From the NCBI GenBank assembly GCA_028355015.1, contig JAOMRN010000003.1:151740-215739 (forward strand): a stretch of DNA of 64,000 nt. The letters run 5' to 3'. Below the pieces are notes generated by a model. It did no database searches. It was not told where the DNA came from and was given only the letters and a program-made list of their open reading frames with translations. Shown here piece by piece: positions 1 to 64,000 of this stretch (position 1 is the first letter of the stretch; every line of letters begins with the position of its first letter). Source of the stretch: Methanobacteriota archaeon. GTDB taxonomy: Archaea > Thermoplasmatota > Poseidoniia > Poseidoniales > Thalassarchaeaceae. The translations under genes and the position numbers were made by a program.

Positions 1-1899
1 CTTAAGTCATGGGAATTCTTCCTAGATTCATCTGTTCTTTCTATATTTTCTGAATTATTAAAAGGGTCTGCTTTAGGTTTGTTCTGTGGCCTTTTCATAG
101 GTTTCTTATTGCGTGGGTATTACTCTTCACTTTTTGCTATGGTGATGTTCTTATTCAGTTATCGTTTACTTCCACTTTTGTCTGAATCTTCCCCATTCTT
201 TTCACTATCGACAAGTCAAATTTCCTTTTTTATAATTGGTGGTGCTGTCCTAACTTCCTTCTTATTAATTCAGAACAATATTAAAGATTTATCAATCAAT
301 AAGATTTCTAAAGTTAATACTGGTGAATTCGCTTCAGTATTTTCTATATTGGTTTTCATTATTCTATTGTTTAATATTTCTATGGTGCCTATTTTATCTC
401 AAAATCTCATCCCATTCTTGTCAATTATACTTCTATTGAATGTATGTTATTGGTCCTGGGATTTGTCTCAAGAAAGATCTAAACAATCTGTGCAAGAACA
501 ACGTAGTGCAGCGCTTGTATTTATGGTTTCTTTACCTATACTACTTTACTTTCTCTTACGTCTACTATATCTCTTAAATCATCCAGATACAGTGATGAGG
601 AATAGATGGGAGTTAGCTTATGATTTCATGTCTCAGGGCAATACCTTCAAAGTCAATACTTGGCCTTTTGAAGTCACTCCAGGTGCTGATTCAAGATGGC
701 TTTTTTACAAGGCCGCAATACTAAATTCAGCTAGAGTAACTCTTCTAAGTATATTTCTTTGTACGATATTGGGTATAATCGTTGGTGTGACAAGATTGTC
801 ATCGAATAAGTTGGCATCAACTCTAGCAACTGCTTATGTGGAGATTTTCCGTAATCTACCTCTTGCAGTTCTCCTTTTCTTAATCGCGACCCAAATGGGT
901 CACCAATTCCCACTTTTCTCCGAAGAAAAAGCAATCTCAATTTTTAATAAAGATATTATCTATTATAGTAATCAAGGTATTTGGTTTGTAACGGTAGCAG
1001 AACATTTCCGATTATTTGTTGGAATTATCTTTCTCGCTTTCATCAAAATAATTCTAAGGCAAATGGCTAGGGTAGAACCACGAAAAGTTGACGATTCTAA
1101 GAGTTCATTGATTCAAAGGCCATTCTCTCATCTTGGTTGGAGAGTAGAGGCTCTTCTTTCAGATATTTTAGTACTAATTTCAATATTCGCTTTTGTGATT
1201 CTATCCTATCCTTTCTTTACTACTGCATCAGGTGGCCTAGAATGTATCATTGGGTTAAGTTTCCTTCTTTATTCATTATTAGTTTTCACAAATGTAGATG
1301 ATTCTGGTGTTAATGAGATGGTTGTTGATGATTCCTCAGAAGGACTACGTAAATCCTTCACAATATGGACACTATCAATTGCCGTAGCTATAGGTATAGC
1401 AATTTCTGCAGGTTTTTCTTCTCCAGAATTATTGAAACCTTCTTCGTCTCCAGGGTCTTGGAGGTTTGTTGCAGAGAAAGGTTTTGAAATCACTCCAGCA
1501 TTCTCTGCAATGATAATAGGTCTCACACTTTTTACTGCTTCTGTTGTAGCCGAGATTGTCCGCGGTAGTATCCAAGCTCTACCTCGTGGTCAGGTTGAAG
1601 CATCTATTTCTCTAGGCTTAAATCCCTTCCAGAGGTTACGGCTAGTAATTCTTCCCCAAGCACTAAGAAGTATGATTCCATTACTAAATAATCAATTTAT
1701 GAATGTATGGAAAAACTCTAGTTTAGCGATAATAGTAGCATATAATGATATATTTTATCAGTTCCTAGTAATGGCTAATAATGTAGGTAAACTAATACCT
1801 TTATTCCTCCTTCTTTTAGTCACCTATCAGTTTGGAAGCCTAATGATTTCTGCAGTGATGAATTGGTTTAATGCCAGAGTAACGAGTGTGAAAATATGA
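1..1899 (+). CDS. polar amino-acid ABC transporter permease (AapQ/BztB-like), possibly 5'-partial
   Basis: C-terminal permease signature EIVRGSIQALPRGQVEASISLGLNPFQRLRLVILPQALRSMIP. Many TM segments. The frame is open from nt 1, and the first in-window start is TTG at 79. 4-nt overlap with the next permease. Confidence 0.8.
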   Translation, partial: LKSWEFFLDSSVLSIFSELLKGSALGLFCGLFIGFLLRGYYSSLFAMVMFLFSYRLLPLLSESSPFFSLSTSQISFFIIGGAVLTSFLLIQNNIKDLSINKISKVNTGEFASVFSILVFIILLFNISMVPILSQNLIPFLSIILLLNVCYWSWDLSQERSKQSVQEQRSAALVFMVSLPILLYFLLRLLYLLNHPDTVMRNRWELAYDFMSQGNTFKVNTWPFEVTPGADSRWLFYKAAILNSARVTLLSIFLCTILGIIVGVTRLSSNKLASTLATAYVEIFRNLPLAVLLFLIATQMGHQFPLFSEEKAISIFNKDIIYYSNQGIWFVTVAEHFRLFVGIIFLAFIKIILRQMARVEPRKVDDSKSSLIQRPFSHLGWRVEALLSDILVLISIFAFVILSYPFFTTASGGLECIIGLSFLLYSLLVFTNVDDSGVNEMVVDDSSEGLRKSFTIWTLSIAVAIGIAISAGFSSPELLKPSSSPGSWRFVAEKGFEITPAFSAMIIGLTLFTASVVAEIVRGSIQALPRGQVEASISLGLNPFQRLRLVILPQALRSMIPLLNNQFMNVWKNSSLAIIVAYNDIFYQFLVMANNVGKLIPLFLLLLVTYQFGSLMISAVMNWFNARVTSVKI

Positions 1900-3425
1900 T
1901 TCAGGATAAATTACTTGATTTTGAACATTCAGTTGTTGGTAAGCCTGGACTGTCTCTGTATAAAGATCCAAAATTTAATATCAATTCATCATATTTCTCG
2001 ATTGTAATCGCAATAATTGTATCCGGTGTTTCATTTTTTGATAATTTATCTGCAGAGGGTACTTCAATTAAGGCTTTAATTTTCATTACTCTTGTATCAT
2101 TAGCTACATTTTTAGCCTTTTATCTGACTATTGTATCCGTAGTAAAATTAACATTCAGAAAGAGTCCGAGTACTGCAATTTTAGGCGTACTAAGTTCTTG
2201 GATAATTTATCAAGTGATCAAAGGTTTCGGCCATTTCGCACTTATTGAAGCAGAATGGGAAGTAGTTTGGGCTAATCGAGTTCTTGTAATAGTTGGGCAA
2301 TTGATGACTGAAAGCTTGACTCAATCATATCTTCCTAATCAAAGTTGGAGACTTTGGTCTATACTTTATCTGACATTTATAATTATATCTGCCGCATATG
2401 GTACTACCAGTGATAAACCATATAAATTCTTAATTCCGTTCACAATATTCACTTCAATATTGACATATATTGCATGGAATCCTACTGCCGTTAATTATGA
2501 TACAGATGAGCCAGTTATGAAACTAATAGGTGCTACAGTATTATCGTACATTTCATTTGGTTTATCTCATTACTATTGTTCCATCAATGAGGAATACATT
2601 GCCAACAAGTTACGTTCATATCTTGCTCTAAGTTCAGTGTTTTTATTCTTCTTTGCAATTTTCATTATGAACCCTCCAGAGTCGGTTCAGAATTTATGTG
2701 CAGATATATTCGGTATTTCAGCCTCCGAAAATATCCAGTTAACCCGCTGCGGAGGGGTTGAAGCATCTCAGTGGGGTGGTATTTTCGTCAATCTTATTGT
2801 GGCAACTGCAGGTTGTGTACTAGGTTTTGCAGTTGGTGTAGTGCTTGCATTTGGAAGACAAAGTAAACTTCCATTTTTCAAATATCCTGCCGTGGCTCTA
2901 ATTGAAACAGTTCGTTCAGGACCACTAATTTGCTGGCTATATTTCGCAGTATTCTTACTTCCAGATATAATCGATCCTTTCATGGATATAGAGGATATAA
3001 TACGTATGCTATTGATATTCGGACTGTTCGGTGGTTGCTATATCGCAGAAGTTCTTCGTGGTGGATTACAGGCTGTAGATAGCGGACAGAAAGAAGCAGC
3101 ATTAGCACTAGGTTTATCTCCAATTCAGACCAAATTACAAGTAGAATTACCAAATGCAGTTCGTACTACTTTACCTTCAATAGTGAGTGTATTTATTGGA
3201 TTGTGGAAAGATACTACCCTATTATTCATTATCAATATTTTAGATTTCTTTAAGTTGGCTAAAGATCTTCCAAATACGTCCCCTGGATATCTTGGCGACT
3301 TCCTAGAACCTTTGTATGTAACAGCGTTAGTATTTTGGATATTCGCATTCTATCTTTCTAGAATCTCTATGAGAATTGAGAAAGGATTGGGATTAACAAA
3401 TGAAGGAGGAGGAGAAGCAGCATGA
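1896..3425 (+). CDS. polar amino-acid ABC transporter permease (AapM/BztC-like)
   Basis: Signature [45 protein letters not shown]. Multi-TM. Overlaps both neighbours by 4 nt. Confidence 0.85.
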
Positions 3426-4174
3426 GCCAATTAAGTGATGAAGTAATTATAGAAACAAAAGGTGTGAAAGTTAATTTTGGAGACTTTTGGGCATTAAAAG
3501 GAATTGATATGAAGGTTACAAGAGGTGAAATAATAGTTGTTCTCGGCCCCTCTGGTTCTGGTAAATCTACATTTATTAGAACATTAAATCGACTTCAACC
3601 CCATAGTGCAGGTACAATTCAGATAGATGGTGTGACAATAGACGATGATACTACCGTTTCTGATCTTAAGAAAATTAGATCAGAGGTAGGTTTTGTGTTT
3701 CAACAGTTCAATTTATTCCCTCATCTGACTATAATGGAGAATATTACATTGGCTCCAATGAAAGTGAAGGGTATTTCAAAGAAAGAGGCGGAAACTAAAG
3801 CTTTGGAATTACTTGCTCGTGTTGGAATTCCTGAACAGGCTTACAAGTATCCAAGCGGCCTTTCAGGAGGTCAACAACAACGTGTCGCTATTGCTAGAGC
3901 ATTGGCTATGGATCCTAAAATCATGCTATTCGATGAACCGACTTCAGCCTTAGATCCAGAAATGATTAAAGAAGTATTAGACGTAATGGTAGATTTAGCC
4001 AGAGAAGATGTTACTATGATAGTAGTAACTCACGAAATGGGTTTTGCCAAAGAAGTTGCAGATCGTGTAATATTATTTGATGAAGGTATGTTAATTGAAG
4101 AAAACACTCCAGACATATTCTTCGATAATCCCGAGCATGAAAGAACGAAATTATTCTTAGAACAAATTCTTTGA
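3422..4174 (+). CDS. amino-acid ABC transporter ATP-binding protein
   Basis: Walker [13 protein letters not shown] signature LSGGQQQR, Walker [12 protein letters not shown]. 250 aa, GlnQ/AapP-like. Confidence 0.95.
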
Positions 4175-5065
4175 TCAGGCATCTATCCAATATGCAACTC
4201 GATCATATATCGTACTTCTGAAAGTCAATAATTTCAAAGTAGGCCCGTCTAAGCTTACTGAGATTGTTGCTCCTCTGGTGAAATGTGTTTCATCCCATCC
4301 ATCTGCAACTACATATCCTCTGTGCATATCACTGGTAAAAGTTGTTTTCTGGTTAGTCCAGGCCCAATAAGTCCCATCTTCTCTTCTATCATTACGCGGT
4401 AAGTCTCTTGAGACAAATAAATAGTGATTGTCAATTTCTGTCTCTGGAAATGTGACACCTTCTATATTGTTGATATGTCTGTACCAAGCGCCCTGTCCAA
4501 GGAATGTAGAAAACAAACATCCGGAGGAATATTGGATGCAATCAATTCCCTCATTTTTGTCATCCTTATCTCTTTGTAGTCTATATTTCGAGGGTTGATA
4601 TTGGTGAGTGTTAGCCAGTAATAAATCATTTAATGCGGGGTCAGAGCGAATAATATTACCACTGGTAGTTACAATTTCTGCCTGTAATCTTGGTAAAATA
4701 TTAATGATTGATTTACCATCGAGGGCTGTTCGAATATCTTCTTTGAAGTTATTAGGGTCACTACCCATGTAGAATCCATATGATCCATCATTATCAAGCT
4801 CTCTTGGATGGCTGTTAACGCCCATTACCGGTGTATCTTCATCTACTGAATGGGCGATCGATGTTAAAGTTCCATCTCCTCCTAACACTATAACTAAGTC
4901 TCGATTAATAAAATCAGAGCGGCTAACCTTCTCTCTCGCCGAATAATCTAGACTGATATCCATTTCTTTGCTCAATAATTCAAGGGTACTTCTTACTTCA
5001 TTCAATGCTTTATCATGGACATCTTCGAAATTTTTCTTATACACAACCAATATGTTCCTTGACAC
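4175..5065 (-). CDS. NAD kinase family protein (divergent)
   Basis: GGDGT motif (VIVLGGDGTLTS), ALNDLLL, and a YSSGCLFSTFLGQGAWY region resembling the NAD kinase STxxGSTAY block. The C-terminal part is atypical. Confidence 0.6.
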   Translation of the reverse strand: MSRNILVVYKKNFEDVHDKALNEVRSTLELLSKEMDISLDYSAREKVSRSDFINRDLVIVLGGDGTLTSIAHSVDEDTPVMGVNSHPRELDNDGSYGFYMGSDPNNFKEDIRTALDGKSIINILPRLQAEIVTTSGNIIRSDPALNDLLLANTHQYQPSKYRLQRDKDDKNEGIDCIQYSSGCLFSTFLGQGAWYRHINNIEGVTFPETEIDNHYLFVSRDLPRNDRREDGTYWAWTNQKTTFTSDMHRGYVVADGWDETHFTRGATISVSLDGPTLKLLTFRSTIYDRVAYWIDA

Positions 5066-5190
5066 AGTAGGGCAACCTCCTTCGATTGCTCGTCATTAGG
5101 CATCGCATATAGCAACAACGTTCCTGTAATCGAGAAATATTTCATCATATATTCAATAATCTCTTGACTGATTAACTGTCGCAGTCAATC

Positions 5191-6246
5191 ATGAGAGTTG
5201 CGTTGATAAGCCTAATTCTTTTTTCTTCAGCCCTATCTGGGTGTCTTGAAGTACCATCAGATTCATGTGAGGGGGACGAATGCTTTCCTCTTTCATCCGA
5301 TGAACTAAATTCATTACTAGCATTTCCGAATTCTTTCAATGTTCTCAAACTATCAGATGAATACGAGGTGCTTAGGATTGAAACATCTTCTGTGGTAGAA
5401 ATACAAAATCAGAGGGTTTCAATTGATTGGGGTGTTGGTAAAGACGATATGAAAAACCTTAGTTCGATAGCATTAAGGTATAGTATTGCCAATTCTGCGG
5501 TAGATACTGAAGTAATTGAAGGTTCGAAAATCACAAATGTGAGGTTGGGGAATATTTGGTATGAAGGTCGAGACGCATCGCCAGAATATAATGATCCATT
5601 CTATGAAATAGCTCGACTTTCTAGTGAAGACCCGGATGGTCTTTGGCCACCATTTTCTTTTGATACTACTAAATTTTCTAATATTGATTGGCAAATAACT
5701 GGTGACACATTATCTCTTCAGCAAGTAGCTACTGGGACTAATGGTACTCATACAATAATTCTTGAATTAAGAGGAGCCCCTCCAATGATAATGGGGATAG
5801 AAATTTATGATGGTGAAGGTACTGATTTCTCACTATCAATTGATATTGGCGATTCAGCAATAATAGAACTAAAAGATAATCTTCCAAGAACTCCAATACA
5901 GTTTATACCTGTGAATATTTCTATTATTAATGATAATGGGATTAAAACTTGGTCTGATATAATTCCCGATGGTATATCTGAAGTAGAACCTTTAGAACTT
6001 GAATTTCATGCTAGAATAGGTTCGCTAAATAGTTCTGAATCGTTAGCATCTATGAATTTCAATGATGTCATCTCAAATACTACAATTGATGATGGCACTT
6101 GGTGGGAATTTTATTGGATGGATGTAGATTTAGATAATTTGGTATCGAGTGGAGATTTCTATAATGTTCGAACAAATTCAACCGCAGATGTCACCATTTC
6201 AGTATTTGATATATGGGCTAATATATGGACTGATGATTTATTCTAA
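5191..6246 (+). CDS. hypothetical secreted protein or lipoprotein
   Basis: N-terminal signal peptide with a lipobox-like LSGC. No recognisable domain. Confidence 0.5.
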   Translation: MRVALISLILFSSALSGCLEVPSDSCEGDECFPLSSDELNSLLAFPNSFNVLKLSDEYEVLRIETSSVVEIQNQRVSIDWGVGKDDMKNLSSIALRYSIANSAVDTEVIEGSKITNVRLGNIWYEGRDASPEYNDPFYEIARLSSEDPDGLWPPFSFDTTKFSNIDWQITGDTLSLQQVATGTNGTHTIILELRGAPPMIMGIEIYDGEGTDFSLSIDIGDSAIIELKDNLPRTPIQFIPVNISIINDNGIKTWSDIIPDGISEVEPLELEFHARIGSLNSSESLASMNFNDVISNTTIDDGTWWEFYWMDVDLDNLVSSGDFYNVRTNSTADVTISVFDIWANIWTDDLF

Positions 6247-6298
6247 TTCACAAATCTACAGGGGCACATTCAAACACCTTACATTTTAAGCAGTAGTT

Positions 6299-8068
6299 AT
6301 GGAGAACGCCAGTCATCCCCTGAGACGTCTTCTATCACATCTGAAACATCATCAACTAACAGTTATTTTAGCCTCCTTATGTTCAATTTTGAACAAATTT
6401 TGGGATCTCGCACCCCCTATACTGATTGGAATGGCCATTGACGTGGTAGTTCAGCGAGAGGAGTCATTTTTAGCAAGTTATGGGTACCCGGATCCACATC
6501 AGCAATTTCTGATTTTAGTTGGTATCACAGTCATTATCTGGGTACTAGAATCCTTATTCGAATATTGGTGGGGGATTTTATGGCGTAATCTTGCTCAAAC
6601 TGCTCAGCACGAATTAAGGATGGATGCTTACAATCATATTCAAAATTTGGAAATGCAATGGTTTTCAGAGCAGTCTACAGGTGGTTTAATGTCTGTTTTA
6701 AATGATGATGTTAATCAGTTGGAAAGGTTTCTAGATCAGGGTGCTAATGATTTGCTACAACTGGCAACTACAATTACTGTAGTGGGTACTATAATGTTTA
6801 TTTTAGCGCCTGAAGTTGCTTTATTAGCAGTAATACCAGTTCCAATTATTGTCATAGGCTCATTTATTTTCCAAAGAAGAATTGGGGTAAGGTACAAAAA
6901 AGTCCGAGAAGAAGTGGGTGAATTAAATTCTTTATTGAATAATAATCTCCAAGGAATAACTACAATCAAATCTTTTACAGCTGAAAGTAGAGAATCTGAG
7001 CGTGTTGGAATAGCATCTGAGTCATATAGGGATGCCAATAGAGACGCCATTCGTCTTTCCGCTTCCTTTGTTCCATTAATTCGCATGGCAATACTATTTG
7101 CATTTACTGCGAATATGCTTGTAGGTGGATGGATGGCATTAGATGGTGAATTAGACGTAGGTGCATATGCGATAATTGTATTTATCACTCAGAGACTACT
7201 TTGGCCTCTCACAAGGCTTGGACAAACCTTTGATTTGTATCAAAGAGCAATGGCTTCCACTACTAGAGTTCTAGATTTAGTAGATACAGACATTGGTATA
7301 GTTGAGGGAGATAAGATTTTATCAGATATTCAAGGAAGAATAACCTTCAATGAATTAAAATTCACTTATCCTGGGCGAGAATCAGTACTCAAAGATATAA
7401 ATTTTGAAATTCAAGAAGGAACAACGGTTGGATTAGTAGGTTCCACCGGTTCTGGAAAAACCACACTAACACGTCTTTTGATGAGATTCCATGACCCTCT
7501 ATCTGGGACTTTAGAGATTGATGGAATTAATATTAGAGATCTAAAACTTGAATCACTTAGAGGGGCTATTGCTCTAGTTTCTCAGAACACGACTCTTTTC
7601 CCTGGTACAGTTCGAGAGAATATCGCTTATGGGAATCCAGATGCAACCTTAGAACAGATAGACTATGCAGCAGGTATTGCTGAAGCCACAATTTTCATTT
7701 CAGAGTTACCAGAGGGTATGGGAACGAATATTGGTGAAGATGGACACAAATTATCAGGTGGTCAAAGACAGAGGCTAGCAATTGCTAGAGCGGTTTTGAA
7801 AAATGCGCCAATTCTTATTCTTGATGAAGCCACTAGTAATGTGGATAATGAGACAGAGGCTGCATTACAGCGCTCAATAGAAAAAATCTCAGTAGGCCGT
7901 ACTACTTTGATTATTGCTCATCGTTTATCGACAATAAGGAATGCTGATACTATAATTGTATTAGACGCTGGCTCGATATCTGAAGTGGGTAATCATGACG
8001 AATTAATTTTGAATAATGGTATTTATTCGCGGTTATGGGCAGTTCAAACAGGAGAAGTGGAAAAATGA
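6299..8068 (+). CDS. ABC exporter, fused permease/ATPase (MsbA/MdlB-like)
   Basis: Six-TM N-terminal domain followed by GSTGSGKTT, LSGGQRQRLAIARA and LILDEATSNVD. Confidence 0.9.
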   Translation: MENASHPLRRLLSHLKHHQLTVILASLCSILNKFWDLAPPILIGMAIDVVVQREESFLASYGYPDPHQQFLILVGITVIIWVLESLFEYWWGILWRNLAQTAQHELRMDAYNHIQNLEMQWFSEQSTGGLMSVLNDDVNQLERFLDQGANDLLQLATTITVVGTIMFILAPEVALLAVIPVPIIVIGSFIFQRRIGVRYKKVREEVGELNSLLNNNLQGITTIKSFTAESRESERVGIASESYRDANRDAIRLSASFVPLIRMAILFAFTANMLVGGWMALDGELDVGAYAIIVFITQRLLWPLTRLGQTFDLYQRAMASTTRVLDLVDTDIGIVEGDKILSDIQGRITFNELKFTYPGRESVLKDINFEIQEGTTVGLVGSTGSGKTTLTRLLMRFHDPLSGTLEIDGINIRDLKLESLRGAIALVSQNTTLFPGTVRENIAYGNPDATLEQIDYAAGIAEATIFISELPEGMGTNIGEDGHKLSGGQRQRLAIARAVLKNAPILILDEATSNVDNETEAALQRSIEKISVGRTTLIIAHRLSTIRNADTIIVLDAGSISEVGNHDELILNNGIYSRLWAVQTGEVEK

Positions 8069-8502
8069 AAGATGAGAATTTCGGCAATCAAAATTATACT
8101 CCTGCTATGAAATTATCAGGAGTATGTGATTCACTAGGAGTCGTTGGAACAAAGTTTGGTAATGGGGAATGTTCTGTGACTTGTACTGTGTCTAATAATC
8201 ATCTTAATGCAGGTGGCGTTGCTCATGGAGGTTTACATTCTACAATGCTTGATACTGCTCTTGGGGGTGCACTCGTATCAATGATCAACAAAGAAGAATG
8301 GTGTGCTACAGCACAATTAGATATTTCATTTCTAAACGCTGCGAATGTAGGTGATATATTGGTTGCAGAGGGGAAAGTCCTGCGCCGAGGAAAAAACTTG
8401 GCTCATTGTGACGGGATTTTATCTAATCAAGATGGTAAAATTATTGCTACTGCGAAAGGAACTTGGGCTATATGGGCATCTAAACCAAGTAGTCTGTCCT
8501 GA
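8065..8502 (+). CDS. PaaI-family hotdog-fold thioesterase
   Basis: GGVAHGGLHSTMLDTALGGA motif. The ATG at 8065 overlaps the upstream stop as ATGA, so I prefer it to the track start at 8035. Confidence 0.75.
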   Translation: MKDENFGNQNYTPAMKLSGVCDSLGVVGTKFGNGECSVTCTVSNNHLNAGGVAHGGLHSTMLDTALGGALVSMINKEEWCATAQLDISFLNAANVGDILVAEGKVLRRGKNLAHCDGILSNQDGKIIATAKGTWAIWASKPSSLS

Positions 8503-8503
8503 G

Positions 8504-8510
8504 TTTTTTT
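8504..8510 (+). terminator. oligo-T tract (T7) directly after the thioesterase stop
   Basis: tga g ttttttt. Archaeal terminators are typically oligo-T. Confidence 0.35.
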
Positions 8511-8562
8511 ATCCGAGTGCAGGGAAAGGATTGATTTCACGTCACCCTCTCCGAGTATTCAC

Positions 8563-8892
8563 ATGGCACGGATTGACTCATTGATTTTGGTTATGCTCGG
8601 ACTTGCTCAAATCCTTATTGGTAACTCAATAGCTCTCGAATTTCTTGCAGTATTGTTACAAGGTACCGGTGGAGGAACTATTGTAATGGCGATATACTTC
8701 CTTATTTTCTTATCGAAGCACCAGAAAGAATTTGATGGGGCATATTCTAAATTGGAAAAAACGACCCTAATTAGAGACGAAAGTGGAGAATTAGCATTTC
8801 AAGATGCTAATACTGTGGTCACCAAAGTAATTTGGTACATCATACCAGTTGGTTTGACAATAGTTGGAGCTATTGTCTGGTTAGCAAGTTAA
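8563..8892 (+). CDS. hypothetical small membrane protein
   Basis: About three predicted TM helices. No recognisable motif. Confidence 0.45.
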   Translation: MARIDSLILVMLGLAQILIGNSIALEFLAVLLQGTGGGTIVMAIYFLIFLSKHQKEFDGAYSKLEKTTLIRDESGELAFQDANTVVTKVIWYIIPVGLTIVGAIVWLAS

Positions 8893-8899
8893 TGGTTAG

Positions 8900-9157
8900 G
8901 TGCTTACGATGTCGGGCCGAAAGAAAGGCTTTCCTGACTTAGTCGATAACGCAATTGATAATCCTGCCTTCGAATTATTTGGAGGTTATCACATCTTTTT
9001 GAGAAGATTAATTATTCCTCTTCTCATTGCAATCCTTGCAATTCTACTCTATGACTTAACTAATCACAAGTTTTTATCAGCAATCTTAACTGGTCTTGCA
9101 GTTGGGCCTATATTTAATTTAGAGAGATTTGTGGCTGAGAGAAAACAGCGTAAATAA
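8900..9157 (+). CDS. hypothetical small membrane protein
   Basis: GTG start at 8900 or ATG at 8909. Two hydrophobic helices. Confidence 0.4.
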   Translation: MLTMSGRKKGFPDLVDNAIDNPAFELFGGYHIFLRRLIIPLLIAILAILLYDLTNHKFLSAILTGLAVGPIFNLERFVAERKQRK

Positions 9158-9218
9158 ACATAATTTTCATCTAATGTCGCCGAAGAGGTGAAATGTATGT
9201 CTTATCCTAGAGGTATAC

Positions 9219-9821
9219 ATGGCATCCCTTGCAGACTTTGATTTACTTTCTTTTGTTGGTTACGATGGAGGGGGCGGATTAGAGTTAATTTTCGCATCTT
9301 CTGCAGTTTTAGGTGGGGTGCTTTTCCTTCTTTGGTTCGCTTTAATGATGATTGGAGGGATAGCTGCTGATGTATTCGATGGAATATTCGGTACTGATTT
9401 CGACGCCATGGGTGCTGATGCGTCGTTCAAAGCCCTAACGTTCCAAGGAATAATGGCTTTCATGATGTTCTTTGGTCTTGGCGGACTGTACGTATTAGAA
9501 GGTGATTCTGATCAAACGTCATTAGCAATAGTAGTTGGTTCATTGACAGGTTTTGCTTCGATGTATGGCACAGGCAAGTTATTCCAATTATTTGTTTCAT
9601 TACAATCTGATGGGACTATCGATATGGATGATTCAATAGGTTCGGTCGGAACTGTCTATCTACGGATACCAGAAGGTGGAGTTGGCCAAATCCAGGTGGA
9701 ATCGGGAAATGCGATGAGGACATACAATGCAAAAACAGAAGATGGACAAGGAATGGCAACTGGTGAATTCGCGGAAGTCATAGATGTAATTTCTTCAACT
9801 CTCATAGTGAAGAGAAAGTAA
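9219..9821 (+). CDS. NfeD/YqiJ-like membrane protein
   Basis: N-terminal TM helices plus a C-terminal OB-like segment, GSVGTVYLRIPEGGVGQIQVESGNAMRTYNAK...GEFAEVIDV. Lies immediately upstream of the flotillin gene. Confidence 0.7.
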   Translation: MASLADFDLLSFVGYDGGGGLELIFASSAVLGGVLFLLWFALMMIGGIAADVFDGIFGTDFDAMGADASFKALTFQGIMAFMMFFGLGGLYVLEGDSDQTSLAIVVGSLTGFASMYGTGKLFQLFVSLQSDGTIDMDDSIGSVGTVYLRIPEGGVGQIQVESGNAMRTYNAKTEDGQGMATGEFAEVIDVISSTLIVKRK

Positions 9822-9899
9822 TTATCGTTTCTATTTTTCAGACGATGCAGGCAAAGACTTCATGACCTAGTTATGTTTCAAACGATATGAGTTGAAACA

Positions 9900-11303
9900 A
9901 TGGCAGAAGGTTCCGGAATAGCAACAATAATGATATTTGCAATAGTATTAGTCCTAGTGGCTACCACAATATTTTTCGCACAGCGATATAAAAGATGCCC
10001 TCCAGATAAGATAATGGTAGTATATGGACGTACTTCCAAAGGTGCGGCATCTAGATCTATACATGGTGGTGCTACATTAGTTTGGCCGCTAATTCAGGAT
10101 TACTCATTCCTATCATTAACTCCTATTACTATCAATATTGATTTGAAAAATGCTCTTTCGATGCAGAATATTCGAATTAATGTGCCAAGTACTTTCACAG
10201 TAGGGATTAGTACTGAACCTGCAATTATGACTAATGCTGCAGAGCGTTTATTGCAACTTACACCCCAACAAATCGAAGAAATGGCGAAAGAAATAATCTT
10301 TGGTCAACTTCGTTTGACTGTTGCTTCCCTTACTATCGAGCAGATTAATCAAGATAGAGACACATTCCTAGAAATGACTAGAACTAATGTAGACACTGAA
10401 TTACAGAAAATTGGTATTCATCTGATTAACGTTAACCTAGTAGATATTACTGATGAGTCCGACTATATCGAAAGTATTGGTAAGAAAGCGGCTTCCACTG
10501 CTGTTGAGAATGCGCGTATTGACGTAGCAAATGCAGAGAGAGACGGAGCAGTTGGTGCTGCAAAAGCAAATAGAGTACGTGAGATTGAAGTTGCTAACAA
10601 CCTAGCAGAAGCAGAAAAGGGCCGTAAGACCGCAGAAGCAGATCAGCGTGTATATGTTGGTAATCAAGAGGCATTAGCGGTTTCCGGTGAGAACGCTGCA
10701 ACTGCAATAGTCAAGAATTCAGATGCGGATCTGGCAGAGATTGAAGCGGCTGCTAAACAGCGTGCTGCAGTTGCTGCGGCACAGGCTGAAGCGGAAATCC
10801 AGCGTGCTTTCTTCAAGGAAGAAGAAGCAAGATTACAGGCGAGTGAGATTGTACGTGAACAAATTCAGAAACAACAGATTGAAATTTCTGCAGAAGCAGA
10901 AGCGGAACGTCTTCGTCGTATCGCTAGAGGAGATGCAGATGCTATCCTCGCTAGATATGAAGCAGAAGCAGCAGGTATTCAGAAAGTGTTGGATGCTAAG
11001 GCGAGTGGTTATGCAGGATTAGTAAAGAGTGCTGGTGGAGATACCAAAGCAGCAGCTACCCTTCTAATGGTTGAGAAGATTGAAAGTATGGTTGCAGCTC
11101 AAGTTGAAGCTATACGTAATATGAAGATCGACAAGGTAACTGTATGGGATGGCGGAAATAATTCCGATGGTACATCTGCAACAAGTAATTTCGTGAGCAG
11201 TTTGGTACAAAGTTTACCTCCTATTCATGATGTTGCAAAAATGGCTGGTGTAGACCTACCAGACTATCTTGGATCATTATCTGATGATACAACTAACGAA
11301 TAG
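9900..11303 (+). CDS. flotillin (SPFH/band-7 family, YqiK-like)
   Basis: N-terminal TM helix, an SPFH region, then a long Ala/Glu-rich coiled coil (AEIEAAAKQRAAVAAAQAEAEIQRA). Confidence 0.85.
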   Translation: MAEGSGIATIMIFAIVLVLVATTIFFAQRYKRCPPDKIMVVYGRTSKGAASRSIHGGATLVWPLIQDYSFLSLTPITINIDLKNALSMQNIRINVPSTFTVGISTEPAIMTNAAERLLQLTPQQIEEMAKEIIFGQLRLTVASLTIEQINQDRDTFLEMTRTNVDTELQKIGIHLINVNLVDITDESDYIESIGKKAASTAVENARIDVANAERDGAVGAAKANRVREIEVANNLAEAEKGRKTAEADQRVYVGNQEALAVSGENAATAIVKNSDADLAEIEAAAKQRAAVAAAQAEAEIQRAFFKEEEARLQASEIVREQIQKQQIEISAEAEAERLRRIARGDADAILARYEAEAAGIQKVLDAKASGYAGLVKSAGGDTKAAATLLMVEKIESMVAAQVEAIRNMKIDKVTVWDGGNNSDGTSATSNFVSSLVQSLPPIHDVAKMAGVDLPDYLGSLSDDTTNE

Positions 11304-11359
11304 GGCATTGTCCTAACTTGAACAGTCATCCTCATGAATGACTTACATCTCGGACTGTC

Positions 11360-12583
11360 ATGGTCGTTGAAGATGTAGTAATTGTAGGTGGTGCCCGCAC
11401 TCCTTTTTGTGAATGGCAGGGTGGCAAGAGAGGCGATGGTCTACCAGGTGGATTATTGAAGGATACAAGTGCTTTGAAATTAGGTGAAATTGCAATTTTA
11501 GGGGCCTTGGAAAAAACAGGAACTCCTCCCGAAAGCGTAGACCATGTAGTAATGGGATATGCTTTACAGACCTGTGATCAGGCAATATTTGGTGCCAGAC
11601 ATGCAGGTCTAGGTGCAGGGATACCTCAAGAAGTCCCGATGCTAACACTTTCTCGAATTTGTGGCTCAGGAGTTCAATCAATCGTAACTGGTGCTCAAAT
11701 GATTATGCTTGGTGAAGCATCTACTGTAGTATCTGGAGGTATGGAAAACCTATCTCAAGCGCCTCATGTCTTGCGCGGCATGAGGGATGTGTACAAATTA
11801 GCACGGCCACCAAAAGAAGGTGTAATGTTGGAGAAAGATATGGAAGACTATCTTTTCACAAACTTACTAGATGGTATGTGTGGGTCTTTTATGGCTCAAA
11901 CTTCAGATGAAATTTGTCGAAGGAAAGGAGTAACACGTGAAGAGACTGATGAATTTGCAGCACTCTCTCACTCAAGGACAGCTTCTTCAATTGCTAACAA
12001 TATTTGGGAAAATGAAATTGTTAAAGTCGGCGAAGTAGGCCATAAAGATGAAGATCATGTAGTTTTGAACTCAACTTCCGAATCCTTAGCTCAACTAAGG
12101 ACTGCCTTTGGGCCGGATAGTCTAGTTACTGCTGGTAATGCTAGTGGAGTAGTTGATGGCGCCGCTGCAGTTGTAATTAAGTCAGCATCCCAAGCAGCAT
12201 CTGATGGTGATTCTCCTCTTGCAAGAATTGTTTCTTGGGGGATAGTAGGTTTAGATCCAGCAATCATGGCATACGGGCCTGTCCCCAGTAGTCGCTTGGC
12301 TCTAGAAAAAGCAGGGCTTTCAATTCATGATATAGATCGTTGGGAAATTAATGAAGCCTTTGCAGGTCAGGCGGTGGCTTGCATCAAAGACTTAGGTCTA
12401 GATGTTCAGAAAGTTAATGTCAATGGTGGTGCGGTTGGTTTAGGTCATCCACTTGCAGCTACTGGGACTAGGCTTGTACTTACCCTTGCTCATGAATTAA
12501 AGAGATCCAATGGTAAATATGGCGTTGCAACAGCGTGTATTGGCGGCGGCCAAGGTATTGCAATGGTAATCGAATCGATTTAA
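11360..12583 (+). CDS. acetyl-CoA C-acetyltransferase (thiolase II)
   Basis: VIVGGARTPF, active-site LSRICGSGVQS, NEAFAGQ, C-terminal ACIGGGQGIAMVIE. Confidence 0.9.
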   Translation: MVVEDVVIVGGARTPFCEWQGGKRGDGLPGGLLKDTSALKLGEIAILGALEKTGTPPESVDHVVMGYALQTCDQAIFGARHAGLGAGIPQEVPMLTLSRICGSGVQSIVTGAQMIMLGEASTVVSGGMENLSQAPHVLRGMRDVYKLARPPKEGVMLEKDMEDYLFTNLLDGMCGSFMAQTSDEICRRKGVTREETDEFAALSHSRTASSIANNIWENEIVKVGEVGHKDEDHVVLNSTSESLAQLRTAFGPDSLVTAGNASGVVDGAAAVVIKSASQAASDGDSPLARIVSWGIVGLDPAIMAYGPVPSSRLALEKAGLSIHDIDRWEINEAFAGQAVACIKDLGLDVQKVNVNGGAVGLGHPLAATGTRLVLTLAHELKRSNGKYGVATACIGGGQGIAMVIESI

Positions 12584-13386
12584 ATTAAAATCGATATAAT
12601 TTCTTGAGTATATTTTATCATACTTAATGAGATTATCATAATGAATAAACTAGTAATAAATTTTACTGGTAAGTAATTGATTGCATATTTCGCACCACTA
12701 AATGACAATATAGTCACTAAAAATGGGATTGCCAATGCATATATTGTCGCTTGAGTATATATTTCTGAAGCGGTACCATCAATTATAATATGTGAAATAA
12801 TTGCAGTTGGTACAACCATTGCAGCTAACATGAAAGAAGTTCCAGAAGAGGATTTAGTATCAAAACCCCCATAATTCCTATTTGTTGTAACGAATATCCC
12901 TCCTCCACCTATTCCAAGTAGGCCTGACGACATACCTCCAAAGAAAACTCCTATAGACCAATATTTTTCATTCATTTCTCCTATGGCTTGACCAGTGATA
13001 TCTTCTCGATTTAACATTCTGATTATCGCTTTATAAAATATCCAGGTTACTATTGATAAAGCCATAATCTTTATTGCGATATCACTAATTATTTCAATTA
13101 ATAAAAAACCAATAATTGTTCCAATAATAGCTCCAGGTATAGCGAATAAACTTCCTTTTTTAGCAACATCTAGATCGCCAAAACCCTGCCTATTATGTGC
13201 GGCTTGGCTACCCATAGCCACCGACCATACTAGAATTAATGACCCTAATATTGCTATTTTTATTTCCCATCCAAGTAAGTAATGAAGAATTGGCATAAAT
13301 ATAACTCCTCCTCCTAGTCCTAATGGTGAGAAGATTAGGCCAGTCATAAGGATTAGAAAAATTACTAATATCGTATCAGAATCCAT
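12580..13386 (-). CDS. TauE/SafE-family anion exporter
   Basis: Duplicated Gly-rich TM motifs GLGGGVIFMPIL and GIGGGGIFV. About eight TM helices. Confidence 0.7.
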   Translation of the reverse strand: MDSDTILVIFLILMTGLIFSPLGLGGGVIFMPILHYLLGWEIKIAILGSLILVWSVAMGSQAAHNRQGFGDLDVAKKGSLFAIPGAIIGTIIGFLLIEIISDIAIKIMALSIVTWIFYKAIIRMLNREDITGQAIGEMNEKYWSIGVFFGGMSSGLLGIGGGGIFVTTNRNYGGFDTKSSSGTSFMLAAMVVPTAIISHIIIDGTASEIYTQATIYALAIPFLVTILSFSGAKYAINYLPVKFITSLFIMIISLSMIKYTQEIISILI

Positions 13387-13403
13387 AATTTCTCCTTATT
13401 AAT

Positions 13404-14393
13404 TTATGATAATATGATTATTGTCACATAACTACTAATCAACATTGATATTGTTGCTATAACTCCAACTAGAAGTATTGCTCCACCAGTATTTTTCATA
13501 CTTTCTTTAGTGATAAAAAAACCAACAGATGCAAGTAATGGTAATAACAAATATTTCCCAATATTTGCCAATAAATCTGCAATTATTGTTGGTAGAATCC
13601 AGGTTGATAGTATTGCAGCAATAACAAACCCTGGTACAAAGTATGGTATTGATCCAATTTTGACATGTTCTCCTTTCTCTTTGTTAATTTTATTACCAAT
13701 TAATGCACAGATAGGTACTATGAATACTAAAAGTGAGACTCTAGATAGTTTCACAGCGGTAGCTATCACCATTGCCTCACCACCAATTGTCTCACCTGCT
13801 GCGACTGCTTGAGGTACTGCGTGAATAACCGAACCTGCCCAGATTCCTGCTTGCTCTTCCGATAAACCAAGTATTGATGACAGCAATGGTACAATTAAGA
13901 AAGTAATCAGACCAAGTAAATTGATTACTGCTAACACTACTGCAACTCTTTCTTCTTTTAATCTCAAGCCAGGAGATACAGCAACTACTGCACTATTACC
14001 GCATATCGCCCCTCCTGTACCGAGAGCAATGGTTGTCTCGATGTCTAAATTTACATATTTTCCAATGAAATAACATATTATGAAACTAGTTAATGCAGTA
14101 GAAAATACTGTGAAAAAACCAGTTAAACCAATCTCAGGGGCAAAGAAGGTGGTTAGATTTAGCCCAAATCCTAGCAATATTATTGCAATCGGCATTATCA
14201 TGCTAATCATCCATTTCCCTCCTTCTTCTGTATTAGGGATGTAATAAGCGATTATAGAACCTAAGATTAGTGCTAAGGTACTGGACCCTAGACTAATATC
14301 CCAATTCGATAGCAATAGATTTACTAAATATGCAATTACAGAAATTAAAATTGCCGTAGTTATACCAACATTTTTACTCATCAGCATCACCAT
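13404..14393 (-). CDS. YeiH/UPF0324-like putative sulfate exporter family transporter
   Basis: About 10 TM helices; overall resemblance to UPF0324. The start may be the internal MSKNVG. Confidence 0.55.
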   Translation of the reverse strand: MVMLMSKNVGITTAILISVIAYLVNLLLSNWDISLGSSTLALILGSIIAYYIPNTEEGGKWMISMIMPIAIILLGFGLNLTTFFAPEIGLTGFFTVFSTALTSFIICYFIGKYVNLDIETTIALGTGGAICGNSAVVAVSPGLRLKEERVAVVLAVINLLGLITFLIVPLLSSILGLSEEQAGIWAGSVIHAVPQAVAAGETIGGEAMVIATAVKLSRVSLLVFIVPICALIGNKINKEKGEHVKIGSIPYFVPGFVIAAILSTWILPTIIADLLANIGKYLLLPLLASVGFFITKESMKNTGGAILLVGVIATISMLISSYVTIIILS

Positions 14394-14397
14394 TACA

Positions 14398-15564
14398 CTA
14401 AATTAATCCATTAGAAATTAATCCTGCTGCTAAGAATGTTCCAGCAGTTGAACCTAGATTCCCTAAAGCCGTGACCATCATTACTTTTCCAACTTTATTT
14501 CTAAAGAACATATTATACATGCTAGAAAATTCCAAGAAATCCGAGGCATCTTTTCCAGTTGGTGGATTCATTTTTAGTTGAGTATAGCCTGCAAACCATC
14601 CTGCTGCCAAACTTGGATTAAGTGACGTAATTGGGGATGCTAATGCACCTACAATTATTGAAAGAGGGTGGCCTCTGGCAATAAGAATGCCCAATCCAGT
14701 TAGAAAAGCATTCAATGCTAGCCATATAGATAATGAATCCCATACTGTAGTGAAATCTCCATTATATGCACTCTTCCCTAATGCTGCTATAAGTAAAATT
14801 GGTATTGCTAACATTAGATATTTTGGCCAGTTTGGTTTCTTAGGTTGTTCATTGAGTTTAGATAATTTTGAAGTAGATTCCATTGTCGGTTTCTTAAGAT
14901 TTTCTTGAATCCCTGTAAGATGTCCTGCTCCTACTATTGCTAAGATTTTTCCTTTGCCTCTGATTTGCTGAATTCTTCCACTTAGAAACTCATCTCTTTC
15001 ATTAATTAGTACATGTCCTGCATTAGGTGCGATTTTATACACATCTTCCATCATATTACTGAGTAAATCACTATCCTCAAGTAACTCTTCTAGATCAAAT
15101 TCGTCATCGTCATCTTCACTTAACAATGCCTCAAATACTCTCATCTTTTCTCTTAATCCCATTTTATGCCATGCTCTTCTTAGAGTTATCACTACGTCTC
15201 TGTCGATTAATTCTATGGGGACATCTAATTCTTCTGCAATGTTTATCGCAGCTAATAGTTCAGCACCCGGTTTTTCTCCTGAATCTATTCCCATTTTTCT
15301 TTGTTGGACCGACAGAGCGGATTGGAGTATTATCATAGCTGACTTTCCGTCACTAATTATTTTCAATAACTCTTCATTATCTATTCCTTCTGGTTTCTTT
15401 AGTGATGCTAGTCTTGATTCACAGAGTTCGACCGCAATTACGTCGGGCTTATACTCAATAATCTGATTTTTTACTAGATTCACAGAAGTAGTGCTTACAT
15501 GAGCAGTACCTAGTAGGCGAAGATTTTCATCAATATCAATGATGTTTTTTGTATCTTTTGGCAT
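14398..15564 (-). CDS. TraB/PrgY-family protein with C-terminal membrane domain
   Basis: LLGTAHVSTTSVNLVKNQIIEYKPDVIAVELCESRL and VGAGHLTG motifs. Confidence 0.85.
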   Translation of the reverse strand: MPKDTKNIIDIDENLRLLGTAHVSTTSVNLVKNQIIEYKPDVIAVELCESRLASLKKPEGIDNEELLKIISDGKSAMIILQSALSVQQRKMGIDSGEKPGAELLAAINIAEELDVPIELIDRDVVITLRRAWHKMGLREKMRVFEALLSEDDDDEFDLEELLEDSDLLSNMMEDVYKIAPNAGHVLINERDEFLSGRIQQIRGKGKILAIVGAGHLTGIQENLKKPTMESTSKLSKLNEQPKKPNWPKYLMLAIPILLIAALGKSAYNGDFTTVWDSLSIWLALNAFLTGLGILIARGHPLSIIVGALASPITSLNPSLAAGWFAGYTQLKMNPPTGKDASDFLEFSSMYNMFFRNKVGKVMMVTALGNLGSTAGTFLAAGLISNGLI

Positions 15565-16403
15565 TAAAAATCCTCCAATGCAAACATTGCTCTAAACATA
15601 TCTACATGTTCTGGGACATCATGCACTCTGATGATATCGACGGCTCTTGATTTAGCCATTGCAGCTACGCCCAAAGTCCCTGCTAGCCTATCTTCGGCAT
15701 CGTTTCTACCTAGTAAATCTGAAAACATTCTTTTCCTACTTACTCCCCACATGAGGCTCATATTTTCCATTGGGATGACATCTCTTCCAGCAGATAAAAG
15801 AGCAATATTGTGGTGTAATAATTTCCCAAATCCGATTCCAGGGTCCCCAATTATTTGTTCTATTCCAATACCAGAATCTACTAGGATATTCACTTTACCA
15901 GTGAGCATTTCTCTAACTTCTTCGACAACGTCGCTATACTCTGGATTATCTTGCATATTTTCGGGGACTCCTTTCATATGCATAATGCAAATAGGGCAAT
16001 TTCTTGATTTTATGACTTCTATCATTCTTGGGTCACTAAGTGCAGAAACGTCATTAATCATATCTGCTCCTTCATCTAATGCGGCTTCAGCAACATCTGC
16101 CCACCTAGTGTCTATGGATATCCCTATGCTTGGATATTTCTTTCTAATAGCACGTACTACAGGTATGATGCGTGCAATTTCTTCATTAGAATCAATAGTT
16201 TTTGCTCCAGGTCTGGTTGATTCCCCCCCTATATCTAACCAATCTGCTCCATTGTCGACCATTTCTGCCGCAATTTCTAGAGTTTCTTCAACACTAGATA
16301 GTCTTGAATTAGCATAAAATGAGTCAGGAGTGATATTTAGAACCCCCATTATTCGTGGAAAACCGTCATCTCGGCGACGTATCAAGGGTCTCCAGTCAGC
16401 CAT
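15564..16403 (-). CDS. folP: dihydropteroate synthase
   Basis: MGVLNITPDSFY, DIGGESTRPG and GDPGIGFGK motifs. Confidence 0.9.
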   Translation of the reverse strand: MADWRPLIRRRDDGFPRIMGVLNITPDSFYANSRLSSVEETLEIAAEMVDNGADWLDIGGESTRPGAKTIDSNEEIARIIPVVRAIRKKYPSIGISIDTRWADVAEAALDEGADMINDVSALSDPRMIEVIKSRNCPICIMHMKGVPENMQDNPEYSDVVEEVREMLTGKVNILVDSGIGIEQIIGDPGIGFGKLLHHNIALLSAGRDVIPMENMSLMWGVSRKRMFSDLLGRNDAEDRLAGTLGVAAMAKSRAVDIIRVHDVPEHVDMFRAMFALEDF

Positions 16404-16458
16404 ATTGGTACGTCGATTCTACCAACCCTTTATGATGTGATGTAGTGGCAATCCAACG

Positions 16459-17130
16459 ATGGTTATTGGAGACGAGACGCTTTTAGATACATCTAATTCT
16501 GTTTCTCCCTCTATTTCCCCTAGTGTAGAGGGTGACTCAATGAATCAACCATCATTAGAAATGATGGAGTCAATAATCCAAAGATTACAGCCTCAAAACA
16601 GGCATGATATTAGAGATATGATATTTAATCGAGGAAGGATATCAGGGGCTATGCTAGTAATGGCAATATTACTTTGGTGGATATCTGTTGAAAAGGGTGC
16701 TGAGAGATTAGGAGATGCAGCTATTCCGGTTTCACAATTAGGTGGTTTTGAATTTTCAGAATTAAGTATAATTGTCCCTACAATCGCTTTATTAGCAACT
16801 TTAGTGATGTCAATTGGTAGAGAGCAAGGTAATGCGATTCTATCCAACGTCGCAGGAATATTAATGATTCTTGGTGCTTTCTATATTCTAGAACCATTCG
16901 GAAATCTTGCTTTGGGTGTAGGCGAGATAGAGTTAAGAAATGCAATTTCTGCCAGTGGTAGGCTTTCAATTTTAGCAGTTTTACTGCATTTTGCTACAAA
17001 ATTCTTTTTTGACGCTTTACTTCTTCAGTGGGTAAGATCGTTCCTCCTTTCGAACGATGTCGACATATTCCCTTCTCAAAATACTACTCTTTACGAGGGT
17101 CATGCTGATGAAGAAGCGCCTCTCGGATAA
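16459..17130 (+). CDS. hypothetical membrane protein
   Basis: Four or five hydrophobic helices. No motif recognised. Confidence 0.4.
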   Translation: MVIGDETLLDTSNSVSPSISPSVEGDSMNQPSLEMMESIIQRLQPQNRHDIRDMIFNRGRISGAMLVMAILLWWISVEKGAERLGDAAIPVSQLGGFEFSELSIIVPTIALLATLVMSIGREQGNAILSNVAGILMILGAFYILEPFGNLALGVGEIELRNAISASGRLSILAVLLHFATKFFFDALLLQWVRSFLLSNDVDIFPSQNTTLYEGHADEEAPLG

Positions 17131-17135
17131 GATGT

Positions 17136-17699
17136 ATGAATCCCCCTGGGCTACCTCACATAGGTGTTCTCCGTTTAGGTCATAGAAGGGATAGGGACAA
17201 GAGAATAACTTCTCATTTAGGTCTGACAGCTAGAGCATTTGGTGCTAATGAGATCCATCTAGCAGGTGAAATAGACCCTTCTGCTTTAGAAACGTGGAAT
17301 TCTGTATCTAAGAGATTTGGTGGTAATTTCAAATGCCGGTATGAAGAAAAACCACTTAGTTTTCTGAGAAGATTTTCCAAAGGTAAAGGAGATGAATCTG
17401 GAACTATTATTCATTTGACGATGTATGGTGAACCATGGAAGGAAGCATTGCCTAAAATAGATCTTGATAAACCCATGATGATAGTAGTTGGTGGGACAAA
17501 AGTACCAGGAGAAGTTTATCGTTTAGCCGACCATAATGTGTCGATAGGGAATCAACCTCATTCAGAGGTGGCCGCCTTAGCTATTTTTCTTGATTCACTT
17601 GTAGGTCCTATAGATGATTTGAGCCATTTTCCTGATGGAGAAATAAGAGTTATACCTAATGGAATTAGAAAACAAGTAATAACTTTTGAAGAGGAATAA
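17136..17699 (+). CDS. trm56: tRNA (cytidine56-2'-O)-methyltransferase (SPOUT)
   Basis: LRLGHRRDRDKRITSHLGLTARAFGA, HLTMYGE, and GNQPHSEVAALA, as in archaeal aTrm56. Confidence 0.9.
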   Translation: MNPPGLPHIGVLRLGHRRDRDKRITSHLGLTARAFGANEIHLAGEIDPSALETWNSVSKRFGGNFKCRYEEKPLSFLRRFSKGKGDESGTIIHLTMYGEPWKEALPKIDLDKPMMIVVGGTKVPGEVYRLADHNVSIGNQPHSEVAALAIFLDSLVGPIDDLSHFPDGEIRVIPNGIRKQVITFEEE

Positions 17700-17706
17700 T
17701 TTTTTT
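17700..17706 (+). terminator. oligo-T tract (T7) directly after the trm56 stop
   Basis: taa ttttttt ctct. Confidence 0.35.
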
Positions 17707-17737
17707 CTCTAACTTCTCGACTGATTATTATACGTCA

Positions 17738-19102
17738 ATGATTAATAATCTGGTTCCAGCAGTATCGTTGATGTCGAAGTCGACACCGGGTAGAGGATTC
17801 TCTCCCGGGGCCGATATTTTAGGTGTTAAGAATGCTCCTAAATTTTCCGATGCAGCCGATATTTTGGTAGATTCGGATGATATACAACCTGCAAGCCTAG
17901 CCCCTGGTCTACTTTTGTTGGCAGACGGAACTCGATTCAGAGGTTCATTATTTGGTGCAGAAACTATTGCTCAAGGAGAGTTGGTTTTTACTACAGGAAT
18001 GTGTGGTTATCAAGAAAGTCTTACGGATCCTTCATTTGCAGGACAAGTACTAACATTTACTTGGCCACTTCTTGGAAATTATGGAATACATGCTAATAGC
18101 TCAGAGTCTTCTGGTGTTTGGCCTCGAGGAATTGTTTGTAGGGAATTGATGAAAGTACCGGATCATAGAGATTCAATAGGTAGCGTACATGAATTCTTGT
18201 TATCTCATGGTGTCCCTGGAATTGAAGGAATCGATACAAGAGCTTTAACAAGAAGAGTTCGAGAACATGGAACCGTTTTATGCGTATTTGGACCATTAGA
18301 AAAGGAACAAGAAATGCAGAATGTTCTTGATAATCTTGTACCACCCGATTCTGAAGATCTAGTAGCAGAAGTTACATGCTCAGAATCAGTACTTTTGAAC
18401 GAAGGTGCAGAAGATTTTGATGGTAATTCCTTACCTCGTTTGGCAGCGATTGATTGCGGAATTAAATTTAATATTTTACGTGAGTTATGTCATCGATTTG
18501 AGGTAGTTTGGTGCCCAGCAAATATGCCATTCGATGAGATTATTGAAAAGTGGTCACCTGACGCATTTTTCTCTTCTAATGGACCAGGAGATCCTGCACA
18601 CCCCGGTGCTGCAACAATTGCTCGAGAAACGCTTTCATCAGCGGTTAGAGCAGATTTTCCAGTAATGGGTATTTGTCTTGGACATCAATTAATGGGTCTA
18701 GCAGCTGGTCTTAGGACATACAAACTAAGGTATGGGCATAGAGGAGCAAATCAGCCAGTAATCGATTTACAGAGTGGTAGAGTGCATATTACTAGCCAGA
18801 ATCATGGCTTTGCAGTAGAAGATCCGGAACAAGGTATGCTTGCCCCACATCCCAGTGGCGTATATTCAGAAAAGGGAGAAAATGTTCTAGGGGCTGATTT
18901 CAGAGTCAGATATGTTAATGCCAATGATAGAACTGTTGAAGGTCTAGACTTAGTCGACAAGTCATCATTTACAGTTCAATTTCATCCTGAGGCATGCCCT
19001 GGGCCTCATGATGCGGCCCCTTTATTCGATAGATTTTCCGAGATTGTCGCAAAAAATTTCCATCTAAATAAAGTAACTCATGCCCCGAGAGGTGAGAAAT
19101 AA
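17738..19102 (+). CDS. carA: carbamoyl-phosphate synthase small (glutaminase) subunit
   Basis: GICLGHQL catalytic Cys and VQFHPEACPGPHD. There are about 55 aa ahead of the conserved LLLADGTRFRG block, so the true start is uncertain. Confidence 0.9.
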   Translation: MINNLVPAVSLMSKSTPGRGFSPGADILGVKNAPKFSDAADILVDSDDIQPASLAPGLLLLADGTRFRGSLFGAETIAQGELVFTTGMCGYQESLTDPSFAGQVLTFTWPLLGNYGIHANSSESSGVWPRGIVCRELMKVPDHRDSIGSVHEFLLSHGVPGIEGIDTRALTRRVREHGTVLCVFGPLEKEQEMQNVLDNLVPPDSEDLVAEVTCSESVLLNEGAEDFDGNSLPRLAAIDCGIKFNILRELCHRFEVVWCPANMPFDEIIEKWSPDAFFSSNGPGDPAHPGAATIARETLSSAVRADFPVMGICLGHQLMGLAAGLRTYKLRYGHRGANQPVIDLQSGRVHITSQNHGFAVEDPEQGMLAPHPSGVYSEKGENVLGADFRVRYVNANDRTVEGLDLVDKSSFTVQFHPEACPGPHDAAPLFDRFSEIVAKNFHLNKVTHAPRGEK

Positions 19103-22100
19103 TGCCTCGTAGAGATGATTTAGAGAGAATAGTGATTCTTGGGAGCGGTCCTATAAGAATAGGGCAAGCTGCAGAGTTTGATTTCTCAGGGTCACAGGCT
19201 TGTAGAGCATTAAGAGCAGATGGATATGAAATTATTCTGATTAATTCAAATCCTGCAACAATACAAAATGATCCTGAAATGGCAGATAGGATATATATTG
19301 AACCATTATTACCAGAAGTAGTAAAGAGAATATTAGAAATTGAAAAGCCAGATGCAATTCTCGCAGGAATGGGTGGTCAAACTGCTTTGAATATTGCTAT
19401 GGCACTTGCGCATGATGGTTCTTTAGATGAATTAGGTGTAGAGTTAATTGGTTGTAACTTGGCATCTATTGATGAGGCAGAAGATCGGGATTTATTCAAG
19501 AAAGTGTGTGAAGAAATTAATTTGCCTGTATGTAAAGCGATAGCATGCGACTCTATTGATGAAGTAATCAAAGCCGCCAATGCTCTAGGCGGTTTCCCTC
19601 TTCTAATTAGACCGGCTTTTACTCTTGGAGGTTTAGGCGGAGGCACAGCATTTAACATGGGTGAATTAGTTGAAATCGCCAGTCAAGGTATACTTCATTC
19701 AGCAATTGGCCAGGTATTAATTGAAGTCAGTATATTAGGTTGGCAAGAGCATGAGTATGAAGTCATGCGAGATGATGCGGATAATGCAATAATAGTTTGT
19801 ACTATGGAGAACTTAGATCCTATGGGCGTACATACAGGTGAGTCAGTAGTAGTAGCACCACAACAAACACTTTCCGATAGAGATCATCAAATGTTAAGGA
19901 ATGCAGCATTAAAATTAATTAGAAGATTAAACATTAAAGGAGGATGCAACGTCCAATTCGCAGTTAACCAAAACAATGGTGAATACCGTGTAATTGAAGT
20001 TAATCCTCGTGTTTCCAGATCTTCTGCTTTAGCATCCAAAGCAACCGGTTACCCAATAGCAAGAATGGCTGCCCTGATTGCAGTTGGATACACTCTTGAT
20101 GAACTCCCCAATCCAATAACTGGAGAAGGAACTACGGCTGCATTCGAGCCTACTTTAGATTATTGTGTAGTGAAAATACCTCGTTGGCCATTTGACAAGT
20201 TTAGAACAGCAGATAGAACGATTGGAACCTCTATGAAATCTACAGGAGAAGTAATGGCAATAGGTCGTTGCTTTGAAGAGGCTTTTCTGAAGGCATGGGC
20301 CAGTCTCGAATATGGGCAGCCTCATCCTCGTCCTCTTACATTAGCAGATGCTTCGGGTGGTGAGACGATGGATGAGAGAGCATCTCAAGCATTGCCTGAG
20401 GCAATATTAGTTGACTGGTTGAGAATACCCACTGATCGACGAATGGGAGCACTTTTCGAAGCCTTTAGAAGAGGATACTCAATAGATGATGTACGTGATT
20501 TAACAGGGGGTGTGACACGCTGGTTCTTGCATCGATTTGAAAGAATGGCGGCTATCGAAACTGAAATAAGGGCTGCTGGCGAACTAGGGCTAATACCCTC
20601 ACAAATACCTGCTAAAGAAATGCGCTCATGGAAAGGTTTAGGTTTCTCAGATTTACATATCGCGGATGCTTTATGTGGATTTCCAGCATCAGGATTTAAA
20701 CAATTACCAGTGGGTGAAGATGAATATTCGGTAACCCTCCGTAGACACGAATTATCGATACATCCAAGATTTAGGATGGTTGACTCTTGCGCTGCTGAAT
20801 TTGCTGCCGTAACTCCTTATTATTACACAACCTATGAATGTGGTTCTGAATCAATTGGCATAGATTATTCCCCAAATCTTTCTCATAATGGTAAAAAACG
20901 AATAGTTGTAATAGGTAGTGGGCCTATTAGAATTGGACAAGGTATAGAATTTGATTATGGATGTGTACATGCAGTAGGTGCTATCCAAGACCTAGGTCAT
21001 GAAGCGATTATTATCAATAATAATCCTGAGACAGTATCTACTGATTTTGATACAAGTGACAGATTATATTTCGACCCTCTGACACTTGAGTCTGTGAGTG
21101 AAATATTACTAAGGGAGGATGCCCACGGAATATTACTACAATTCGGTGGTCAGACTGCTATTAATCTGGCTCTACCTTTGTCTAATAATTTGCCTCATTT
21201 ATCGACATTGGGGCTTGACCTGATTATGGAAGGGACTACTCCCGAGGCAGTTGATGAAGCAAGTGATAGGGAAAGATTTGAGGCATTTTCTCAGAGGAAC
21301 GATTTACGAATGCCGAATGGCCAAACTGCATCCACTCCTGATGAAGTCCGTGAAGCAGTAAGAGAAATTGGCTACCCCGTTTTGATTAGACCATCATATG
21401 TTCTTGGTGGGCGAGGGATGGAGATTCTTTCATCCAATCGTCAATTAGAAACCTATATGGATGATGCATTTCTATCTCCAGAAAAACCATTACTAGTTGA
21501 TGAGTATCTTGGAAATGCCGTCGAACTCGATGTTGATGCAGTTTGTGATGGGCGTGAGGTCCTAGTTGGGGCTATAATGGAACATTTAGAAGAAGCAGGT
21601 ATTCATTCAGGAGATTCAACCTGTTTTATTCCTCCTCAAAATGTATCTGAAAATATTCTCAAACAGGTCGATGAATGGACTCGGAGAATAGGTTTAGAGT
21701 TAGGGATTAGAGGTTGCTACAATATTCAATTCGCAATCCGTGACGAGATATTATACGTATTGGAAGTAAATCCAAGAGGGTCTAGGACATTCCCTTTTGT
21801 TGCCAAGGCTACAGGTGTTCCATTAGCTAGAATTGCAGCTATGGTTGCACTTGGTGAAAAATTATCTGATCTTAATATTCCAAAACCTCAGAATGATGCA
21901 GTCTGTGTCAAAGCACCTGTATTTCCTTTCATTAAACTCAGAGGTCTCGACCCTGCACCAGGGCCAGAAATGAAATCCACTGGTGAAGTCATGGGTAGTC
22001 ATGAGAGAGCATCCGCTGCTTATCTTAAGGCAAGGTTGGCTACTGAATCCCCTGTTCCTACGGAAGGTGGGGTGTATATCACCGTAAAGGATAAGGATAA

Positions 22101-22467
22101 AGACTCTATAATTAATCAGGCTAAATCTTTAATTGATTTAGGTTTCAAATTATATGCGACAAGAGGTACCGCTAATGTTTTGAGAGATAAAGGTGGATTA
22201 GAGGTAGAAACCTGTTATAGAATAACTGAAGGAATGACTCCCGATGCTTTAGACCTAATGCGTCAAGGTAAAATCCATCTAATCATTAATACTCCTAGGA
22301 ATACGGGGGGAGCCGTTCTTGATGGAAATATGATGAGGCGATTAGCTGTTGAATTAAATATTCCTTTCGTTACTACAATGGCAGGTGCTAGAATGGAAGT
22401 ACTTGCTATAGCCGAAGCAATGGATGGGATTCCGGAACCGAGACTTCTAGAAATCGGTACGCTCTAG
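19102..22467 (+). CDS. carB: carbamoyl-phosphate synthase large subunit
   Basis: Duplicated ATP-grasp halves, each beginning GSGPIRIGQ(A/G)(A/I)EFD(F/Y). MGS-like C-terminus. TAATG overlap with carA. Confidence 0.95.
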   Translation: MPRRDDLERIVILGSGPIRIGQAAEFDFSGSQACRALRADGYEIILINSNPATIQNDPEMADRIYIEPLLPEVVKRILEIEKPDAILAGMGGQTALNIAMALAHDGSLDELGVELIGCNLASIDEAEDRDLFKKVCEEINLPVCKAIACDSIDEVIKAANALGGFPLLIRPAFTLGGLGGGTAFNMGELVEIASQGILHSAIGQVLIEVSILGWQEHEYEVMRDDADNAIIVCTMENLDPMGVHTGESVVVAPQQTLSDRDHQMLRNAALKLIRRLNIKGGCNVQFAVNQNNGEYRVIEVNPRVSRSSALASKATGYPIARMAALIAVGYTLDELPNPITGEGTTAAFEPTLDYCVVKIPRWPFDKFRTADRTIGTSMKSTGEVMAIGRCFEEAFLKAWASLEYGQPHPRPLTLADASGGETMDERASQALPEAILVDWLRIPTDRRMGALFEAFRRGYSIDDVRDLTGGVTRWFLHRFERMAAIETEIRAAGELGLIPSQIPAKEMRSWKGLGFSDLHIADALCGFPASGFKQLPVGEDEYSVTLRRHELSIHPRFRMVDSCAAEFAAVTPYYYTTYECGSESIGIDYSPNLSHNGKKRIVVIGSGPIRIGQGIEFDYGCVHAVGAIQDLGHEAIIINNNPETVSTDFDTSDRLYFDPLTLESVSEILLREDAHGILLQFGGQTAINLALPLSNNLPHLSTLGLDLIMEGTTPEAVDEASDRERFEAFSQRNDLRMPNGQTASTPDEVREAVREIGYPVLIRPSYVLGGRGMEILSSNRQLETYMDDAFLSPEKPLLVDEYLGNAVELDVDAVCDGREVLVGAIMEHLEEAGIHSGDSTCFIPPQNVSENILKQVDEWTRRIGLELGIRGCYNIQFAIRDEILYVLEVNPRGSRTFPFVAKATGVPLARIAAMVALGEKLSDLNIPKPQNDAVCVKAPVFPFIKLRGLDPAPGPEMKSTGEVMGSHERASAAYLKARLATESPVPTEGGVYITVKDKDKDSIINQAKSLIDLGFKLYATRGTANVLRDKGGLEVETCYRITEGMTPDALDLMRQGKIHLIINTPRNTGGAVLDGNMMRRLAVELNIPFVTTMAGARMEVLAIAEAMDGIPEPRLLEIGTL

Positions 22468-22545
22468 TTGTATTGTATTTAGAAAACTAATATTTCCGTT
22501 TACTTTTGCGATTTCCTTAATTACCTCGGAATTCCAAAGTCAATT

Positions 22546-24564
22546 ATGATGTCACTTACAGAAATCCCAGGAGTGGGAGAATCTCTTGCTCAAAAACTAG
22601 TTTTAGAGATCGGATCATTAGAAGATGTAGAGCGCGCTCTCGGGGACGGAGATGTCAGTACTCTCTCGGGAATAGAGGGGATATCACCTCAAAGAGCAGT
22701 GAAACTGATTAATTCCGCGAATGGTCATATTGAAGAAGTAACTACCACCGATGAGGGGCGTAAATTACACAAGGAATTAATGAGTAACATTTCTAAATCG
22801 GTTAAGACTAAAGCTGCTAAAAATCGACTTTCAATTCTTAATCCACTTACAAGATCAAATTTATCTGAGATAGAATCTAGAAAGTCATGGTCTGAAAACG
22901 CAATTAGGTTTGTAACTGATAGTAAAACTTCATTTGAATCTTGGACGGATGTAATTTCAGGTCTTAATTATACTAAAGAATCTACTTCCCGTATTGATAG
23001 AGTGATTGTAGTACCTGATTCCCAGTATGTAGATAAATTAGCACATATTAATAATAAGTGTAGAATCTTAGTTCGTTCAGATGATGAGAAATGGCGCGAT
23101 TATGTAGGGATTCCTAGGGTGACCTGGATAGGACCGGGTGCTCCTGAGGTTTTACCTTCCGGCTGGGTTGTTGGTAAATCTGAAGATTCATTATACAAAT
23201 TAGTCCCAGAAGTACCTCTGCAGTGGTTGAAATTAAATTCTGTAAATCTGTCGATAATTTCAAATCTATCTGATCAGGTGTGGCCAATAAATATAATCGG
23301 AGAAAAAATTAGTGACTCATTAGAAGAACTAGGAGATATCCCCCTTCTCCTTCAATCACTTGATAATGATTCAACTCGTCTTGAAAATTTAGAGAAATCA
23401 CGAGATGGATTATGGGGTGAAGTAAAATCAATTGAAGCAGGAGTTAATGACGCTATTGTATCCGGAACTTCCGAGGCTTCAATTTCATTTGGTGGTGATG
23501 AAGTACTCTCATATTATTCTGATATTAACAGTTTAGAACGTAGACTAAAAAGTACAGTCGCTGATACGATAGACTTTTCTCTTCACGATGGGATTAGGAG
23601 ATTAGAAAATTATTTGCAAAATACAGGTATATCTTTACCAAGTGAAATTTTTTCTAGTGAATATCCTTGTGTAATTAACCGTGAAGCCATAGAACAAATA
23701 GAATCAGATTTAGATTCTGCTATTTTATCTGAGAGAAGTGAAGGAGAGATCGCAATAGCCAATTCGACTGTAAAGATAATGAAGCCTGCTAGGAAGGCGA
23801 TATCCAAGTTTATTGAGATAGATATGTGGCTTGGAATAGGTAAATGGGCTGTGGAAAACAGGTGTAGTCTTCCAGAATTTTCTATTTCTGAGCCAGGAAT
23901 ATGGATGAAAGATGGTCGTCATATTCTACTTGATTGTGTTCCTGAACCGGTTACTTATGGTATAGGAGAAGTATCTCCCAGAGAGGATAGAGATAGGATT
24001 GCATTACTTTCGGGCGCTAATTCAGGTGGTAAAACTACTCTTCTTGAGACATTGGGGTCTGTAATTCTTCTTGCACATTCAGGATTACCTGTACCTGCCT
24101 CCCATGCTTGCGTTGGCCTTTTAGATGAGTTGCATATACTTGCTAAGGTATCTGGGACTCAATCAGCAGGTGCTTTAGAAAGAACTCTAAAGAAACTTGC
24201 AGAAGTTCTAGTTTCCAATAATCGTAAGGTCATACTAGCAGATGAGCTTGAGGCGATTACAGAACCAGGTTCTGCGTCGTTAATACTTGGTGGACTTTTG
24301 TCTGCTTCTAGTGAGAATAAAGATACTAACGTGCTTTTAGTGACACATATTGGTACTGCCATCTCTGAGGTAATGGGTGGGCATGTTAGGATAGATGGGA
24401 TTGAAGCACAAGGTCTCGACGAAAACATGGATCTTATTGTAGATAGAACTCCAAAAAGAAATCACATCGCTAGATCGACGCCTGAGTTAATAGTTAGAAG
24501 ACTAGCCGCAAGATCTACTGGTCTTACTTCTGAAATTTTCTCAGATTTATTAAAACGATTTTGA
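22546..24564 (+). CDS. MutS-related ATPase (archaeal MutS-like, no Smr domain seen)
   Basis: N-terminal helix-hairpin-helix-like IPGVGESLAQKL...GIEGISPQRAVKL. MutS domain V P-loop LLSGANSGGKTTLLETLG, Walker B ILADELE, and VTHIG. Confidence 0.65.
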   Translation: MMSLTEIPGVGESLAQKLVLEIGSLEDVERALGDGDVSTLSGIEGISPQRAVKLINSANGHIEEVTTTDEGRKLHKELMSNISKSVKTKAAKNRLSILNPLTRSNLSEIESRKSWSENAIRFVTDSKTSFESWTDVISGLNYTKESTSRIDRVIVVPDSQYVDKLAHINNKCRILVRSDDEKWRDYVGIPRVTWIGPGAPEVLPSGWVVGKSEDSLYKLVPEVPLQWLKLNSVNLSIISNLSDQVWPINIIGEKISDSLEELGDIPLLLQSLDNDSTRLENLEKSRDGLWGEVKSIEAGVNDAIVSGTSEASISFGGDEVLSYYSDINSLERRLKSTVADTIDFSLHDGIRRLENYLQNTGISLPSEIFSSEYPCVINREAIEQIESDLDSAILSERSEGEIAIANSTVKIMKPARKAISKFIEIDMWLGIGKWAVENRCSLPEFSISEPGIWMKDGRHILLDCVPEPVTYGIGEVSPREDRDRIALLSGANSGGKTTLLETLGSVILLAHSGLPVPASHACVGLLDELHILAKVSGTQSAGALERTLKKLAEVLVSNNRKVILADELEAITEPGSASLILGGLLSASSENKDTNVLLVTHIGTAISEVMGGHVRIDGIEAQGLDENMDLIVDRTPKRNHIARSTPELIVRRLAARSTGLTSEIFSDLLKRF

Positions 24565-26124
24565 GAATATCTGAATGGTCTCTTCCTTTCCTAACTCAGT
24601 AATTATTGAAGCGATTCTTGGCCCGTAATCTCGGCCTATTATCAATAGATAAAGCGCCACGTAGCCTTCTCTTGGATTAATTTCTAATTCCTTAGTAGTA
24701 TCCCTTATTAGTTGACTTATTTGACTCTCGCTCCATACGCAATTTTCTAATTTAGTAAGTAAGCTTAACAGAAATATTCTTTGTTCCTTTGTGATTTTTT
24801 CTTTATTTTCATCGTTCATTTTCTCTTGAATCTTGATTCTTGCATTTTCAGGGAAGTGAGCTCCTTCTATCCAATTTCTCATTCTTGATAATCTTCCAAT
24901 TAATGCTAAGTTCGGTTCACCGTTTATGTGCTTACTTTTATTCAGAGAATCCCAAATGTCCTGGTCATTTGATTTTATTTGAGCTAACATTGCTAAATGG
25001 CGAAAAGAGACTCCTGCGATAGATTTTGAGGGATCATCTCCTCTATTCACCTGACTAAGTCTCAGAGATCCAAGAATAGTATCTCTGGCTACCATTTTCT
25101 TTTTATTCAGATTATCTCCAGAAGGTGGATTAGATACTAATCTTTCATATTCATCTGCAGTTTCAAAAAGCGACGGTCCAGTGTCAAAATCGATATGTTT
25201 TTTCACCTTAGTTCTAGCAATTATATATCTTAATATCTCTGGTGGGACAAGATTTAATGCCTCTATAGGGCCAATGGTATTGCCACTAGAACTTGACATA
25301 GGTCCACTTCCTTTCAGTTGTATCCATTCATAGACCATTTTCCCAGGAGGCTTGCTCCCTAATAGTTCACAAATTGGTATTCCTGTATCGAAACTCCCTC
25401 CAGATGCTCCGTGATCCTTACCTGCCGGTTCACACGTTATCCCATGTATACCCCATCTTGCAGCCCAATCAACTCTCCAAGGCATTTTTCCATCTGCCTT
25501 TCTAATATCTGACCTCCCCTCAACTCCATGCCGATCTATCCAAGATACGTATGGTATTTCATAACCTGTTACTTTAACTCCATCCATGCTGCCATCACTA
25601 CCTATTGGGTTGTAAGGAAACCATTCTTCTGGCAATTCTCTACCAGATATATTTTCAATTATTTCATGGATTTTATCTTTGTTTTGGATGGCTAAATCTA
25701 TTTTTGTAGCGAAATCTCCACTATCATAAGTTTCGTGATTCATTACGACTTTAGGATGAACACCAATTTCTTTTAGAGCTTCTAAGAACGGTTGAAGGAA
25801 GTGATTTGCATAATTTCCGCCTTCATGATTGGGGGTTCCATCAGGATTGGGTGCAGGAATATTCACAAGAGGGTATCCTATGTATTCTTGATATTCTTCT
25901 GAAAGAAAACCATAAACTCTCCTTAATGGGTCCATTGAATCTACAATAAAGATATATTCTGAATCAATTTCTGCATCTAAGCACGCTCTATGTATCATTT
26001 CAGCGGTTAATATTTCTCTAAGGTGGCCTATGTGAAATTCTCCAGAAGGCGTGATGCCTGACGCAATAACTTGTGAGTCATATTGTTTTGAAAGCCGCAT
26101 TGCGGTATGATCAGCCCAGTGCAT
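24550..26124 (-). CDS. lysK: lysyl-tRNA synthetase, class I
   Basis: MHWADHTA N-terminus, HIGH-like FHIGHLRE, KMSKS-like PMSSSSGN. Confidence 0.9.
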   Translation of the reverse strand: MHWADHTAMRLSKQYDSQVIASGITPSGEFHIGHLREILTAEMIHRACLDAEIDSEYIFIVDSMDPLRRVYGFLSEEYQEYIGYPLVNIPAPNPDGTPNHEGGNYANHFLQPFLEALKEIGVHPKVVMNHETYDSGDFATKIDLAIQNKDKIHEIIENISGRELPEEWFPYNPIGSDGSMDGVKVTGYEIPYVSWIDRHGVEGRSDIRKADGKMPWRVDWAARWGIHGITCEPAGKDHGASGGSFDTGIPICELLGSKPPGKMVYEWIQLKGSGPMSSSSGNTIGPIEALNLVPPEILRYIIARTKVKKHIDFDTGPSLFETADEYERLVSNPPSGDNLNKKKMVARDTILGSLRLSQVNRGDDPSKSIAGVSFRHLAMLAQIKSNDQDIWDSLNKSKHINGEPNLALIGRLSRMRNWIEGAHFPENARIKIQEKMNDENKEKITKEQRIFLLSLLTKLENCVWSESQISQLIRDTTKELEINPREGYVALYLLIIGRDYGPRIASIITELGKEETIQIFSKSF

Positions 26125-26133
26125 TTTTCTGCC

Positions 26134-26727
26134 TCAAACAGTTACTACTCTAACTAATCCTCTTAGAGGGACTCCTTCAAGAGCATTTACTTCAGATTTA
26201 TTTGCTAAAACTAAACAGAGCCTAACATCAGCACCAGCTTTTCTTAGATTATTGATTGTTTTCTTTAATGTTGTCCCGGAAGATACCACATCATCAACTA
26301 CAACAACCATTTTTCCTGAAACATTAGCAAAAATTTCTGAAATGTGCGCTCCTTCTTCTTCACTTATAGAACGGCTCACCGCCAAATCTAAATCTAATTG
26401 TCCTGCAATAGCCTGAGCGAAAGGTATACCATTGATGCTGATGCCAACAATAGTATCCACCTCGTCACCAATTTCTTCTTCGATAATATCTGCAAAAATA
26501 TAGGATATAGCTTCTATTCTACTGGCCTTAACTGCTACAGATCTCCAACCTACTTGGACATCAGTAGGTCTATCTTCAGAAACTACATTATTAGAATATT
26601 TTTCAGTAGATAACCATTGAATTGTAGTTTGAGAAAGTGATAACTCATCTGCTATTTGTTGTGTGTTCAAACCGTTACTACGGTATTGCTGTACTTTGGC
26701 ACGAAGTTCGTCTACGCTTAGTGGCAT
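26134..26727 (-). CDS. HTH-fused phosphoribosyltransferase-like protein (PyrE-like/GfcR-type regulator)
   Basis: N-terminal HTH (NTQQIADELSLSQTTIQWL) plus the PRPP-binding motif VVVVDDVVSSGTTL. Confidence 0.75.
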   Translation of the reverse strand: MPLSVDELRAKVQQYRSNGLNTQQIADELSLSQTTIQWLSTEKYSNNVVSEDRPTDVQVGWRSVAVKASRIEAISYIFADIIEEEIGDEVDTIVGISINGIPFAQAIAGQLDLDLAVSRSISEEEGAHISEIFANVSGKMVVVVDDVVSSGTTLKKTINNLRKAGADVRLCLVLANKSEVNALEGVPLRGLVRVVTV

Positions 26728-26771
26728 CGTTTTGTCCTAGAATCCGCCCTGTATCAAGCCATCGGAAACAA

Positions 26772-26789
26772 ATTATCTATATTATCTAT
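26772..26789. repeat. perfect tandem 9-mer ATTATCTAT x2 in an AT-rich promoter region
   Basis: Read directly from the sequence. Lies 45-62 nt upstream of the HTH-PRT gene start on the minus strand. Confidence 0.6.
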
Positions 26790-26812
26790 ATTTTTCAGTT
26801 ATAAAATTATAA

Positions 26813-27286
26813 TTAAAACCTTCCAGTTGAACCAAAACCACCCTCTCCTCTCTCTGTTTCGCCAAGATTCTCAATATCTACTTCTTTGAATTGTGATTTT
26901 GGGATTGGTGTTATTAAAAGTTGTGCGATTCGCTCATTTTTCTGAATTTTATATGAATCTCCTTCTCCTATCCATGTCATTAAAACAAATAATTCTCCCC
27001 TATAGTCTGCATCGATAGTTCCTATGCTATGTGGAAGAATTAATCCTTTTTTGCCTAGTGATGAACGAGCTCGAACTTGCCCTTCGTATCCTTCAGGAAT
27101 TGCTACATGCAGGCCGGTTCTAACCATGGTACTGCTTCTATGCCTGACTATTGTATCCTCAAGTGAATATAAATCCCAGCCCGCTGCATGGATACTTCCT
27201 TTTGTAGGTAGCAAAGCATCATCATGAGTTCTTGCAACTTTGACTTCTACGGCTTCATCCATAGTATTCGCTGTGCTAGTCGGCAT
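26813..27286 (-). CDS. dut: homotrimeric-type dUTP diphosphatase
   Basis: AGWDLYS, GTIDADYRGE, and C-terminal motif 5 RGEGGFGSTGRF. Confidence 0.85.
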   Translation of the reverse strand: MPTSTANTMDEAVEVKVARTHDDALLPTKGSIHAAGWDLYSLEDTIVRHRSSTMVRTGLHVAIPEGYEGQVRARSSLGKKGLILPHSIGTIDADYRGELFVLMTWIGEGDSYKIQKNERIAQLLITPIPKSQFKEVDIENLGETERGEGGFGSTGRF

Positions 27287-27352
27287 TTTACGCTTATCTC
27301 TCCGTGATTTTCAGTCGGTGGGGTGAAAAAGGGGACTCTTCTCGGCTAGTCA

Positions 27353-27763
27353 ATGGTTGAGTTCGAGTATGAGTCTTTGTTAGAGCGCGCTCGTGAGCGT
27401 ATTCCAAAAAATATCAGTGAGAGATCACGATGGACAATGCCTGAACCAGAAATTTTAATTGAAGGTAATCAGACTATCTTACGTAATTTCGCCCCTATTG
27501 TAGACGCTATGGACCGTGATGCAAATCACGTATACCAATTTTTAATCAATGAACTTGGTACGTCTGGTACGAGAGAGCAAGTTAGAGTGTTGTTCAAAGG
27601 AAGAGTTCCTCCTAAAAGAATTAAAGAAAAGATAGTATCTTATGTCAAATCATATATTTTGTGCGGTCAATGCAAAGCACCGGATACACGTTTTATCAAA
27701 GAAGATCGTACTACTTTGCTAAAATGTCAGGCTTGTGGTGCAACTCGACCAGTTAAACTATGA
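27353..27763 (+). CDS. translation initiation factor aIF2 beta subunit
   Basis: YESLLERA N-terminus and a C-terminal zinc ribbon CGQCKAPDT...CQACGA. Confidence 0.9.
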   Translation: MVEFEYESLLERARERIPKNISERSRWTMPEPEILIEGNQTILRNFAPIVDAMDRDANHVYQFLINELGTSGTREQVRVLFKGRVPPKRIKEKIVSYVKSYILCGQCKAPDTRFIKEDRTTLLKCQACGATRPVKL

Positions 27764-27812
27764 GTGATCTCGCAGGGACAATTCTCTTAACCAAATCACT
27801 TAATGGTTAACT

Positions 27813-28115
27813 ATGATAGTTCGGGTATGGAGCGTCCTAAAAGAAGAAAAAACTGACTTAACAGAAAAACAAATCGAGGGATGGAAAAATTTCTTAGATT
27901 TAGCAATGGCAAATGGTTGTGAAAGAACAACTTTAGCAGAAGATTCGGAAAGAATAATTGCAGTTTCATACTGGCCTAATCAAGAATCTCTAGATTCAGT
28001 AATTAACTCTGATGCTTACGAAGAAGTAGGTGCCAAAGTACAAGCGGCTTGGGGAGATCAAATGATTCCTAATCATGAAATGACTTTCAATGGATCAATT
28101 GTTGCTGACTCTTGA
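27813..28115 (+). CDS. hypothetical protein (possibly ABM/ferredoxin-like fold)
   Basis: 100-aa ORF with only a weak resemblance to the ABM family. Confidence 0.3.
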   Translation: MIVRVWSVLKEEKTDLTEKQIEGWKNFLDLAMANGCERTTLAEDSERIIAVSYWPNQESLDSVINSDAYEEVGAKVQAAWGDQMIPNHEMTFNGSIVADS

Positions 28116-28121
28116 TATCTG

Positions 28122-29144
28122 TCATTTCGGTGAAAAATCTAGAAGAACTTTTCCTTTATTCTTCCGATTATGGATATGTCTTTGTGCATCTGCAACTTCC
28201 TCGAATCTCCAAATCGAATCAATAATAGGGTCTATTTTTCCCTGTTCCATTAGTGTCCCTAAATCTGAAAGATGATTCTCGAAAATTGTGCTATCATCCA
28301 TTCTTCCCATATGTACTCCGAAAACAGCTTTGTTTGAATTCATCATCTCCAATGGGTTAAATTTAGGAGTATTTATCCACATTTTTAATGCAGCGATCAT
28401 CGATCTTTTTTCTTTAGGAACCGCCGATGATGCACCGAAACAATGTAGTTTCCCACCGTTTCTTAATGCGATATATGACCTCATTAGATGTTTTCCTGCA
28501 ACTGGATCGATAGCTTGGTGTACCCCTTTTCCTTCAGTGAGTGTTTTACATATATCTACAAAATCTTCTTTGTCGCGATTAATGAAATGCATTCCTAATG
28601 ATTCTACGAATTCTTTTTTATTTTCTGAAGCGGTTCCAATAATTAGTCCCGCTCCAAATGCTTTACAAATCTGAGCAGCAGCAGTTCCAACGCCACCTGC
28701 TGCATGATGGATTAATATCGAATCTCCTTCCTTCAGTCCACCTAGATGAACTAGCATATGGTATGCAGTTCCATAGGTTACTGGCATAGCTGCTGCTTGA
28801 TCAAAACTAACACTATCTGGAATAGGCACAATTCGATTTGATTCTACCAGAACTTCTTCTGAATAACCCCCGAAACCAGTCATTGCTATCACTCTTTGAC
28901 CCTTTTTCAACCAATATACATTTTCTCCTAGTTCGATAATTTCTCCAGATATTTCATAACCAGGAGTGAAAGGAAAATCAGGATTTGAGCCATACAAGCC
29001 TTGTCTCATCATTAAATCTGCAAAATTTATTCCTGCTCTGTGAACTCTAACTTTAACTTGATCTTTCGTTGGAGTTTCTAATTTACTCTCTATTATTTGT
29101 ATTGATTCCGGCCCACCTATTTTTGGATATATCACCTTTTTCAT
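28122..29144 (-). CDS. NADPH:quinone oxidoreductase / MDR-family zinc-type alcohol dehydrogenase-like protein
   Basis: GINFADLMMRQGLY and AAGGVGTAAAQI nucleotide-binding motif. Confidence 0.8.
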   Translation of the reverse strand: MKKVIYPKIGGPESIQIIESKLETPTKDQVKVRVHRAGINFADLMMRQGLYGSNPDFPFTPGYEISGEIIELGENVYWLKKGQRVIAMTGFGGYSEEVLVESNRIVPIPDSVSFDQAAAMPVTYGTAYHMLVHLGGLKEGDSILIHHAAGGVGTAAAQICKAFGAGLIIGTASENKKEFVESLGMHFINRDKEDFVDICKTLTEGKGVHQAIDPVAGKHLMRSYIALRNGGKLHCFGASSAVPKEKRSMIAALKMWINTPKFNPLEMMNSNKAVFGVHMGRMDDSTIFENHLSDLGTLMEQGKIDPIIDSIWRFEEVADAQRHIHNRKNKGKVLLDFSPK

Positions 29145-29163
29145 ATTTATTCACCATTTTAAA

Positions 29164-29475
29164 TTATTCTAACATCAAGTAATCCGAAGCGATTTCCCCT
29201 CCAAGAATATGATTAGAAACCTCAATAATCGCTTTTTCATCATCAGGAATGGTATACCAAATACCTTCTGGATAAATGACACAAGCAACACCTTTCTCAC
29301 AATTCCCTAGGCATCCAGATTTATTGACTCGTATATCTCCAATTCCAGATTTTTTTGTAATTCTTTTAATTTTAGTCATTATTTCTAGAGAATTTTTTGA
29401 TGAGCAACATCCTTTTGGATTATCCGAATTCCTTTCATTCACACATACGAATATGTGCTTCTGAATCTTAACCAT
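29164..29475 (-). CDS. thioredoxin-like [2Fe-2S] ferredoxin
   Basis: HIFVCVNER...GCCS...SGCLGNCEKG...VIYPEGIWY pattern. Confidence 0.8.
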   Translation of the reverse strand: MVKIQKHIFVCVNERNSDNPKGCCSSKNSLEIMTKIKRITKKSGIGDIRVNKSGCLGNCEKGVACVIYPEGIWYTIPDDEKAIIEVSNHILGGEIASDYLMLE

Positions 29476-29485
29476 TTAATTAACC

Positions 29486-29821
29486 TCAAATTTCATCAAA
29501 CTTAGATGCGAGAATGAAATCTGATTCTACCAAGCCATCAATTTTATGAGTATAGATTTTTGCTAAAACTCTACCCCATCCTAATTCAAAATCGGCATGA
29601 TGGTTTTGTTCTTCACAGATGTCTCCAGCATTATTTGTAAATTCTAATGCCTGTTTGAAATTATCAAATTCCCAAACTCTTTCCAGATGATGGCTATTGA
29701 CAATTTTCCAGTTATTGTTTAAGAGTTTGATAAATTCACCCATTTCATCTTCAGTTAATGGGGGGACCCCTCCTTGACATGGGATGCAAACTTTAGAAGA
29801 TAAATTAGTTACTTCATCCAT
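29486..29821 (-). CDS. pterin-4a-carbinolamine dehydratase (PCD/DCoH family)
   Basis: CIPCQGG..PLTEDE, then HHADFELGWGRV and YTHKIDGL. Start moved to MDEV at 29821, 1 nt after the upstream stop. Confidence 0.8.
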   Translation of the reverse strand: MDEVTNLSSKVCIPCQGGVPPLTEDEMGEFIKLLNNNWKIVNSHHLERVWEFDNFKQALEFTNNAGDICEEQNHHADFELGWGRVLAKIYTHKIDGLVESDFILASKFDEI

Positions 29822-29822
29822 A

Positions 29823-30275
29823 TTAATCCCACACATGATTATCATCTCTTCCATCCGCTTGTCTTTCCGCCGCTTCATGAAGATTTGAACGCCTACGCAT
29901 ATCTTCTTTTTCGAAAGTTAAAAGTTCCCTATCTTCGATATATGGTTTCCTTAAGTGTGTGATTAAACGTAATTCAACTATCACGTCTCTCGCTATTGAG
30001 CGGAAATCTCCATTTTCATCTAAAATTTCTATGACGTTTCTCGAGGTACCAACCAACATTCCTCTAATATATGGGTCTGAATCTTTAGGTAGTGCCCTAC
30101 CATCTAGCAATATTTCAATTAAATCATCTTTCCTTAAACCTGACTTTCTTTTAATCAATGGTCCTAGAAATATATCTTGTATAGTTTCTAATTCAGGTGA
30201 ACCGTATTCTTGATGTATTCGTTTTGCCCATTCGGGTAAATCAGTAACTTCTCTACTACGCCTCTCCGTACTCAT
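29823..30275 (-). CDS. hypothetical protein
   Basis: 150 aa, charged, no motif recognised. First gene of a four-gene minus-strand string. Confidence 0.45.
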   Translation of the reverse strand: MSTERRSREVTDLPEWAKRIHQEYGSPELETIQDIFLGPLIKRKSGLRKDDLIEILLDGRALPKDSDPYIRGMLVGTSRNVIEILDENGDFRSIARDVIVELRLITHLRKPYIEDRELLTFEKEDMRRRSNLHEAAERQADGRDDNHVWD

Positions 30276-30392
30276 ACCTCTCGGTTAACTATGTTATAGA
30301 AAAGCCAACGGGTTCAAAGATTGTAAGTAATAATCAACTAATGACTGTTGACTTGAAGTGGGATGGTATAGGCGGCAGATAGGGGAGAGACC

Positions 30393-31481
30393 ATGGCATC
30401 ACCACAGTGGAGAAGTATTCCGACCGTTCTTTTCCCTCAAGAAATTCTTGACAAGGCATTTCGCAAGGCATCTAAACAGGCTGATTTAGTCGAAGATCCA
30501 GACAAGTATCATCGTGTAAGGAAGCAAATGGTAAGAATGACTCAATCTGCTGCAGATACGATAGATACAACTCTTAGGACATGGGTGGATAAATGGCCTA
30601 GTCTCAACGCATTGTCGGAGTTTGATAGGGCTTTAATCGATGCAGCTGTAGGTAATGACGATTATCGTAAGAGTCTCGGTGCTATTCAATGGGCTGCCGA
30701 AAGGATTCGTAAAATTTCGGGTGAATCTGAATCGAAGATACTTCGTATTAGGAATATAGAAGGTTTCCATGAAGCAAGAAGACATGCTTATGGGCGTATT
30801 TCTTCTATTGTTCATCAAATTTCACCTCAGATTATATGGCTTGGTGAGGCAAGAGACATACTTCGAAAATTACCCTCCGTTGATTCAGCGGAACCTGTTA
30901 TTGTAGTAGCCGGTTCACCAAATGTAGGTAAGTCTGCTCTAATTGGTGCCTTATCATCTGGTGAACCAGAAGTTGCTGCTTATCCATTCACTACTAAGCA
31001 ATTACACTTAGGACATTTCATGCATAGGAGGAGACCGTATCAAATGGTAGATACTCCTGGTTTACTAGACAGGCCAATGGAAGAGAGGAATTTGATAGAA
31101 ATGCAAGCAATAGCCGCATTGGAGAATGTAGGTGATGTTTTGGTATTCCTTATCGATGCCAGTGAAACAGGGGGGACCTCTTTAGATGAGCAATTGAGTC
31201 TTCTAAGGGAAGTAAGAAGTCTAGTTACTGAAAGACCAATAATCGTAGCTCATTCTAAATCAGATCTTCTTAAGATAACACCTGTAGATGCAGAATATCT
31301 GTTATCTACTGTTAATGGTGAAGGTATAGAGGAATTTCGCGCTATTTTAATTGATATCATTGGTGCTGATGTGATAGAAGATCCTCTTTCATTACCTGAC
31401 AACTGGCATGTTGAAGAGAAGAGCCTTGAGCCCTTAGGAACCAAGTATGAGATTGAAAAACGAAGAGAAATTGATAATTAA
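30393..31481 (+). CDS. NOG1-family GTP-binding protein
   Basis: G1 VVAGSPNVGKSALI, G3 DTPGLLDRP, G4-like HSKSD, and an N-terminal NOG1-type helical region. Confidence 0.8.
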   Translation: MASPQWRSIPTVLFPQEILDKAFRKASKQADLVEDPDKYHRVRKQMVRMTQSAADTIDTTLRTWVDKWPSLNALSEFDRALIDAAVGNDDYRKSLGAIQWAAERIRKISGESESKILRIRNIEGFHEARRHAYGRISSIVHQISPQIIWLGEARDILRKLPSVDSAEPVIVVAGSPNVGKSALIGALSSGEPEVAAYPFTTKQLHLGHFMHRRRPYQMVDTPGLLDRPMEERNLIEMQAIAALENVGDVLVFLIDASETGGTSLDEQLSLLREVRSLVTERPIIVAHSKSDLLKITPVDAEYLLSTVNGEGIEEFRAILIDIIGADVIEDPLSLPDNWHVEEKSLEPLGTKYEIEKRREIDN

Positions 31482-31486
31482 TTAGT

Positions 31487-31597
31487 TTACATGCCATTGA
31501 TTACCACATGTTTTACAATATAAGTCAAATCCACCATAGGATTTCTGTAGACCACTAATATCAATTGATGTGCCACAGTTGCTACACACTTCACTCA
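31487..31597 (-). CDS. small ORF (36 aa) with an N-terminal CxxC motif; not in the ORF track
   Basis: ATG preceded by GAGGTGG about 8 nt upstream. Encodes MSEVCSNCGTSIVLVVYRNPMVDLTYIVKHVVINGM. A second CxxC lies in another frame (see findings). Confidence 0.3.
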
Positions 31598-31647
31598 TGA
31601 TACTTCCACCTCATTCTGGTTATTCAAATACACTATACTAAAATCAC

Positions 31648-32262
31648 TCATTTATTTCGAAATTTATCAAATAATTTTCTTATTGGAAAAGCCATTTCTC
31701 CTGCTCCAATAACTAAAGTAACAGATATAACTACAAGTATCAATTCTACTTTCCAATCAAAACTTATTTCAACACTTGTTGTTAAAACTTGCATGTCTCC
31801 GATATCTGCTCCTTCTCTTCCTCCTGTGATTATATGATATTTCTCCGTTCCTATATCCCAACTCAAAGTACCATCTTCTTCATCCTCGCCGCCTACTATT
31901 ATGAATTCTTCAACGTCATCTGCTGTGCATTCAGTAATCTTAGTTTCACTATCCGGAGGACAATTTACATATGCTTCAGTTCCAACGATTGCAAACCATG
32001 CCTCATTTTCTTCCGACCATGTAATATCTAAATCAATATCAAGTAGGCTGAATATCATAGGTGGATTTATTACTTCTGTCATTGCGATAAAACAGATTTC
32101 CGAATCATCAACTTCGCAAGGCACCTGAGGTATAGTGCTAGCCTCTTCTGGTAGTGATACGCCGATCAGGCTCCCAATGAGCATAATCCCGCAAATAATC
32201 CCCACAGCGCCGGGTAGTACGGAGAGTATTCTTACCATCATATTAATCACTACAATTCGCAA
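31648..32262 (-). CDS. hypothetical membrane-anchored acidic protein
   Basis: N-terminal and C-terminal TM helices flank an acidic ectodomain. Confidence 0.45.
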   Translation of the reverse strand: MRIVVINMMVRILSVLPGAVGIICGIMLIGSLIGVSLPEEASTIPQVPCEVDDSEICFIAMTEVINPPMIFSLLDIDLDITWSEENEAWFAIVGTEAYVNCPPDSETKITECTADDVEEFIIVGGEDEEDGTLSWDIGTEKYHIITGGREGADIGDMQVLTTSVEISFDWKVELILVVISVTLVIGAGEMAFPIRKLFDKFRNK

Positions 32263-32268
32263 CTTAAT

Positions 32269-32577
32269 TTAAATTAATGCCCCTACAACTTGTATTAATA
32301 TAGGTACTAAGAATACTGCTACTCCTACATACAATAAGATAGAGAGTCTTTTTCTTGATTTTTCCTTTCTTTTTTGTGTTGCATCGCAATCTTGCTTATT
32401 GCATATTGAGGGTTCATTGTTAATTGGTATAGGGATAGAGCAAATTACACAATGTTTGTGCGATTCAAATGATACGCTATTTTTACCTCTAATTCTTTTC
32501 TTAGAAGTAGTTGCTGCTTCCTTTGCTTGATTCGCGGTTCTTGTGGCCATTTTAGCAATCTTTTCGGCTCTGCTCAT
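32269..32577 (-). CDS. hypothetical tail-anchored protein with a Cys/His cluster
   Basis: HKHCVICS...ICNKQDC, a basic linker, then a C-terminal TM helix. ATGA overlap with the pyrH stop. Confidence 0.45.
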   Translation of the reverse strand: MSRAEKIAKMATRTANQAKEAATTSKKRIRGKNSVSFESHKHCVICSIPIPINNEPSICNKQDCDATQKRKEKSRKRLSILLYVGVAVFLVPILIQVVGALI

Positions 32578-33287
32578 ATTTTCCCCTCCGATGAAACTAC
32601 AGTCCCTTCAAAATCATCGCCTTCCATTGCTTGCCTGATTCTTTTGGTCACTCTTCCGTCTAAAATATTTAATTCCATTTTCGCATTGAGAGCCTCTGAA
32701 ACCCCAATCGGATCAACCACACTAGATTGTCCTGCTTTTTCATGCTCAGCAGGACCAACAATTTTTTGTAATTCAAGATGAGTCAGGTATTCATGAGATT
32801 TCGCATTTGGATTTAATCTTGGATCCTCATCATATACTTTCTCGACATTTGTTGCTATAATACATTTTTTAGCATTGGCGGCAATTGCAAATCTAATCGC
32901 AACTGCATCGGTAGTATGTCCAGGAATCGTCCCTCCCATGATGACTACTGGTATTTCTTCGAGTAATTGCACCGCCTCGTTTACACTCGATGGAATAATT
33001 CCTGAGACTGTAATCCCAGCTTCTGAAACTGCTTCTCTAATTATGGTGGCATTTAGTCTGGTCGCAGCGATGCCTATTTTGTCTAAATGATAATCATCAT
33101 CAATCAAAGGTCTCACCAGACTTATTCCTTCTCTAGCAGGAGCGCCTCCTCCTATTACTAGTCCTAATCTGTCACCCATTGCTACTCTATCTCTAATTAT
33201 TGATATCAAATCATCTAACCATATGTGCTTATTCTCTATTTCAGGACGTAGTAAACTCCCGCCTAGAGCCGCCACAATGCTTGTCAT
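32574..33287 (-). CDS. pyrH: UMP kinase, archaeal type
   Basis: ALGGSLL, VIGGGAPAR, MGGTIPGHTTDAVA, and KAGQSSVVDP, as in archaeal UMP kinases. Confidence 0.9.
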   Translation of the reverse strand: MTSIVAALGGSLLRPEIENKHIWLDDLISIIRDRVAMGDRLGLVIGGGAPAREGISLVRPLIDDDYHLDKIGIAATRLNATIIREAVSEAGITVSGIIPSSVNEAVQLLEEIPVVIMGGTIPGHTTDAVAIRFAIAANAKKCIIATNVEKVYDEDPRLNPNAKSHEYLTHLELQKIVGPAEHEKAGQSSVVDPIGVSEALNAKMELNILDGRVTKRIRQAMEGDDFEGTVVSSEGKI

Positions 33288-33386
33288 CGTGCATTCGGCT
33301 ACACTGCTTCTCTATCAATGTCTAGGCTTATGTTGAGGATGAAGGGTTGAAATGCCGGCCTCTTTGGCAATACACGAGGGTAGACT

Positions 33387-34634
33387 ATGTCCGAAGACTT
33401 GGAGATGCAAAAACGTAAACTTCGTGCACGCAAGACTCTCGAAGAAGTTTCGAAAATGAGAGGTATGGGTACTGAGTTAGTTACTGTCATCATACCTCCT
33501 GAAAAGATGTTGTCTGATGTTCGCCATCATTTAATCCAAGAAGGAGGTCAGGCTGCAAATATCAAGTCTAAAGGTACACGTAAGCATGTTACAGATGCGA
33601 TTGAGTCAGCAGTTTCTACTTTAGGGAGGTACAAAACTCCTGGTGAAAGAGGGATTGCCCTATTCGTAGGACATGTAATTACAGGTAATAATAAAACTAG
33701 ACTAATATCGGTTGTTGTAGATGACCCACCTGAGGCGTTTCCATCATTCAGATATAGGTGTGACTCATCTTTTGAGGCATCTCAACTTGAGGCTATGTTA
33801 ATCGATAAAACCGCTTATGGTTTATTCGTTATTGATCGGTCTGAATCAGCTTATGGTTTGGCATCTGGTAAAAAGCATCATTGTCAGGAACATATTACTT
33901 CTCAAGTTCCATCTAAACACGGTAGAGGTGGTCAATCTGCTCAACGTTTTGAAAGATTAATCGAAGAAGCCGCTCATAACTTTTTCAAAAAATCTGCAGA
34001 AAGAGCCTGTGCATATTGGCTTCCTATGATTGATGATTTGAAAGGCATCATTATTGGAGGCCCGGGAGCAACTAAAGATTTTCTTGTGAGGAATGATTAC
34101 TTCCATCATGAGATAAAGAAGTTGATTAGAGAACCACACTTTGATGTAGGATATTCAAATGATTCTGGTTTAAGAGAATTAATTCAACGTGCTGGTGGAT
34201 TAATGGATCAGATTGAACTTGATGTGGAAAGAAAGTTAGTAGATAACTTCCTAAGAGAAGTTATGCAAACACATCCTAAGGCGACATATGGTGAAATGAT
34301 GGTCCGTAATGCCCTAGATCAAGGTGCAGTTGCTACAATATTATTGTCCGAAGGTTTACGGAAAAGAAGAGTAGGATGGATCTGTAAATCATGCTCAAAT
34401 GAATGGAGCCAGACTCATAATAATTTGACAGATATCCCTGATTGCCCTAAATGTAATTCTGATAACTTAATAGAAGACCCTGATAAAACAATGGATTTGA
34501 TAGATGAATTAACAGAATTAGCTACACATACTTCCGCTAAGGTGACCTTAGTCTCCATGGATACAGAAGAGGGTGCAACATTACAAAATTCATTCGGTGG
34601 AATTGCTGCTATGTTGAGGTATGCTTGGTCATGA
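33387..34634 (+). CDS. prf1: peptide chain release factor aRF1
   Basis: NIKS (AANIKSKG) and GGQ (GRGGQSAQRF) motifs. Confidence 0.95.
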   Translation: MSEDLEMQKRKLRARKTLEEVSKMRGMGTELVTVIIPPEKMLSDVRHHLIQEGGQAANIKSKGTRKHVTDAIESAVSTLGRYKTPGERGIALFVGHVITGNNKTRLISVVVDDPPEAFPSFRYRCDSSFEASQLEAMLIDKTAYGLFVIDRSESAYGLASGKKHHCQEHITSQVPSKHGRGGQSAQRFERLIEEAAHNFFKKSAERACAYWLPMIDDLKGIIIGGPGATKDFLVRNDYFHHEIKKLIREPHFDVGYSNDSGLRELIQRAGGLMDQIELDVERKLVDNFLREVMQTHPKATYGEMMVRNALDQGAVATILLSEGLRKRRVGWICKSCSNEWSQTHNNLTDIPDCPKCNSDNLIEDPDKTMDLIDELTELATHTSAKVTLVSMDTEEGATLQNSFGGIAAMLRYAWS

Positions 34635-34643
34635 GGTGATAGC

Positions 34644-36371
34644 ATGAGAAATCTTCGTAGTGAAATTATTCCTATTCTCTCTAAAACTATGATGAATTTA
34701 GGCATAGAAGAAAATGACTGGTTAAGTCTAATAGGTAACGCTACAGATTCATCTCATGGTGATATTGCCCTTCCTTGTCATTCATTATCTAGGATATTGA
34801 GAAAATCTCCTAATATTATTGCAGACGATATTTCATCAGACTTAACCGATAAGTTATCGAATGTCGCTACAACTACCTCAATTAATGGTTTTGTTAACTT
34901 TAAAGCCACTAATTTTTGGTTATCTAATCAAGTTTCGAAAATTAACTTCGATTCTAAGTTAGGAGTGAAAATAGAAAATAAAAAAACCATAATAATTGAT
35001 TATTCCTCACCCAATGTTGCTAAAAGAATGCATGTAGGCCATTTGCGTTCCACTGTAATAGGGGATGCTCTAGCGAGAATTCTAACATACAAAGGTCATC
35101 GAGTGATAGGTGAGAATCACATAGGAGACTGGGGGACTCCTTTTGGAATGCTGATTGAGCATTTCCTTGAATGCGAAGATGTAGAGGTAAAAGATATCGA
35201 TCTTAAGAATTTCTATAAAGATGCAAGGTATAAATTTGATAATTCCAAAGATTTCGCAATTCGCTCACGTGAGCGTGTAGTAAAACTTCAGTCCAAGGAA
35301 CCAGAGACGATTGTACTATGGAAGGAATTAGTTGATATTTCTTTATTACATTTCAATGAAGTTTATCGCATGTTAGATGTATTACTCAATGACGATAATT
35401 TAGCAGGAGAATCAATTTATGAAGATTTGCTTCCCGAAGTAGTTGATAGATTGAGTAATCAGGATATGATTGAAGAAAGTGACGGGGCTCTTGTAGTATT
35501 CCCTGAAGGTTGGCTAAATCGTGAGAAAGAACCATTGCCTCTAATTATTCGTAAAGGAGACGGTGGCTATAACTACGCTACAAGTGACCTTGCCTGTATC
35601 ATAAATCGTGTAGAGAATGTAGGGGGGACTGAATTTCTATATGTTGTAGGTGCCGAGCAGTCACAACATTTTGACATGGTCTTCCAAGTTGCTAGACAGG
35701 CAAATTTCATGGATGATTCCATTAAATCTGTACATATTCCTTTTGGCCTAGTTGTAGGTTCAGATGGTAAAAAACTTGCTAGTAGGGACGGTGAAGCAAT
35801 CAGTTTGAAAGAGTTACTTGAGGAATCTATCGTCAGAGCCAATAAATCTATTTTAGAAAAAAATCCAGATATTTCTGAATCAGAAAGAGCAGAGATCTCG
35901 AGAATGATCGGAATAGGCTCAGTAAAGTACGCGGATCTTTCGGTCGATAGAAACAAAAATTATGTTTTTGATTGGGATAAAATGCTCTCTTTCGAGGGCA
36001 ATACTGCTCCTTATCTACAGTATGCTCATGCTAGAATTTGTAGTATTTTCAGAAAAGCCTCAATTCAGAGAGAAGATTTTACTAATAACGAAATATCCAT
36101 AATGAATGATAATGAAAGTTCACTTTCTAAAACTCTAATTGGATTTTCTGCAGCTATTGATGAGTCAATAAATAATTATGCTCCTCACCGTTTAGCAGTA
36201 TATTTACATAAATTAGCTCAAGATTTTGCATCTTTCTATGAGAATTGTCCAGTATTGGTAATTGATGATAAATCTACAATGAATAGCCGATTAGCCCTGT
36301 GTAGTCTAACTGCTAGGACTTTGAGCACTGGACTTAATCTTCTTGGAATAGATTCACCCGAGAGAATGTAG
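34644..36371 (+). CDS. argS: arginyl-tRNA synthetase
   Basis: SSPNVAKRMHVGHLRS (HIGH), YLQYAHARI, and a C-terminal anticodon-binding domain ending in M. Confidence 0.9.
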   Translation: MRNLRSEIIPILSKTMMNLGIEENDWLSLIGNATDSSHGDIALPCHSLSRILRKSPNIIADDISSDLTDKLSNVATTTSINGFVNFKATNFWLSNQVSKINFDSKLGVKIENKKTIIIDYSSPNVAKRMHVGHLRSTVIGDALARILTYKGHRVIGENHIGDWGTPFGMLIEHFLECEDVEVKDIDLKNFYKDARYKFDNSKDFAIRSRERVVKLQSKEPETIVLWKELVDISLLHFNEVYRMLDVLLNDDNLAGESIYEDLLPEVVDRLSNQDMIEESDGALVVFPEGWLNREKEPLPLIIRKGDGGYNYATSDLACIINRVENVGGTEFLYVVGAEQSQHFDMVFQVARQANFMDDSIKSVHIPFGLVVGSDGKKLASRDGEAISLKELLEESIVRANKSILEKNPDISESERAEISRMIGIGSVKYADLSVDRNKNYVFDWDKMLSFEGNTAPYLQYAHARICSIFRKASIQREDFTNNEISIMNDNESSLSKTLIGFSAAIDESINNYAPHRLAVYLHKLAQDFASFYENCPVLVIDDKSTMNSRLALCSLTARTLSTGLNLLGIDSPERM

Positions 36372-36678
36372 TCAAATCTCTAGCTTCTTTTATCCCCCCT
36401 CTTACTGTTGAAAGACGTTTTTCATAATTCATTAAGACCCAAAATGGTATTACATCAACTTCTTTTTTTATCCATTCTAAATTATTTATTAAATTCTCTG
36501 AATCAGAATTATCTAAGGAAATTTTTCTGACTGGAATTTGGTTTATTAGATGATTATTTGATTCTAAATACTTTTCAACTTCCACGCAATCTTGACATGT
36601 TTTTCTTGTAATTAGTAACATAATAAATGGTTCAAAGAGTGTTTTTTCCCAGTCTTCGAATGTTACAATCTGTTTCAT
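36334..36678 (-). CDS. thioredoxin-fold protein (CxxC)
   Basis: TRKTCQDCVEVEKYL. 38-nt convergent overlap with argS. Confidence 0.4.
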   Translation of the reverse strand: MKQIVTFEDWEKTLFEPFIMLLITRKTCQDCVEVEKYLESNNHLINQIPVRKISLDNSDSENLINNLEWIKKEVDVIPFWVLMNYEKRLSTVRGGIKEARDLTTFSRVNLFQED

Positions 36679-36710
36679 TATACCCTACCCCAAGAGACGG
36701 TTATCTTTGA

Positions 36711-37193
36711 ATGGACCTATCTCTCCGCAAGGTTATGGTTTCAGTAGGCGATGTAGCACCAAATTTTACTTTGATGGCAAATGACAGGAATATGGTCACT
36801 TTGAGTGACTCAATTGGAAATAAAGTAGTGCTTGCATTTTACCCAGCGGCATTTACTGGAGTATGTACTACTGAAATGTGTACTTTCACTGATTCAATGT
36901 CTAAGTTTGACGGAATGGAAGTCGAAGTTTTTGGCATTAGTGTTGATTCTATTTTTTCTAATAATGAGTTTGCAAATAATAACTCAATAGGCTTCCCTTT
37001 ACTATCCGATGTCAATAGAGAGGCTACTAATTCTTATGGTGTAGGAATTAGTTTTGTTATGCCAGGGTATGTGGCGTCTCAGAGATCAGTTTTCATTATT
37101 GATGAAGATGGCCGAATAGGCTATGCATGGGTTGCTGAAAATCCAGGTATAGAGCCTAATTATCAAGAAATAATCGATTACTGTAAAAAATAG
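36711..37193 (+). CDS. peroxiredoxin (AhpC/TSA, Bcp-like)
   Basis: VGDVAPNF and FYPAAFTGVCTTEMC. Alternative start at ATG 36735. Confidence 0.85.
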   Translation: MDLSLRKVMVSVGDVAPNFTLMANDRNMVTLSDSIGNKVVLAFYPAAFTGVCTTEMCTFTDSMSKFDGMEVEVFGISVDSIFSNNEFANNNSIGFPLLSDVNREATNSYGVGISFVMPGYVASQRSVFIIDEDGRIGYAWVAENPGIEPNYQEIIDYCKK

Positions 37194-37218
37194 TCATTTA
37201 TTCGTTCTAATTATTGAA

Positions 37219-37791
37219 TTACCTGACTTCTTCACCGGACCATCTTTTACCTAGATTGTGTTCAATATTTAGTTGATCTAATATTCTTGCAACTACAAAA
37301 TCGATTAGCTCATCGATCGTTTTAGGGCTATGGTAGAATCCTGGGCTAGCGGGTAAAATTACAACTCCCCATGTTGACATTTTTGTCATTGCTTCTAGAT
37401 GTGCTGTTGCAAAAGGCGTTTCTCTCGGTACAATAATCAGTTTCCTTCTCTCTTTCAATGCTACTAATGCACTTCTTGTTGCAAGATTGTCGGAAATTCC
37501 TGCTGCGATTTTTCCGATAGTTGTACCACTTGTCGGACAAATAATATATGCGTCAAATTTAGCAGATCCTGAAGCAGGTCTTGCAGCTAAATTTTTGTTA
37601 TCTTGTAAGGTAACTCCTTTAATTTTGGATAAATCTTCAGGCGTCATATCACACTCTAAGTGTAAGTTTATTGCACCTGCGTTGGTGACTATCAAATCAA
37701 CTTCCCATGATGCCTCCGATAATGCTTGCACTAGTCTTACTGCATACTGGGCACCAGATGCGCCAGTTAGGGCTACAACTGCGGAAGGCAT
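37219..37791 (-). CDS. ubiX: flavin prenyltransferase UbiX
   Basis: VALTGASGAQYAVRL N-terminus. Flavoprotein family, 190 aa. Confidence 0.85.
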   Translation of the reverse strand: MPSAVVALTGASGAQYAVRLVQALSEASWEVDLIVTNAGAINLHLECDMTPEDLSKIKGVTLQDNKNLAARPASGSAKFDAYIICPTSGTTIGKIAAGISDNLATRSALVALKERRKLIIVPRETPFATAHLEAMTKMSTWGVVILPASPGFYHSPKTIDELIDFVVARILDQLNIEHNLGKRWSGEEVR

Positions 37792-37834
37792 GATTTGTCG
37801 TACGAACTAGACATCTTGAAGTATTGCTTAATTT

Positions 37835-39025
37835 TCATAGACATTTTTCAAGAATTTTTGCTAAAAATCGATATTCATTTTCACTATTGTACAATTGAGC
37901 CGAGATTCTTATGTATCTACCCTCTGGATTTGGCCAATACCAAACTGGGACTTGTATCTTATATTTTTCTAAGAGTTCCAAATGAAGTGGGTCGGGTTCA
38001 TGTAATTCTACTCCATTAATGGCTTTTGAAGAGATTTTAATCGTGGCGATACTAGATATCATGTCATCTGGACACGGTGGAGAAATTCCGAGTTTTTCAC
38101 ATATTATTTTTCTTCCTTTTATCGCGAGTTTGTTGTTATGAATCATTATTTCATCCCAATTCATATTGACTAATTTTGTGATTTCTTTTACTATAAACGG
38201 TAACGTACATAATGCGGAAACATCTCTTGTCCCCGTCCAATCAAATTCATGACGAAATCTAGTTGAGTTACCTAGAGGAATAGTCATCCCATGGCTGATT
38301 ACTAGAGGGTGAATTAAATGTTGTAAATCTTTCCTGACATGTAGGAAAGCGGCTCCTTTCGGTGCAAATAGCCATTTATGGCAATTACTAGTTGTAAAAG
38401 AAGCTCCAATATTTTCTAAATCCAAAGGAATCATTCCTATTCCATGTGCTGCATCAAGTAGGACATTTATTCCTTTAGATTCTAGTAAACTAACGAGTTC
38501 TTTGAATGGCATGAGAAGTCCTGTCGGGCTAGTTACCGTATCTATCATTGCTAATTTCGTTTTTTCAGTTACACATTCCATTATGTTGTCAATAATTATC
38601 TGTTTTTCAGAAATCGGAAATGGTATTTCACAAGTAATTACTACTGCACCTGATTTCTCTGCAATATAATCGATAGTATTCCTACATGCTTGGTATGCAT
38701 GATTCGGAACAATTATTTCATCTCCCTTTTCAAAATTTAAAGATCTTAGTATCGTATTTACACCTGAAGTCGCATTTTCAATAAGTGCTAAATCATTATG
38801 GTCGCAATTTACTAAATCTGCTATTGCTTTGCGTGAATTTATCAATGCATCTGGAGCAATTTCTTCGAAGAATTTCACAGGATCTCTTTCTAAAAGAAGT
38901 TGCCAGCGCCTCTGTTCTTCCAAAACTATTTCTGGTGTAGCTCCGAATGAACCATGATTCAAAAAAATAGTTTCTTCGTCTAAAATCCAATATTTTGACA
39001 ATTCATTTTCTCTAATCTGCTTCAT
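37835..39025 (-). CDS. class V aminotransferase-fold PLP enzyme (isopenicillin-N epimerase / cysteine desulfurase-like)
   Basis: PLP-lysine block SNCHKWLFAPKGAAFL. Start moved to MKQIREN at 39025, which overlaps the lipB stop as ATGA. Confidence 0.75.
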   Translation of the reverse strand: MKQIRENELSKYWILDEETIFLNHGSFGATPEIVLEEQRRWQLLLERDPVKFFEEIAPDALINSRKAIADLVNCDHNDLALIENATSGVNTILRSLNFEKGDEIIVPNHAYQACRNTIDYIAEKSGAVVITCEIPFPISEKQIIIDNIMECVTEKTKLAMIDTVTSPTGLLMPFKELVSLLESKGINVLLDAAHGIGMIPLDLENIGASFTTSNCHKWLFAPKGAAFLHVRKDLQHLIHPLVISHGMTIPLGNSTRFRHEFDWTGTRDVSALCTLPFIVKEITKLVNMNWDEIMIHNNKLAIKGRKIICEKLGISPPCPDDMISSIATIKISSKAINGVELHEPDPLHLELLEKYKIQVPVWYWPNPEGRYIRISAQLYNSENEYRFLAKILEKCL

Positions 39026-39654
39026 ATAAATTCTCCAATATTCCAATCCAAAGGGTCTTTAGGAGTTCTTTTCAAGATTAATTCAATATTAGATAATATT
39101 GTTTCTTCTATTAGTTCTCTTGTAATTTCATCTCCATTTTGATTCATTCTGTAACCTAATTTATCTAAAGATGTAGTTACTCCTAAATCCATGCCACAAC
39201 AAGCCAGATTCTCTATTCGTTGCCCTGGAGTTGCGTAATTCAGAGCTAATCCATGCCTACTTACCCAATGAAGAAATGCCAAACCTATTGAACAAACTTT
39301 TTTTTCATCTACCCAAACTCCCATCATTGCTGGGTCTCTATATCCCTTAATTCCTAAATCCTCAAGAGTTTTGATTACTAGATTTTCCATCTTATTAATT
39401 ATTCCTCTGACACTTTGTTCTTCAGAATTCCATTTAATGATTGGATACAATACAAGTTGTCCTGGGCCATGCCAAGTGATTCCCCCTCCCCTATCTACAA
39501 TTGATTGAGAGTATTCTCCAGAAATCACCTCTCCATCTCTTACTGCTTTAGGCCCAACTGTCACTATTTCTGGATGTTCTACTAGAATTATGGTGTCTAT
39601 GATTTCATCATTAATACGTTTTTTTTGTAAAACTCGCATAGCATCTGAAACCAA
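39022..39654 (-). CDS. lipB: octanoyltransferase (lipoyl(octanoyl) transferase)
   Basis: LVEHPEIVTVG and RGGGITWHGPGQLVLYPI. Confidence 0.85.
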   Translation of the reverse strand: MVSDAMRVLQKKRINDEIIDTIILVEHPEIVTVGPKAVRDGEVISGEYSQSIVDRGGGITWHGPGQLVLYPIIKWNSEEQSVRGIINKMENLVIKTLEDLGIKGYRDPAMMGVWVDEKKVCSIGLAFLHWVSRHGLALNYATPGQRIENLACCGMDLGVTTSLDKLGYRMNQNGDEITRELIEETILSNIELILKRTPKDPLDWNIGEFI

Positions 39655-39708
39655 ACTATGATCTGCAATACCAGCCTTTAGGACTTGTACCTCTCTCAGA
39701 AAATCACC

Positions 39709-41160
39709 TCAGGCTGAATGTATTGCGTGCCCTAAAGTTTTCAAAACACTTTCATGAAATGCTTCAGTCATGGTTGGATGGGCATGCACAGTATCTGCTA
39801 TATCTTCCAATAATGCACCCATTTCAAGTGCTAGTACGAATTCTCCATGTAATTCTGCCACATGACTTCCTACTGCTTGTATTCCTAAAATAACATGATC
39901 AGATTCTCTGGCGGTTACGCGGATAAATCCTGCTGTTTTTTCTGCTTCTAGAGTTAATGCTCTGCCATTAGCTGCCAAAGGAAATTTTCCAGTTATTATT
40001 TCTTCACCACGTTCTTCAGCTTCATCTGGAGTTAATCCTACTGAGACGATTTCCGGTTCAGTGAATACAATTGCTGGAATTGCTACTTTATCGAATTCTC
40101 TTTTCTCACCAGATATTATTTCAGCAACCATTTCTCCTTGTGCACTAGCTTTGTGGGCTAGCATTGGTTCTCCAGCAACATCTCCGATTGCATAAACGCC
40201 AGGGGCAGAAGTTCTGCATTGCCTGTCTATTCTGATGAATCTACCTGATGTATCCATTCTGATACCCATATTCTCTAGACCCCAACCTCTGGAATTAGGG
40301 CTTCTACCTACTGTTACTAACACCTTATCTACAATGATTTTTTGTTCTTCCGAATTTTTCTCAAATGTCAACTCGACCTTACTGGACGCTCCTTTACCCT
40401 TTATTTTAGTTCCTCTTGCTAGAGAATTTGTATGGACGGTAACTTTATTTTTCTTTAACCATATTTCTAACGGCCTTCTGATTTCTTTATCCATAATTGC
40501 GAGTATACTATCCATTCCTTCTATGACTGTGACCTCGGAGCCTAATTTAGATAGAGCACAACCCAGCTCTAATCCAATATACCCTCCTCCTACGATAGCA
40601 ACTTTCTTAGGGACTTTCTGTAAATTTAATGCTCCTGTCGATGAAAGAACAAATTTTTCATCACATGGCATGAATGGTAAATCGATATGTGTTGACCCAG
40701 TAGCGATAATGACATTTTCAGCCTCTATTAGAATTTCTCCTTCTTTTGTTTTTACTGAACATTGCTTAGAACTTGTAAAAGTAGCCCATCCATTAATTAA
40801 TTCCGCTCCAGAACTTTTTACCAGTGTTTCAACTCCCTTAGTAAGTCTTCCAACAATTCCATCTTTCCATTCTACAACTCCTTTCATATCAATCTCTGGA
40901 TTTTCATTTATTGAAATACCCATGTGTCCATTTTCTGAAGAATGTTTTGTCAGAGATTCATAACGTTCAGCAGCATGAATTATTGCTTTACTTGGGATAC
41001 ACCCTATGTTTAGGCAAACTCCTCCTGGTTTATCTCCTTCAACAACAATAGTTTCTAAACCAAGTTGTGCAGATCTTATTGCAGCAACATAACCACCTGG
41101 TCCTGCACCTATAATCAAAACTTGACATTTCCGAATCTCACTCATATTATATCTCCTCAC
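39709..41160 (-). CDS. lpdA: dihydrolipoyl dehydrogenase (E3)
   Basis: IIGAGPGGYVAA, redox disulfide GGVCLNIGCIPSK, and VHAHPTMTEA. Confidence 0.95.
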   Translation of the reverse strand: MRRYNMSEIRKCQVLIIGAGPGGYVAAIRSAQLGLETIVVEGDKPGGVCLNIGCIPSKAIIHAAERYESLTKHSSENGHMGISINENPEIDMKGVVEWKDGIVGRLTKGVETLVKSSGAELINGWATFTSSKQCSVKTKEGEILIEAENVIIATGSTHIDLPFMPCDEKFVLSSTGALNLQKVPKKVAIVGGGYIGLELGCALSKLGSEVTVIEGMDSILAIMDKEIRRPLEIWLKKNKVTVHTNSLARGTKIKGKGASSKVELTFEKNSEEQKIIVDKVLVTVGRSPNSRGWGLENMGIRMDTSGRFIRIDRQCRTSAPGVYAIGDVAGEPMLAHKASAQGEMVAEIISGEKREFDKVAIPAIVFTEPEIVSVGLTPDEAEERGEEIITGKFPLAANGRALTLEAEKTAGFIRVTARESDHVILGIQAVGSHVAELHGEFVLALEMGALLEDIADTVHAHPTMTEAFHESVLKTLGHAIHSA

Positions 41161-42449
41161 ATAAAAATTAGAGCAGGATACTCTAACATTCTTTTTAGTG
41201 CCTGAACTAAAGCGGCACCATTGGCTCCATCTACAATTCGATGATCAAAAGAACTTGAAACATTCATAATTCTCCTAACTACAATTTTCCCATCTTTAAC
41301 TACAGGCATTTCACGTGCCTTGTGTATTCCTAAAATACTTACTTCTGGGTGATTAATTATTGGGGTAGCACCTAGTCCACCATCTCTTCCTAGGCTTGTA
41401 ATTGTGAATGTTGAGCCTGATAAATCATCAAGGCTTGCTGTACCATTTCTAGCTGCACCTGAAACTCTTTGCATTTCTGATGCGGATTGCCAAATATCCA
41501 TTGCCTCTACATGCTTTACGACTGGTACGAATAGTCCTCTGTCTGTTTGAGTAGCAATCCCAAGATGCACCGCAGAATATTGTGTGACAACGTTACTTTC
41601 GTCATTATACAGTGCATTACATTCTTTGTGATTAGGCATTATTTTAGCCAAAGCCATCATTATAAATGGTAAATATGTCAACTTAGGTTGATCATTATCT
41701 CTTGTTGCGTTGAGCATTTGTCTCAATTCTTCCAATTCAGTTACATCAATTTCTTCAAAGTATGAAAAGTGAGGTATTGAGAACTTAGATTTGACCATCT
41801 GTTCTGCAATTTTCCTCCTCAAACCTACTACCTTGATTTCATTTGTATCAGTTCTCTTTGTGGAATAAGAGGTAGGCGGTGCTCCGGTGACTGTTCCACC
41901 AGCAGCAATATATGCATCTAAGTCTGCATGACGTATTCTTCCAGCAGGACCCGACCCAGAAACTACTGATAGGTCTAAATCTGCATCCCTAGCTCTTCTT
42001 CTAACTGCAGGACTAGCTAATATTCTTGTATTTCCACCTGATGAGGCTACTATTTTACTTTCAGTAATTAATTCCACAGGTTTCGGAGCAGGTTTCTTAA
42101 TTTCTTTTGCGATAGGCTCTGGTTTCTTTTCTTCTTCAATAACTGGCTCTAAAGTCACCTCAGGTTCTGGTGAATTTTGAGCTTGATTATTACTCGAAGA
42201 ACCGTCTGTAGAGAAAGTAACTAATGCTGAACCAACGGCAATCATGTCCCCTACTTCTCCACTTAATTCAGTTACAATACCGCCTGTTGGAGATGGTATT
42301 GTTACAGTTGCTTTATCGGTCATTATGTCGACAATTTGATCATCTTCTTTTATTGAATCTCCGACCTTGACATGCCATGCGACAATTTCTCCTTCTACTA
42401 CTCCTTCTCCTATGTCTGGTAATTTGAAAACATAATCTCCCATATTCAT
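41157..42449 (-). CDS. dihydrolipoamide acyltransferase (E2)
   Basis: Lipoyl domain with IMTDKATV, a Pro/Glu/Lys linker, and catalytic SSFDHRIVDGA. Confidence 0.95.
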   Translation of the reverse strand: MNMGDYVFKLPDIGEGVVEGEIVAWHVKVGDSIKEDDQIVDIMTDKATVTIPSPTGGIVTELSGEVGDMIAVGSALVTFSTDGSSSNNQAQNSPEPEVTLEPVIEEEKKPEPIAKEIKKPAPKPVELITESKIVASSGGNTRILASPAVRRRARDADLDLSVVSGSGPAGRIRHADLDAYIAAGGTVTGAPPTSYSTKRTDTNEIKVVGLRRKIAEQMVKSKFSIPHFSYFEEIDVTELEELRQMLNATRDNDQPKLTYLPFIMMALAKIMPNHKECNALYNDESNVVTQYSAVHLGIATQTDRGLFVPVVKHVEAMDIWQSASEMQRVSGAARNGTASLDDLSGSTFTITSLGRDGGLGATPIINHPEVSILGIHKAREMPVVKDGKIVVRRIMNVSSSFDHRIVDGANGAALVQALKRMLEYPALIFM

Positions 42450-43456
42450 TCCTCCTGAGTTTTGCGTATCGCTTCAGATATTCTTGACGGACTTGGCATA
42501 TAATCCCACTCAGTTGTATGAGGGAATGGTGTATCCCAGCCCGTGACTCTTTCAATACGACTTTCTAGATGGTAGAAACAGCGTTCTTGAATTGAGGCAA
42601 CCATCTCTGCACCAAATCCGCTAGTTTTAGGGGCCTCGTGAACAATGACGCATCTCCCTGTTTTTTCTATAGATTTCACAACAGCATCCTTATCCCATGG
42701 CACTAATGTTTGTAAATCAATAAGATCACAACTAATCCCTGAATTTTTAATCGCCTGTTCAGCAACATGGACCATTGTACCCCAAGCAATTACGGTACAA
42801 TCATCTCCTTCCATTGCTAATCTTGCTTCTCCTAATGGTATCTTGTAGTATGATTCAGGTACCTCTGCTTCAGGATGATCTTTCCAAGTAGGTACTTTGT
42901 GAGGGTCGCCATAAAAAGGCCCCCTATAGCATCTTTTAGGTTCAAAGAAAATAACTGGGTCATTATCTTCTATAGCACTGATTAGTAACCCCTTTGAGTT
43001 AAACGGTGTTGAACAATATACTACTTTTAGCCCTGGAGTATGCGTAAATTGCGCTTCAGGTGATTGTGAATGATGATGACCCCCTCTAATCCCTCCTCCT
43101 GCAGGGGTTCTGATAGTAACTGGGCACCAAAATTCTCCTCCTGATCGATGCCTTACTTTGGCCATTTCATTTACAATCTGATCATACGCAGGAAATATGT
43201 AGTCCGCGAATTGTATTTCTACAACTGGTCTCAATCCATTAATTCCCATTCCAAAGGCAGTTGCCGCTATACCACCTTCTGATAATGGTGAATCAAAAAC
43301 TCGATGTTTTCCAAACTTTTCTTGAAGTCCGTCACAAGTTCTAAAAACTCCTCCAAAGTATCCAATATCTTCTCCGAAGAGTATTATTTCATCGTCTTTT
43401 TGTAGCATATTATCCAGTGCACTATTCACTGATTGGACCATGTTCATATTTACCAT
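42446..43456 (-). CDS. 2-oxoacid dehydrogenase E1 beta subunit
   Basis: VVEIQFADYIFPAYDQIVN. 4-nt overlap with E2. Confidence 0.9.
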   Translation of the reverse strand: MVNMNMVQSVNSALDNMLQKDDEIILFGEDIGYFGGVFRTCDGLQEKFGKHRVFDSPLSEGGIAATAFGMGINGLRPVVEIQFADYIFPAYDQIVNEMAKVRHRSGGEFWCPVTIRTPAGGGIRGGHHHSQSPEAQFTHTPGLKVVYCSTPFNSKGLLISAIEDNDPVIFFEPKRCYRGPFYGDPHKVPTWKDHPEAEVPESYYKIPLGEARLAMEGDDCTVIAWGTMVHVAEQAIKNSGISCDLIDLQTLVPWDKDAVVKSIEKTGRCVIVHEAPKTSGFGAEMVASIQERCFYHLESRIERVTGWDTPFPHTTEWDYMPSPSRISEAIRKTQEE

Positions 43457-43457
43457 G

Positions 43458-44696
43458 TCACTCGTCCCTCCAGCGTTTCATTTCATCCCACTGCTCTAGT
43501 AAATGCCATGGGGGGGTTTCATAAACTTCTGTGAATATTGCATCCGAGGAAGGATAAGGCCCATTAGCTAAATCTCCAAATTTAACTGCCTCTTTGTAAG
43601 CATTCATAACTTCTGAATCCAGTTTATTTTCTAAATCTAGATGTTTTTCCTCAGTCCATATGCCTATTTTTATCAAGTGCATTTTCAAACGATCTATGGG
43701 GTCACCACCTGGCCAGAAATCGCCAGAATCTTTCGGCCTATATCTTGAGGGGTCATCACTACTACTGTGTGCCCCGGCTCTATATGTCAAAACCTCAATA
43801 TGAGTAGGACCTAAATTTTGAGAAGCCCGTTGTCTTGCCCATTTTGTAACTGAGTATAACGCCAAAAAATCATTTCCATCTACTCTTATACTAGGTATTC
43901 CATAAGGCAAGCCTCTTGTAGCGAAATTTTGTATTCCACTGGCGAAATTAGAATGTGTAGAGATAGCCCATTGATTGTTAACTACATTAAGAATTACTGG
44001 GGCCTTGAAGATACTTGCAAAATTAAGGGCATAATGGTAGTCGCCCTCTGCACTTGCTCCGTCTCCGATCCAAGTAATTGTAACCTCATCTAATTGCTTA
44101 TATTTTGATGCTAGAGCGACTCCTATTGCTTGACTAAATTGTGTTCCAACAGGGCTCGAAACTGAGATGTACCTCCCCTCGCGATATGTGTAGTGTACTG
44201 GCATTTGTCTGCCTTTGACATTGTCCTCTTCATTGCCAATGCAGTGACAAATCATACTGACCATGTCTCTCCCTCTAACAAACTGTGCACCTGGTTGCCT
44301 GTAGGTAGGGAACAACCAATCTTGATTTTCCAATGCCATAGTTTGTGCGATAGCAATTGCTTCTTCACCATAAGATCTCATGTAGAACGATAACTTACCA
44401 GTACGTTGCATTTTCATCATCCTTTCATCAAAAATTCTCAATCTAAGCATATGTTCTAATCCGATTATTAATTCCTCTGGTTTGAGATTAGGATTCCACT
44501 GGCCCGAAGCCTCATGTTCATCATTAAGAACTCTAACTAATCCAGATGCATGTTCTCTAGTATCATCTGCTGAACAGCCAATTTCCAATATATCTAGGTC
44601 TTCAGGGGTCCATGACCATTTTTCAAAGTCAGGTCTATCTCCTGGTCTTTGAGGTGCTTCAGGGATGTGGAGTGTCTTCGTCTTCTTCTTCACCAT
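43458..44696 (-). CDS. 2-oxoacid dehydrogenase E1 alpha subunit (branched-chain type)
   Basis: TPP motif GDGASAEGDYHYALNFA and YRAGAHSSSDDPSRYR. Confidence 0.9.
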   Translation of the reverse strand: MVKKKTKTLHIPEAPQRPGDRPDFEKWSWTPEDLDILEIGCSADDTREHASGLVRVLNDEHEASGQWNPNLKPEELIIGLEHMLRLRIFDERMMKMQRTGKLSFYMRSYGEEAIAIAQTMALENQDWLFPTYRQPGAQFVRGRDMVSMICHCIGNEEDNVKGRQMPVHYTYREGRYISVSSPVGTQFSQAIGVALASKYKQLDEVTITWIGDGASAEGDYHYALNFASIFKAPVILNVVNNQWAISTHSNFASGIQNFATRGLPYGIPSIRVDGNDFLALYSVTKWARQRASQNLGPTHIEVLTYRAGAHSSSDDPSRYRPKDSGDFWPGGDPIDRLKMHLIKIGIWTEEKHLDLENKLDSEVMNAYKEAVKFGDLANGPYPSSDAIFTEVYETPPWHLLEQWDEMKRWRDE

Positions 44697-44741
44697 GTAC
44701 TCAACACCTACTCCTCACTCATATTTGTTGGCTTTCTCAAA

Positions 44742-45785
44742 TCACAATTTTCCCATTAAATTCAGATGACTGACTGCTGAACCTGTAGATTCTCTTGTCA
44801 CTACTGGTTCCGCTCCTTCAGCCTCTTCGTAAAGTAATCCAGCTCGATAAGACGAGCGGACAAGAGGGCCACTCGCCACTGCTTTAAATCCAATCTCTCT
44901 AGCCTGTTTGTCCCAGTCGGCGAACTGTTTGGGTTCAGGGAATCTATCGATAGGTAGGTGCTTATCGCTTGGTTGAAGATATTGCCCTAGAGTGATCATA
45001 TCAACACCTACTTCTCTGAGTATTTTCATCGCTTCAACTACTTCTTCGTCAGTCTCACCCAACCCTACCATTATACTGGTCTTGATTCTAATATCTGGTC
45101 TCATTTTTTTCGCTTCTTTGAGGATAGTTAATGATTGTTCAAAGGAAGCCCTAGGGTCTCTAACAACACCATCTAGCCGAGGGACACATTCTACATTGTG
45201 TGCAAATACTCTAATCGGCAGGTTTTCTAATAGTTCTGCTAATGCAACAACATTGCCTTCTAAATCGGAACATAATAGTTCTAGACCTACTTTTGGAGTT
45301 CTCTCATTTACTGCCAATAAACAATTTCTATAATGATTCGCACCACCATCTGGTAAATCGTCTCTATTTACTACTGTAATTACAGCATGTGATATCCCCA
45401 TATTTTCGATAGCATCCGCTAATTCCGTAGGCTCATTAGGGTCTAGCATTGGAGGTGTTTTAATCGTACCAACTGCACAAAATCTGCAACCTCTTGTGCA
45501 AACTTCTCCTGCAATCATAAATGTCGCTGTTCCTCGTGCCCAACAATCATGTACATTTGGGCACCTTGCTTCTTCGCAAACTGTATGTAATCCATGTTCA
45601 TGGACATTTGTTCTTGTTTTGTTGAAATTGCTCTGCGCGACACCTGTTGGCAAACTCGTCTTAAACCACTCTGGAAGTCGTTTTCGTTGGGCTTTCCTTC
45701 TCTCTAAGGCACTTTCTCCTCTTTTCTCTCTTCCTTCATTAATTGACAATATGCCGCTATCAATTGTGGGGAGGCGAGTCGTCAT
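44742..45785 (-). CDS. lipA: lipoyl synthase
   Basis: Auxiliary-cluster motif CEEARCPNVHDCW and radical-SAM motif CTRGCRFCAV. Start taken at MTTRLPT (45785) rather than the track start 45824. Confidence 0.9.
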   Translation of the reverse strand: MTTRLPTIDSGILSINEGREKRGESALERRKAQRKRLPEWFKTSLPTGVAQSNFNKTRTNVHEHGLHTVCEEARCPNVHDCWARGTATFMIAGEVCTRGCRFCAVGTIKTPPMLDPNEPTELADAIENMGISHAVITVVNRDDLPDGGANHYRNCLLAVNERTPKVGLELLCSDLEGNVVALAELLENLPIRVFAHNVECVPRLDGVVRDPRASFEQSLTILKEAKKMRPDIRIKTSIMVGLGETDEEVVEAMKILREVGVDMITLGQYLQPSDKHLPIDRFPEPKQFADWDKQAREIGFKAVASGPLVRSSYRAGLLYEEAEGAEPVVTRESTGSAVSHLNLMGKL

Positions 45786-45863
45786 TGTTACTTCGAGAAG
45801 GGTAAAGACGAAAACTATTCTCATTCGTTATGTTTGACTTGGGCTTATACAAGAAGTCATATC

Positions 45864-46643
45864 ATGATTCATCTTCGCTGGCTTGTGAATCAGGGCGCTG
45901 TGATAGTTACCGGCGGTTCGAAGAGAATAGGTAGGGAAATTTGCATTCATCTTTCTAAAATAGGATTCAAGATACTAATTCATCATAGAAATTCTGCTAC
46001 TGATGCAGAAGAAACAGCGCGAATCATTAGGTCTAATGGGGGTCTAGCCGAAATATGTCAGGCTGATTTGTCAGAATCTTCTAGTGCGAAGAAATTAGTC
46101 CAATCAGCAATCAAAAACTTTGGCGAAGTTTCGGGAATTATAAATAATGCCTCAGTTTTTATCCACGACGATATAAGCTCACTATCTTCGGATTCATGGG
46201 ACAATCATATGAATGTGAATGCTAAAGTGCCAATTTTACTCATCCGTGAAATGTATGAATCATTAAATGATGGAAGTAATGCCTCAGTCGTCAATATCTT
46301 AGATCAAAAGTTATCTAATCCTAATCCTGATTATTTATCTTATACTGCTTCCAAATACGTAATGCTTGGCTTAACAGATTCTTTATCTCGTGGTTTGGCT
46401 CCAAATGTAAGAATCAATGCAGTTGCTCCAGGTCATACTCTCGTTAGTGATTTACAAACAAATGAAGGTTTTTCGAAAGCACAATCAGGTTCGCCTCTTG
46501 GATTCGGCCCTTCACCCGAAGATATTGCAGAGGCCGTATGTTACTTGATGACGGCAAGGGCGGTTACCGGGCAAGTGATTTATGTAGATTCAGGTGAAAG
46601 ATTCCTCTCTCGATCTAGGGATGTTGTTTTTGAAACAGAGTGA
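45864..46643 (+). CDS. short-chain dehydrogenase/reductase, pteridine-reductase-like
   Basis: VTGGSKRIGREI and YTASK (YxxxK). Start uncertain: TTG 45834, ATG 45864 or GTG 45885. Lies next to the folB-like gene. Confidence 0.7.
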   Translation: MIHLRWLVNQGAVIVTGGSKRIGREICIHLSKIGFKILIHHRNSATDAEETARIIRSNGGLAEICQADLSESSSAKKLVQSAIKNFGEVSGIINNASVFIHDDISSLSSDSWDNHMNVNAKVPILLIREMYESLNDGSNASVVNILDQKLSNPNPDYLSYTASKYVMLGLTDSLSRGLAPNVRINAVAPGHTLVSDLQTNEGFSKAQSGSPLGFGPSPEDIAEAVCYLMTARAVTGQVIYVDSGERFLSRSRDVVFETE

Positions 46644-46647
46644 TTTT

Positions 46648-47049
46648 ATGACCTCGCATACAGATGCTATAACAAATTTATTATCTTCTTACAAGGGGGT
46701 GACTACATTATTTTTGGAAGATATAGTTAGGGATGTAGATATTGGCGTTCATGACTATGAAATCGGCAACCCTCAACGAGTAAGATTTGATATTTATGTA
46801 TTGATTTCTGGAGTCAAAAATCCTGAAAATGATGCAATTGAGGATGTGTTAAATTATGAATATTTACTTGATTCATTAGAAGAGGTTCTATCTCTTGGTA
46901 GGTTTTCTCTCTTAGAATCTCTTGCTAATCACCTAATTAATTCTATTTCTGAGCCTGAAAGTGTTAAGGCTGCGTCTGTAGTCATAACAAAACTTGACAT
47001 TTTAGATGGAGATGGAAGGCTTGGTTGTTCTATGACTAAAACCAAATAA
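46648..47049 (+). CDS. dihydroneopterin aldolase-like protein (FolB family)
   Basis: About 130 aa, with VDIGVHDYEIGNPQRVRFDIYV resembling the FolB core. Start at MTSHTDA, just after the SDR stop. Confidence 0.55.
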   Translation: MTSHTDAITNLLSSYKGVTTLFLEDIVRDVDIGVHDYEIGNPQRVRFDIYVLISGVKNPENDAIEDVLNYEYLLDSLEEVLSLGRFSLLESLANHLINSISEPESVKAASVVITKLDILDGDGRLGCSMTKTK

Positions 47050-47070
47050 TTAACGCAGATTTTATTCAAA

Positions 47071-47155
47071 TGGTGCAGGGGGTGGGATTCGAACCCACGA
47101 AGGTCTTACCACCGGAGCTTAAGTCCGGCCCCTTTGACCACTCGGGTACCCCTGC
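47071..47155 (-). tRNA. tRNA-Leu (anticodon UAA), long variable arm, 3' CCA encoded
   Basis: The reverse complement folds as a cloverleaf. Acceptor GCAGGGG/CCCCTGC, anticodon stem CCGGA/TCCGG with loop CTTAAGC, T-arm GTGGG-TTCGAAT-CCCAC, discriminator A then CCA. 85 nt. Confidence 0.9.
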
Positions 47156-47273
47156 GGCCCTCGGGCGTAGGAACTTAGTCTTGAATCGCGCGGCTCTAAA
47201 ATGTCCCGAAAATAGATGCTTGGCCGGAACTTATGATGAGAACTCTTTAACACCCTGTGAACAGCCGAGAACC

Positions 47274-50237
47274 GTGCAAGAGTCAAGGAATGTTCAACGG
47301 CGCGTCAAAACCGCGCAAATTGCTCTATTCTTAGCGTTATTAATGATGGCGCCTATTTATTCGGGTCAAACTTACGGTTCGGAGCTCGAAGAAACATATT
47401 CTGAACGCAATAATGTCGATGCGCCTATTGAACTTTACACACTATATTTAGCATCAGCCGACTCCACTACTGACGGCGACGGTTTGATTACAACAAAGAT
47501 TCCTGATTCAGGAGGCCAAGAAACATCGAGCGCTCTGGATGAAACAATAGAATTTATCAGTCAAGAGTTGTTATCTTCGATTGAAATATTTGGTAGACCC
47601 AATCAAGGTTCTAGTTCAGGTAGTTATTACTTGCCTTTAGATCTATTTTTGAAAGCAGTAGGGCCAAGTGGTTCATCAGTTGAGTGGACGATTAATATTA
47701 GAGCCGGTGGTTCATCAATAGGGCAGGCGGAATGGAGTACTGATGCCTGCAATACTGGAATTGGAAATAGTTGTAACTTTGATCATGAGGAGTTTGAAAT
47801 TGATATCGGTTCTAGTAGCTCATTTATGGTGCTTGAAGATGAGACTATTGAAGTAACAATTTCTGCAGAGATGTCCGGTTGTGACAGCAGTGGTAGCCCG
47901 TTCGGTAGTACATGTACGGCTGAAGTTGCTTGGAACGAGATAGATGGCGAGGCGACTCGCCATTCAGAAATAGAAGTTGAGACCAATGCCATTTCGAATA
48001 GCATAGTGGTATTACAGAGAGATGGGGACGAGATTTCAGAAGGTCCTGAGTTAGAATGGTACCCTAATGATATAATCGATCAAAGATCAATGCAGTTTAC
48101 ATTTGACGTCAAAAGTGCATTTGGAAGATATGACATTGATAGTGTGAGGTTATTACTCCGTGATTCCCAAGGCATCTATCGGATAGATAGAGAAATAAGT
48201 AATGATGACCCTGATATCGATGATACAAATGAAGGTATATTCGGGCATTATTCATGGACTTATCCAGGAGGAGTGCCGTCTGGCGAATATTCAGTTGAGT
48301 TAGAAGTTACTGACATTCAGGGTAATTTAGTATTAATTGATCATGAACCTGTTGAAATGCGTCAATTTGGAGTTTCCATTAATCACGGTCTAGATAGACA
48401 AACTGAATATATAGCACCTGGTGAAATCACTCCTATCCCTTTGCAATTAGTTCATAGGGGTGATTCAACTAAGTCTATGTTAGTCGAACTCGAAGTAATG
48501 ACTAATTTGGGTAGTTCTTGGTTGGTAGAGTTTGATTCAGACTCTAGTCTATATTCATTAGATGCCGGAGGGGATATACTAAATCCAATCTTAACCTTAC
48601 AAGCTCCTGATGATCTGACTGGTACCCCAAGTAGTATTGACATTAGAGCAGTCGCAGAGGCCGAGGTAGAAGGTGTCCAAACAGTAGTTCACCAAGAAAC
48701 TTTTAACATTATTTTAGAAAAAATAGGTGTTTTCCAACCCCCTGCTGTCTCTGTTTGGGATGAAGAACATGGTCTTCCAATTGCCAACTCTACTAGGCCA
48801 GATAGTGTTGACTACACAATACCAAGGTATGTAGAGTATGGGGAATTTACGCCCTTTTTACTTGAAATTTTTAATACTGGTTTTGATGCCGATGAATTCC
48901 GAATAGATGTTCTAAAACGTTCTAAATCAATCATTCAAGTCTATGATAACAATACAGGAGAAAGAATTCTCGAAGACGTAGGTGATGGTACATTCCATTC
49001 TTCTTATTTGGAACGTCATGATACGCAAGTATTGTTACTTAATATCAAGCCATCTAATGATCGTGCTGATGATGATTTAGGATTAATTGAAATTGAAGTA
49101 ACTAGTTCCGGAAATTCATCTCTAAGGAGTACTGTATTGTTCACTATACAGAGAACCTTTGGAATAAGGGCTGAAGTTACTTATGATTGCGACGGTTCTC
49201 CTCTTGGGCAGATAGAAGTATCTCAATGCTCCCCTGGTGACGATAATGCAGTTGTTGATTTACGTGCTAGAATAATTAGTAGTGCTAATTCGGGTGATAC
49301 GGCGCTTTGGTGGCGAATTCAAAACCCTGCTACTTTAGAAGAAAATCTCGATATTGATTCTAGATATGGGCAGTGGCAGTTTAGAATCGAAGATGGTAAT
49401 CAAGAAGCTGTCCCTCGTGTTTCATTAAGTCCTGGGGGATTCGTTGAAGTCGACGTAACTGTGACACTGACAACTCAGGTCGTGCAAGGTAATCATACTA
49501 TTTACCTTAGGATAATAGAGGATACAGAGGATTCCGAACCACGATATTTTGATTTACCTATGACATTTGAAATTGGTCCTGATTCCCCTAATTTAGAGAT
49601 TGTTCAGGTTACTGCAGATAGAAAACTACTCCCTGGCGAGGATTATTCTATCCAAATGAAAGTACAAAACGATGGGAATACTGAAATGACAATTCTTCTT
49701 GATGCTGAAGTTGATGAACCCGGTTGGGAAGTTTCTATTGAGGGCCCTTCAGGCTCAACTTTCATTCAATTAGCCGCATTTGAAGAAGTGAGTTTCAATC
49801 TGAAAGTAACAGTCCCTTCTGATGCGAATAATGGTGATAAAGTTCCTGTTTTAGTTACTGCAATGCCTCTTGCTTATGTTATCGACGGAACTTTAGATAC
49901 AAGCCAGAGTTGGGGTGATGAATATACTGCTAAGCAGACAGTCCAAATGACAGTAGATTTAGGTAATGTGGTAGACATAATTGTCAATGAACTGAGTCAT
50001 CCAAGGCCGCTAACTTTGATCATGCTACTCGTGGGCGTTTTGTTGATCATTGCTGGAATTCAGAGCAACATGAATCGCCGTAGATGGGCGAGTCACATGG
50101 CATTAATTGATTCTATGAATAAGGATGAATCTGATGACGAAGATGACGACATGGGGTCAATTTCTGAACCTGTAGAGGCGGTTGAAGAGTCCTATGATTC
50201 TGATCGTTATGATGACGACGATATCGAACTAGTCTGA
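47274..50237 (+). CDS. large secreted, membrane-anchored surface protein (COG1470/NEW3/CARDB-like beta-sandwich repeats)
   Basis: The track ORF starts at 47070 inside the antisense tRNA. The first plausible start is GTG 47274, ahead of the signal peptide RRVKTAQIALFLALLMMAPIYSG. C-terminal TM at about 50010-50070, then an acidic tail. Confidence 0.75.
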   Translation: MQESRNVQRRVKTAQIALFLALLMMAPIYSGQTYGSELEETYSERNNVDAPIELYTLYLASADSTTDGDGLITTKIPDSGGQETSSALDETIEFISQELLSSIEIFGRPNQGSSSGSYYLPLDLFLKAVGPSGSSVEWTINIRAGGSSIGQAEWSTDACNTGIGNSCNFDHEEFEIDIGSSSSFMVLEDETIEVTISAEMSGCDSSGSPFGSTCTAEVAWNEIDGEATRHSEIEVETNAISNSIVVLQRDGDEISEGPELEWYPNDIIDQRSMQFTFDVKSAFGRYDIDSVRLLLRDSQGIYRIDREISNDDPDIDDTNEGIFGHYSWTYPGGVPSGEYSVELEVTDIQGNLVLIDHEPVEMRQFGVSINHGLDRQTEYIAPGEITPIPLQLVHRGDSTKSMLVELEVMTNLGSSWLVEFDSDSSLYSLDAGGDILNPILTLQAPDDLTGTPSSIDIRAVAEAEVEGVQTVVHQETFNIILEKIGVFQPPAVSVWDEEHGLPIANSTRPDSVDYTIPRYVEYGEFTPFLLEIFNTGFDADEFRIDVLKRSKSIIQVYDNNTGERILEDVGDGTFHSSYLERHDTQVLLLNIKPSNDRADDDLGLIEIEVTSSGNSSLRSTVLFTIQRTFGIRAEVTYDCDGSPLGQIEVSQCSPGDDNAVVDLRARIISSANSGDTALWWRIQNPATLEENLDIDSRYGQWQFRIEDGNQEAVPRVSLSPGGFVEVDVTVTLTTQVVQGNHTIYLRIIEDTEDSEPRYFDLPMTFEIGPDSPNLEIVQVTADRKLLPGEDYSIQMKVQNDGNTEMTILLDAEVDEPGWEVSIEGPSGSTFIQLAAFEEVSFNLKVTVPSDANNGDKVPVLVTAMPLAYVIDGTLDTSQSWGDEYTAKQTVQMTVDLGNVVDIIVNELSHPRPLTLIMLLVGVLLIIAGIQSNMNRRRWASHMALIDSMNKDESDDEDDDMGSISEPVEAVEESYDSDRYDDDDIELV

Positions 50238-50238
50238 A

Positions 50239-50249
50239 TTTTCTTTTTT
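50239..50249 (+). terminator. oligo-T tract ttttctttttt just after the stop of the 987-aa protein gene
   Basis: Read directly from the sequence. Lies between the two giant genes. Confidence 0.4.
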
Positions 50250-50304
50250 AGTCGTCCGAACTACGCTCCATTCTTCTTAAGACCCCCATTAAACGCCACA
50301 GGTA

Positions 50305-53300
50305 TTGGAGAGGAGTAGTTTGCGGGTTGTATCTGTTAATTTTACTGATAGAATATTACTCCGCAAACGTCGCTCAGCGATTTTATTCACTTCAATTATG
50401 CTACTGGCTTCTTATTCTGCTATTGAGTTTGGGAGCTGGGAAGCCCTTGCTACTAGTGATGACGATGGAGACGGATTGACATACGGTCTAGAATTCATAA
50501 TCAATACACAACCACAGGATTGGGATAGTGACAACGACGGCCTCCCTGATGGGTGGGAATGGCAATATGGATTAGATCCGTTATCTCCTTCTGGAATTAA
50601 TGGATCAGTAGGTGACCCTGATTCTGATGCTTATACTAATCTAAATGAGTACTTGTATGGTATGCCAACAGGTTGGGATGATTTATCCACTGCAAATGTT
50701 TTGGATAATGGTGTTTGGTGGAATGGCACTGTGCCTGTTAGGAATTGGGATGAAGAAAGCGCTATGCAATTTTCACAGGGCACAGGTTCAGATGGTGCTG
50801 ATGAAGATCCAGTAGGAAATATTTGTTTCAATACTTTCGACGATGATAAAGATGGCTTAGTGGATAACTTCGACCCCGATGGTGATGGAGATGCAGACTG
50901 TTCAAGTGATGATGATGACGGTGATGGCCAAATAGACGAAGATCCAGATGGTTGGGATACAGATGGTGACGGTATGCCTGATGGTTGGGAAGTCGCAAAT
51001 GGTTTAGATCCAACTTCTGCTTCAAATTTAGATGGAACTTATGGTGACCCAGATGGAGATGGATTAATCAATTTATATGAATATGTTAATCCTACTTGGG
51101 GTACAAGAAATGGTTCGACAACTCCTCCGACTCAATATTTCCGCCCTGGTCCAGAAAACATGACTGCTACAGAATCTCCCTGTAATCCCGTTCTAGGGTT
51201 GGGTCCTGGAGGTTGTGCGATATTCACCGCCGAAGTCGACTCAATAACCCAAACGGATCCTCAGAATAACGATACTGATGGCGATGGGCTGAATGACTCT
51301 TACGAAGCATTAATTTTGCTAACGGATCCAACTGCTATCGATACAGATGGAGATGGCGTTAATGATGGTGTTGAAGTAAATGGGGCATATGGTGATCCTG
51401 CACAGGCTTCTGATCCAAGGAATAACAATACTGATGGCGATCAGTTTGATGATGGTGAAGAGGATATTAATGGCAATGGCATTGTTGATGCTAACGAAAC
51501 AGATCCAACCCGTGTTGAAGATCAAGGTGACTTTGATGGCGATGGTATTGATAATTGGGAAGAAAATTTGACTTGTACCAAATGGGATGTTGCTGATACT
51601 GACGGAGGTGGAGTTAATGATGGCGATGAATCTGCTATAGGTCATCAAACAGACCCATGCGTCAGTGAAATAATCATAGTTAAATCAGTAGTTAATTGGA
51701 ACCCTGCTTCATCAACCATTCAATTAAATTCTTCATTGGATCTTGATTTATCTCCCTCGGATTGGAGAGAAGAATTATCTCCAAATGCTGGACTTAAGCC
51801 GATGGCATACTTTGAGTTGAGTAATGGAAGCACAGTAGGTTTCCGTTACTCATCAGTAAATCTCGATACCTTAACTGACGTAGATGTGCCAATGCCTGCA
51901 ACAACCGTTGCAATTTTATTTTCAAATAACTCCTGGTGCTGGGACACCTCCGTACCTCTCAGCGAACCACACTGTGATGATGATTTCCTTGATTCAGATG
52001 GTGATGGCTTGGCTGACTGGGAAGAAATTCTAGCTACGTGGGGTTATGCTACTGATCCTAGCCTGTTTGATACTGATGGCGATGGAGTAGATGATCTAAC
52101 AGAAATATTCAATGAGACCGACCCTACTAATCCTTGCAGCAATCTCCTAGATACCGACGAAGATGGTTTGAACAATTATTTCGAGAATTCTACTGGTTGT
52201 GATTTAATCTTTGGTTTTGGAGGAAATGGGACTACTGATACTTACTTCACTCTATGGGATGATGCAGATACCGATGATGGTGGTGTAACTGATGGTCAAG
52301 AGTATCTCGATGGAACAAACCCTCAGAATAATTCTGCGGATGATCTTAATCCAATGGACTCTGATGGTGATGGTATACCAGACACGATTGAGCAAGCAAT
52401 TGGACTTGATTGGTTAAATCCAGATACTGATGGAGGGGGAGTTCCAGACGGTCAGGAATGCGGTCCTGATTTCTGGATTCTAAATTGTGTAGGGTCCGAT
52501 AGTGACCCTTTTGATCCTGCGGATGATATCGATGCGAATATGTTGATGTTCACTGCTACTAATAGTACTAGCGTAGACCTAGGGTTGCTTAGATACTGGA
52601 GATGGCACACATACGACACATATACTGGTATTTCTTTCGGTGTAAATACAAGTCTTGTAGGATATAGACCAGTGGGGGATAGCAATGAAAATGGATTTAC
52701 CCAAGGCGTTTCCCATATTTCTTTTTGGAATGACTCTGAACTTGATGACTGGGTCATAGAATATATGGATAGTGGAATACAGCCAGGTGATGAATTAATT
52801 GTACCCTACAATACAGTCAATTGGACTTCTTGGAGTGACTTCAGTGCTGGATTAAATTTTTCCAATTATACTAGAGATGTATTAGTTGATCAAGCAACAG
52901 TAGATTCTGTATTCATTAGTTCTCCAGATATCTTTTTCGGCCCCGAAATTCGCGAAAATACTACAATATTCTTTGGTAGTGATTATGCCAAGGATCTACC
53001 ACAGTCTTACATTGACAGACATAGTTCAGTCCCTAATTCTATTACACAAGCAGTACTGAGTGACTCTGGCGCATTTTCTGCATGGGAAAAAGTCGAAGCC
53101 ATACAAGATTTCTTGATTAATGGTAATAATACTACTACTTTTTTGCGAAATAATGACCCTGCAATTCTTGATGGTTTTGAATCAGAATCAGATGGTGATA
53201 TTACTTATGTCATCTTGAACAATACTAATGAAGGTAGTTGTGATCAATTCGCAACAGTTTTTGCAGTTATGCTTCGGCATGCTGGTTTCGCATCTAGAAA

Positions 53301-56300
53301 AGTCACTGGATTCTCAGGTGGCGAATGGAATGGTAAATCATACGAGGTTTACGGAAGTGATTTTACTACTTGGGTAGAAGTACAAATGCAAACCAATCAG
53401 AATCAGGGTAATGTTACGTTAGGATGGGTTCCATTTGAAGCGTGCCCACCACAAGCACTTGTTGAAGTAACTGATGAACAATGGGGCCCTTCAACATTTG
53501 ATAGAGATTTAACAAGCGGTGATATCTGGCTCAATGGTACATTACAATTCGTAGATAATGCTACTTTGGCAGAAAACGTTAGTATAACTCTATACCTTGT
53601 CCCTGGAAATGATACTAATTTAGTCCCTGGTTCTGCTGCCAAACCGATGCATCTAGTTGCAAATGGTTCAACAGATGCAAATGGCAGTTTTTCATTATTA
53701 GGTAAACCTTTTGATGCAATTAATCCCGGATATGGCGCTTTAGTATTACAAATTTTCGAGAAAGCTTATGTTGGTTCACAAGGAATTTCTTTTGATTGGA
53801 GATTAAACATTACTGATGATGCGAATACCTCATTCAGCTCCCCACCCCCAATAGAGCAACCGATGTTAGGAGTTGGTGTTAATTCGAGTGTTTCAGGTTA
53901 TTTAAATCTAGAAAATTCTCCTTATCCGGATGTTTCTCAAATTGATAGTCTCCAAGTAGTTTTGAACTACACTACAGTATCTGATGGGCCAGTAAGTATG
54001 ATCTCGAATATTGGTACAGGTGGATATTATGATTTCAATATACCTATTTCTGATACAGAGCCTTTAGGTTTGATTAATGCTTCAATTTCATTCCTTGGAT
54101 GGCATGAAGACGATCTAAATAATGCAACTAATCCTAGTTATCACATCAGGCCATATTCTGATAGTTTTATGTTCAATATTACTCCTGCTCCTAATCTTAC
54201 CTTGACTTTGGAGGGTATTGATGCTAACAACACATTTTTGGACATAGATTCACCCATATTCATCAATGGGACTGCTTTGAGTATTGGAAATACTCCTGAA
54301 GAATTAAATGGAACTCTTTTCCTTCAGATTAGAAGAAGTTCAACTAATGGTCCATATCAGACAATAAAGTCATGGTATCTTAACGATTCTAATTGGACAA
54401 CCTCTCCTGGTCAGTTCAACATAAGTTGGATATTTTCAGCGAGTGATGTCCCTATACCTGCTGGTCCTGTAGAAGTAAAGTTCCAGTTTGATGCAGAGGG
54501 TCTTTTCGCTAATGATCAAGTGAGTTACTTGACAGAATATGGGATAAGGAGTAATATCAGTGTATCTTATGATTTAGTCCCTCAATCTAGAGGTAATCAA
54601 GCATCAGTAGAAATTACCCTTACAGATCACACAAATACTTCTCTAGGGAATTTTATTGGCAGCTATGTCCTAGACTTTAATGGTACTTCAGTTTGGAATA
54701 TTACTGACCCAGATATACCTAAGATAACTCCTGTTTGGGTTCCTGAAGCAACCGCTCCTGCTGGAGATTACTCTTGGGTGTTGAACTTTTCAGGCAGTAC
54801 TTGGCTGAATCCATTTACTATTGTTGATGTAGTTAGGATTCAAGGGCAATCAGGTTCTACTGTGAATATAGGCAGTGAATGGACACCTAGAGGTACTTCT
54901 AACTGGGTCACAGGTTTCGCACAAGATAGAAACCTCCAAACTCCTGTAATAGGTAACAATTCATCGGTGTCAGTTCAAATTTTAGTTCCTTCAGATTTGC
55001 CTCCACTACCTGATGGTAGTCCACCTCCTGATGTATCGATTAGACTTGGTGGCGGCTTTATTGATACTTTAACAGGGGAATACAATATCTCGTTTTTCAT
55101 GCCAGAATACGTTTCTTCGGGTGTTTATGAGTTACGTGTATTCCTTGATTATGCAGTCAATGCTCCTGTTGGTGGAGAATATTACAAAGTTTCTGATGCA
55201 GATAGTATTTCTGTAGGTATCCAAACAGAAATGATTGTTGAAAACTCTCCATCTTCCTTAATCGTAGTAGCCGGTCAAAGTTTGATACTTAATGCTACAA
55301 TCACAGACATTGCGGATGGGTCTCCCATTCCAGATATTTCTGCAGATTTGATCTTTGATTCAGGCGGTCCATTAGAGCAAACTCTTGAGACTAACATAAC
55401 TTTCACGGATGGGATAGTCCGTTACAACCCTATAATTCCTGCAAATACTCCACCTGGTTATTACAATCTTTTAGTTTCAGCTCCTGATGATATATCTGAT
55501 AACTTAACTGCAGATAATGCTGGCCGCTGGCTTGGGAATGAAAGTTTATCTAATTTAACAGTCCAAGTATCTAGCCTGATTGATTTAAATCCATTATCTA
55601 CTGAGGTAGCAGCAGGCTCAGTATTTACTGTTTCAGGACAGGTACTGGATGCCGTAGACTCGAATCGAACAGTCGATGGGCCAATGGCTGTAGAGGTATT
55701 TTTCTTGAATGACCCTAGTGAAACTCTTATCACAAATTTTGTTACTACAATTAATGGTAGTTTCAATATAACAGTTCCAACAGATCCTTTGGGGGATGGT
55801 GTCAGTAGTGGGATAAAGACAGTCGTAGTCAGTGTAATAGAAGATAGTAGCCCATTCTATCTTACAGGAACCGGGAATGATACTATCTTAGTCAGAGGGA
55901 TTACAACATTCAGAGACAAGACTCCTTTACTCAACGTGGTAGTCGATAGAGGTACTAATGTGACATTGGGTGCGAGATTAGTAGAATCGAGTAATGACGA
56001 TTTAGCGTTAGAAGGATTAGATGTTTCTGCAGAATTCCATGATACATGGCTGAACGAAGTGACTTCTAATTCTCAAGGGCTAGTAAATTTCACATTCTTT
56101 ATCCCTAATGACCACCCATTAGGGCAAATAGATGTATTAATGTACTTTAATGGTTCAAGTACTTTGTACAATACTTTGACTCTAATATCTACAATTACTG
56201 TACGTTCTCCAACATTTATTACAGTTGATAATATCACAGATAATCCAGCCGCAGGAGAATCATTTAATGTCACCGGGACTTTAACTTCAAATAATGGGAG

Positions 56301-59271
56301 TTCCATAATTGATCGTCAAGGAAATACATTAGCACCCAGCTTAATTTTCAAAATCGACGGACTTGACGACACATTTACAGTAATTAGTAGTTCGGTTGAA
56401 ATCGATGGTTCTTGGTCTGCGAATATCAGATTAGACTTGACATTCCCTCGAGGTTCTCATAACATTACTGCTACCTTCACTCCTAATGTCAATTATTATG
56501 AATCTAGTTCTGGAGATGGTTTCTTTGATAGTCGAGGCTATTCACTACTGACAATCCTCAGTCCTCTAGATTTAGACCCTGATAGTCGAGTAGTTCGTGG
56601 TCAAGAAATTAATATTTCATTATCTCTTATTGATAATTCGGCATTACCAGTCAGTTTAGTAGATTTAGATGTTATAGTAGATGGCTTAGTAGTGTCTAGT
56701 CTCATTACAGATTCCTTGGGATTGGCAAATACTTCTTTGATAGTTGATTCCACAAGAATAGCAGGTCCCATGGAAATCAGAGTAGTATTCTCAGGTATTG
56801 AAGGAAGTACTGGTCTTGTAGGTGATGAATCAATTACGAGAGTCATAGTTCTTGCACCAACGGTTATTGAAATAACAGGAGTTACAGGTTCTGCTATAGC
56901 GGGTGAAACAGTAACTTTCCATGGTACTTTACTCGACGAACATGGACAATCATTACTTGATCAGGGAATTGAAACTGGTGGTATAATTCATTTGACTATT
57001 GATGGAATTGATGTAGGTGCAATGTACTCTACTCAAAGTAATTATTCAACTGGAGAATGGTCGATAACTTATGATCTTCCTTTAGATACTGATTATGGTG
57101 CACATTCAATTCAAGCGGATTTCTTTGGTGGGTTTACTTGGGTTGATCCGATGGGACAAGGGGATTCGTTGAATCCCGAATACTATCTTCCTTCCATGTC
57201 TAATTCGATTTTTAATGTCACACAAACATCGCAAGTAGTTCTTACAACTCCTCCTGGTGAGATAGATCGAAACCAGTTGTTAACGATAGAAGGTATGCTA
57301 ACTGATGGTGCTGGAAGGACACTTCCAGGTAGAGCGCTTTCAGTCTACATGAATGACCAACTATTAACCGGACTTAATGTTGATGAAAATGGTAACTTCA
57401 GTCTATTTATTCCAGTTCCTTCAGATATGCCCCTTGGTCCAAGAATTGTAAAAATTATTTTTGAAGGAGAAGAATTTATTCTTTCTTCTAATTCTTCATC
57501 GGTGTTTATTGTATTTGCACCTACTGAGGTTTCAATATCTCCTCCCAATGCTGCTGCGGTAGGTGATAATTTAATTCTAAGAGGTACAGTAACTGACAAC
57601 TTACCGAATGGAGTACTAGCTAATCATTCACTTGAAATTTTTATTGATGGGGTATTGATAGGAATTACTACAAGTGATGAAAATGGTGATTGGAACCTTA
57701 ATTGGATGGTTTCTGAATTCTTAGATGTTGGTACTCACTTAGTGACAGTGAAGGCGCCTCAACAAGGATATTACCGTGAAGGAACTTCAGAAGTAAATTT
57801 GACAATAGCCTATCATTCTGGGATTTCACTTCAAGTAGATTCCAGTATTGTAACAAGGGGCGGTCAGTGGAACTTTACTGGTCGACTTTATGATGCGGAT
57901 TCTGATGGTTTACCTGGCCTAGATAATCGTGAGGTAATTATTTATCTTGACGGCCAAGAAATTGGACGGACAATAACTCTGGAAAATGGTTTCTATTCAT
58001 TCAATCATGAATTAGGTTACTCAATTGATAGAGGGGAACATGAGATATTAGTTGAATTCATAGGGGAAACATATTACCTTCCGATAGAATATAACATGAG
58101 TGTTTACGCTAGATCCGACATTAATCTTGAGATTCTCTGGATTTCAGAAACAATAATTCGAAGTGATGTTGAACACCCGATTAAGATTGAAGGAAGAATT
58201 TTAGAAATAGGCGGGGGAGGAAGCGTATTACAAGATATGGTTCTGACTTTGCATTGGCTTTCTAACGGTCCTGAAAATGCGAATCTAGAATGGGATGAAG
58301 CTACAGGGCATTTCAGAATACAATCTAATGCTCATTACCCTATGCCTCCTGGCCCTATTGATTTAGAAATAAGAGTTGAATCTGATTCTTCCAGATATCT
58401 AAATGGTGGTTCAGAAGACTTATCGGTTTCTATAATGGTCCCAGTTAATTTCAAATTCACTCCTGATAAGATTAAATTGGGTAAAGATGATCGAATAATC
58501 AGAGGCACTGTAAACGTCACTTCTACTGATTCATTTGAACCCGTTTCTAATATTTCCATGACTGCTTCTCTGATTAATGCATCATCTGGTCAAACTCACT
58601 TCAGAGTTACAGAAATGACTGACCAAGATGGCCTGTTTACTTATGAGTTCAAATCCATAGAAGGTCTGCCTACATTATGGAATCAAGACTTTTGGGGCGA
58701 ATTAAGTATTACTTTTAGCACCGATTCTTTGTTCATAGATCCGTCCAATAGAACTTGGTTAACAACTCAGCATGGAGGCATAGATATTGAATACGAACAA
58801 ACAGCAGAATCCTCGATATTCCAATCTTTATTCGTTGTAATATTATTTGTAATTGTAATTGTAGGTCTAGCAGGCAGTGCGTTATATTATCAACGCCGTA
58901 GAAGTGCTGCAATAGATGAATTAGCAGGGATATTTAGTTACACTGCTGAGCTTCTTGCTGCAGGAGACGAATTTAGGGAGGCAATATACAACTGCTATGA
59001 GAGTCTTTGTCAAATTTTAATGCGTAGAGGATTTTTACGTCGAGACTTTGAAACTGTCAGAGAATTCGAAATAGCTATTCGTTCTGCATTGCCAATTAGT
59101 GAACAATCATTAATTGCTTTAGATAGAATATTCGAAGAGGCTCGTTATTCTAGTCATGTATTAGGCGAGGGACATCGTCAAAACGCACAAATAGCTCTAA
59201 ATGCCGTATTACAAGAGATAGATCAATTACAAGAAATCCCTGTTAGAGATGATTATATTGCTTCAGAATAA
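50305..59271 (+). CDS. giant (2988 aa) surface protein: TSP3-like Ca-binding repeats, transglutaminase-like core, tandem beta-sandwich modules, TM helix and DUF4129-like tail
   Basis: Uninterrupted 8.97-kb ORF. Start is TTG 50305 or TTG 50320, the latter preceded by GGAGAGGAG. N-terminal anchor RKRRSAILFTSIMLLASYSAIEF. See sub-features and findings. Confidence 0.9.
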   Translation: MERSSLRVVSVNFTDRILLRKRRSAILFTSIMLLASYSAIEFGSWEALATSDDDGDGLTYGLEFIINTQPQDWDSDNDGLPDGWEWQYGLDPLSPSGINGSVGDPDSDAYTNLNEYLYGMPTGWDDLSTANVLDNGVWWNGTVPVRNWDEESAMQFSQGTGSDGADEDPVGNICFNTFDDDKDGLVDNFDPDGDGDADCSSDDDDGDGQIDEDPDGWDTDGDGMPDGWEVANGLDPTSASNLDGTYGDPDGDGLINLYEYVNPTWGTRNGSTTPPTQYFRPGPENMTATESPCNPVLGLGPGGCAIFTAEVDSITQTDPQNNDTDGDGLNDSYEALILLTDPTAIDTDGDGVNDGVEVNGAYGDPAQASDPRNNNTDGDQFDDGEEDINGNGIVDANETDPTRVEDQGDFDGDGIDNWEENLTCTKWDVADTDGGGVNDGDESAIGHQTDPCVSEIIIVKSVVNWNPASSTIQLNSSLDLDLSPSDWREELSPNAGLKPMAYFELSNGSTVGFRYSSVNLDTLTDVDVPMPATTVAILFSNNSWCWDTSVPLSEPHCDDDFLDSDGDGLADWEEILATWGYATDPSLFDTDGDGVDDLTEIFNETDPTNPCSNLLDTDEDGLNNYFENSTGCDLIFGFGGNGTTDTYFTLWDDADTDDGGVTDGQEYLDGTNPQNNSADDLNPMDSDGDGIPDTIEQAIGLDWLNPDTDGGGVPDGQECGPDFWILNCVGSDSDPFDPADDIDANMLMFTATNSTSVDLGLLRYWRWHTYDTYTGISFGVNTSLVGYRPVGDSNENGFTQGVSHISFWNDSELDDWVIEYMDSGIQPGDELIVPYNTVNWTSWSDFSAGLNFSNYTRDVLVDQATVDSVFISSPDIFFGPEIRENTTIFFGSDYAKDLPQSYIDRHSSVPNSITQAVLSDSGAFSAWEKVEAIQDFLINGNNTTTFLRNNDPAILDGFESESDGDITYVILNNTNEGSCDQFATVFAVMLRHAGFASRKVTGFSGGEWNGKSYEVYGSDFTTWVEVQMQTNQNQGNVTLGWVPFEACPPQALVEVTDEQWGPSTFDRDLTSGDIWLNGTLQFVDNATLAENVSITLYLVPGNDTNLVPGSAAKPMHLVANGSTDANGSFSLLGKPFDAINPGYGALVLQIFEKAYVGSQGISFDWRLNITDDANTSFSSPPPIEQPMLGVGVNSSVSGYLNLENSPYPDVSQIDSLQVVLNYTTVSDGPVSMISNIGTGGYYDFNIPISDTEPLGLINASISFLGWHEDDLNNATNPSYHIRPYSDSFMFNITPAPNLTLTLEGIDANNTFLDIDSPIFINGTALSIGNTPEELNGTLFLQIRRSSTNGPYQTIKSWYLNDSNWTTSPGQFNISWIFSASDVPIPAGPVEVKFQFDAEGLFANDQVSYLTEYGIRSNISVSYDLVPQSRGNQASVEITLTDHTNTSLGNFIGSYVLDFNGTSVWNITDPDIPKITPVWVPEATAPAGDYSWVLNFSGSTWLNPFTIVDVVRIQGQSGSTVNIGSEWTPRGTSNWVTGFAQDRNLQTPVIGNNSSVSVQILVPSDLPPLPDGSPPPDVSIRLGGGFIDTLTGEYNISFFMPEYVSSGVYELRVFLDYAVNAPVGGEYYKVSDADSISVGIQTEMIVENSPSSLIVVAGQSLILNATITDIADGSPIPDISADLIFDSGGPLEQTLETNITFTDGIVRYNPIIPANTPPGYYNLLVSAPDDISDNLTADNAGRWLGNESLSNLTVQVSSLIDLNPLSTEVAAGSVFTVSGQVLDAVDSNRTVDGPMAVEVFFLNDPSETLITNFVTTINGSFNITVPTDPLGDGVSSGIKTVVVSVIEDSSPFYLTGTGNDTILVRGITTFRDKTPLLNVVVDRGTNVTLGARLVESSNDDLALEGLDVSAEFHDTWLNEVTSNSQGLVNFTFFIPNDHPLGQIDVLMYFNGSSTLYNTLTLISTITVRSPTFITVDNITDNPAAGESFNVTGTLTSNNGSSIIDRQGNTLAPSLIFKIDGLDDTFTVISSSVEIDGSWSANIRLDLTFPRGSHNITATFTPNVNYYESSSGDGFFDSRGYSLLTILSPLDLDPDSRVVRGQEINISLSLIDNSALPVSLVDLDVIVDGLVVSSLITDSLGLANTSLIVDSTRIAGPMEIRVVFSGIEGSTGLVGDESITRVIVLAPTVIEITGVTGSAIAGETVTFHGTLLDEHGQSLLDQGIETGGIIHLTIDGIDVGAMYSTQSNYSTGEWSITYDLPLDTDYGAHSIQADFFGGFTWVDPMGQGDSLNPEYYLPSMSNSIFNVTQTSQVVLTTPPGEIDRNQLLTIEGMLTDGAGRTLPGRALSVYMNDQLLTGLNVDENGNFSLFIPVPSDMPLGPRIVKIIFEGEEFILSSNSSSVFIVFAPTEVSISPPNAAAVGDNLILRGTVTDNLPNGVLANHSLEIFIDGVLIGITTSDENGDWNLNWMVSEFLDVGTHLVTVKAPQQGYYREGTSEVNLTIAYHSGISLQVDSSIVTRGGQWNFTGRLYDADSDGLPGLDNREVIIYLDGQEIGRTITLENGFYSFNHELGYSIDRGEHEILVEFIGETYYLPIEYNMSVYARSDINLEILWISETIIRSDVEHPIKIEGRILEIGGGGSVLQDMVLTLHWLSNGPENANLEWDEATGHFRIQSNAHYPMPPGPIDLEIRVESDSSRYLNGGSEDLSVSIMVPVNFKFTPDKIKLGKDDRIIRGTVNVTSTDSFEPVSNISMTASLINASSGQTHFRVTEMTDQDGLFTYEFKSIEGLPTLWNQDFWGELSITFSTDSLFIDPSNRTWLTTQHGGIDIEYEQTAESSIFQSLFVVILFVIVIVGLAGSALYYQRRRSAAIDELAGIFSYTAELLAAGDEFREAIYNCYESLCQILMRRGFLRRDFETVREFEIAIRSALPISEQSLIALDRIFEEARYSSHVLGEGHRQNAQIALNAVLQEIDQLQEIPVRDDYIASE
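50458..52458 (+). repeat. about 20 thrombospondin-type-3-like acidic Ca-binding repeats (DxDxDGxxDxxE), in two blocks
   Basis: Examples are DSDNDGLPDGWE, DTDGDGMPDGWE, DTDGDGVNDGVE, DSDGDGLADWEE and DTDGGGVPDGQE. The blocks are 50458-51660 and 51985-52458. Confidence 0.8.
53080..53470 (+). other. transglutaminase-like core region within the giant protein
   Basis: EGSCDQFATVFAVMLRHAGFASRKVTGF...SDFTTWVEV...GWVPFEACP matches the G-C-x-x-F-A...R-x-x-G-I-P-A-R...H-x-W-x-E...D pattern, except at the His and Asp positions. Confidence 0.6.
53540..58790 (+). repeat. about 15 tandem divergent ~100-aa beta-sandwich modules (carboxypeptidase-regulatory/Cna-B/Ig-like)
   Basis: Recurring pattern of strand-G-x-x-hydrophobic-x-hydrophobic-x-G-x-hydrophobic-x-D...G-x-P-L/I...D-G...T-D-x-N-G-x-F/W...G-x-H/Y-x-hydrophobic. 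Examples are TDENGDWNLNW, VDENGNFSLFIPVP and TDANGSFSLLG. Confidence 0.6.
58815..59271 (+). other. TM helix plus DUF4129-like cytoplasmic tail of the giant protein
   Basis: TM helix is LFVVILFVIVIVGLAGSALYY, followed by QRRR. Downstream, ETVREFEIAIRSALP...LDRIFEEARYSSHVL resembles the DUF4129 signature. Confidence 0.55.
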
Positions 59272-59275
59272 TTAA

Positions 59276-59752
59276 TCACATGAATGATAGTTCTATTATA
59301 CCATTATTCCAAGTTATTTTTTCTATCTCTTTGTTAGGTGGTAGCCTAAAAGTTCTAAGAAGGCCACCAAAAATTTCTGAAGAAATTATTTGTACGATTT
59401 GTGTATCTTCCTCGTATCTAGTTTGAAGGATTAAGTCACTCGGAGTCTCAGAGGGGAATGGTAAATTTATACCCAAATCAGTTTTTAATCCTCCAAATTC
59501 TGTCAAAATTTCATCAATAGTATCTAGGTCTCTTATTTTCATTTTTGTTTCTTCTAAATCTGTAGTCATACTTGAAACAATTTTTTCATGCTTTTTCTGC
59601 ACTTCTGCTAGGTGGTTTAGGTTTAGTAAAAAATTTCTATGCATATCTTGTGCATTAGAATTAAGACTATTTTCTGACGAATCTAAGGATATCCCTAGTA
59701 TTTTTTTATTTTCCGAGAGTTGTATCTCATGACGTCGCCACACATGGTCCAT
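59276..59752 (-). CDS. hypothetical protein with a weak Hsp20/alpha-crystallin-like C-terminus
   Basis: C-terminal FGGLLRTFRLPPNKEIEKITWNNGIIELSF resembles the ACD end pattern G-x-F-x-R-x-F-x-L-P...nGvL. The N-terminal half looks like coiled coil. Confidence 0.3.
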   Translation of the reverse strand: MDHVWRRHEIQLSENKKILGISLDSSENSLNSNAQDMHRNFLLNLNHLAEVQKKHEKIVSSMTTDLEETKMKIRDLDTIDEILTEFGGLKTDLGINLPFPSETPSDLILQTRYEEDTQIVQIISSEIFGGLLRTFRLPPNKEIEKITWNNGIIELSFM

Positions 59753-59792
59753 GTTGTTTCGAACATCTTACCTCAGATGAACCCGACGCTTC

Positions 59793-61820
59793 TTATCTCT
59801 CAATAGCAGGTTCTGGATGCCTTTTGAAGAAATTTTTAGTAAGTCTCCCTGTTCTATTTTCGTCGGGTGACTGAATAATATCTATTTTTTTAGGTAAGCA
59901 ATTCCGAAACTGTCTCATCATAATCCTTTTTTCTAATAATATTACTATGGCTCTGTCTCCTGATTTTCGGATAGGTCTCCCTATAGCCTGCATTATACTG
60001 TTTATCGCTGGCTGTGTGCTTGTATATCTCCACGCTTTGTTATTTCCAAAACGCTCAACATAGTACTCTTTCAAAGCATTTTGCCGTGCGCTAGGAGGGG
60101 CTAAAGGTAATCCTAAACAGATTACAGCATCAAGAATATTATTTGGGTAATCTACACCCTCAGCAAATTTACCGCTCAAAACTCCAGCAAGTAAAACTTG
60201 TCTTTTATTTGTTCTATATTCATGTAATTCATCTAATGTTTTTGTAATTTTTCTTTTTGGCATTCTATTTTCTTCTTCTCTAATTTCAATAAAACCGGGT
60301 AACCAGGTGGCGTCTCCGAGTATATCTTGTAGCATTGCATAACTTGGTGCGAAAAATGCGATATGTCCAGAGGTATTATTGACGACCGATAAAATATGTT
60401 TTCTTATTCTCTCAGTATTTTGAGGAGTTCTTTCAGTATATTTTGTAGTGACGTCTTTGGCTACTAAAACAGGTCTCTTATCCCCCAAAAATGATGACTC
60501 ATATTCGTTCATAATAATTTTCTTCCCCTTAGGTATACGTAATAGATCTGCATACATCTCAGGAGGGAATAACGTCCCTGACATTAGTATGGCCCCGTTT
60601 GTCTCGTTCAGTATTGGTCCTCCCACTACTCCTGGGTCTAACAGAAAACTCCTCACTCTTCCTTCATCGCTGAGTAAATCAAAAACTAATACTAATGCTG
60701 AATTATTTAAATATTCTAATATTATTGATAGCATATCTGCCAATCTAGTACTAGCGGTCTCTTTTTCATCATCGTCCTCATCTTGATCTACTTCTACTTT
60801 GTACAACTGTTGTATCATTTTTTTCAATATGGTGTAATTATTATCTATTTTAACCTCAATATCCTCATTTAATATTGAATCAATCTCTCCAATGAATTCA
60901 GTTGTTGAAATCTTCATATCATTTTTCCCAGTAGATACTAATTCTCCTTGCTTTTTCTTATACCAAATATTCATTTGTTTTTCCATTTTCTTCATTTGCC
61001 TAAGTGCATCTTGTATGTTTTTTAATTCGAAATTATCTTGAATTTCTGAAATATCTAGTTTTCTCATTATACTTTCTTTAGTTCCTAAGAACTCATCAAG
61101 TTCTAATCTAGCATCTCTGAATACTTTAACCGTCGCTCTTCTTTCTAAGCCATTACGGATTCTATCTGGTAGATTATGTGCTTCATCAATGATTAGAATA
61201 GTATTTTCAAGATTTATATTCATTGCAGGCAGAGAACGTTCTCTAACATCTTCAACGAATACATGATTATAGTCGCATACTAGTATGTCGCATTCCTTCA
61301 CTGCGGACCTGGCTGCAGCCCAAGGGCAAATCTTTTTCTTATTACTTGATTTTATCACCTCGTCTACATGTTTAGGACTTCTTAGAATGTATTCTTTCAT
61401 GTCATCTCTTCTTGATTGTCTAGTTCCCTCCACAATTCCTTCTTCACATGAGCACTTTGACGTCATTCGATCTACATTTTCACACATAGATTCTCTACCA
61501 ATAATATCAACAACTTTCACACTAGGTATTTCCCTATCTAATCTAGAATTGATATCTTTCACAGTTTCAATTACAATCTTATGTTGAGATTGCCTTCCCG
61601 TCAAAAATAATATATGTTGGTGATTTATATTGCTCCTTGCAATTTCTAATGCTGCTGCTAAAGATGCAGCAGTTTTTCCTATTCCAGTAGGTGCTGCAGC
61701 TAACAGGAAGCCTTGATGGTCGAGTGCATTTATTCCATCAGTCACCATCTTTTCCTGTGCAGGCCTCAACTTTTCGTGAGCAATAAATTTGCCGACTTCA
61801 GAATGGACCCCACCCGTCAT
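59793..61820 (-). CDS. xpd: XPD/Rad3-family 5'-3' DNA helicase (FeS domain)
   Basis: AAPTGIGKTAA, four-Cys cluster region (CENVDRMTSKCSCEEG...CPWAAARS), DEAHNL, MSGTL, GKFAEGVDY and QAIGRPIR. Confidence 0.85.
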   Translation of the reverse strand: MTGGVHSEVGKFIAHEKLRPAQEKMVTDGINALDHQGFLLAAAPTGIGKTAASLAAALEIARSNINHQHILFLTGRQSQHKIVIETVKDINSRLDREIPSVKVVDIIGRESMCENVDRMTSKCSCEEGIVEGTRQSRRDDMKEYILRSPKHVDEVIKSSNKKKICPWAAARSAVKECDILVCDYNHVFVEDVRERSLPAMNINLENTILIIDEAHNLPDRIRNGLERRATVKVFRDARLELDEFLGTKESIMRKLDISEIQDNFELKNIQDALRQMKKMEKQMNIWYKKKQGELVSTGKNDMKISTTEFIGEIDSILNEDIEVKIDNNYTILKKMIQQLYKVEVDQDEDDDEKETASTRLADMLSIILEYLNNSALVLVFDLLSDEGRVRSFLLDPGVVGGPILNETNGAILMSGTLFPPEMYADLLRIPKGKKIIMNEYESSFLGDKRPVLVAKDVTTKYTERTPQNTERIRKHILSVVNNTSGHIAFFAPSYAMLQDILGDATWLPGFIEIREEENRMPKRKITKTLDELHEYRTNKRQVLLAGVLSGKFAEGVDYPNNILDAVICLGLPLAPPSARQNALKEYYVERFGNNKAWRYTSTQPAINSIMQAIGRPIRKSGDRAIVILLEKRIMMRQFRNCLPKKIDIIQSPDENRTGRLTKNFFKRHPEPAIER

Positions 61821-61909
61821 GGAATTAGACCTGAGAATAGAACGACCAAGAAGATTGGCCTTGAGGGGTGCTCCGTATGAATGATACGGAGCGGTGTGTG
61901 TTTAGAGTA

Positions 61910-62119
61910 TCAGAGTAATTTTTCTCTATCTGTGACGCGATATTTCCCACGTTTTTCACGTGGAACCTCTCTTGCGTCATATCCTACTGCATTGCTTAGT
62001 TTTGCTCTACTACGGACTCCGGAGAACCCAATTATTATCTTAGATTTTGTAGATTGCACTTGGGTGAGGGGGCGTTTTTCCTGCCCCCCCACGTTTTTGT
62101 GCATCCCATCCTCGCTCAT
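61910..62119 (-). CDS. small basic hypothetical protein (69 aa)
   Basis: ATG at 62119 preceded by AGAGGTGAGAG. Starts 4 nt after the RHH gene stop. The track's longer form (to 62170) overlaps the RHH gene. Confidence 0.45.
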   Translation of the reverse strand: MSEDGMHKNVGGQEKRPLTQVQSTKSKIIIGFSGVRSRAKLSNAVGYDAREVPREKRGKYRVTDREKLL

Positions 62120-62123
62120 TCTC

Positions 62124-62495
62124 TCACCTCTGAGCGTTCGAATCATCATCAAATCGCGCACTAAGTTCATCCATGCGCTTTTGTAAAAGTCTAGTGACTG
62201 ACATACCCTCTATTGATTCTCGACGAATGTAGTCTCGGGCAGCGAATTTCAGTATAGTTTCAGGGCTTTCTGCATGTATTTTGCAAAAATCCCTCATTAA
62301 AATTGTTAATTCTGGTCCTAAATTAACTTGGACCTTTTCTCCATGTCCAATCAAGGGTAGTTCTAGTAATCGGCGTACTGCATCTCTAATCACGTCAGAT
62401 CGATTTCTCATTCCATCGAACCCAACTCTCTGATCGAGAGCTAGTAAGTGGTCCTCTGGAATCCTAAGCGAAACCATGGGGCTGTGACCTGACAT
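62124..62495 (-). CDS. ribbon-helix-helix (CopG/Arc-type) DNA-binding protein, apparently tandem RHH
   Basis: MVSLRIPEDHLLALDQRV...RSDVIRDAVRRLL forms the first RHH. KVQVNLGPELTILMRDFCKIH...ILKFAARDYIRRE forms the second RHH-like unit. Confidence 0.65.
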   Translation of the reverse strand: MSGHSPMVSLRIPEDHLLALDQRVGFDGMRNRSDVIRDAVRRLLELPLIGHGEKVQVNLGPELTILMRDFCKIHAESPETILKFAARDYIRRESIEGMSVTRLLQKRMDELSARFDDDSNAQR

Positions 62496-62531
62496 ACTTG
62501 TGCCTCAGGCTAAGCAGAGAGCGTCAGGCAC
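62484..62531. promoter_or_regulatory. three copies of a GTG(A)CCTGAC-like motif around the RHH start codon (two direct, one inverted)
   Basis: gtgacctgac at 62484-62493, gtgcctcagg at 62500-62509, and cgtcaggcac at 62522-62531 (reverse complement gtgcctgacg). Confidence 0.4.
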
Positions 62532-62533
62532 AT

Positions 62534-62590
62534 AAAGGTAATGCAAATGAAATGCAATTGAAATACAAAAATTACCTTTTGTTTTTTTTT
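62534..62590 (+). terminator. perfect 9-bp hairpin (aaaggtaat / attaccttt, 28-nt loop) followed by T-G-T9
   Basis: Read directly from the sequence. The loop holds the tandem 11-mers atgcaaatgaa / atgcaattgaa. No plus-strand gene ends nearby. Confidence 0.4.
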
Positions 62591-62665
62591 ATTAATTTGA
62601 ATTTATGATCAATCAATAGAGCGATTCAATACCTTCCATCTATTCGAAGTGTATGAGGTAGAGTC

Positions 62666-63982
62666 GTGAAAGTCATTAATGATGCAATACATGGCCAATT
62701 CCGTATTGATGGAGTTAGGGAAGAATTACTCAAAACACCAGAAATGAATAAACTAAGTCACATCAAACAGTTAGGCTTAGCTCACCTAGTATTTCCGGGT
62801 GCTCATCATACTCGTTTCGAGCATTCTCTGGGGGTATCTCATATAGGTGGTTTAATGTCAGATTCTATTTCTCTAGATCCTCATGAGAAATCTACAGTTC
62901 AGGTCGCAGGAATGCTCCATGATGTAGGACATGGTCCGTATTCACATACACTTGAACACATACTTCATGAAAGAGGGGGGCTCGATCATATGTCAATTAC
63001 TGAAGGAATTATATTGGGGGAATACGACGTACTAAGAGAGGGTGAGGAAAAATCTGTTAGGAATCGTAGAAGTATACCTGAGATCCTAGAGTCTTTTGAT
63101 ATTGTTCCCAAAGAAGTAGCAGGTCTAATTCGAGGCCCTGGTGCAGGCGGTACTGAAAGAAACTTATTGCAATGGACGGAAGGGAAACAAGATTTTGTAT
63201 CTCAAGATAATACGTTATCGCATCTAGTTCATGGGCCAATTGATTGCGACCAAATGGATTATTTGCTGAGAGACTCTCATTTCACGGGCGTTAAACACGG
63301 CATAATTGATCACCATCGACTTATAGAATGTTTAGAGAGACATAGCGGAGATATAGCGGTTGAGGAAGGTGGGCTTCCTGCACTAGAAGGTATGTTGATG
63401 GCTCGAGGGTTGATGTATAGTGCAGTCTACTTCCATAGAGTCACCAGAGTCACTGAAATCATGCTTTCTAGAGCGGTTGAGAGAAGTATGGACAAATTAC
63501 CTGATTCAGTTGACTTGCAGAGAAGGGTTGATGCTGAAATTTGGGATGCATTGTATAACGCAGGAGATTATGCTAAGGATATGATTAGGAGATTAAAATA
63601 TCGCCAATTATTGAAAGTTGCTACAAGCCGTAGAAGGCAAGATTTAACTGATGAAATCATTGAACGATTAGTTGACTTAGCATCTAATTCAGAAAAAAGA
63701 ATTGAGTTTGAAAATGAAATTGCCAATCGTGCTGGTATTGAAGAAGGATATGTTGCAATAGATGTCCCCTCGGTCAAATTATTATTATCTGAACCAAGAA
63801 TGTCACAAGTCGACATTAGAATAATTGGGGATGACAAAAAAACGCGATGGTTTAGGGACCATACTCCAATAGCCGAAGCATTGAGGAAACGACAGGTGTC
63901 TCAATCAGCTGTTTATGTTATGACTATCCCGGGTTCCGAAAAGATTGTATCTCGCATTGCTGATGAATATATATTCTCATAA
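62666..63982 (+). CDS. HD-domain phosphohydrolase (dNTP triphosphohydrolase-like, COG1078 type)
   Basis: GTG start preceded by GAGGT. MKVINDAIHG, HTRFEHSLGVSH, HDVGHGPYSH and DYLLRDSHFTG. Confidence 0.8.
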   Translation: MKVINDAIHGQFRIDGVREELLKTPEMNKLSHIKQLGLAHLVFPGAHHTRFEHSLGVSHIGGLMSDSISLDPHEKSTVQVAGMLHDVGHGPYSHTLEHILHERGGLDHMSITEGIILGEYDVLREGEEKSVRNRRSIPEILESFDIVPKEVAGLIRGPGAGGTERNLLQWTEGKQDFVSQDNTLSHLVHGPIDCDQMDYLLRDSHFTGVKHGIIDHHRLIECLERHSGDIAVEEGGLPALEGMLMARGLMYSAVYFHRVTRVTEIMLSRAVERSMDKLPDSVDLQRRVDAEIWDALYNAGDYAKDMIRRLKYRQLLKVATSRRRQDLTDEIIERLVDLASNSEKRIEFENEIANRAGIEEGYVAIDVPSVKLLLSEPRMSQVDIRIIGDDKKTRWFRDHTPIAEALRKRQVSQSAVYVMTIPGSEKIVSRIADEYIFS

Positions 63983-64000
63983 TTGGTAAAGTCTTAACCT

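Follow-up and report, generated by a model that had tools for sequence, protein, structure and literature searches.

This locus, at 47071-59271, raises two questions. Do the two very long genes lying beside a tRNA gene belong to a variable island or to the stable gene content of the lineage, and what might the encoded proteins do at the cell surface? The analysis established how the genes are built, which domains they encode and what fold is predicted, along with residue conservation, the excess of sequons, synteny and selection. From these we infer signal-peptide cleavage, glycosylation, disulfides, Ca2+ binding, the absence of catalysis, a partnership of the two proteins and a role in the envelope. 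The window mentioned below is the whole 64-kb stretch of DNA that was analysed.

Organization of the Locus

The segment contained two co-directional ORFs, at 47070-50237 (1055 aa when delimited mechanically) and 50305-59271 (2988 aa). The mechanical start of the first ORF overlapped the tRNA-Leu(UAA) gene. Starting at the GTG in position 47274 gives a protein of 987 aa, in agreement with the lengths of 981-987 aa in the NCBI, JGI and Tara entries. The ORF listing confirmed the pair of about 987 and 2988 aa described in the first-pass annotation, and ARAGORN confirmed that the tRNA-Leu was the sole tRNA of the window. The chance of an open frame of 2988 codons is about e^-200 (GC content of about 39%, with about 6.5% of codons being stops), so the frame is not random. 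The elements of the locus are the following:

47071..47155, minus strand: tRNA-Leu (anticodon UAA), located by ARAGORN
47274..50237, plus strand: gene A, 987 aa, type I membrane protein as judged from the translation
50239-50249, plus strand: T-rich tract TTTTCTTTTTT, 2 nt past the stop of gene A, between A and B
50305..59271, plus strand: gene B, 2988 aa, or 2983 aa if the TTG at 50320 is the start

The oligo-T tract that had been reported to separate the two ORFs is present in the sequence. Because archaeal RNA polymerase uses oligo-T terminators, TTTTCTTTTTT is a candidate terminator or attenuator between A and B, and the two genes may be transcribed separately. Translation of B may actually begin at the TTG in position 50320, as the Shine-Dalgarno-like GGAGAGGAG at 50306-50314 precedes it.

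Each of the two proteins showed an N-terminal n/h region and a single C-terminal hydrophobic helix followed by RRR. The sequence supports the earlier description of two giant co-directional membrane-anchored surface proteins with a signal, an ectodomain, a transmembrane (TM) helix and a tail. The "short cytoplasmic tail" attributed to both did not hold for B, in which a conserved 128-aa DUF4129 domain takes its place. The claim that no partner genes are adjacent stood in so far as no glycosyltransferase, ATPase or secretion gene and no separate enzyme were found nearby, but B itself carries a protease/transglutaminase-fold domain. The idea that A is a truncated paralogue of B was rejected (no BLASTP match, hhalign probability of 7.8%), and profiles of the two proteins showed no similarity.

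A Gene Pair Conserved Throughout Poseidoniales

The order LipA-SDR-FolB-tRNA-Leu-A-B-small ORF-XPD was the same in all of the approximately 80 Poseidoniales species genomes with enough flanking sequence, in both families. Nearly all of the 83 related loci had the tRNA-Leu immediately before A, and the most distant lineage found still kept the A-B-small ORF-XPD core. Gene A was always encoded immediately upstream of B in the loci examined. Relatives of A were present in 374 GTDB species genomes, the best 80 being all Poseidoniales, with one contig labelled Chloroflexota; the orthologues aligned over their full length down to 31% identity. More than 2400 homologues of B were found, full-length down to 40% identity. 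They corresponded to Poseidoniales, from both Thalassarchaeaceae (the family of the window itself) and Poseidoniaceae, and the pair existed in every genome examined. An alignment of 47 B sequences was nearly gap-free, and the stop-to-stop length showed a median of 2990 aa, with 59 of 65 loci between 2969 and 3016 aa. The dN/dS ratios were 0.053 for A, 0.046 for B and 0.054 for LipA (lipoyl synthase), which indicates that A and B are under purifying selection as strong as that of their housekeeping neighbours.

The first-pass annotation had seen in the tRNA a classic boundary of variable islands. A hypervariable or horizontally acquired island integrated beside tRNA-Leu would fit the proximity to the window's only tRNA, and in one Poseidoniaceae genome an additional PKD/He_PIG/YHYH gene does separate the tRNA from A. 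This reading is contradicted by the identical gene order, the comparison from tRNA-Leu to XPD across relatives having revealed no variable gene content, and by the dN/dS values of about 0.05. The GC content of the locus (0.36-0.43) was like that of the rest of the window, no integrase was found among the neighbours, and the 3' end of the tRNA-Leu existed as a single copy in the window, with no att-like repeat. Integrating elements normally insert on the 3' side of a tRNA, whereas A and B are positioned on the 5' side of tRNA-Leu. An island is extremely improbable in view of these observations: A and B are a fixed, vertically inherited and strongly conserved gene pair across Marine Group II (Poseidoniales).

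Domain Organization of Protein A

The following features were recognized in A:

aa 10-29: N-terminal signal/anchor helix
aa ~50-895: about 8-9 beta-sandwich domains in tandem
aa 787-856: NEW3/NPCBM_assoc domain (Pfam NPCBM_assoc, 28.8 bits for a cut-off of 24.4)
aa 912-930: TM helix; the remaining 57 aa are an acidic, disordered tail in the cytoplasm

The AF2 model of A (pLDDT of 78) was all-beta with a helix at 912-934. Foldseek searches with this model returned only generic multi-Ig chains, with TM-scores below 0.2, and a PDB sequence search with A gave nothing useful. The tail of A contained two conserved motifs, [DE]IPxPV and a C-terminal DDD(I/L)EL(V/L). No enrichment in sequons was observed in A.

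Domain Organization of Protein B

Protein B is already labelled "transglutaminase domain-containing protein" in databases, which covers only one of the following segments:

50305..50451, plus strand, aa 1-49: predicted signal peptide, with RKRR in the basic n-region, 16 aa in the h-region and A47-x-A49 at the end of the c-region
50452..52494, plus strand, aa 50-730: thrombospondin type-3 (TSP3)-like region, putatively Ca-binding (TSP3_bac, 28.9 bits for a cut-off of 25)
52495..53499, plus strand, aa ~731-1065: TgpA-like module composed of a beta-sandwich, a helical part and a transglutaminase/papain-like core
53179-53442, plus strand, aa 959-1046: Transglut_core (Pfam PF01841, 41.1 bits for a cut-off of 23)
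53518..58794, plus strand, aa 1072-~2830: stalk of diverged Ig-like (Big_3_5 / CarboxypepD_reg-like) domains with a period of ~110 aa
58816..58884, plus strand, aa 2838-2860: TM helix (hydropathy maximum of 3.02), with the cytoplasmic YYQRRR next to it
58885..59271, plus strand, aa 2861-2988: cytoplasmic domain, with DUF4129 at aa 2897-2962

Residues A47 and A49 were each kept in 45 of 47 B homologues and were followed by [ST][ST]DxDGDG; the signal peptide is probably cut after this conserved AxA. The TSP3 region (TSP3_bac is PF18884) displayed the tandem Ca-binding motifs of TSP3 proteins, with approximately 15 copies of DxDxDGxxDxxE: 14 were found by a regular expression, and 15 degenerate 36-nt copies were visible at the DNA level. 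It was the most conserved part of the ectodomain (column identity of 0.73-0.87, dN/dS of 0.029), apart from a less conserved insert at aa ~455-560. Six consecutive cysteine pairs, each at least 90% conserved, were distributed along the region, which would bind Ca2+ and be stapled by disulfides. A PDB sequence search with this region gave nothing useful.

The stalk gave a Pfam match to Big_3_5 of 49.8 bits and contained at least 15 Ig-like domains, an iterative HMM giving 15 between aa 1072 and 2690. It was free of cysteines and dense in N-X-S/T sequons. No near-identical repeats and no DNA tandem repeats were detected in the Ig array, which points to an old, stable array of domains.

In total, B carried 86 sequons for 33.8 expected (z=11); the other proteins of the window contained 0.43 per 100 aa. 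The excess was observed in all 46 B homologues (z of 6-17), and 50 of the 86 positions were conserved in at least half of the homologues. Given this excess and the conservation of the positions, B is probably N-glycosylated at many of the 86 sequons. The cytoplasmic domain contained none. The 14 cysteines of the ectodomain formed seven consecutive pairs, all at least 90% conserved. B is probably a giant type I membrane glycoprotein, the glycosylation being deduced from the sequons. According to the first-pass annotation, a locus invariant across relatives with no evidence of surface exposure would argue against an envelope or adhesion system; the locus is invariant indeed, but the sequence evidence for surface exposure of B is strong.

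The DUF4129 match (PF13559) scored 25.3 bits with the full protein and 32.3 bits with the tail alone, for a cut-off of 24.8. The cytoplasmic domain was the most strongly constrained part of B (dN/dS of 0.007-0.019) and one of its best conserved (column identity of 0.82). No solved homologue of this tail was found by PDB sequence search.

The Transglutaminase-Fold Module

The AF2 model of the TgpA-like module (pLDDT of 85, pTM of 0.83) showed the papain-like core fold of transglutaminases. The best Foldseek match was 6g49, the periplasmic domain of TgpA (E of 7.6e-11, probability of 1.0, TMt of 0.60, 16% identity), and TgpA was also the only match in PDB sequence searches with the transglutaminase region. 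Among the 47 family sequences, Cys979 was invariant, as were W1023, E1025, R991 and R998 of the core. The Cys-His-Asp triad of transglutaminases was incomplete. The position of the catalytic His, aa 1021, is occupied by Thr here and by T/S/A/D/N/Q/G in the family, never by His in the 47 sequences. That of the catalytic Asp, aa 1045, is Glu here and varies across the family (E23/D17/Q4/N2/K1). No His conserved at 90% or more was found within aa 721-1200. An additional cysteine, Cys1047, was invariant in the family and present in no relative outside it, and these outside relatives all kept the catalytic His.

The family-wide loss of the catalytic His, together with the gain of the invariant Cys1047, suggests that the module is most likely a pseudo-enzyme. 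Cys979 and Cys1047 probably form a disulfide, which would fit the six other consecutive cysteine pairs of an otherwise Cys-free ectodomain. As a pseudo-enzyme, the head would be a binding or assembly module and not a cross-linking enzyme. The invariant Cys979 could also act as a nucleophile with a non-canonical base.

Comparison with Known Systems

The best structural match was with TgpA (PA2873 of Pseudomonas aeruginosa; 6g49), with which B shares the extracytoplasmic module made of a beta-sandwich and a transglutaminase fold, the nucleophile Cys and the W-x-E motif. As in TgpA-like proteins of the DUF3488-Transglut_core-DUF4129 type, the module of B precedes a TM helix and a cytoplasmic DUF4129 domain. 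The six TM helices of TgpA lie in its N-terminal membrane domain (PMC3507681), whereas B is devoid of a polytopic N-terminal domain, having no Pfam match to DUF3488 and just a single hydrophobic segment near the N-terminus plus a single TM helix near the C-terminus. With about 3000 aa, B is roughly four times the size of TgpA (688 aa): a TSP3 region of 680 aa comes before the module, and 15 Ig domains or more come after it. Unlike TgpA, B has lost the catalytic His, its family shows several residues at the Asp position, and it possesses one more invariant Cys. The genes of TgpA-like proteins sit in a MoxR/DUF58 operon context; no MoxR or DUF58 gene was found near B, or anywhere in the 64-kb window.

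With the "wire" of eukaryotic thrombospondin/COMP and with bacterial TSP3_bac proteins (such as CglD and MtsD of Myxococcus), B shares the repetition of the DxDxDGxxDxxE motif and the conserved Cys pairs placed among the copies. Like TSP3 proteins, B is extracellular, acidic and presumably Ca2+-binding. The NCBIfam scores of B were nevertheless well below the cut-offs (95 for a cut-off of 400 for CglD, 57 for a cut-off of 800 for MtsD), and B possesses no VWA domain. In addition, the TSP3 repeats make up only the distal quarter of a far larger membrane-anchored protein.

With archaeal S-layer glycoproteins (csg of Haloferax volcanii, 7ptu), B has in common a secreted acidic Ig-like chain, a C-terminal anchor and, in B, many conserved sequons. 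The signal peptide and TM anchor of B are read from the sequence, and N-glycosylation would follow from the sequons. In Sulfolobus, SlaA and SlaB are a large protein and a smaller membrane-anchored one, a pairing that A and B resemble. No significant sequence or fold match linked B to 7ptu (Foldseek rank 29, E of 2e-3, TM of 0.12). B also exceeds known S-layer proteins by far in size and is much better conserved; its cytoplasmic domain and its transglutaminase-fold head set it apart from them as well. Unlike in the S-layer systems compared, A and B each carry a predicted TM anchor of their own. S-layer proteins usually diverge fast; so high a conservation, and the presence of a conserved domain in the cytoplasm, are not what a purely structural coat usually shows and count against one.

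The locus had been presented as an undescribed system. No characterised full-length homologue of A or B was found, but B does bear a database name, and "thrombospondin genes" were noted by Rinke et al. as widespread in Poseidoniales, with a hint of adhesion (PMC6461757). The supplements of that article mention neither thrombospondin nor transglutaminase. Hewson et al. (2014) is the source cited for archaeal thrombospondin transcripts, and A and B are not listed among the highly transcribed genes in the main text of a MAG-resolved metatranscriptome article. Literature searches combining Marine Group II (MGII) or Poseidoniales with transglutaminase found nothing relevant, and those on the MGII S-layer, the Thalassoarchaea cell surface and MGII thrombospondin transcripts found no description of the MGII envelope or of A and B.

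Alternative Roles for A and B

TgpA has been proposed to cross-link or process envelope proteins in Pseudomonas. B could similarly be an active surface transglutaminase, cysteine protease or deamidase in which Cys979, helped by a non-canonical partner, would cross-link or process envelope proteins such as the neighbouring A, a conceivable substrate. The invariance of Cys979 and of the four other core residues is in line with this idea, and the fold matches that of TgpA, a protein that acts as a transglutaminase in vitro and matters for viability (PMC3507681). Such an activity is nonetheless unlikely, as no family member has a catalytic His or an alternative conserved His in the module, the residue at the Asp position is not fixed, and Cys979 has an invariant, family-specific partner in Cys1047, in keeping with the pattern of the six other consecutive pairs. 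An identity as a surface-anchored alpha-2-macroglobulin-like protease trap was rejected and retains a negligible probability. Some B homologues do show Pfam matches to MG2, bMG3 and MG4 (faint in the loci read), and the Foldseek lists contain alpha-2-macroglobulin and complement chains. The likeness is that of generic beta-sandwich arrays, with TM-scores to alpha-2-macroglobulin below 0.2, and a thioester CxEQ is impossible since no Cys exists between aa 1048 and 2896.

A and B might also be a dedicated adhesin, B being a long fibril on a stalk that would bind particles, phytoplankton surfaces or other cells through its transglutaminase-fold head and its TSP3 tip loaded with Ca2+. The main function would then be attachment and not envelope structure. 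An anchor, an Ig stalk and a distal binding head correspond to a classic adhesin architecture, TSP3 repeats are typical of adhesion proteins, and the sub-threshold NCBIfam matches are to proteins of Myxococcus cohesion and gliding. Rinke et al. also take the Poseidoniales "thrombospondin genes" as evidence of adhesion (PMC6461757). Against this, adhesins are usually patchy, repeat-variable and fast-evolving, whereas B occurs throughout the order at a constant length, under housekeeping-like selection and with no near-identical repeats. It was present in all genomes examined of both families. Some genera are reported to occur only in the free-living size fraction (PMC6461757). We regard a dedicated adhesin as possible but rather doubtful. 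This reading overlaps with that of an envelope scaffold, and the two are compatible.

A Proposed Model of the Poseidoniales Cell Surface

On balance, we lean towards the view that A and B make up a cell-envelope module that belongs to the core of Marine Group II and is passed on vertically, acting as a scaffold or an adhesive glycocalyx in which B displays a pseudo-enzyme head. The loss of a catalytic residue in the enzyme-like domain makes it most likely that B builds an outer coat. In this model, B would be exported by Sec and kept anchored by its single C-terminal TM helix, with approximately 2790 aa outside the cell. The stalk of at least 15 Ig-like domains, probably N-glycosylated, would stand next to the membrane. 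The TgpA-like transglutaminase-fold head would be located beyond the stalk, and the free N-terminal tip would be a disulfide-stapled TSP3 "wire" with about 15 Ca2+-binding motifs. On the inner side, the DUF4129 domain presumably holds a conserved cytoplasmic partner. Protein A, a shorter beta-sandwich chain that has a TM helix of its own and ends in a conserved acidic peptide, probably works with B, as suggested by their conserved adjacency. The two proteins would most likely be the chief protein scaffold at the cell surface, in the form of a canopy resembling an S-layer or of a glycocalyx. The contacts within this scaffold would be Ca2+-dependent and may also mediate attachment.

More speculatively, A and B could be the principal envelope proteins of MGII and represent a new archaeal surface layer, made of a glycosylated pseudo-transglutaminase with a Ca2+-binding tip coupled by DUF4129 to a cytoplasmic partner. 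If true, this would be the first functional context in archaea for DUF4129 and the TgpA-type architecture.

We know of no description of the Poseidoniales cell envelope, for whose outer material A and B are a concrete candidate. This outer surface would be the contact point for viruses, grazers and particles. Among the archaea of the surface ocean Poseidoniales dominate, and they have no cultured member (PMC6461757). B offers a natural example of a transglutaminase fold turned into a probably non-catalytic module, its nucleophile Cys apparently recruited into a disulfide, and it links this fold to the uncharacterised DUF4129 under extreme constraint. The conserved ectodomain of B might in addition provide an antibody target, or a FISH-independent handle, to sort or image MGII cells.

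Organization and Start Sites of the Locus

The first-pass annotation had described two co-directional giant ORFs beside the sole tRNA gene of the window, which was confirmed by the following coordinates:

47071–47155, minus strand: tRNA-Leu(UAA), the single tRNA of the window
47070–50237, plus strand: ORF A as called mechanically, co-directional with B
50239–50249: T-rich tract TTTTCTTTTTT
50305–59271, plus strand: ORF B, co-directional with A
59276–59752, minus strand: small ORF of 158 aa, convergent to B, with 4 nt between the stop codons

The mechanical start of ORF A overlapped the tRNA-Leu on the opposite strand. The GTG at 47274 is the sensible start; it gave a 987-aa membrane protein, in agreement with NCBI, JGI and Tara records of 981–987 aa. 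The over-extended form of 1049–1057 aa present in many public metagenome gene calls, with an ATG start overlapping the tRNA-Leu, reflects a start site that metagenome catalogues mis-annotate systematically. For B, the TTG at 50320 appears more plausible than the TTG at 50305, because GGAGAGGAG stands before it at 50306–50314.

The rest of the window corresponded to housekeeping genes (ABC transporters, flotillin, thiolase, carbamoyl-phosphate synthase, Lys- and Arg-tRNA synthetases, eRF1, a 2-oxoacid dehydrogenase complex, LipA, LplA, FolB and XPD). Directly upstream of the A/B locus, a complete lipoate-dependent 2-oxoacid dehydrogenase block (39022–45824, minus strand; E1 alpha, E1 beta, E2 and E3), flanked by the lipoyl synthase LipA and a lipoate-protein ligase-like gene, was syntenic across the order. 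At 9219–11303, a 200-aa ORF without a Pfam match precedes the flotillin gene (Band_7 and Flot). Rinke et al. drew attention to flotillin and the thrombospondin genes as candidates for a role at the cell surface or in aggregation in the order Poseidoniales (PMC6461757).

Conservation of the Locus

Among 83 related loci, the gene order LipA (minus), SDR, FolB, tRNA-Leu(UAA), A, B, small ORF (minus), XPD (minus) was identical in every locus with enough flank, in both the Thalassarchaeaceae and the Poseidoniaceae. A, B, the small ORF and XPD stayed together even in the most divergent lineage recovered, whose transglutaminase region had 29% identity. The length of B from stop to stop had a median of 2990 aa and lay between 2969 and 3016 aa in 59 of the 65 complete loci, and an alignment of 47 B sequences was nearly gap-free. 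Compared with the closest genome (dS about 0.5), A had a dN/dS of 0.053 and B of 0.046; for the neighbours LipA, FolB and SDR the values were 0.054, 0.064 and 0.092, respectively.

The proposal that the tRNA bounds a variable island was not borne out by this invariant order, fixed B length and neighbour-like dN/dS: the synteny comparison from tRNA-Leu to XPD, run on the 83 loci, gave the same order wherever the flank sufficed. It also fails on the ordinary GC content of the locus, on the lack of an integrase among the neighbour genes and of a second copy of the tRNA-Leu 3′ end within the window, and on the placement of A and B 5′ of the tRNA, as integrating elements usually sit on the 3′ side. 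No DNA tandem repeats were found, the sole repeat being a 36-nt TSP3 motif in 15 degenerate copies.

A few loci departed from the common pattern. In a Poseidoniaceae MAG (L001, 4709–6928) an extra 739-aa protein with PKD, He_PIG and YHYH domains lay between tRNA-Leu and A, and FolB was absent; this was the only gene-content difference seen directly beside the tRNA. In one Thalassarchaeaceae MAG (L003, 6772–6859) the tRNA-Leu(UAA) occupied the same site on the opposite strand relative to A/B, which suggests that the tRNA gene was inverted locally. B was split into 2701 aa and a separate 249-aa ORF bearing DUF4129 in L084 (5237–14152), and its frame was broken in L064 and L067 (1997 and 2550 aa); frameshifts or errors in assembly are the probable cause. 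Three other loci, L011, L023 and L049, had a B frame lengthened by about 105 aa (3096–3105 aa), roughly one Ig domain.

Domain Organization of B

The following parts were distinguished in B:

aa 1–49: signal peptide, with a basic n-region, a 16-aa h-region and A47-x-A49
aa 50–730: TSP3 region, about 15 thrombospondin type-3 motifs (Pfam TSP3_bac above cut-off)
aa ~731–1065: TgpA-like module (AF2 model, pLDDT 85, pTM 0.83)
aa 1072–2690: stalk, at least 15 Ig-like domains repeating about every 110 aa
aa 2838–2860: TM helix, followed by YYQRRR
128 aa: cytoplasmic domain containing DUF4129

A47 and A49 were each conserved in 45 of 47 sequences, and the predicted mature protein opened directly with [ST][ST]DxDGDG. 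Column identity peaked in the TSP3 region (0.73–0.87) and in DUF4129 (0.82), the latter being under the strongest selection (dN/dS 0.007–0.019); no solved structure was found for DUF4129. The 14 cysteines of the ectodomain, all at least 90% conserved, formed seven consecutive pairs (174/199, 293/304, 424/452, 545/557, 611/632, 719/728 and 979/1047), and the 1800 aa following Cys1047 were devoid of cysteine.

B contained 86 N-X-S/T sequons (2.88 per 100 aa), where shuffled sequences gave an expectation of 33.8 (z = 11); the mean for the other proteins of the window was 0.43 per 100 aa. The excess was present in all 46 homologues tested (70–101 sequons, z 6–17), and 50 of the 86 positions recurred in half of the family or more. 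The cytoplasmic tail had none. No enrichment was found in 39 orthologues of A (median 5 sequons, z −0.7).

A Degenerate Transglutaminase Fold

Structurally, the TgpA-like module came closest to the P. aeruginosa TgpA periplasmic domain (6g49, E 7.6e-11); factor XIII and a cysteine protease from Cytophaga were next. In the AF2 model, the canonical triad positions were occupied by Cys979 at a helix N-terminus, Thr1021 where the following strand begins and Glu1045 where the next one ends, and the HMMER alignment placed the TgpA motif DAHAWVE opposite DFTTWVE of B. Across 47 family members Cys979 and Cys1047 were invariant, position 1045 was E, D, Q, N or K, and position 1021 was never His; no His was found among the residues at least 90% conserved in aa 721–1200. 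Relatives outside the family, including TgpA-like proteins of about 700–750 aa and other giants with several transglutaminase domains, all kept aH-xWxE, and usually DPTP. Since His is kept outside and never occurs at 1021 within, the catalytic His disappeared early in the B family, and a Cys arose two residues past the acid position. From these two changes and the pairing pattern of the cysteines, we infer a Cys979–Cys1047 disulfide and a non-catalytic module. For B, an enzymatic role of the kind demonstrated in vitro for TgpA (PMC3507681) is unlikely with the catalytic His missing from the family.

Distribution among Relatives

The nearest homologues belonged to the Thalassarchaeaceae, the closest genome being the single-cell assembly AG-313-L18. 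The best 120 of more than 2400 B homologues, Poseidoniaceae included, were full-length down to 40% identity, nearly all with 2935–3017 aa; A orthologues were full-length at 31% identity in Poseidoniaceae. A scan for relatives of A, with one genome per GTDB species, gave 374 stretches, of which the best 80 were all Poseidoniales contigs, one being filed under a Chloroflexota MAG. This contig (PBAZ01000027.1, "Chloroflexota bacterium isolate SP4360") carried the full LipA-SDR-FolB-tRNA-A-B-small ORF-XPD block at 56–74% protein identity; almost certainly it is archaeal and was mis-binned. With B aa 721–1200 as query, an exhaustive HMMER search yielded only about seven full-length clusters (50% identity), all of 2700–2982 aa. 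Below them scores fell sharply to matches with the transglutaminase core alone, so the architecture appears confined to the Poseidoniales lineage.

The system had been put forward as undescribed. This stands insofar as no characterised homologue and no discussion in the literature searched were found; B is, on the other hand, built from known domains and already named "transglutaminase domain-containing protein" in databases. We rate it as a TgpA-like transglutaminase-fold/DUF4129 membrane protein, which differs from TgpA-like proteins in its degenerate active site, giant size and lineage-wide conservation.

A Proposed Envelope Module

The best-supported reading of A and B is a core envelope module. 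In this model, B would leave the cell by the Sec route and stay anchored at its C-terminus as a heavily N-glycosylated stalk, with a pseudo-transglutaminase head and, at the tip, a Ca2+-binding TSP3 region; DUF4129 would couple it through the membrane to a conserved partner. A would be the shorter partner of B, without sequon excess. A structural coat fits better than a facultative adhesin because of the universal presence, fixed length and housekeeping-like constraint. Adhesion, suggested for the "thrombospondin genes" of the order (PMC6461757), is compatible with the envelope module if mediated by the tip of B.

Protein A and the Small ORF

The AF2 model of A (pLDDT 78) was all-beta, with about 8–9 sandwich domains, an N-terminal helix, a TM helix at 912–934 and a disordered tail. 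NEW3 was the sole Pfam domain above threshold, Foldseek returned generic Ig-chain proteins (TM < 0.2), and no homology between A and B was detectable. The cytoplasmic tail (window 50064–50234) was acidic and disordered, with conserved short linear motifs: [DE]IPxPV and a C-terminal DDD(I/L)EL(V/L) or DDLELLxELxDL, in which E985 and L986 were invariant across both families. We take [DE]IPxPV to resemble, loosely, the DIPxFL C-terminal peptide of bacterial FtsZ.

The position of the small ORF between B and XPD was conserved in nearly all loci. It evolved faster (dN/dS 0.15–0.39; 22% identity to the Poseidoniaceae copy) and matched no Pfam family above threshold; its C-terminus looked faintly HSP20-like by eye.
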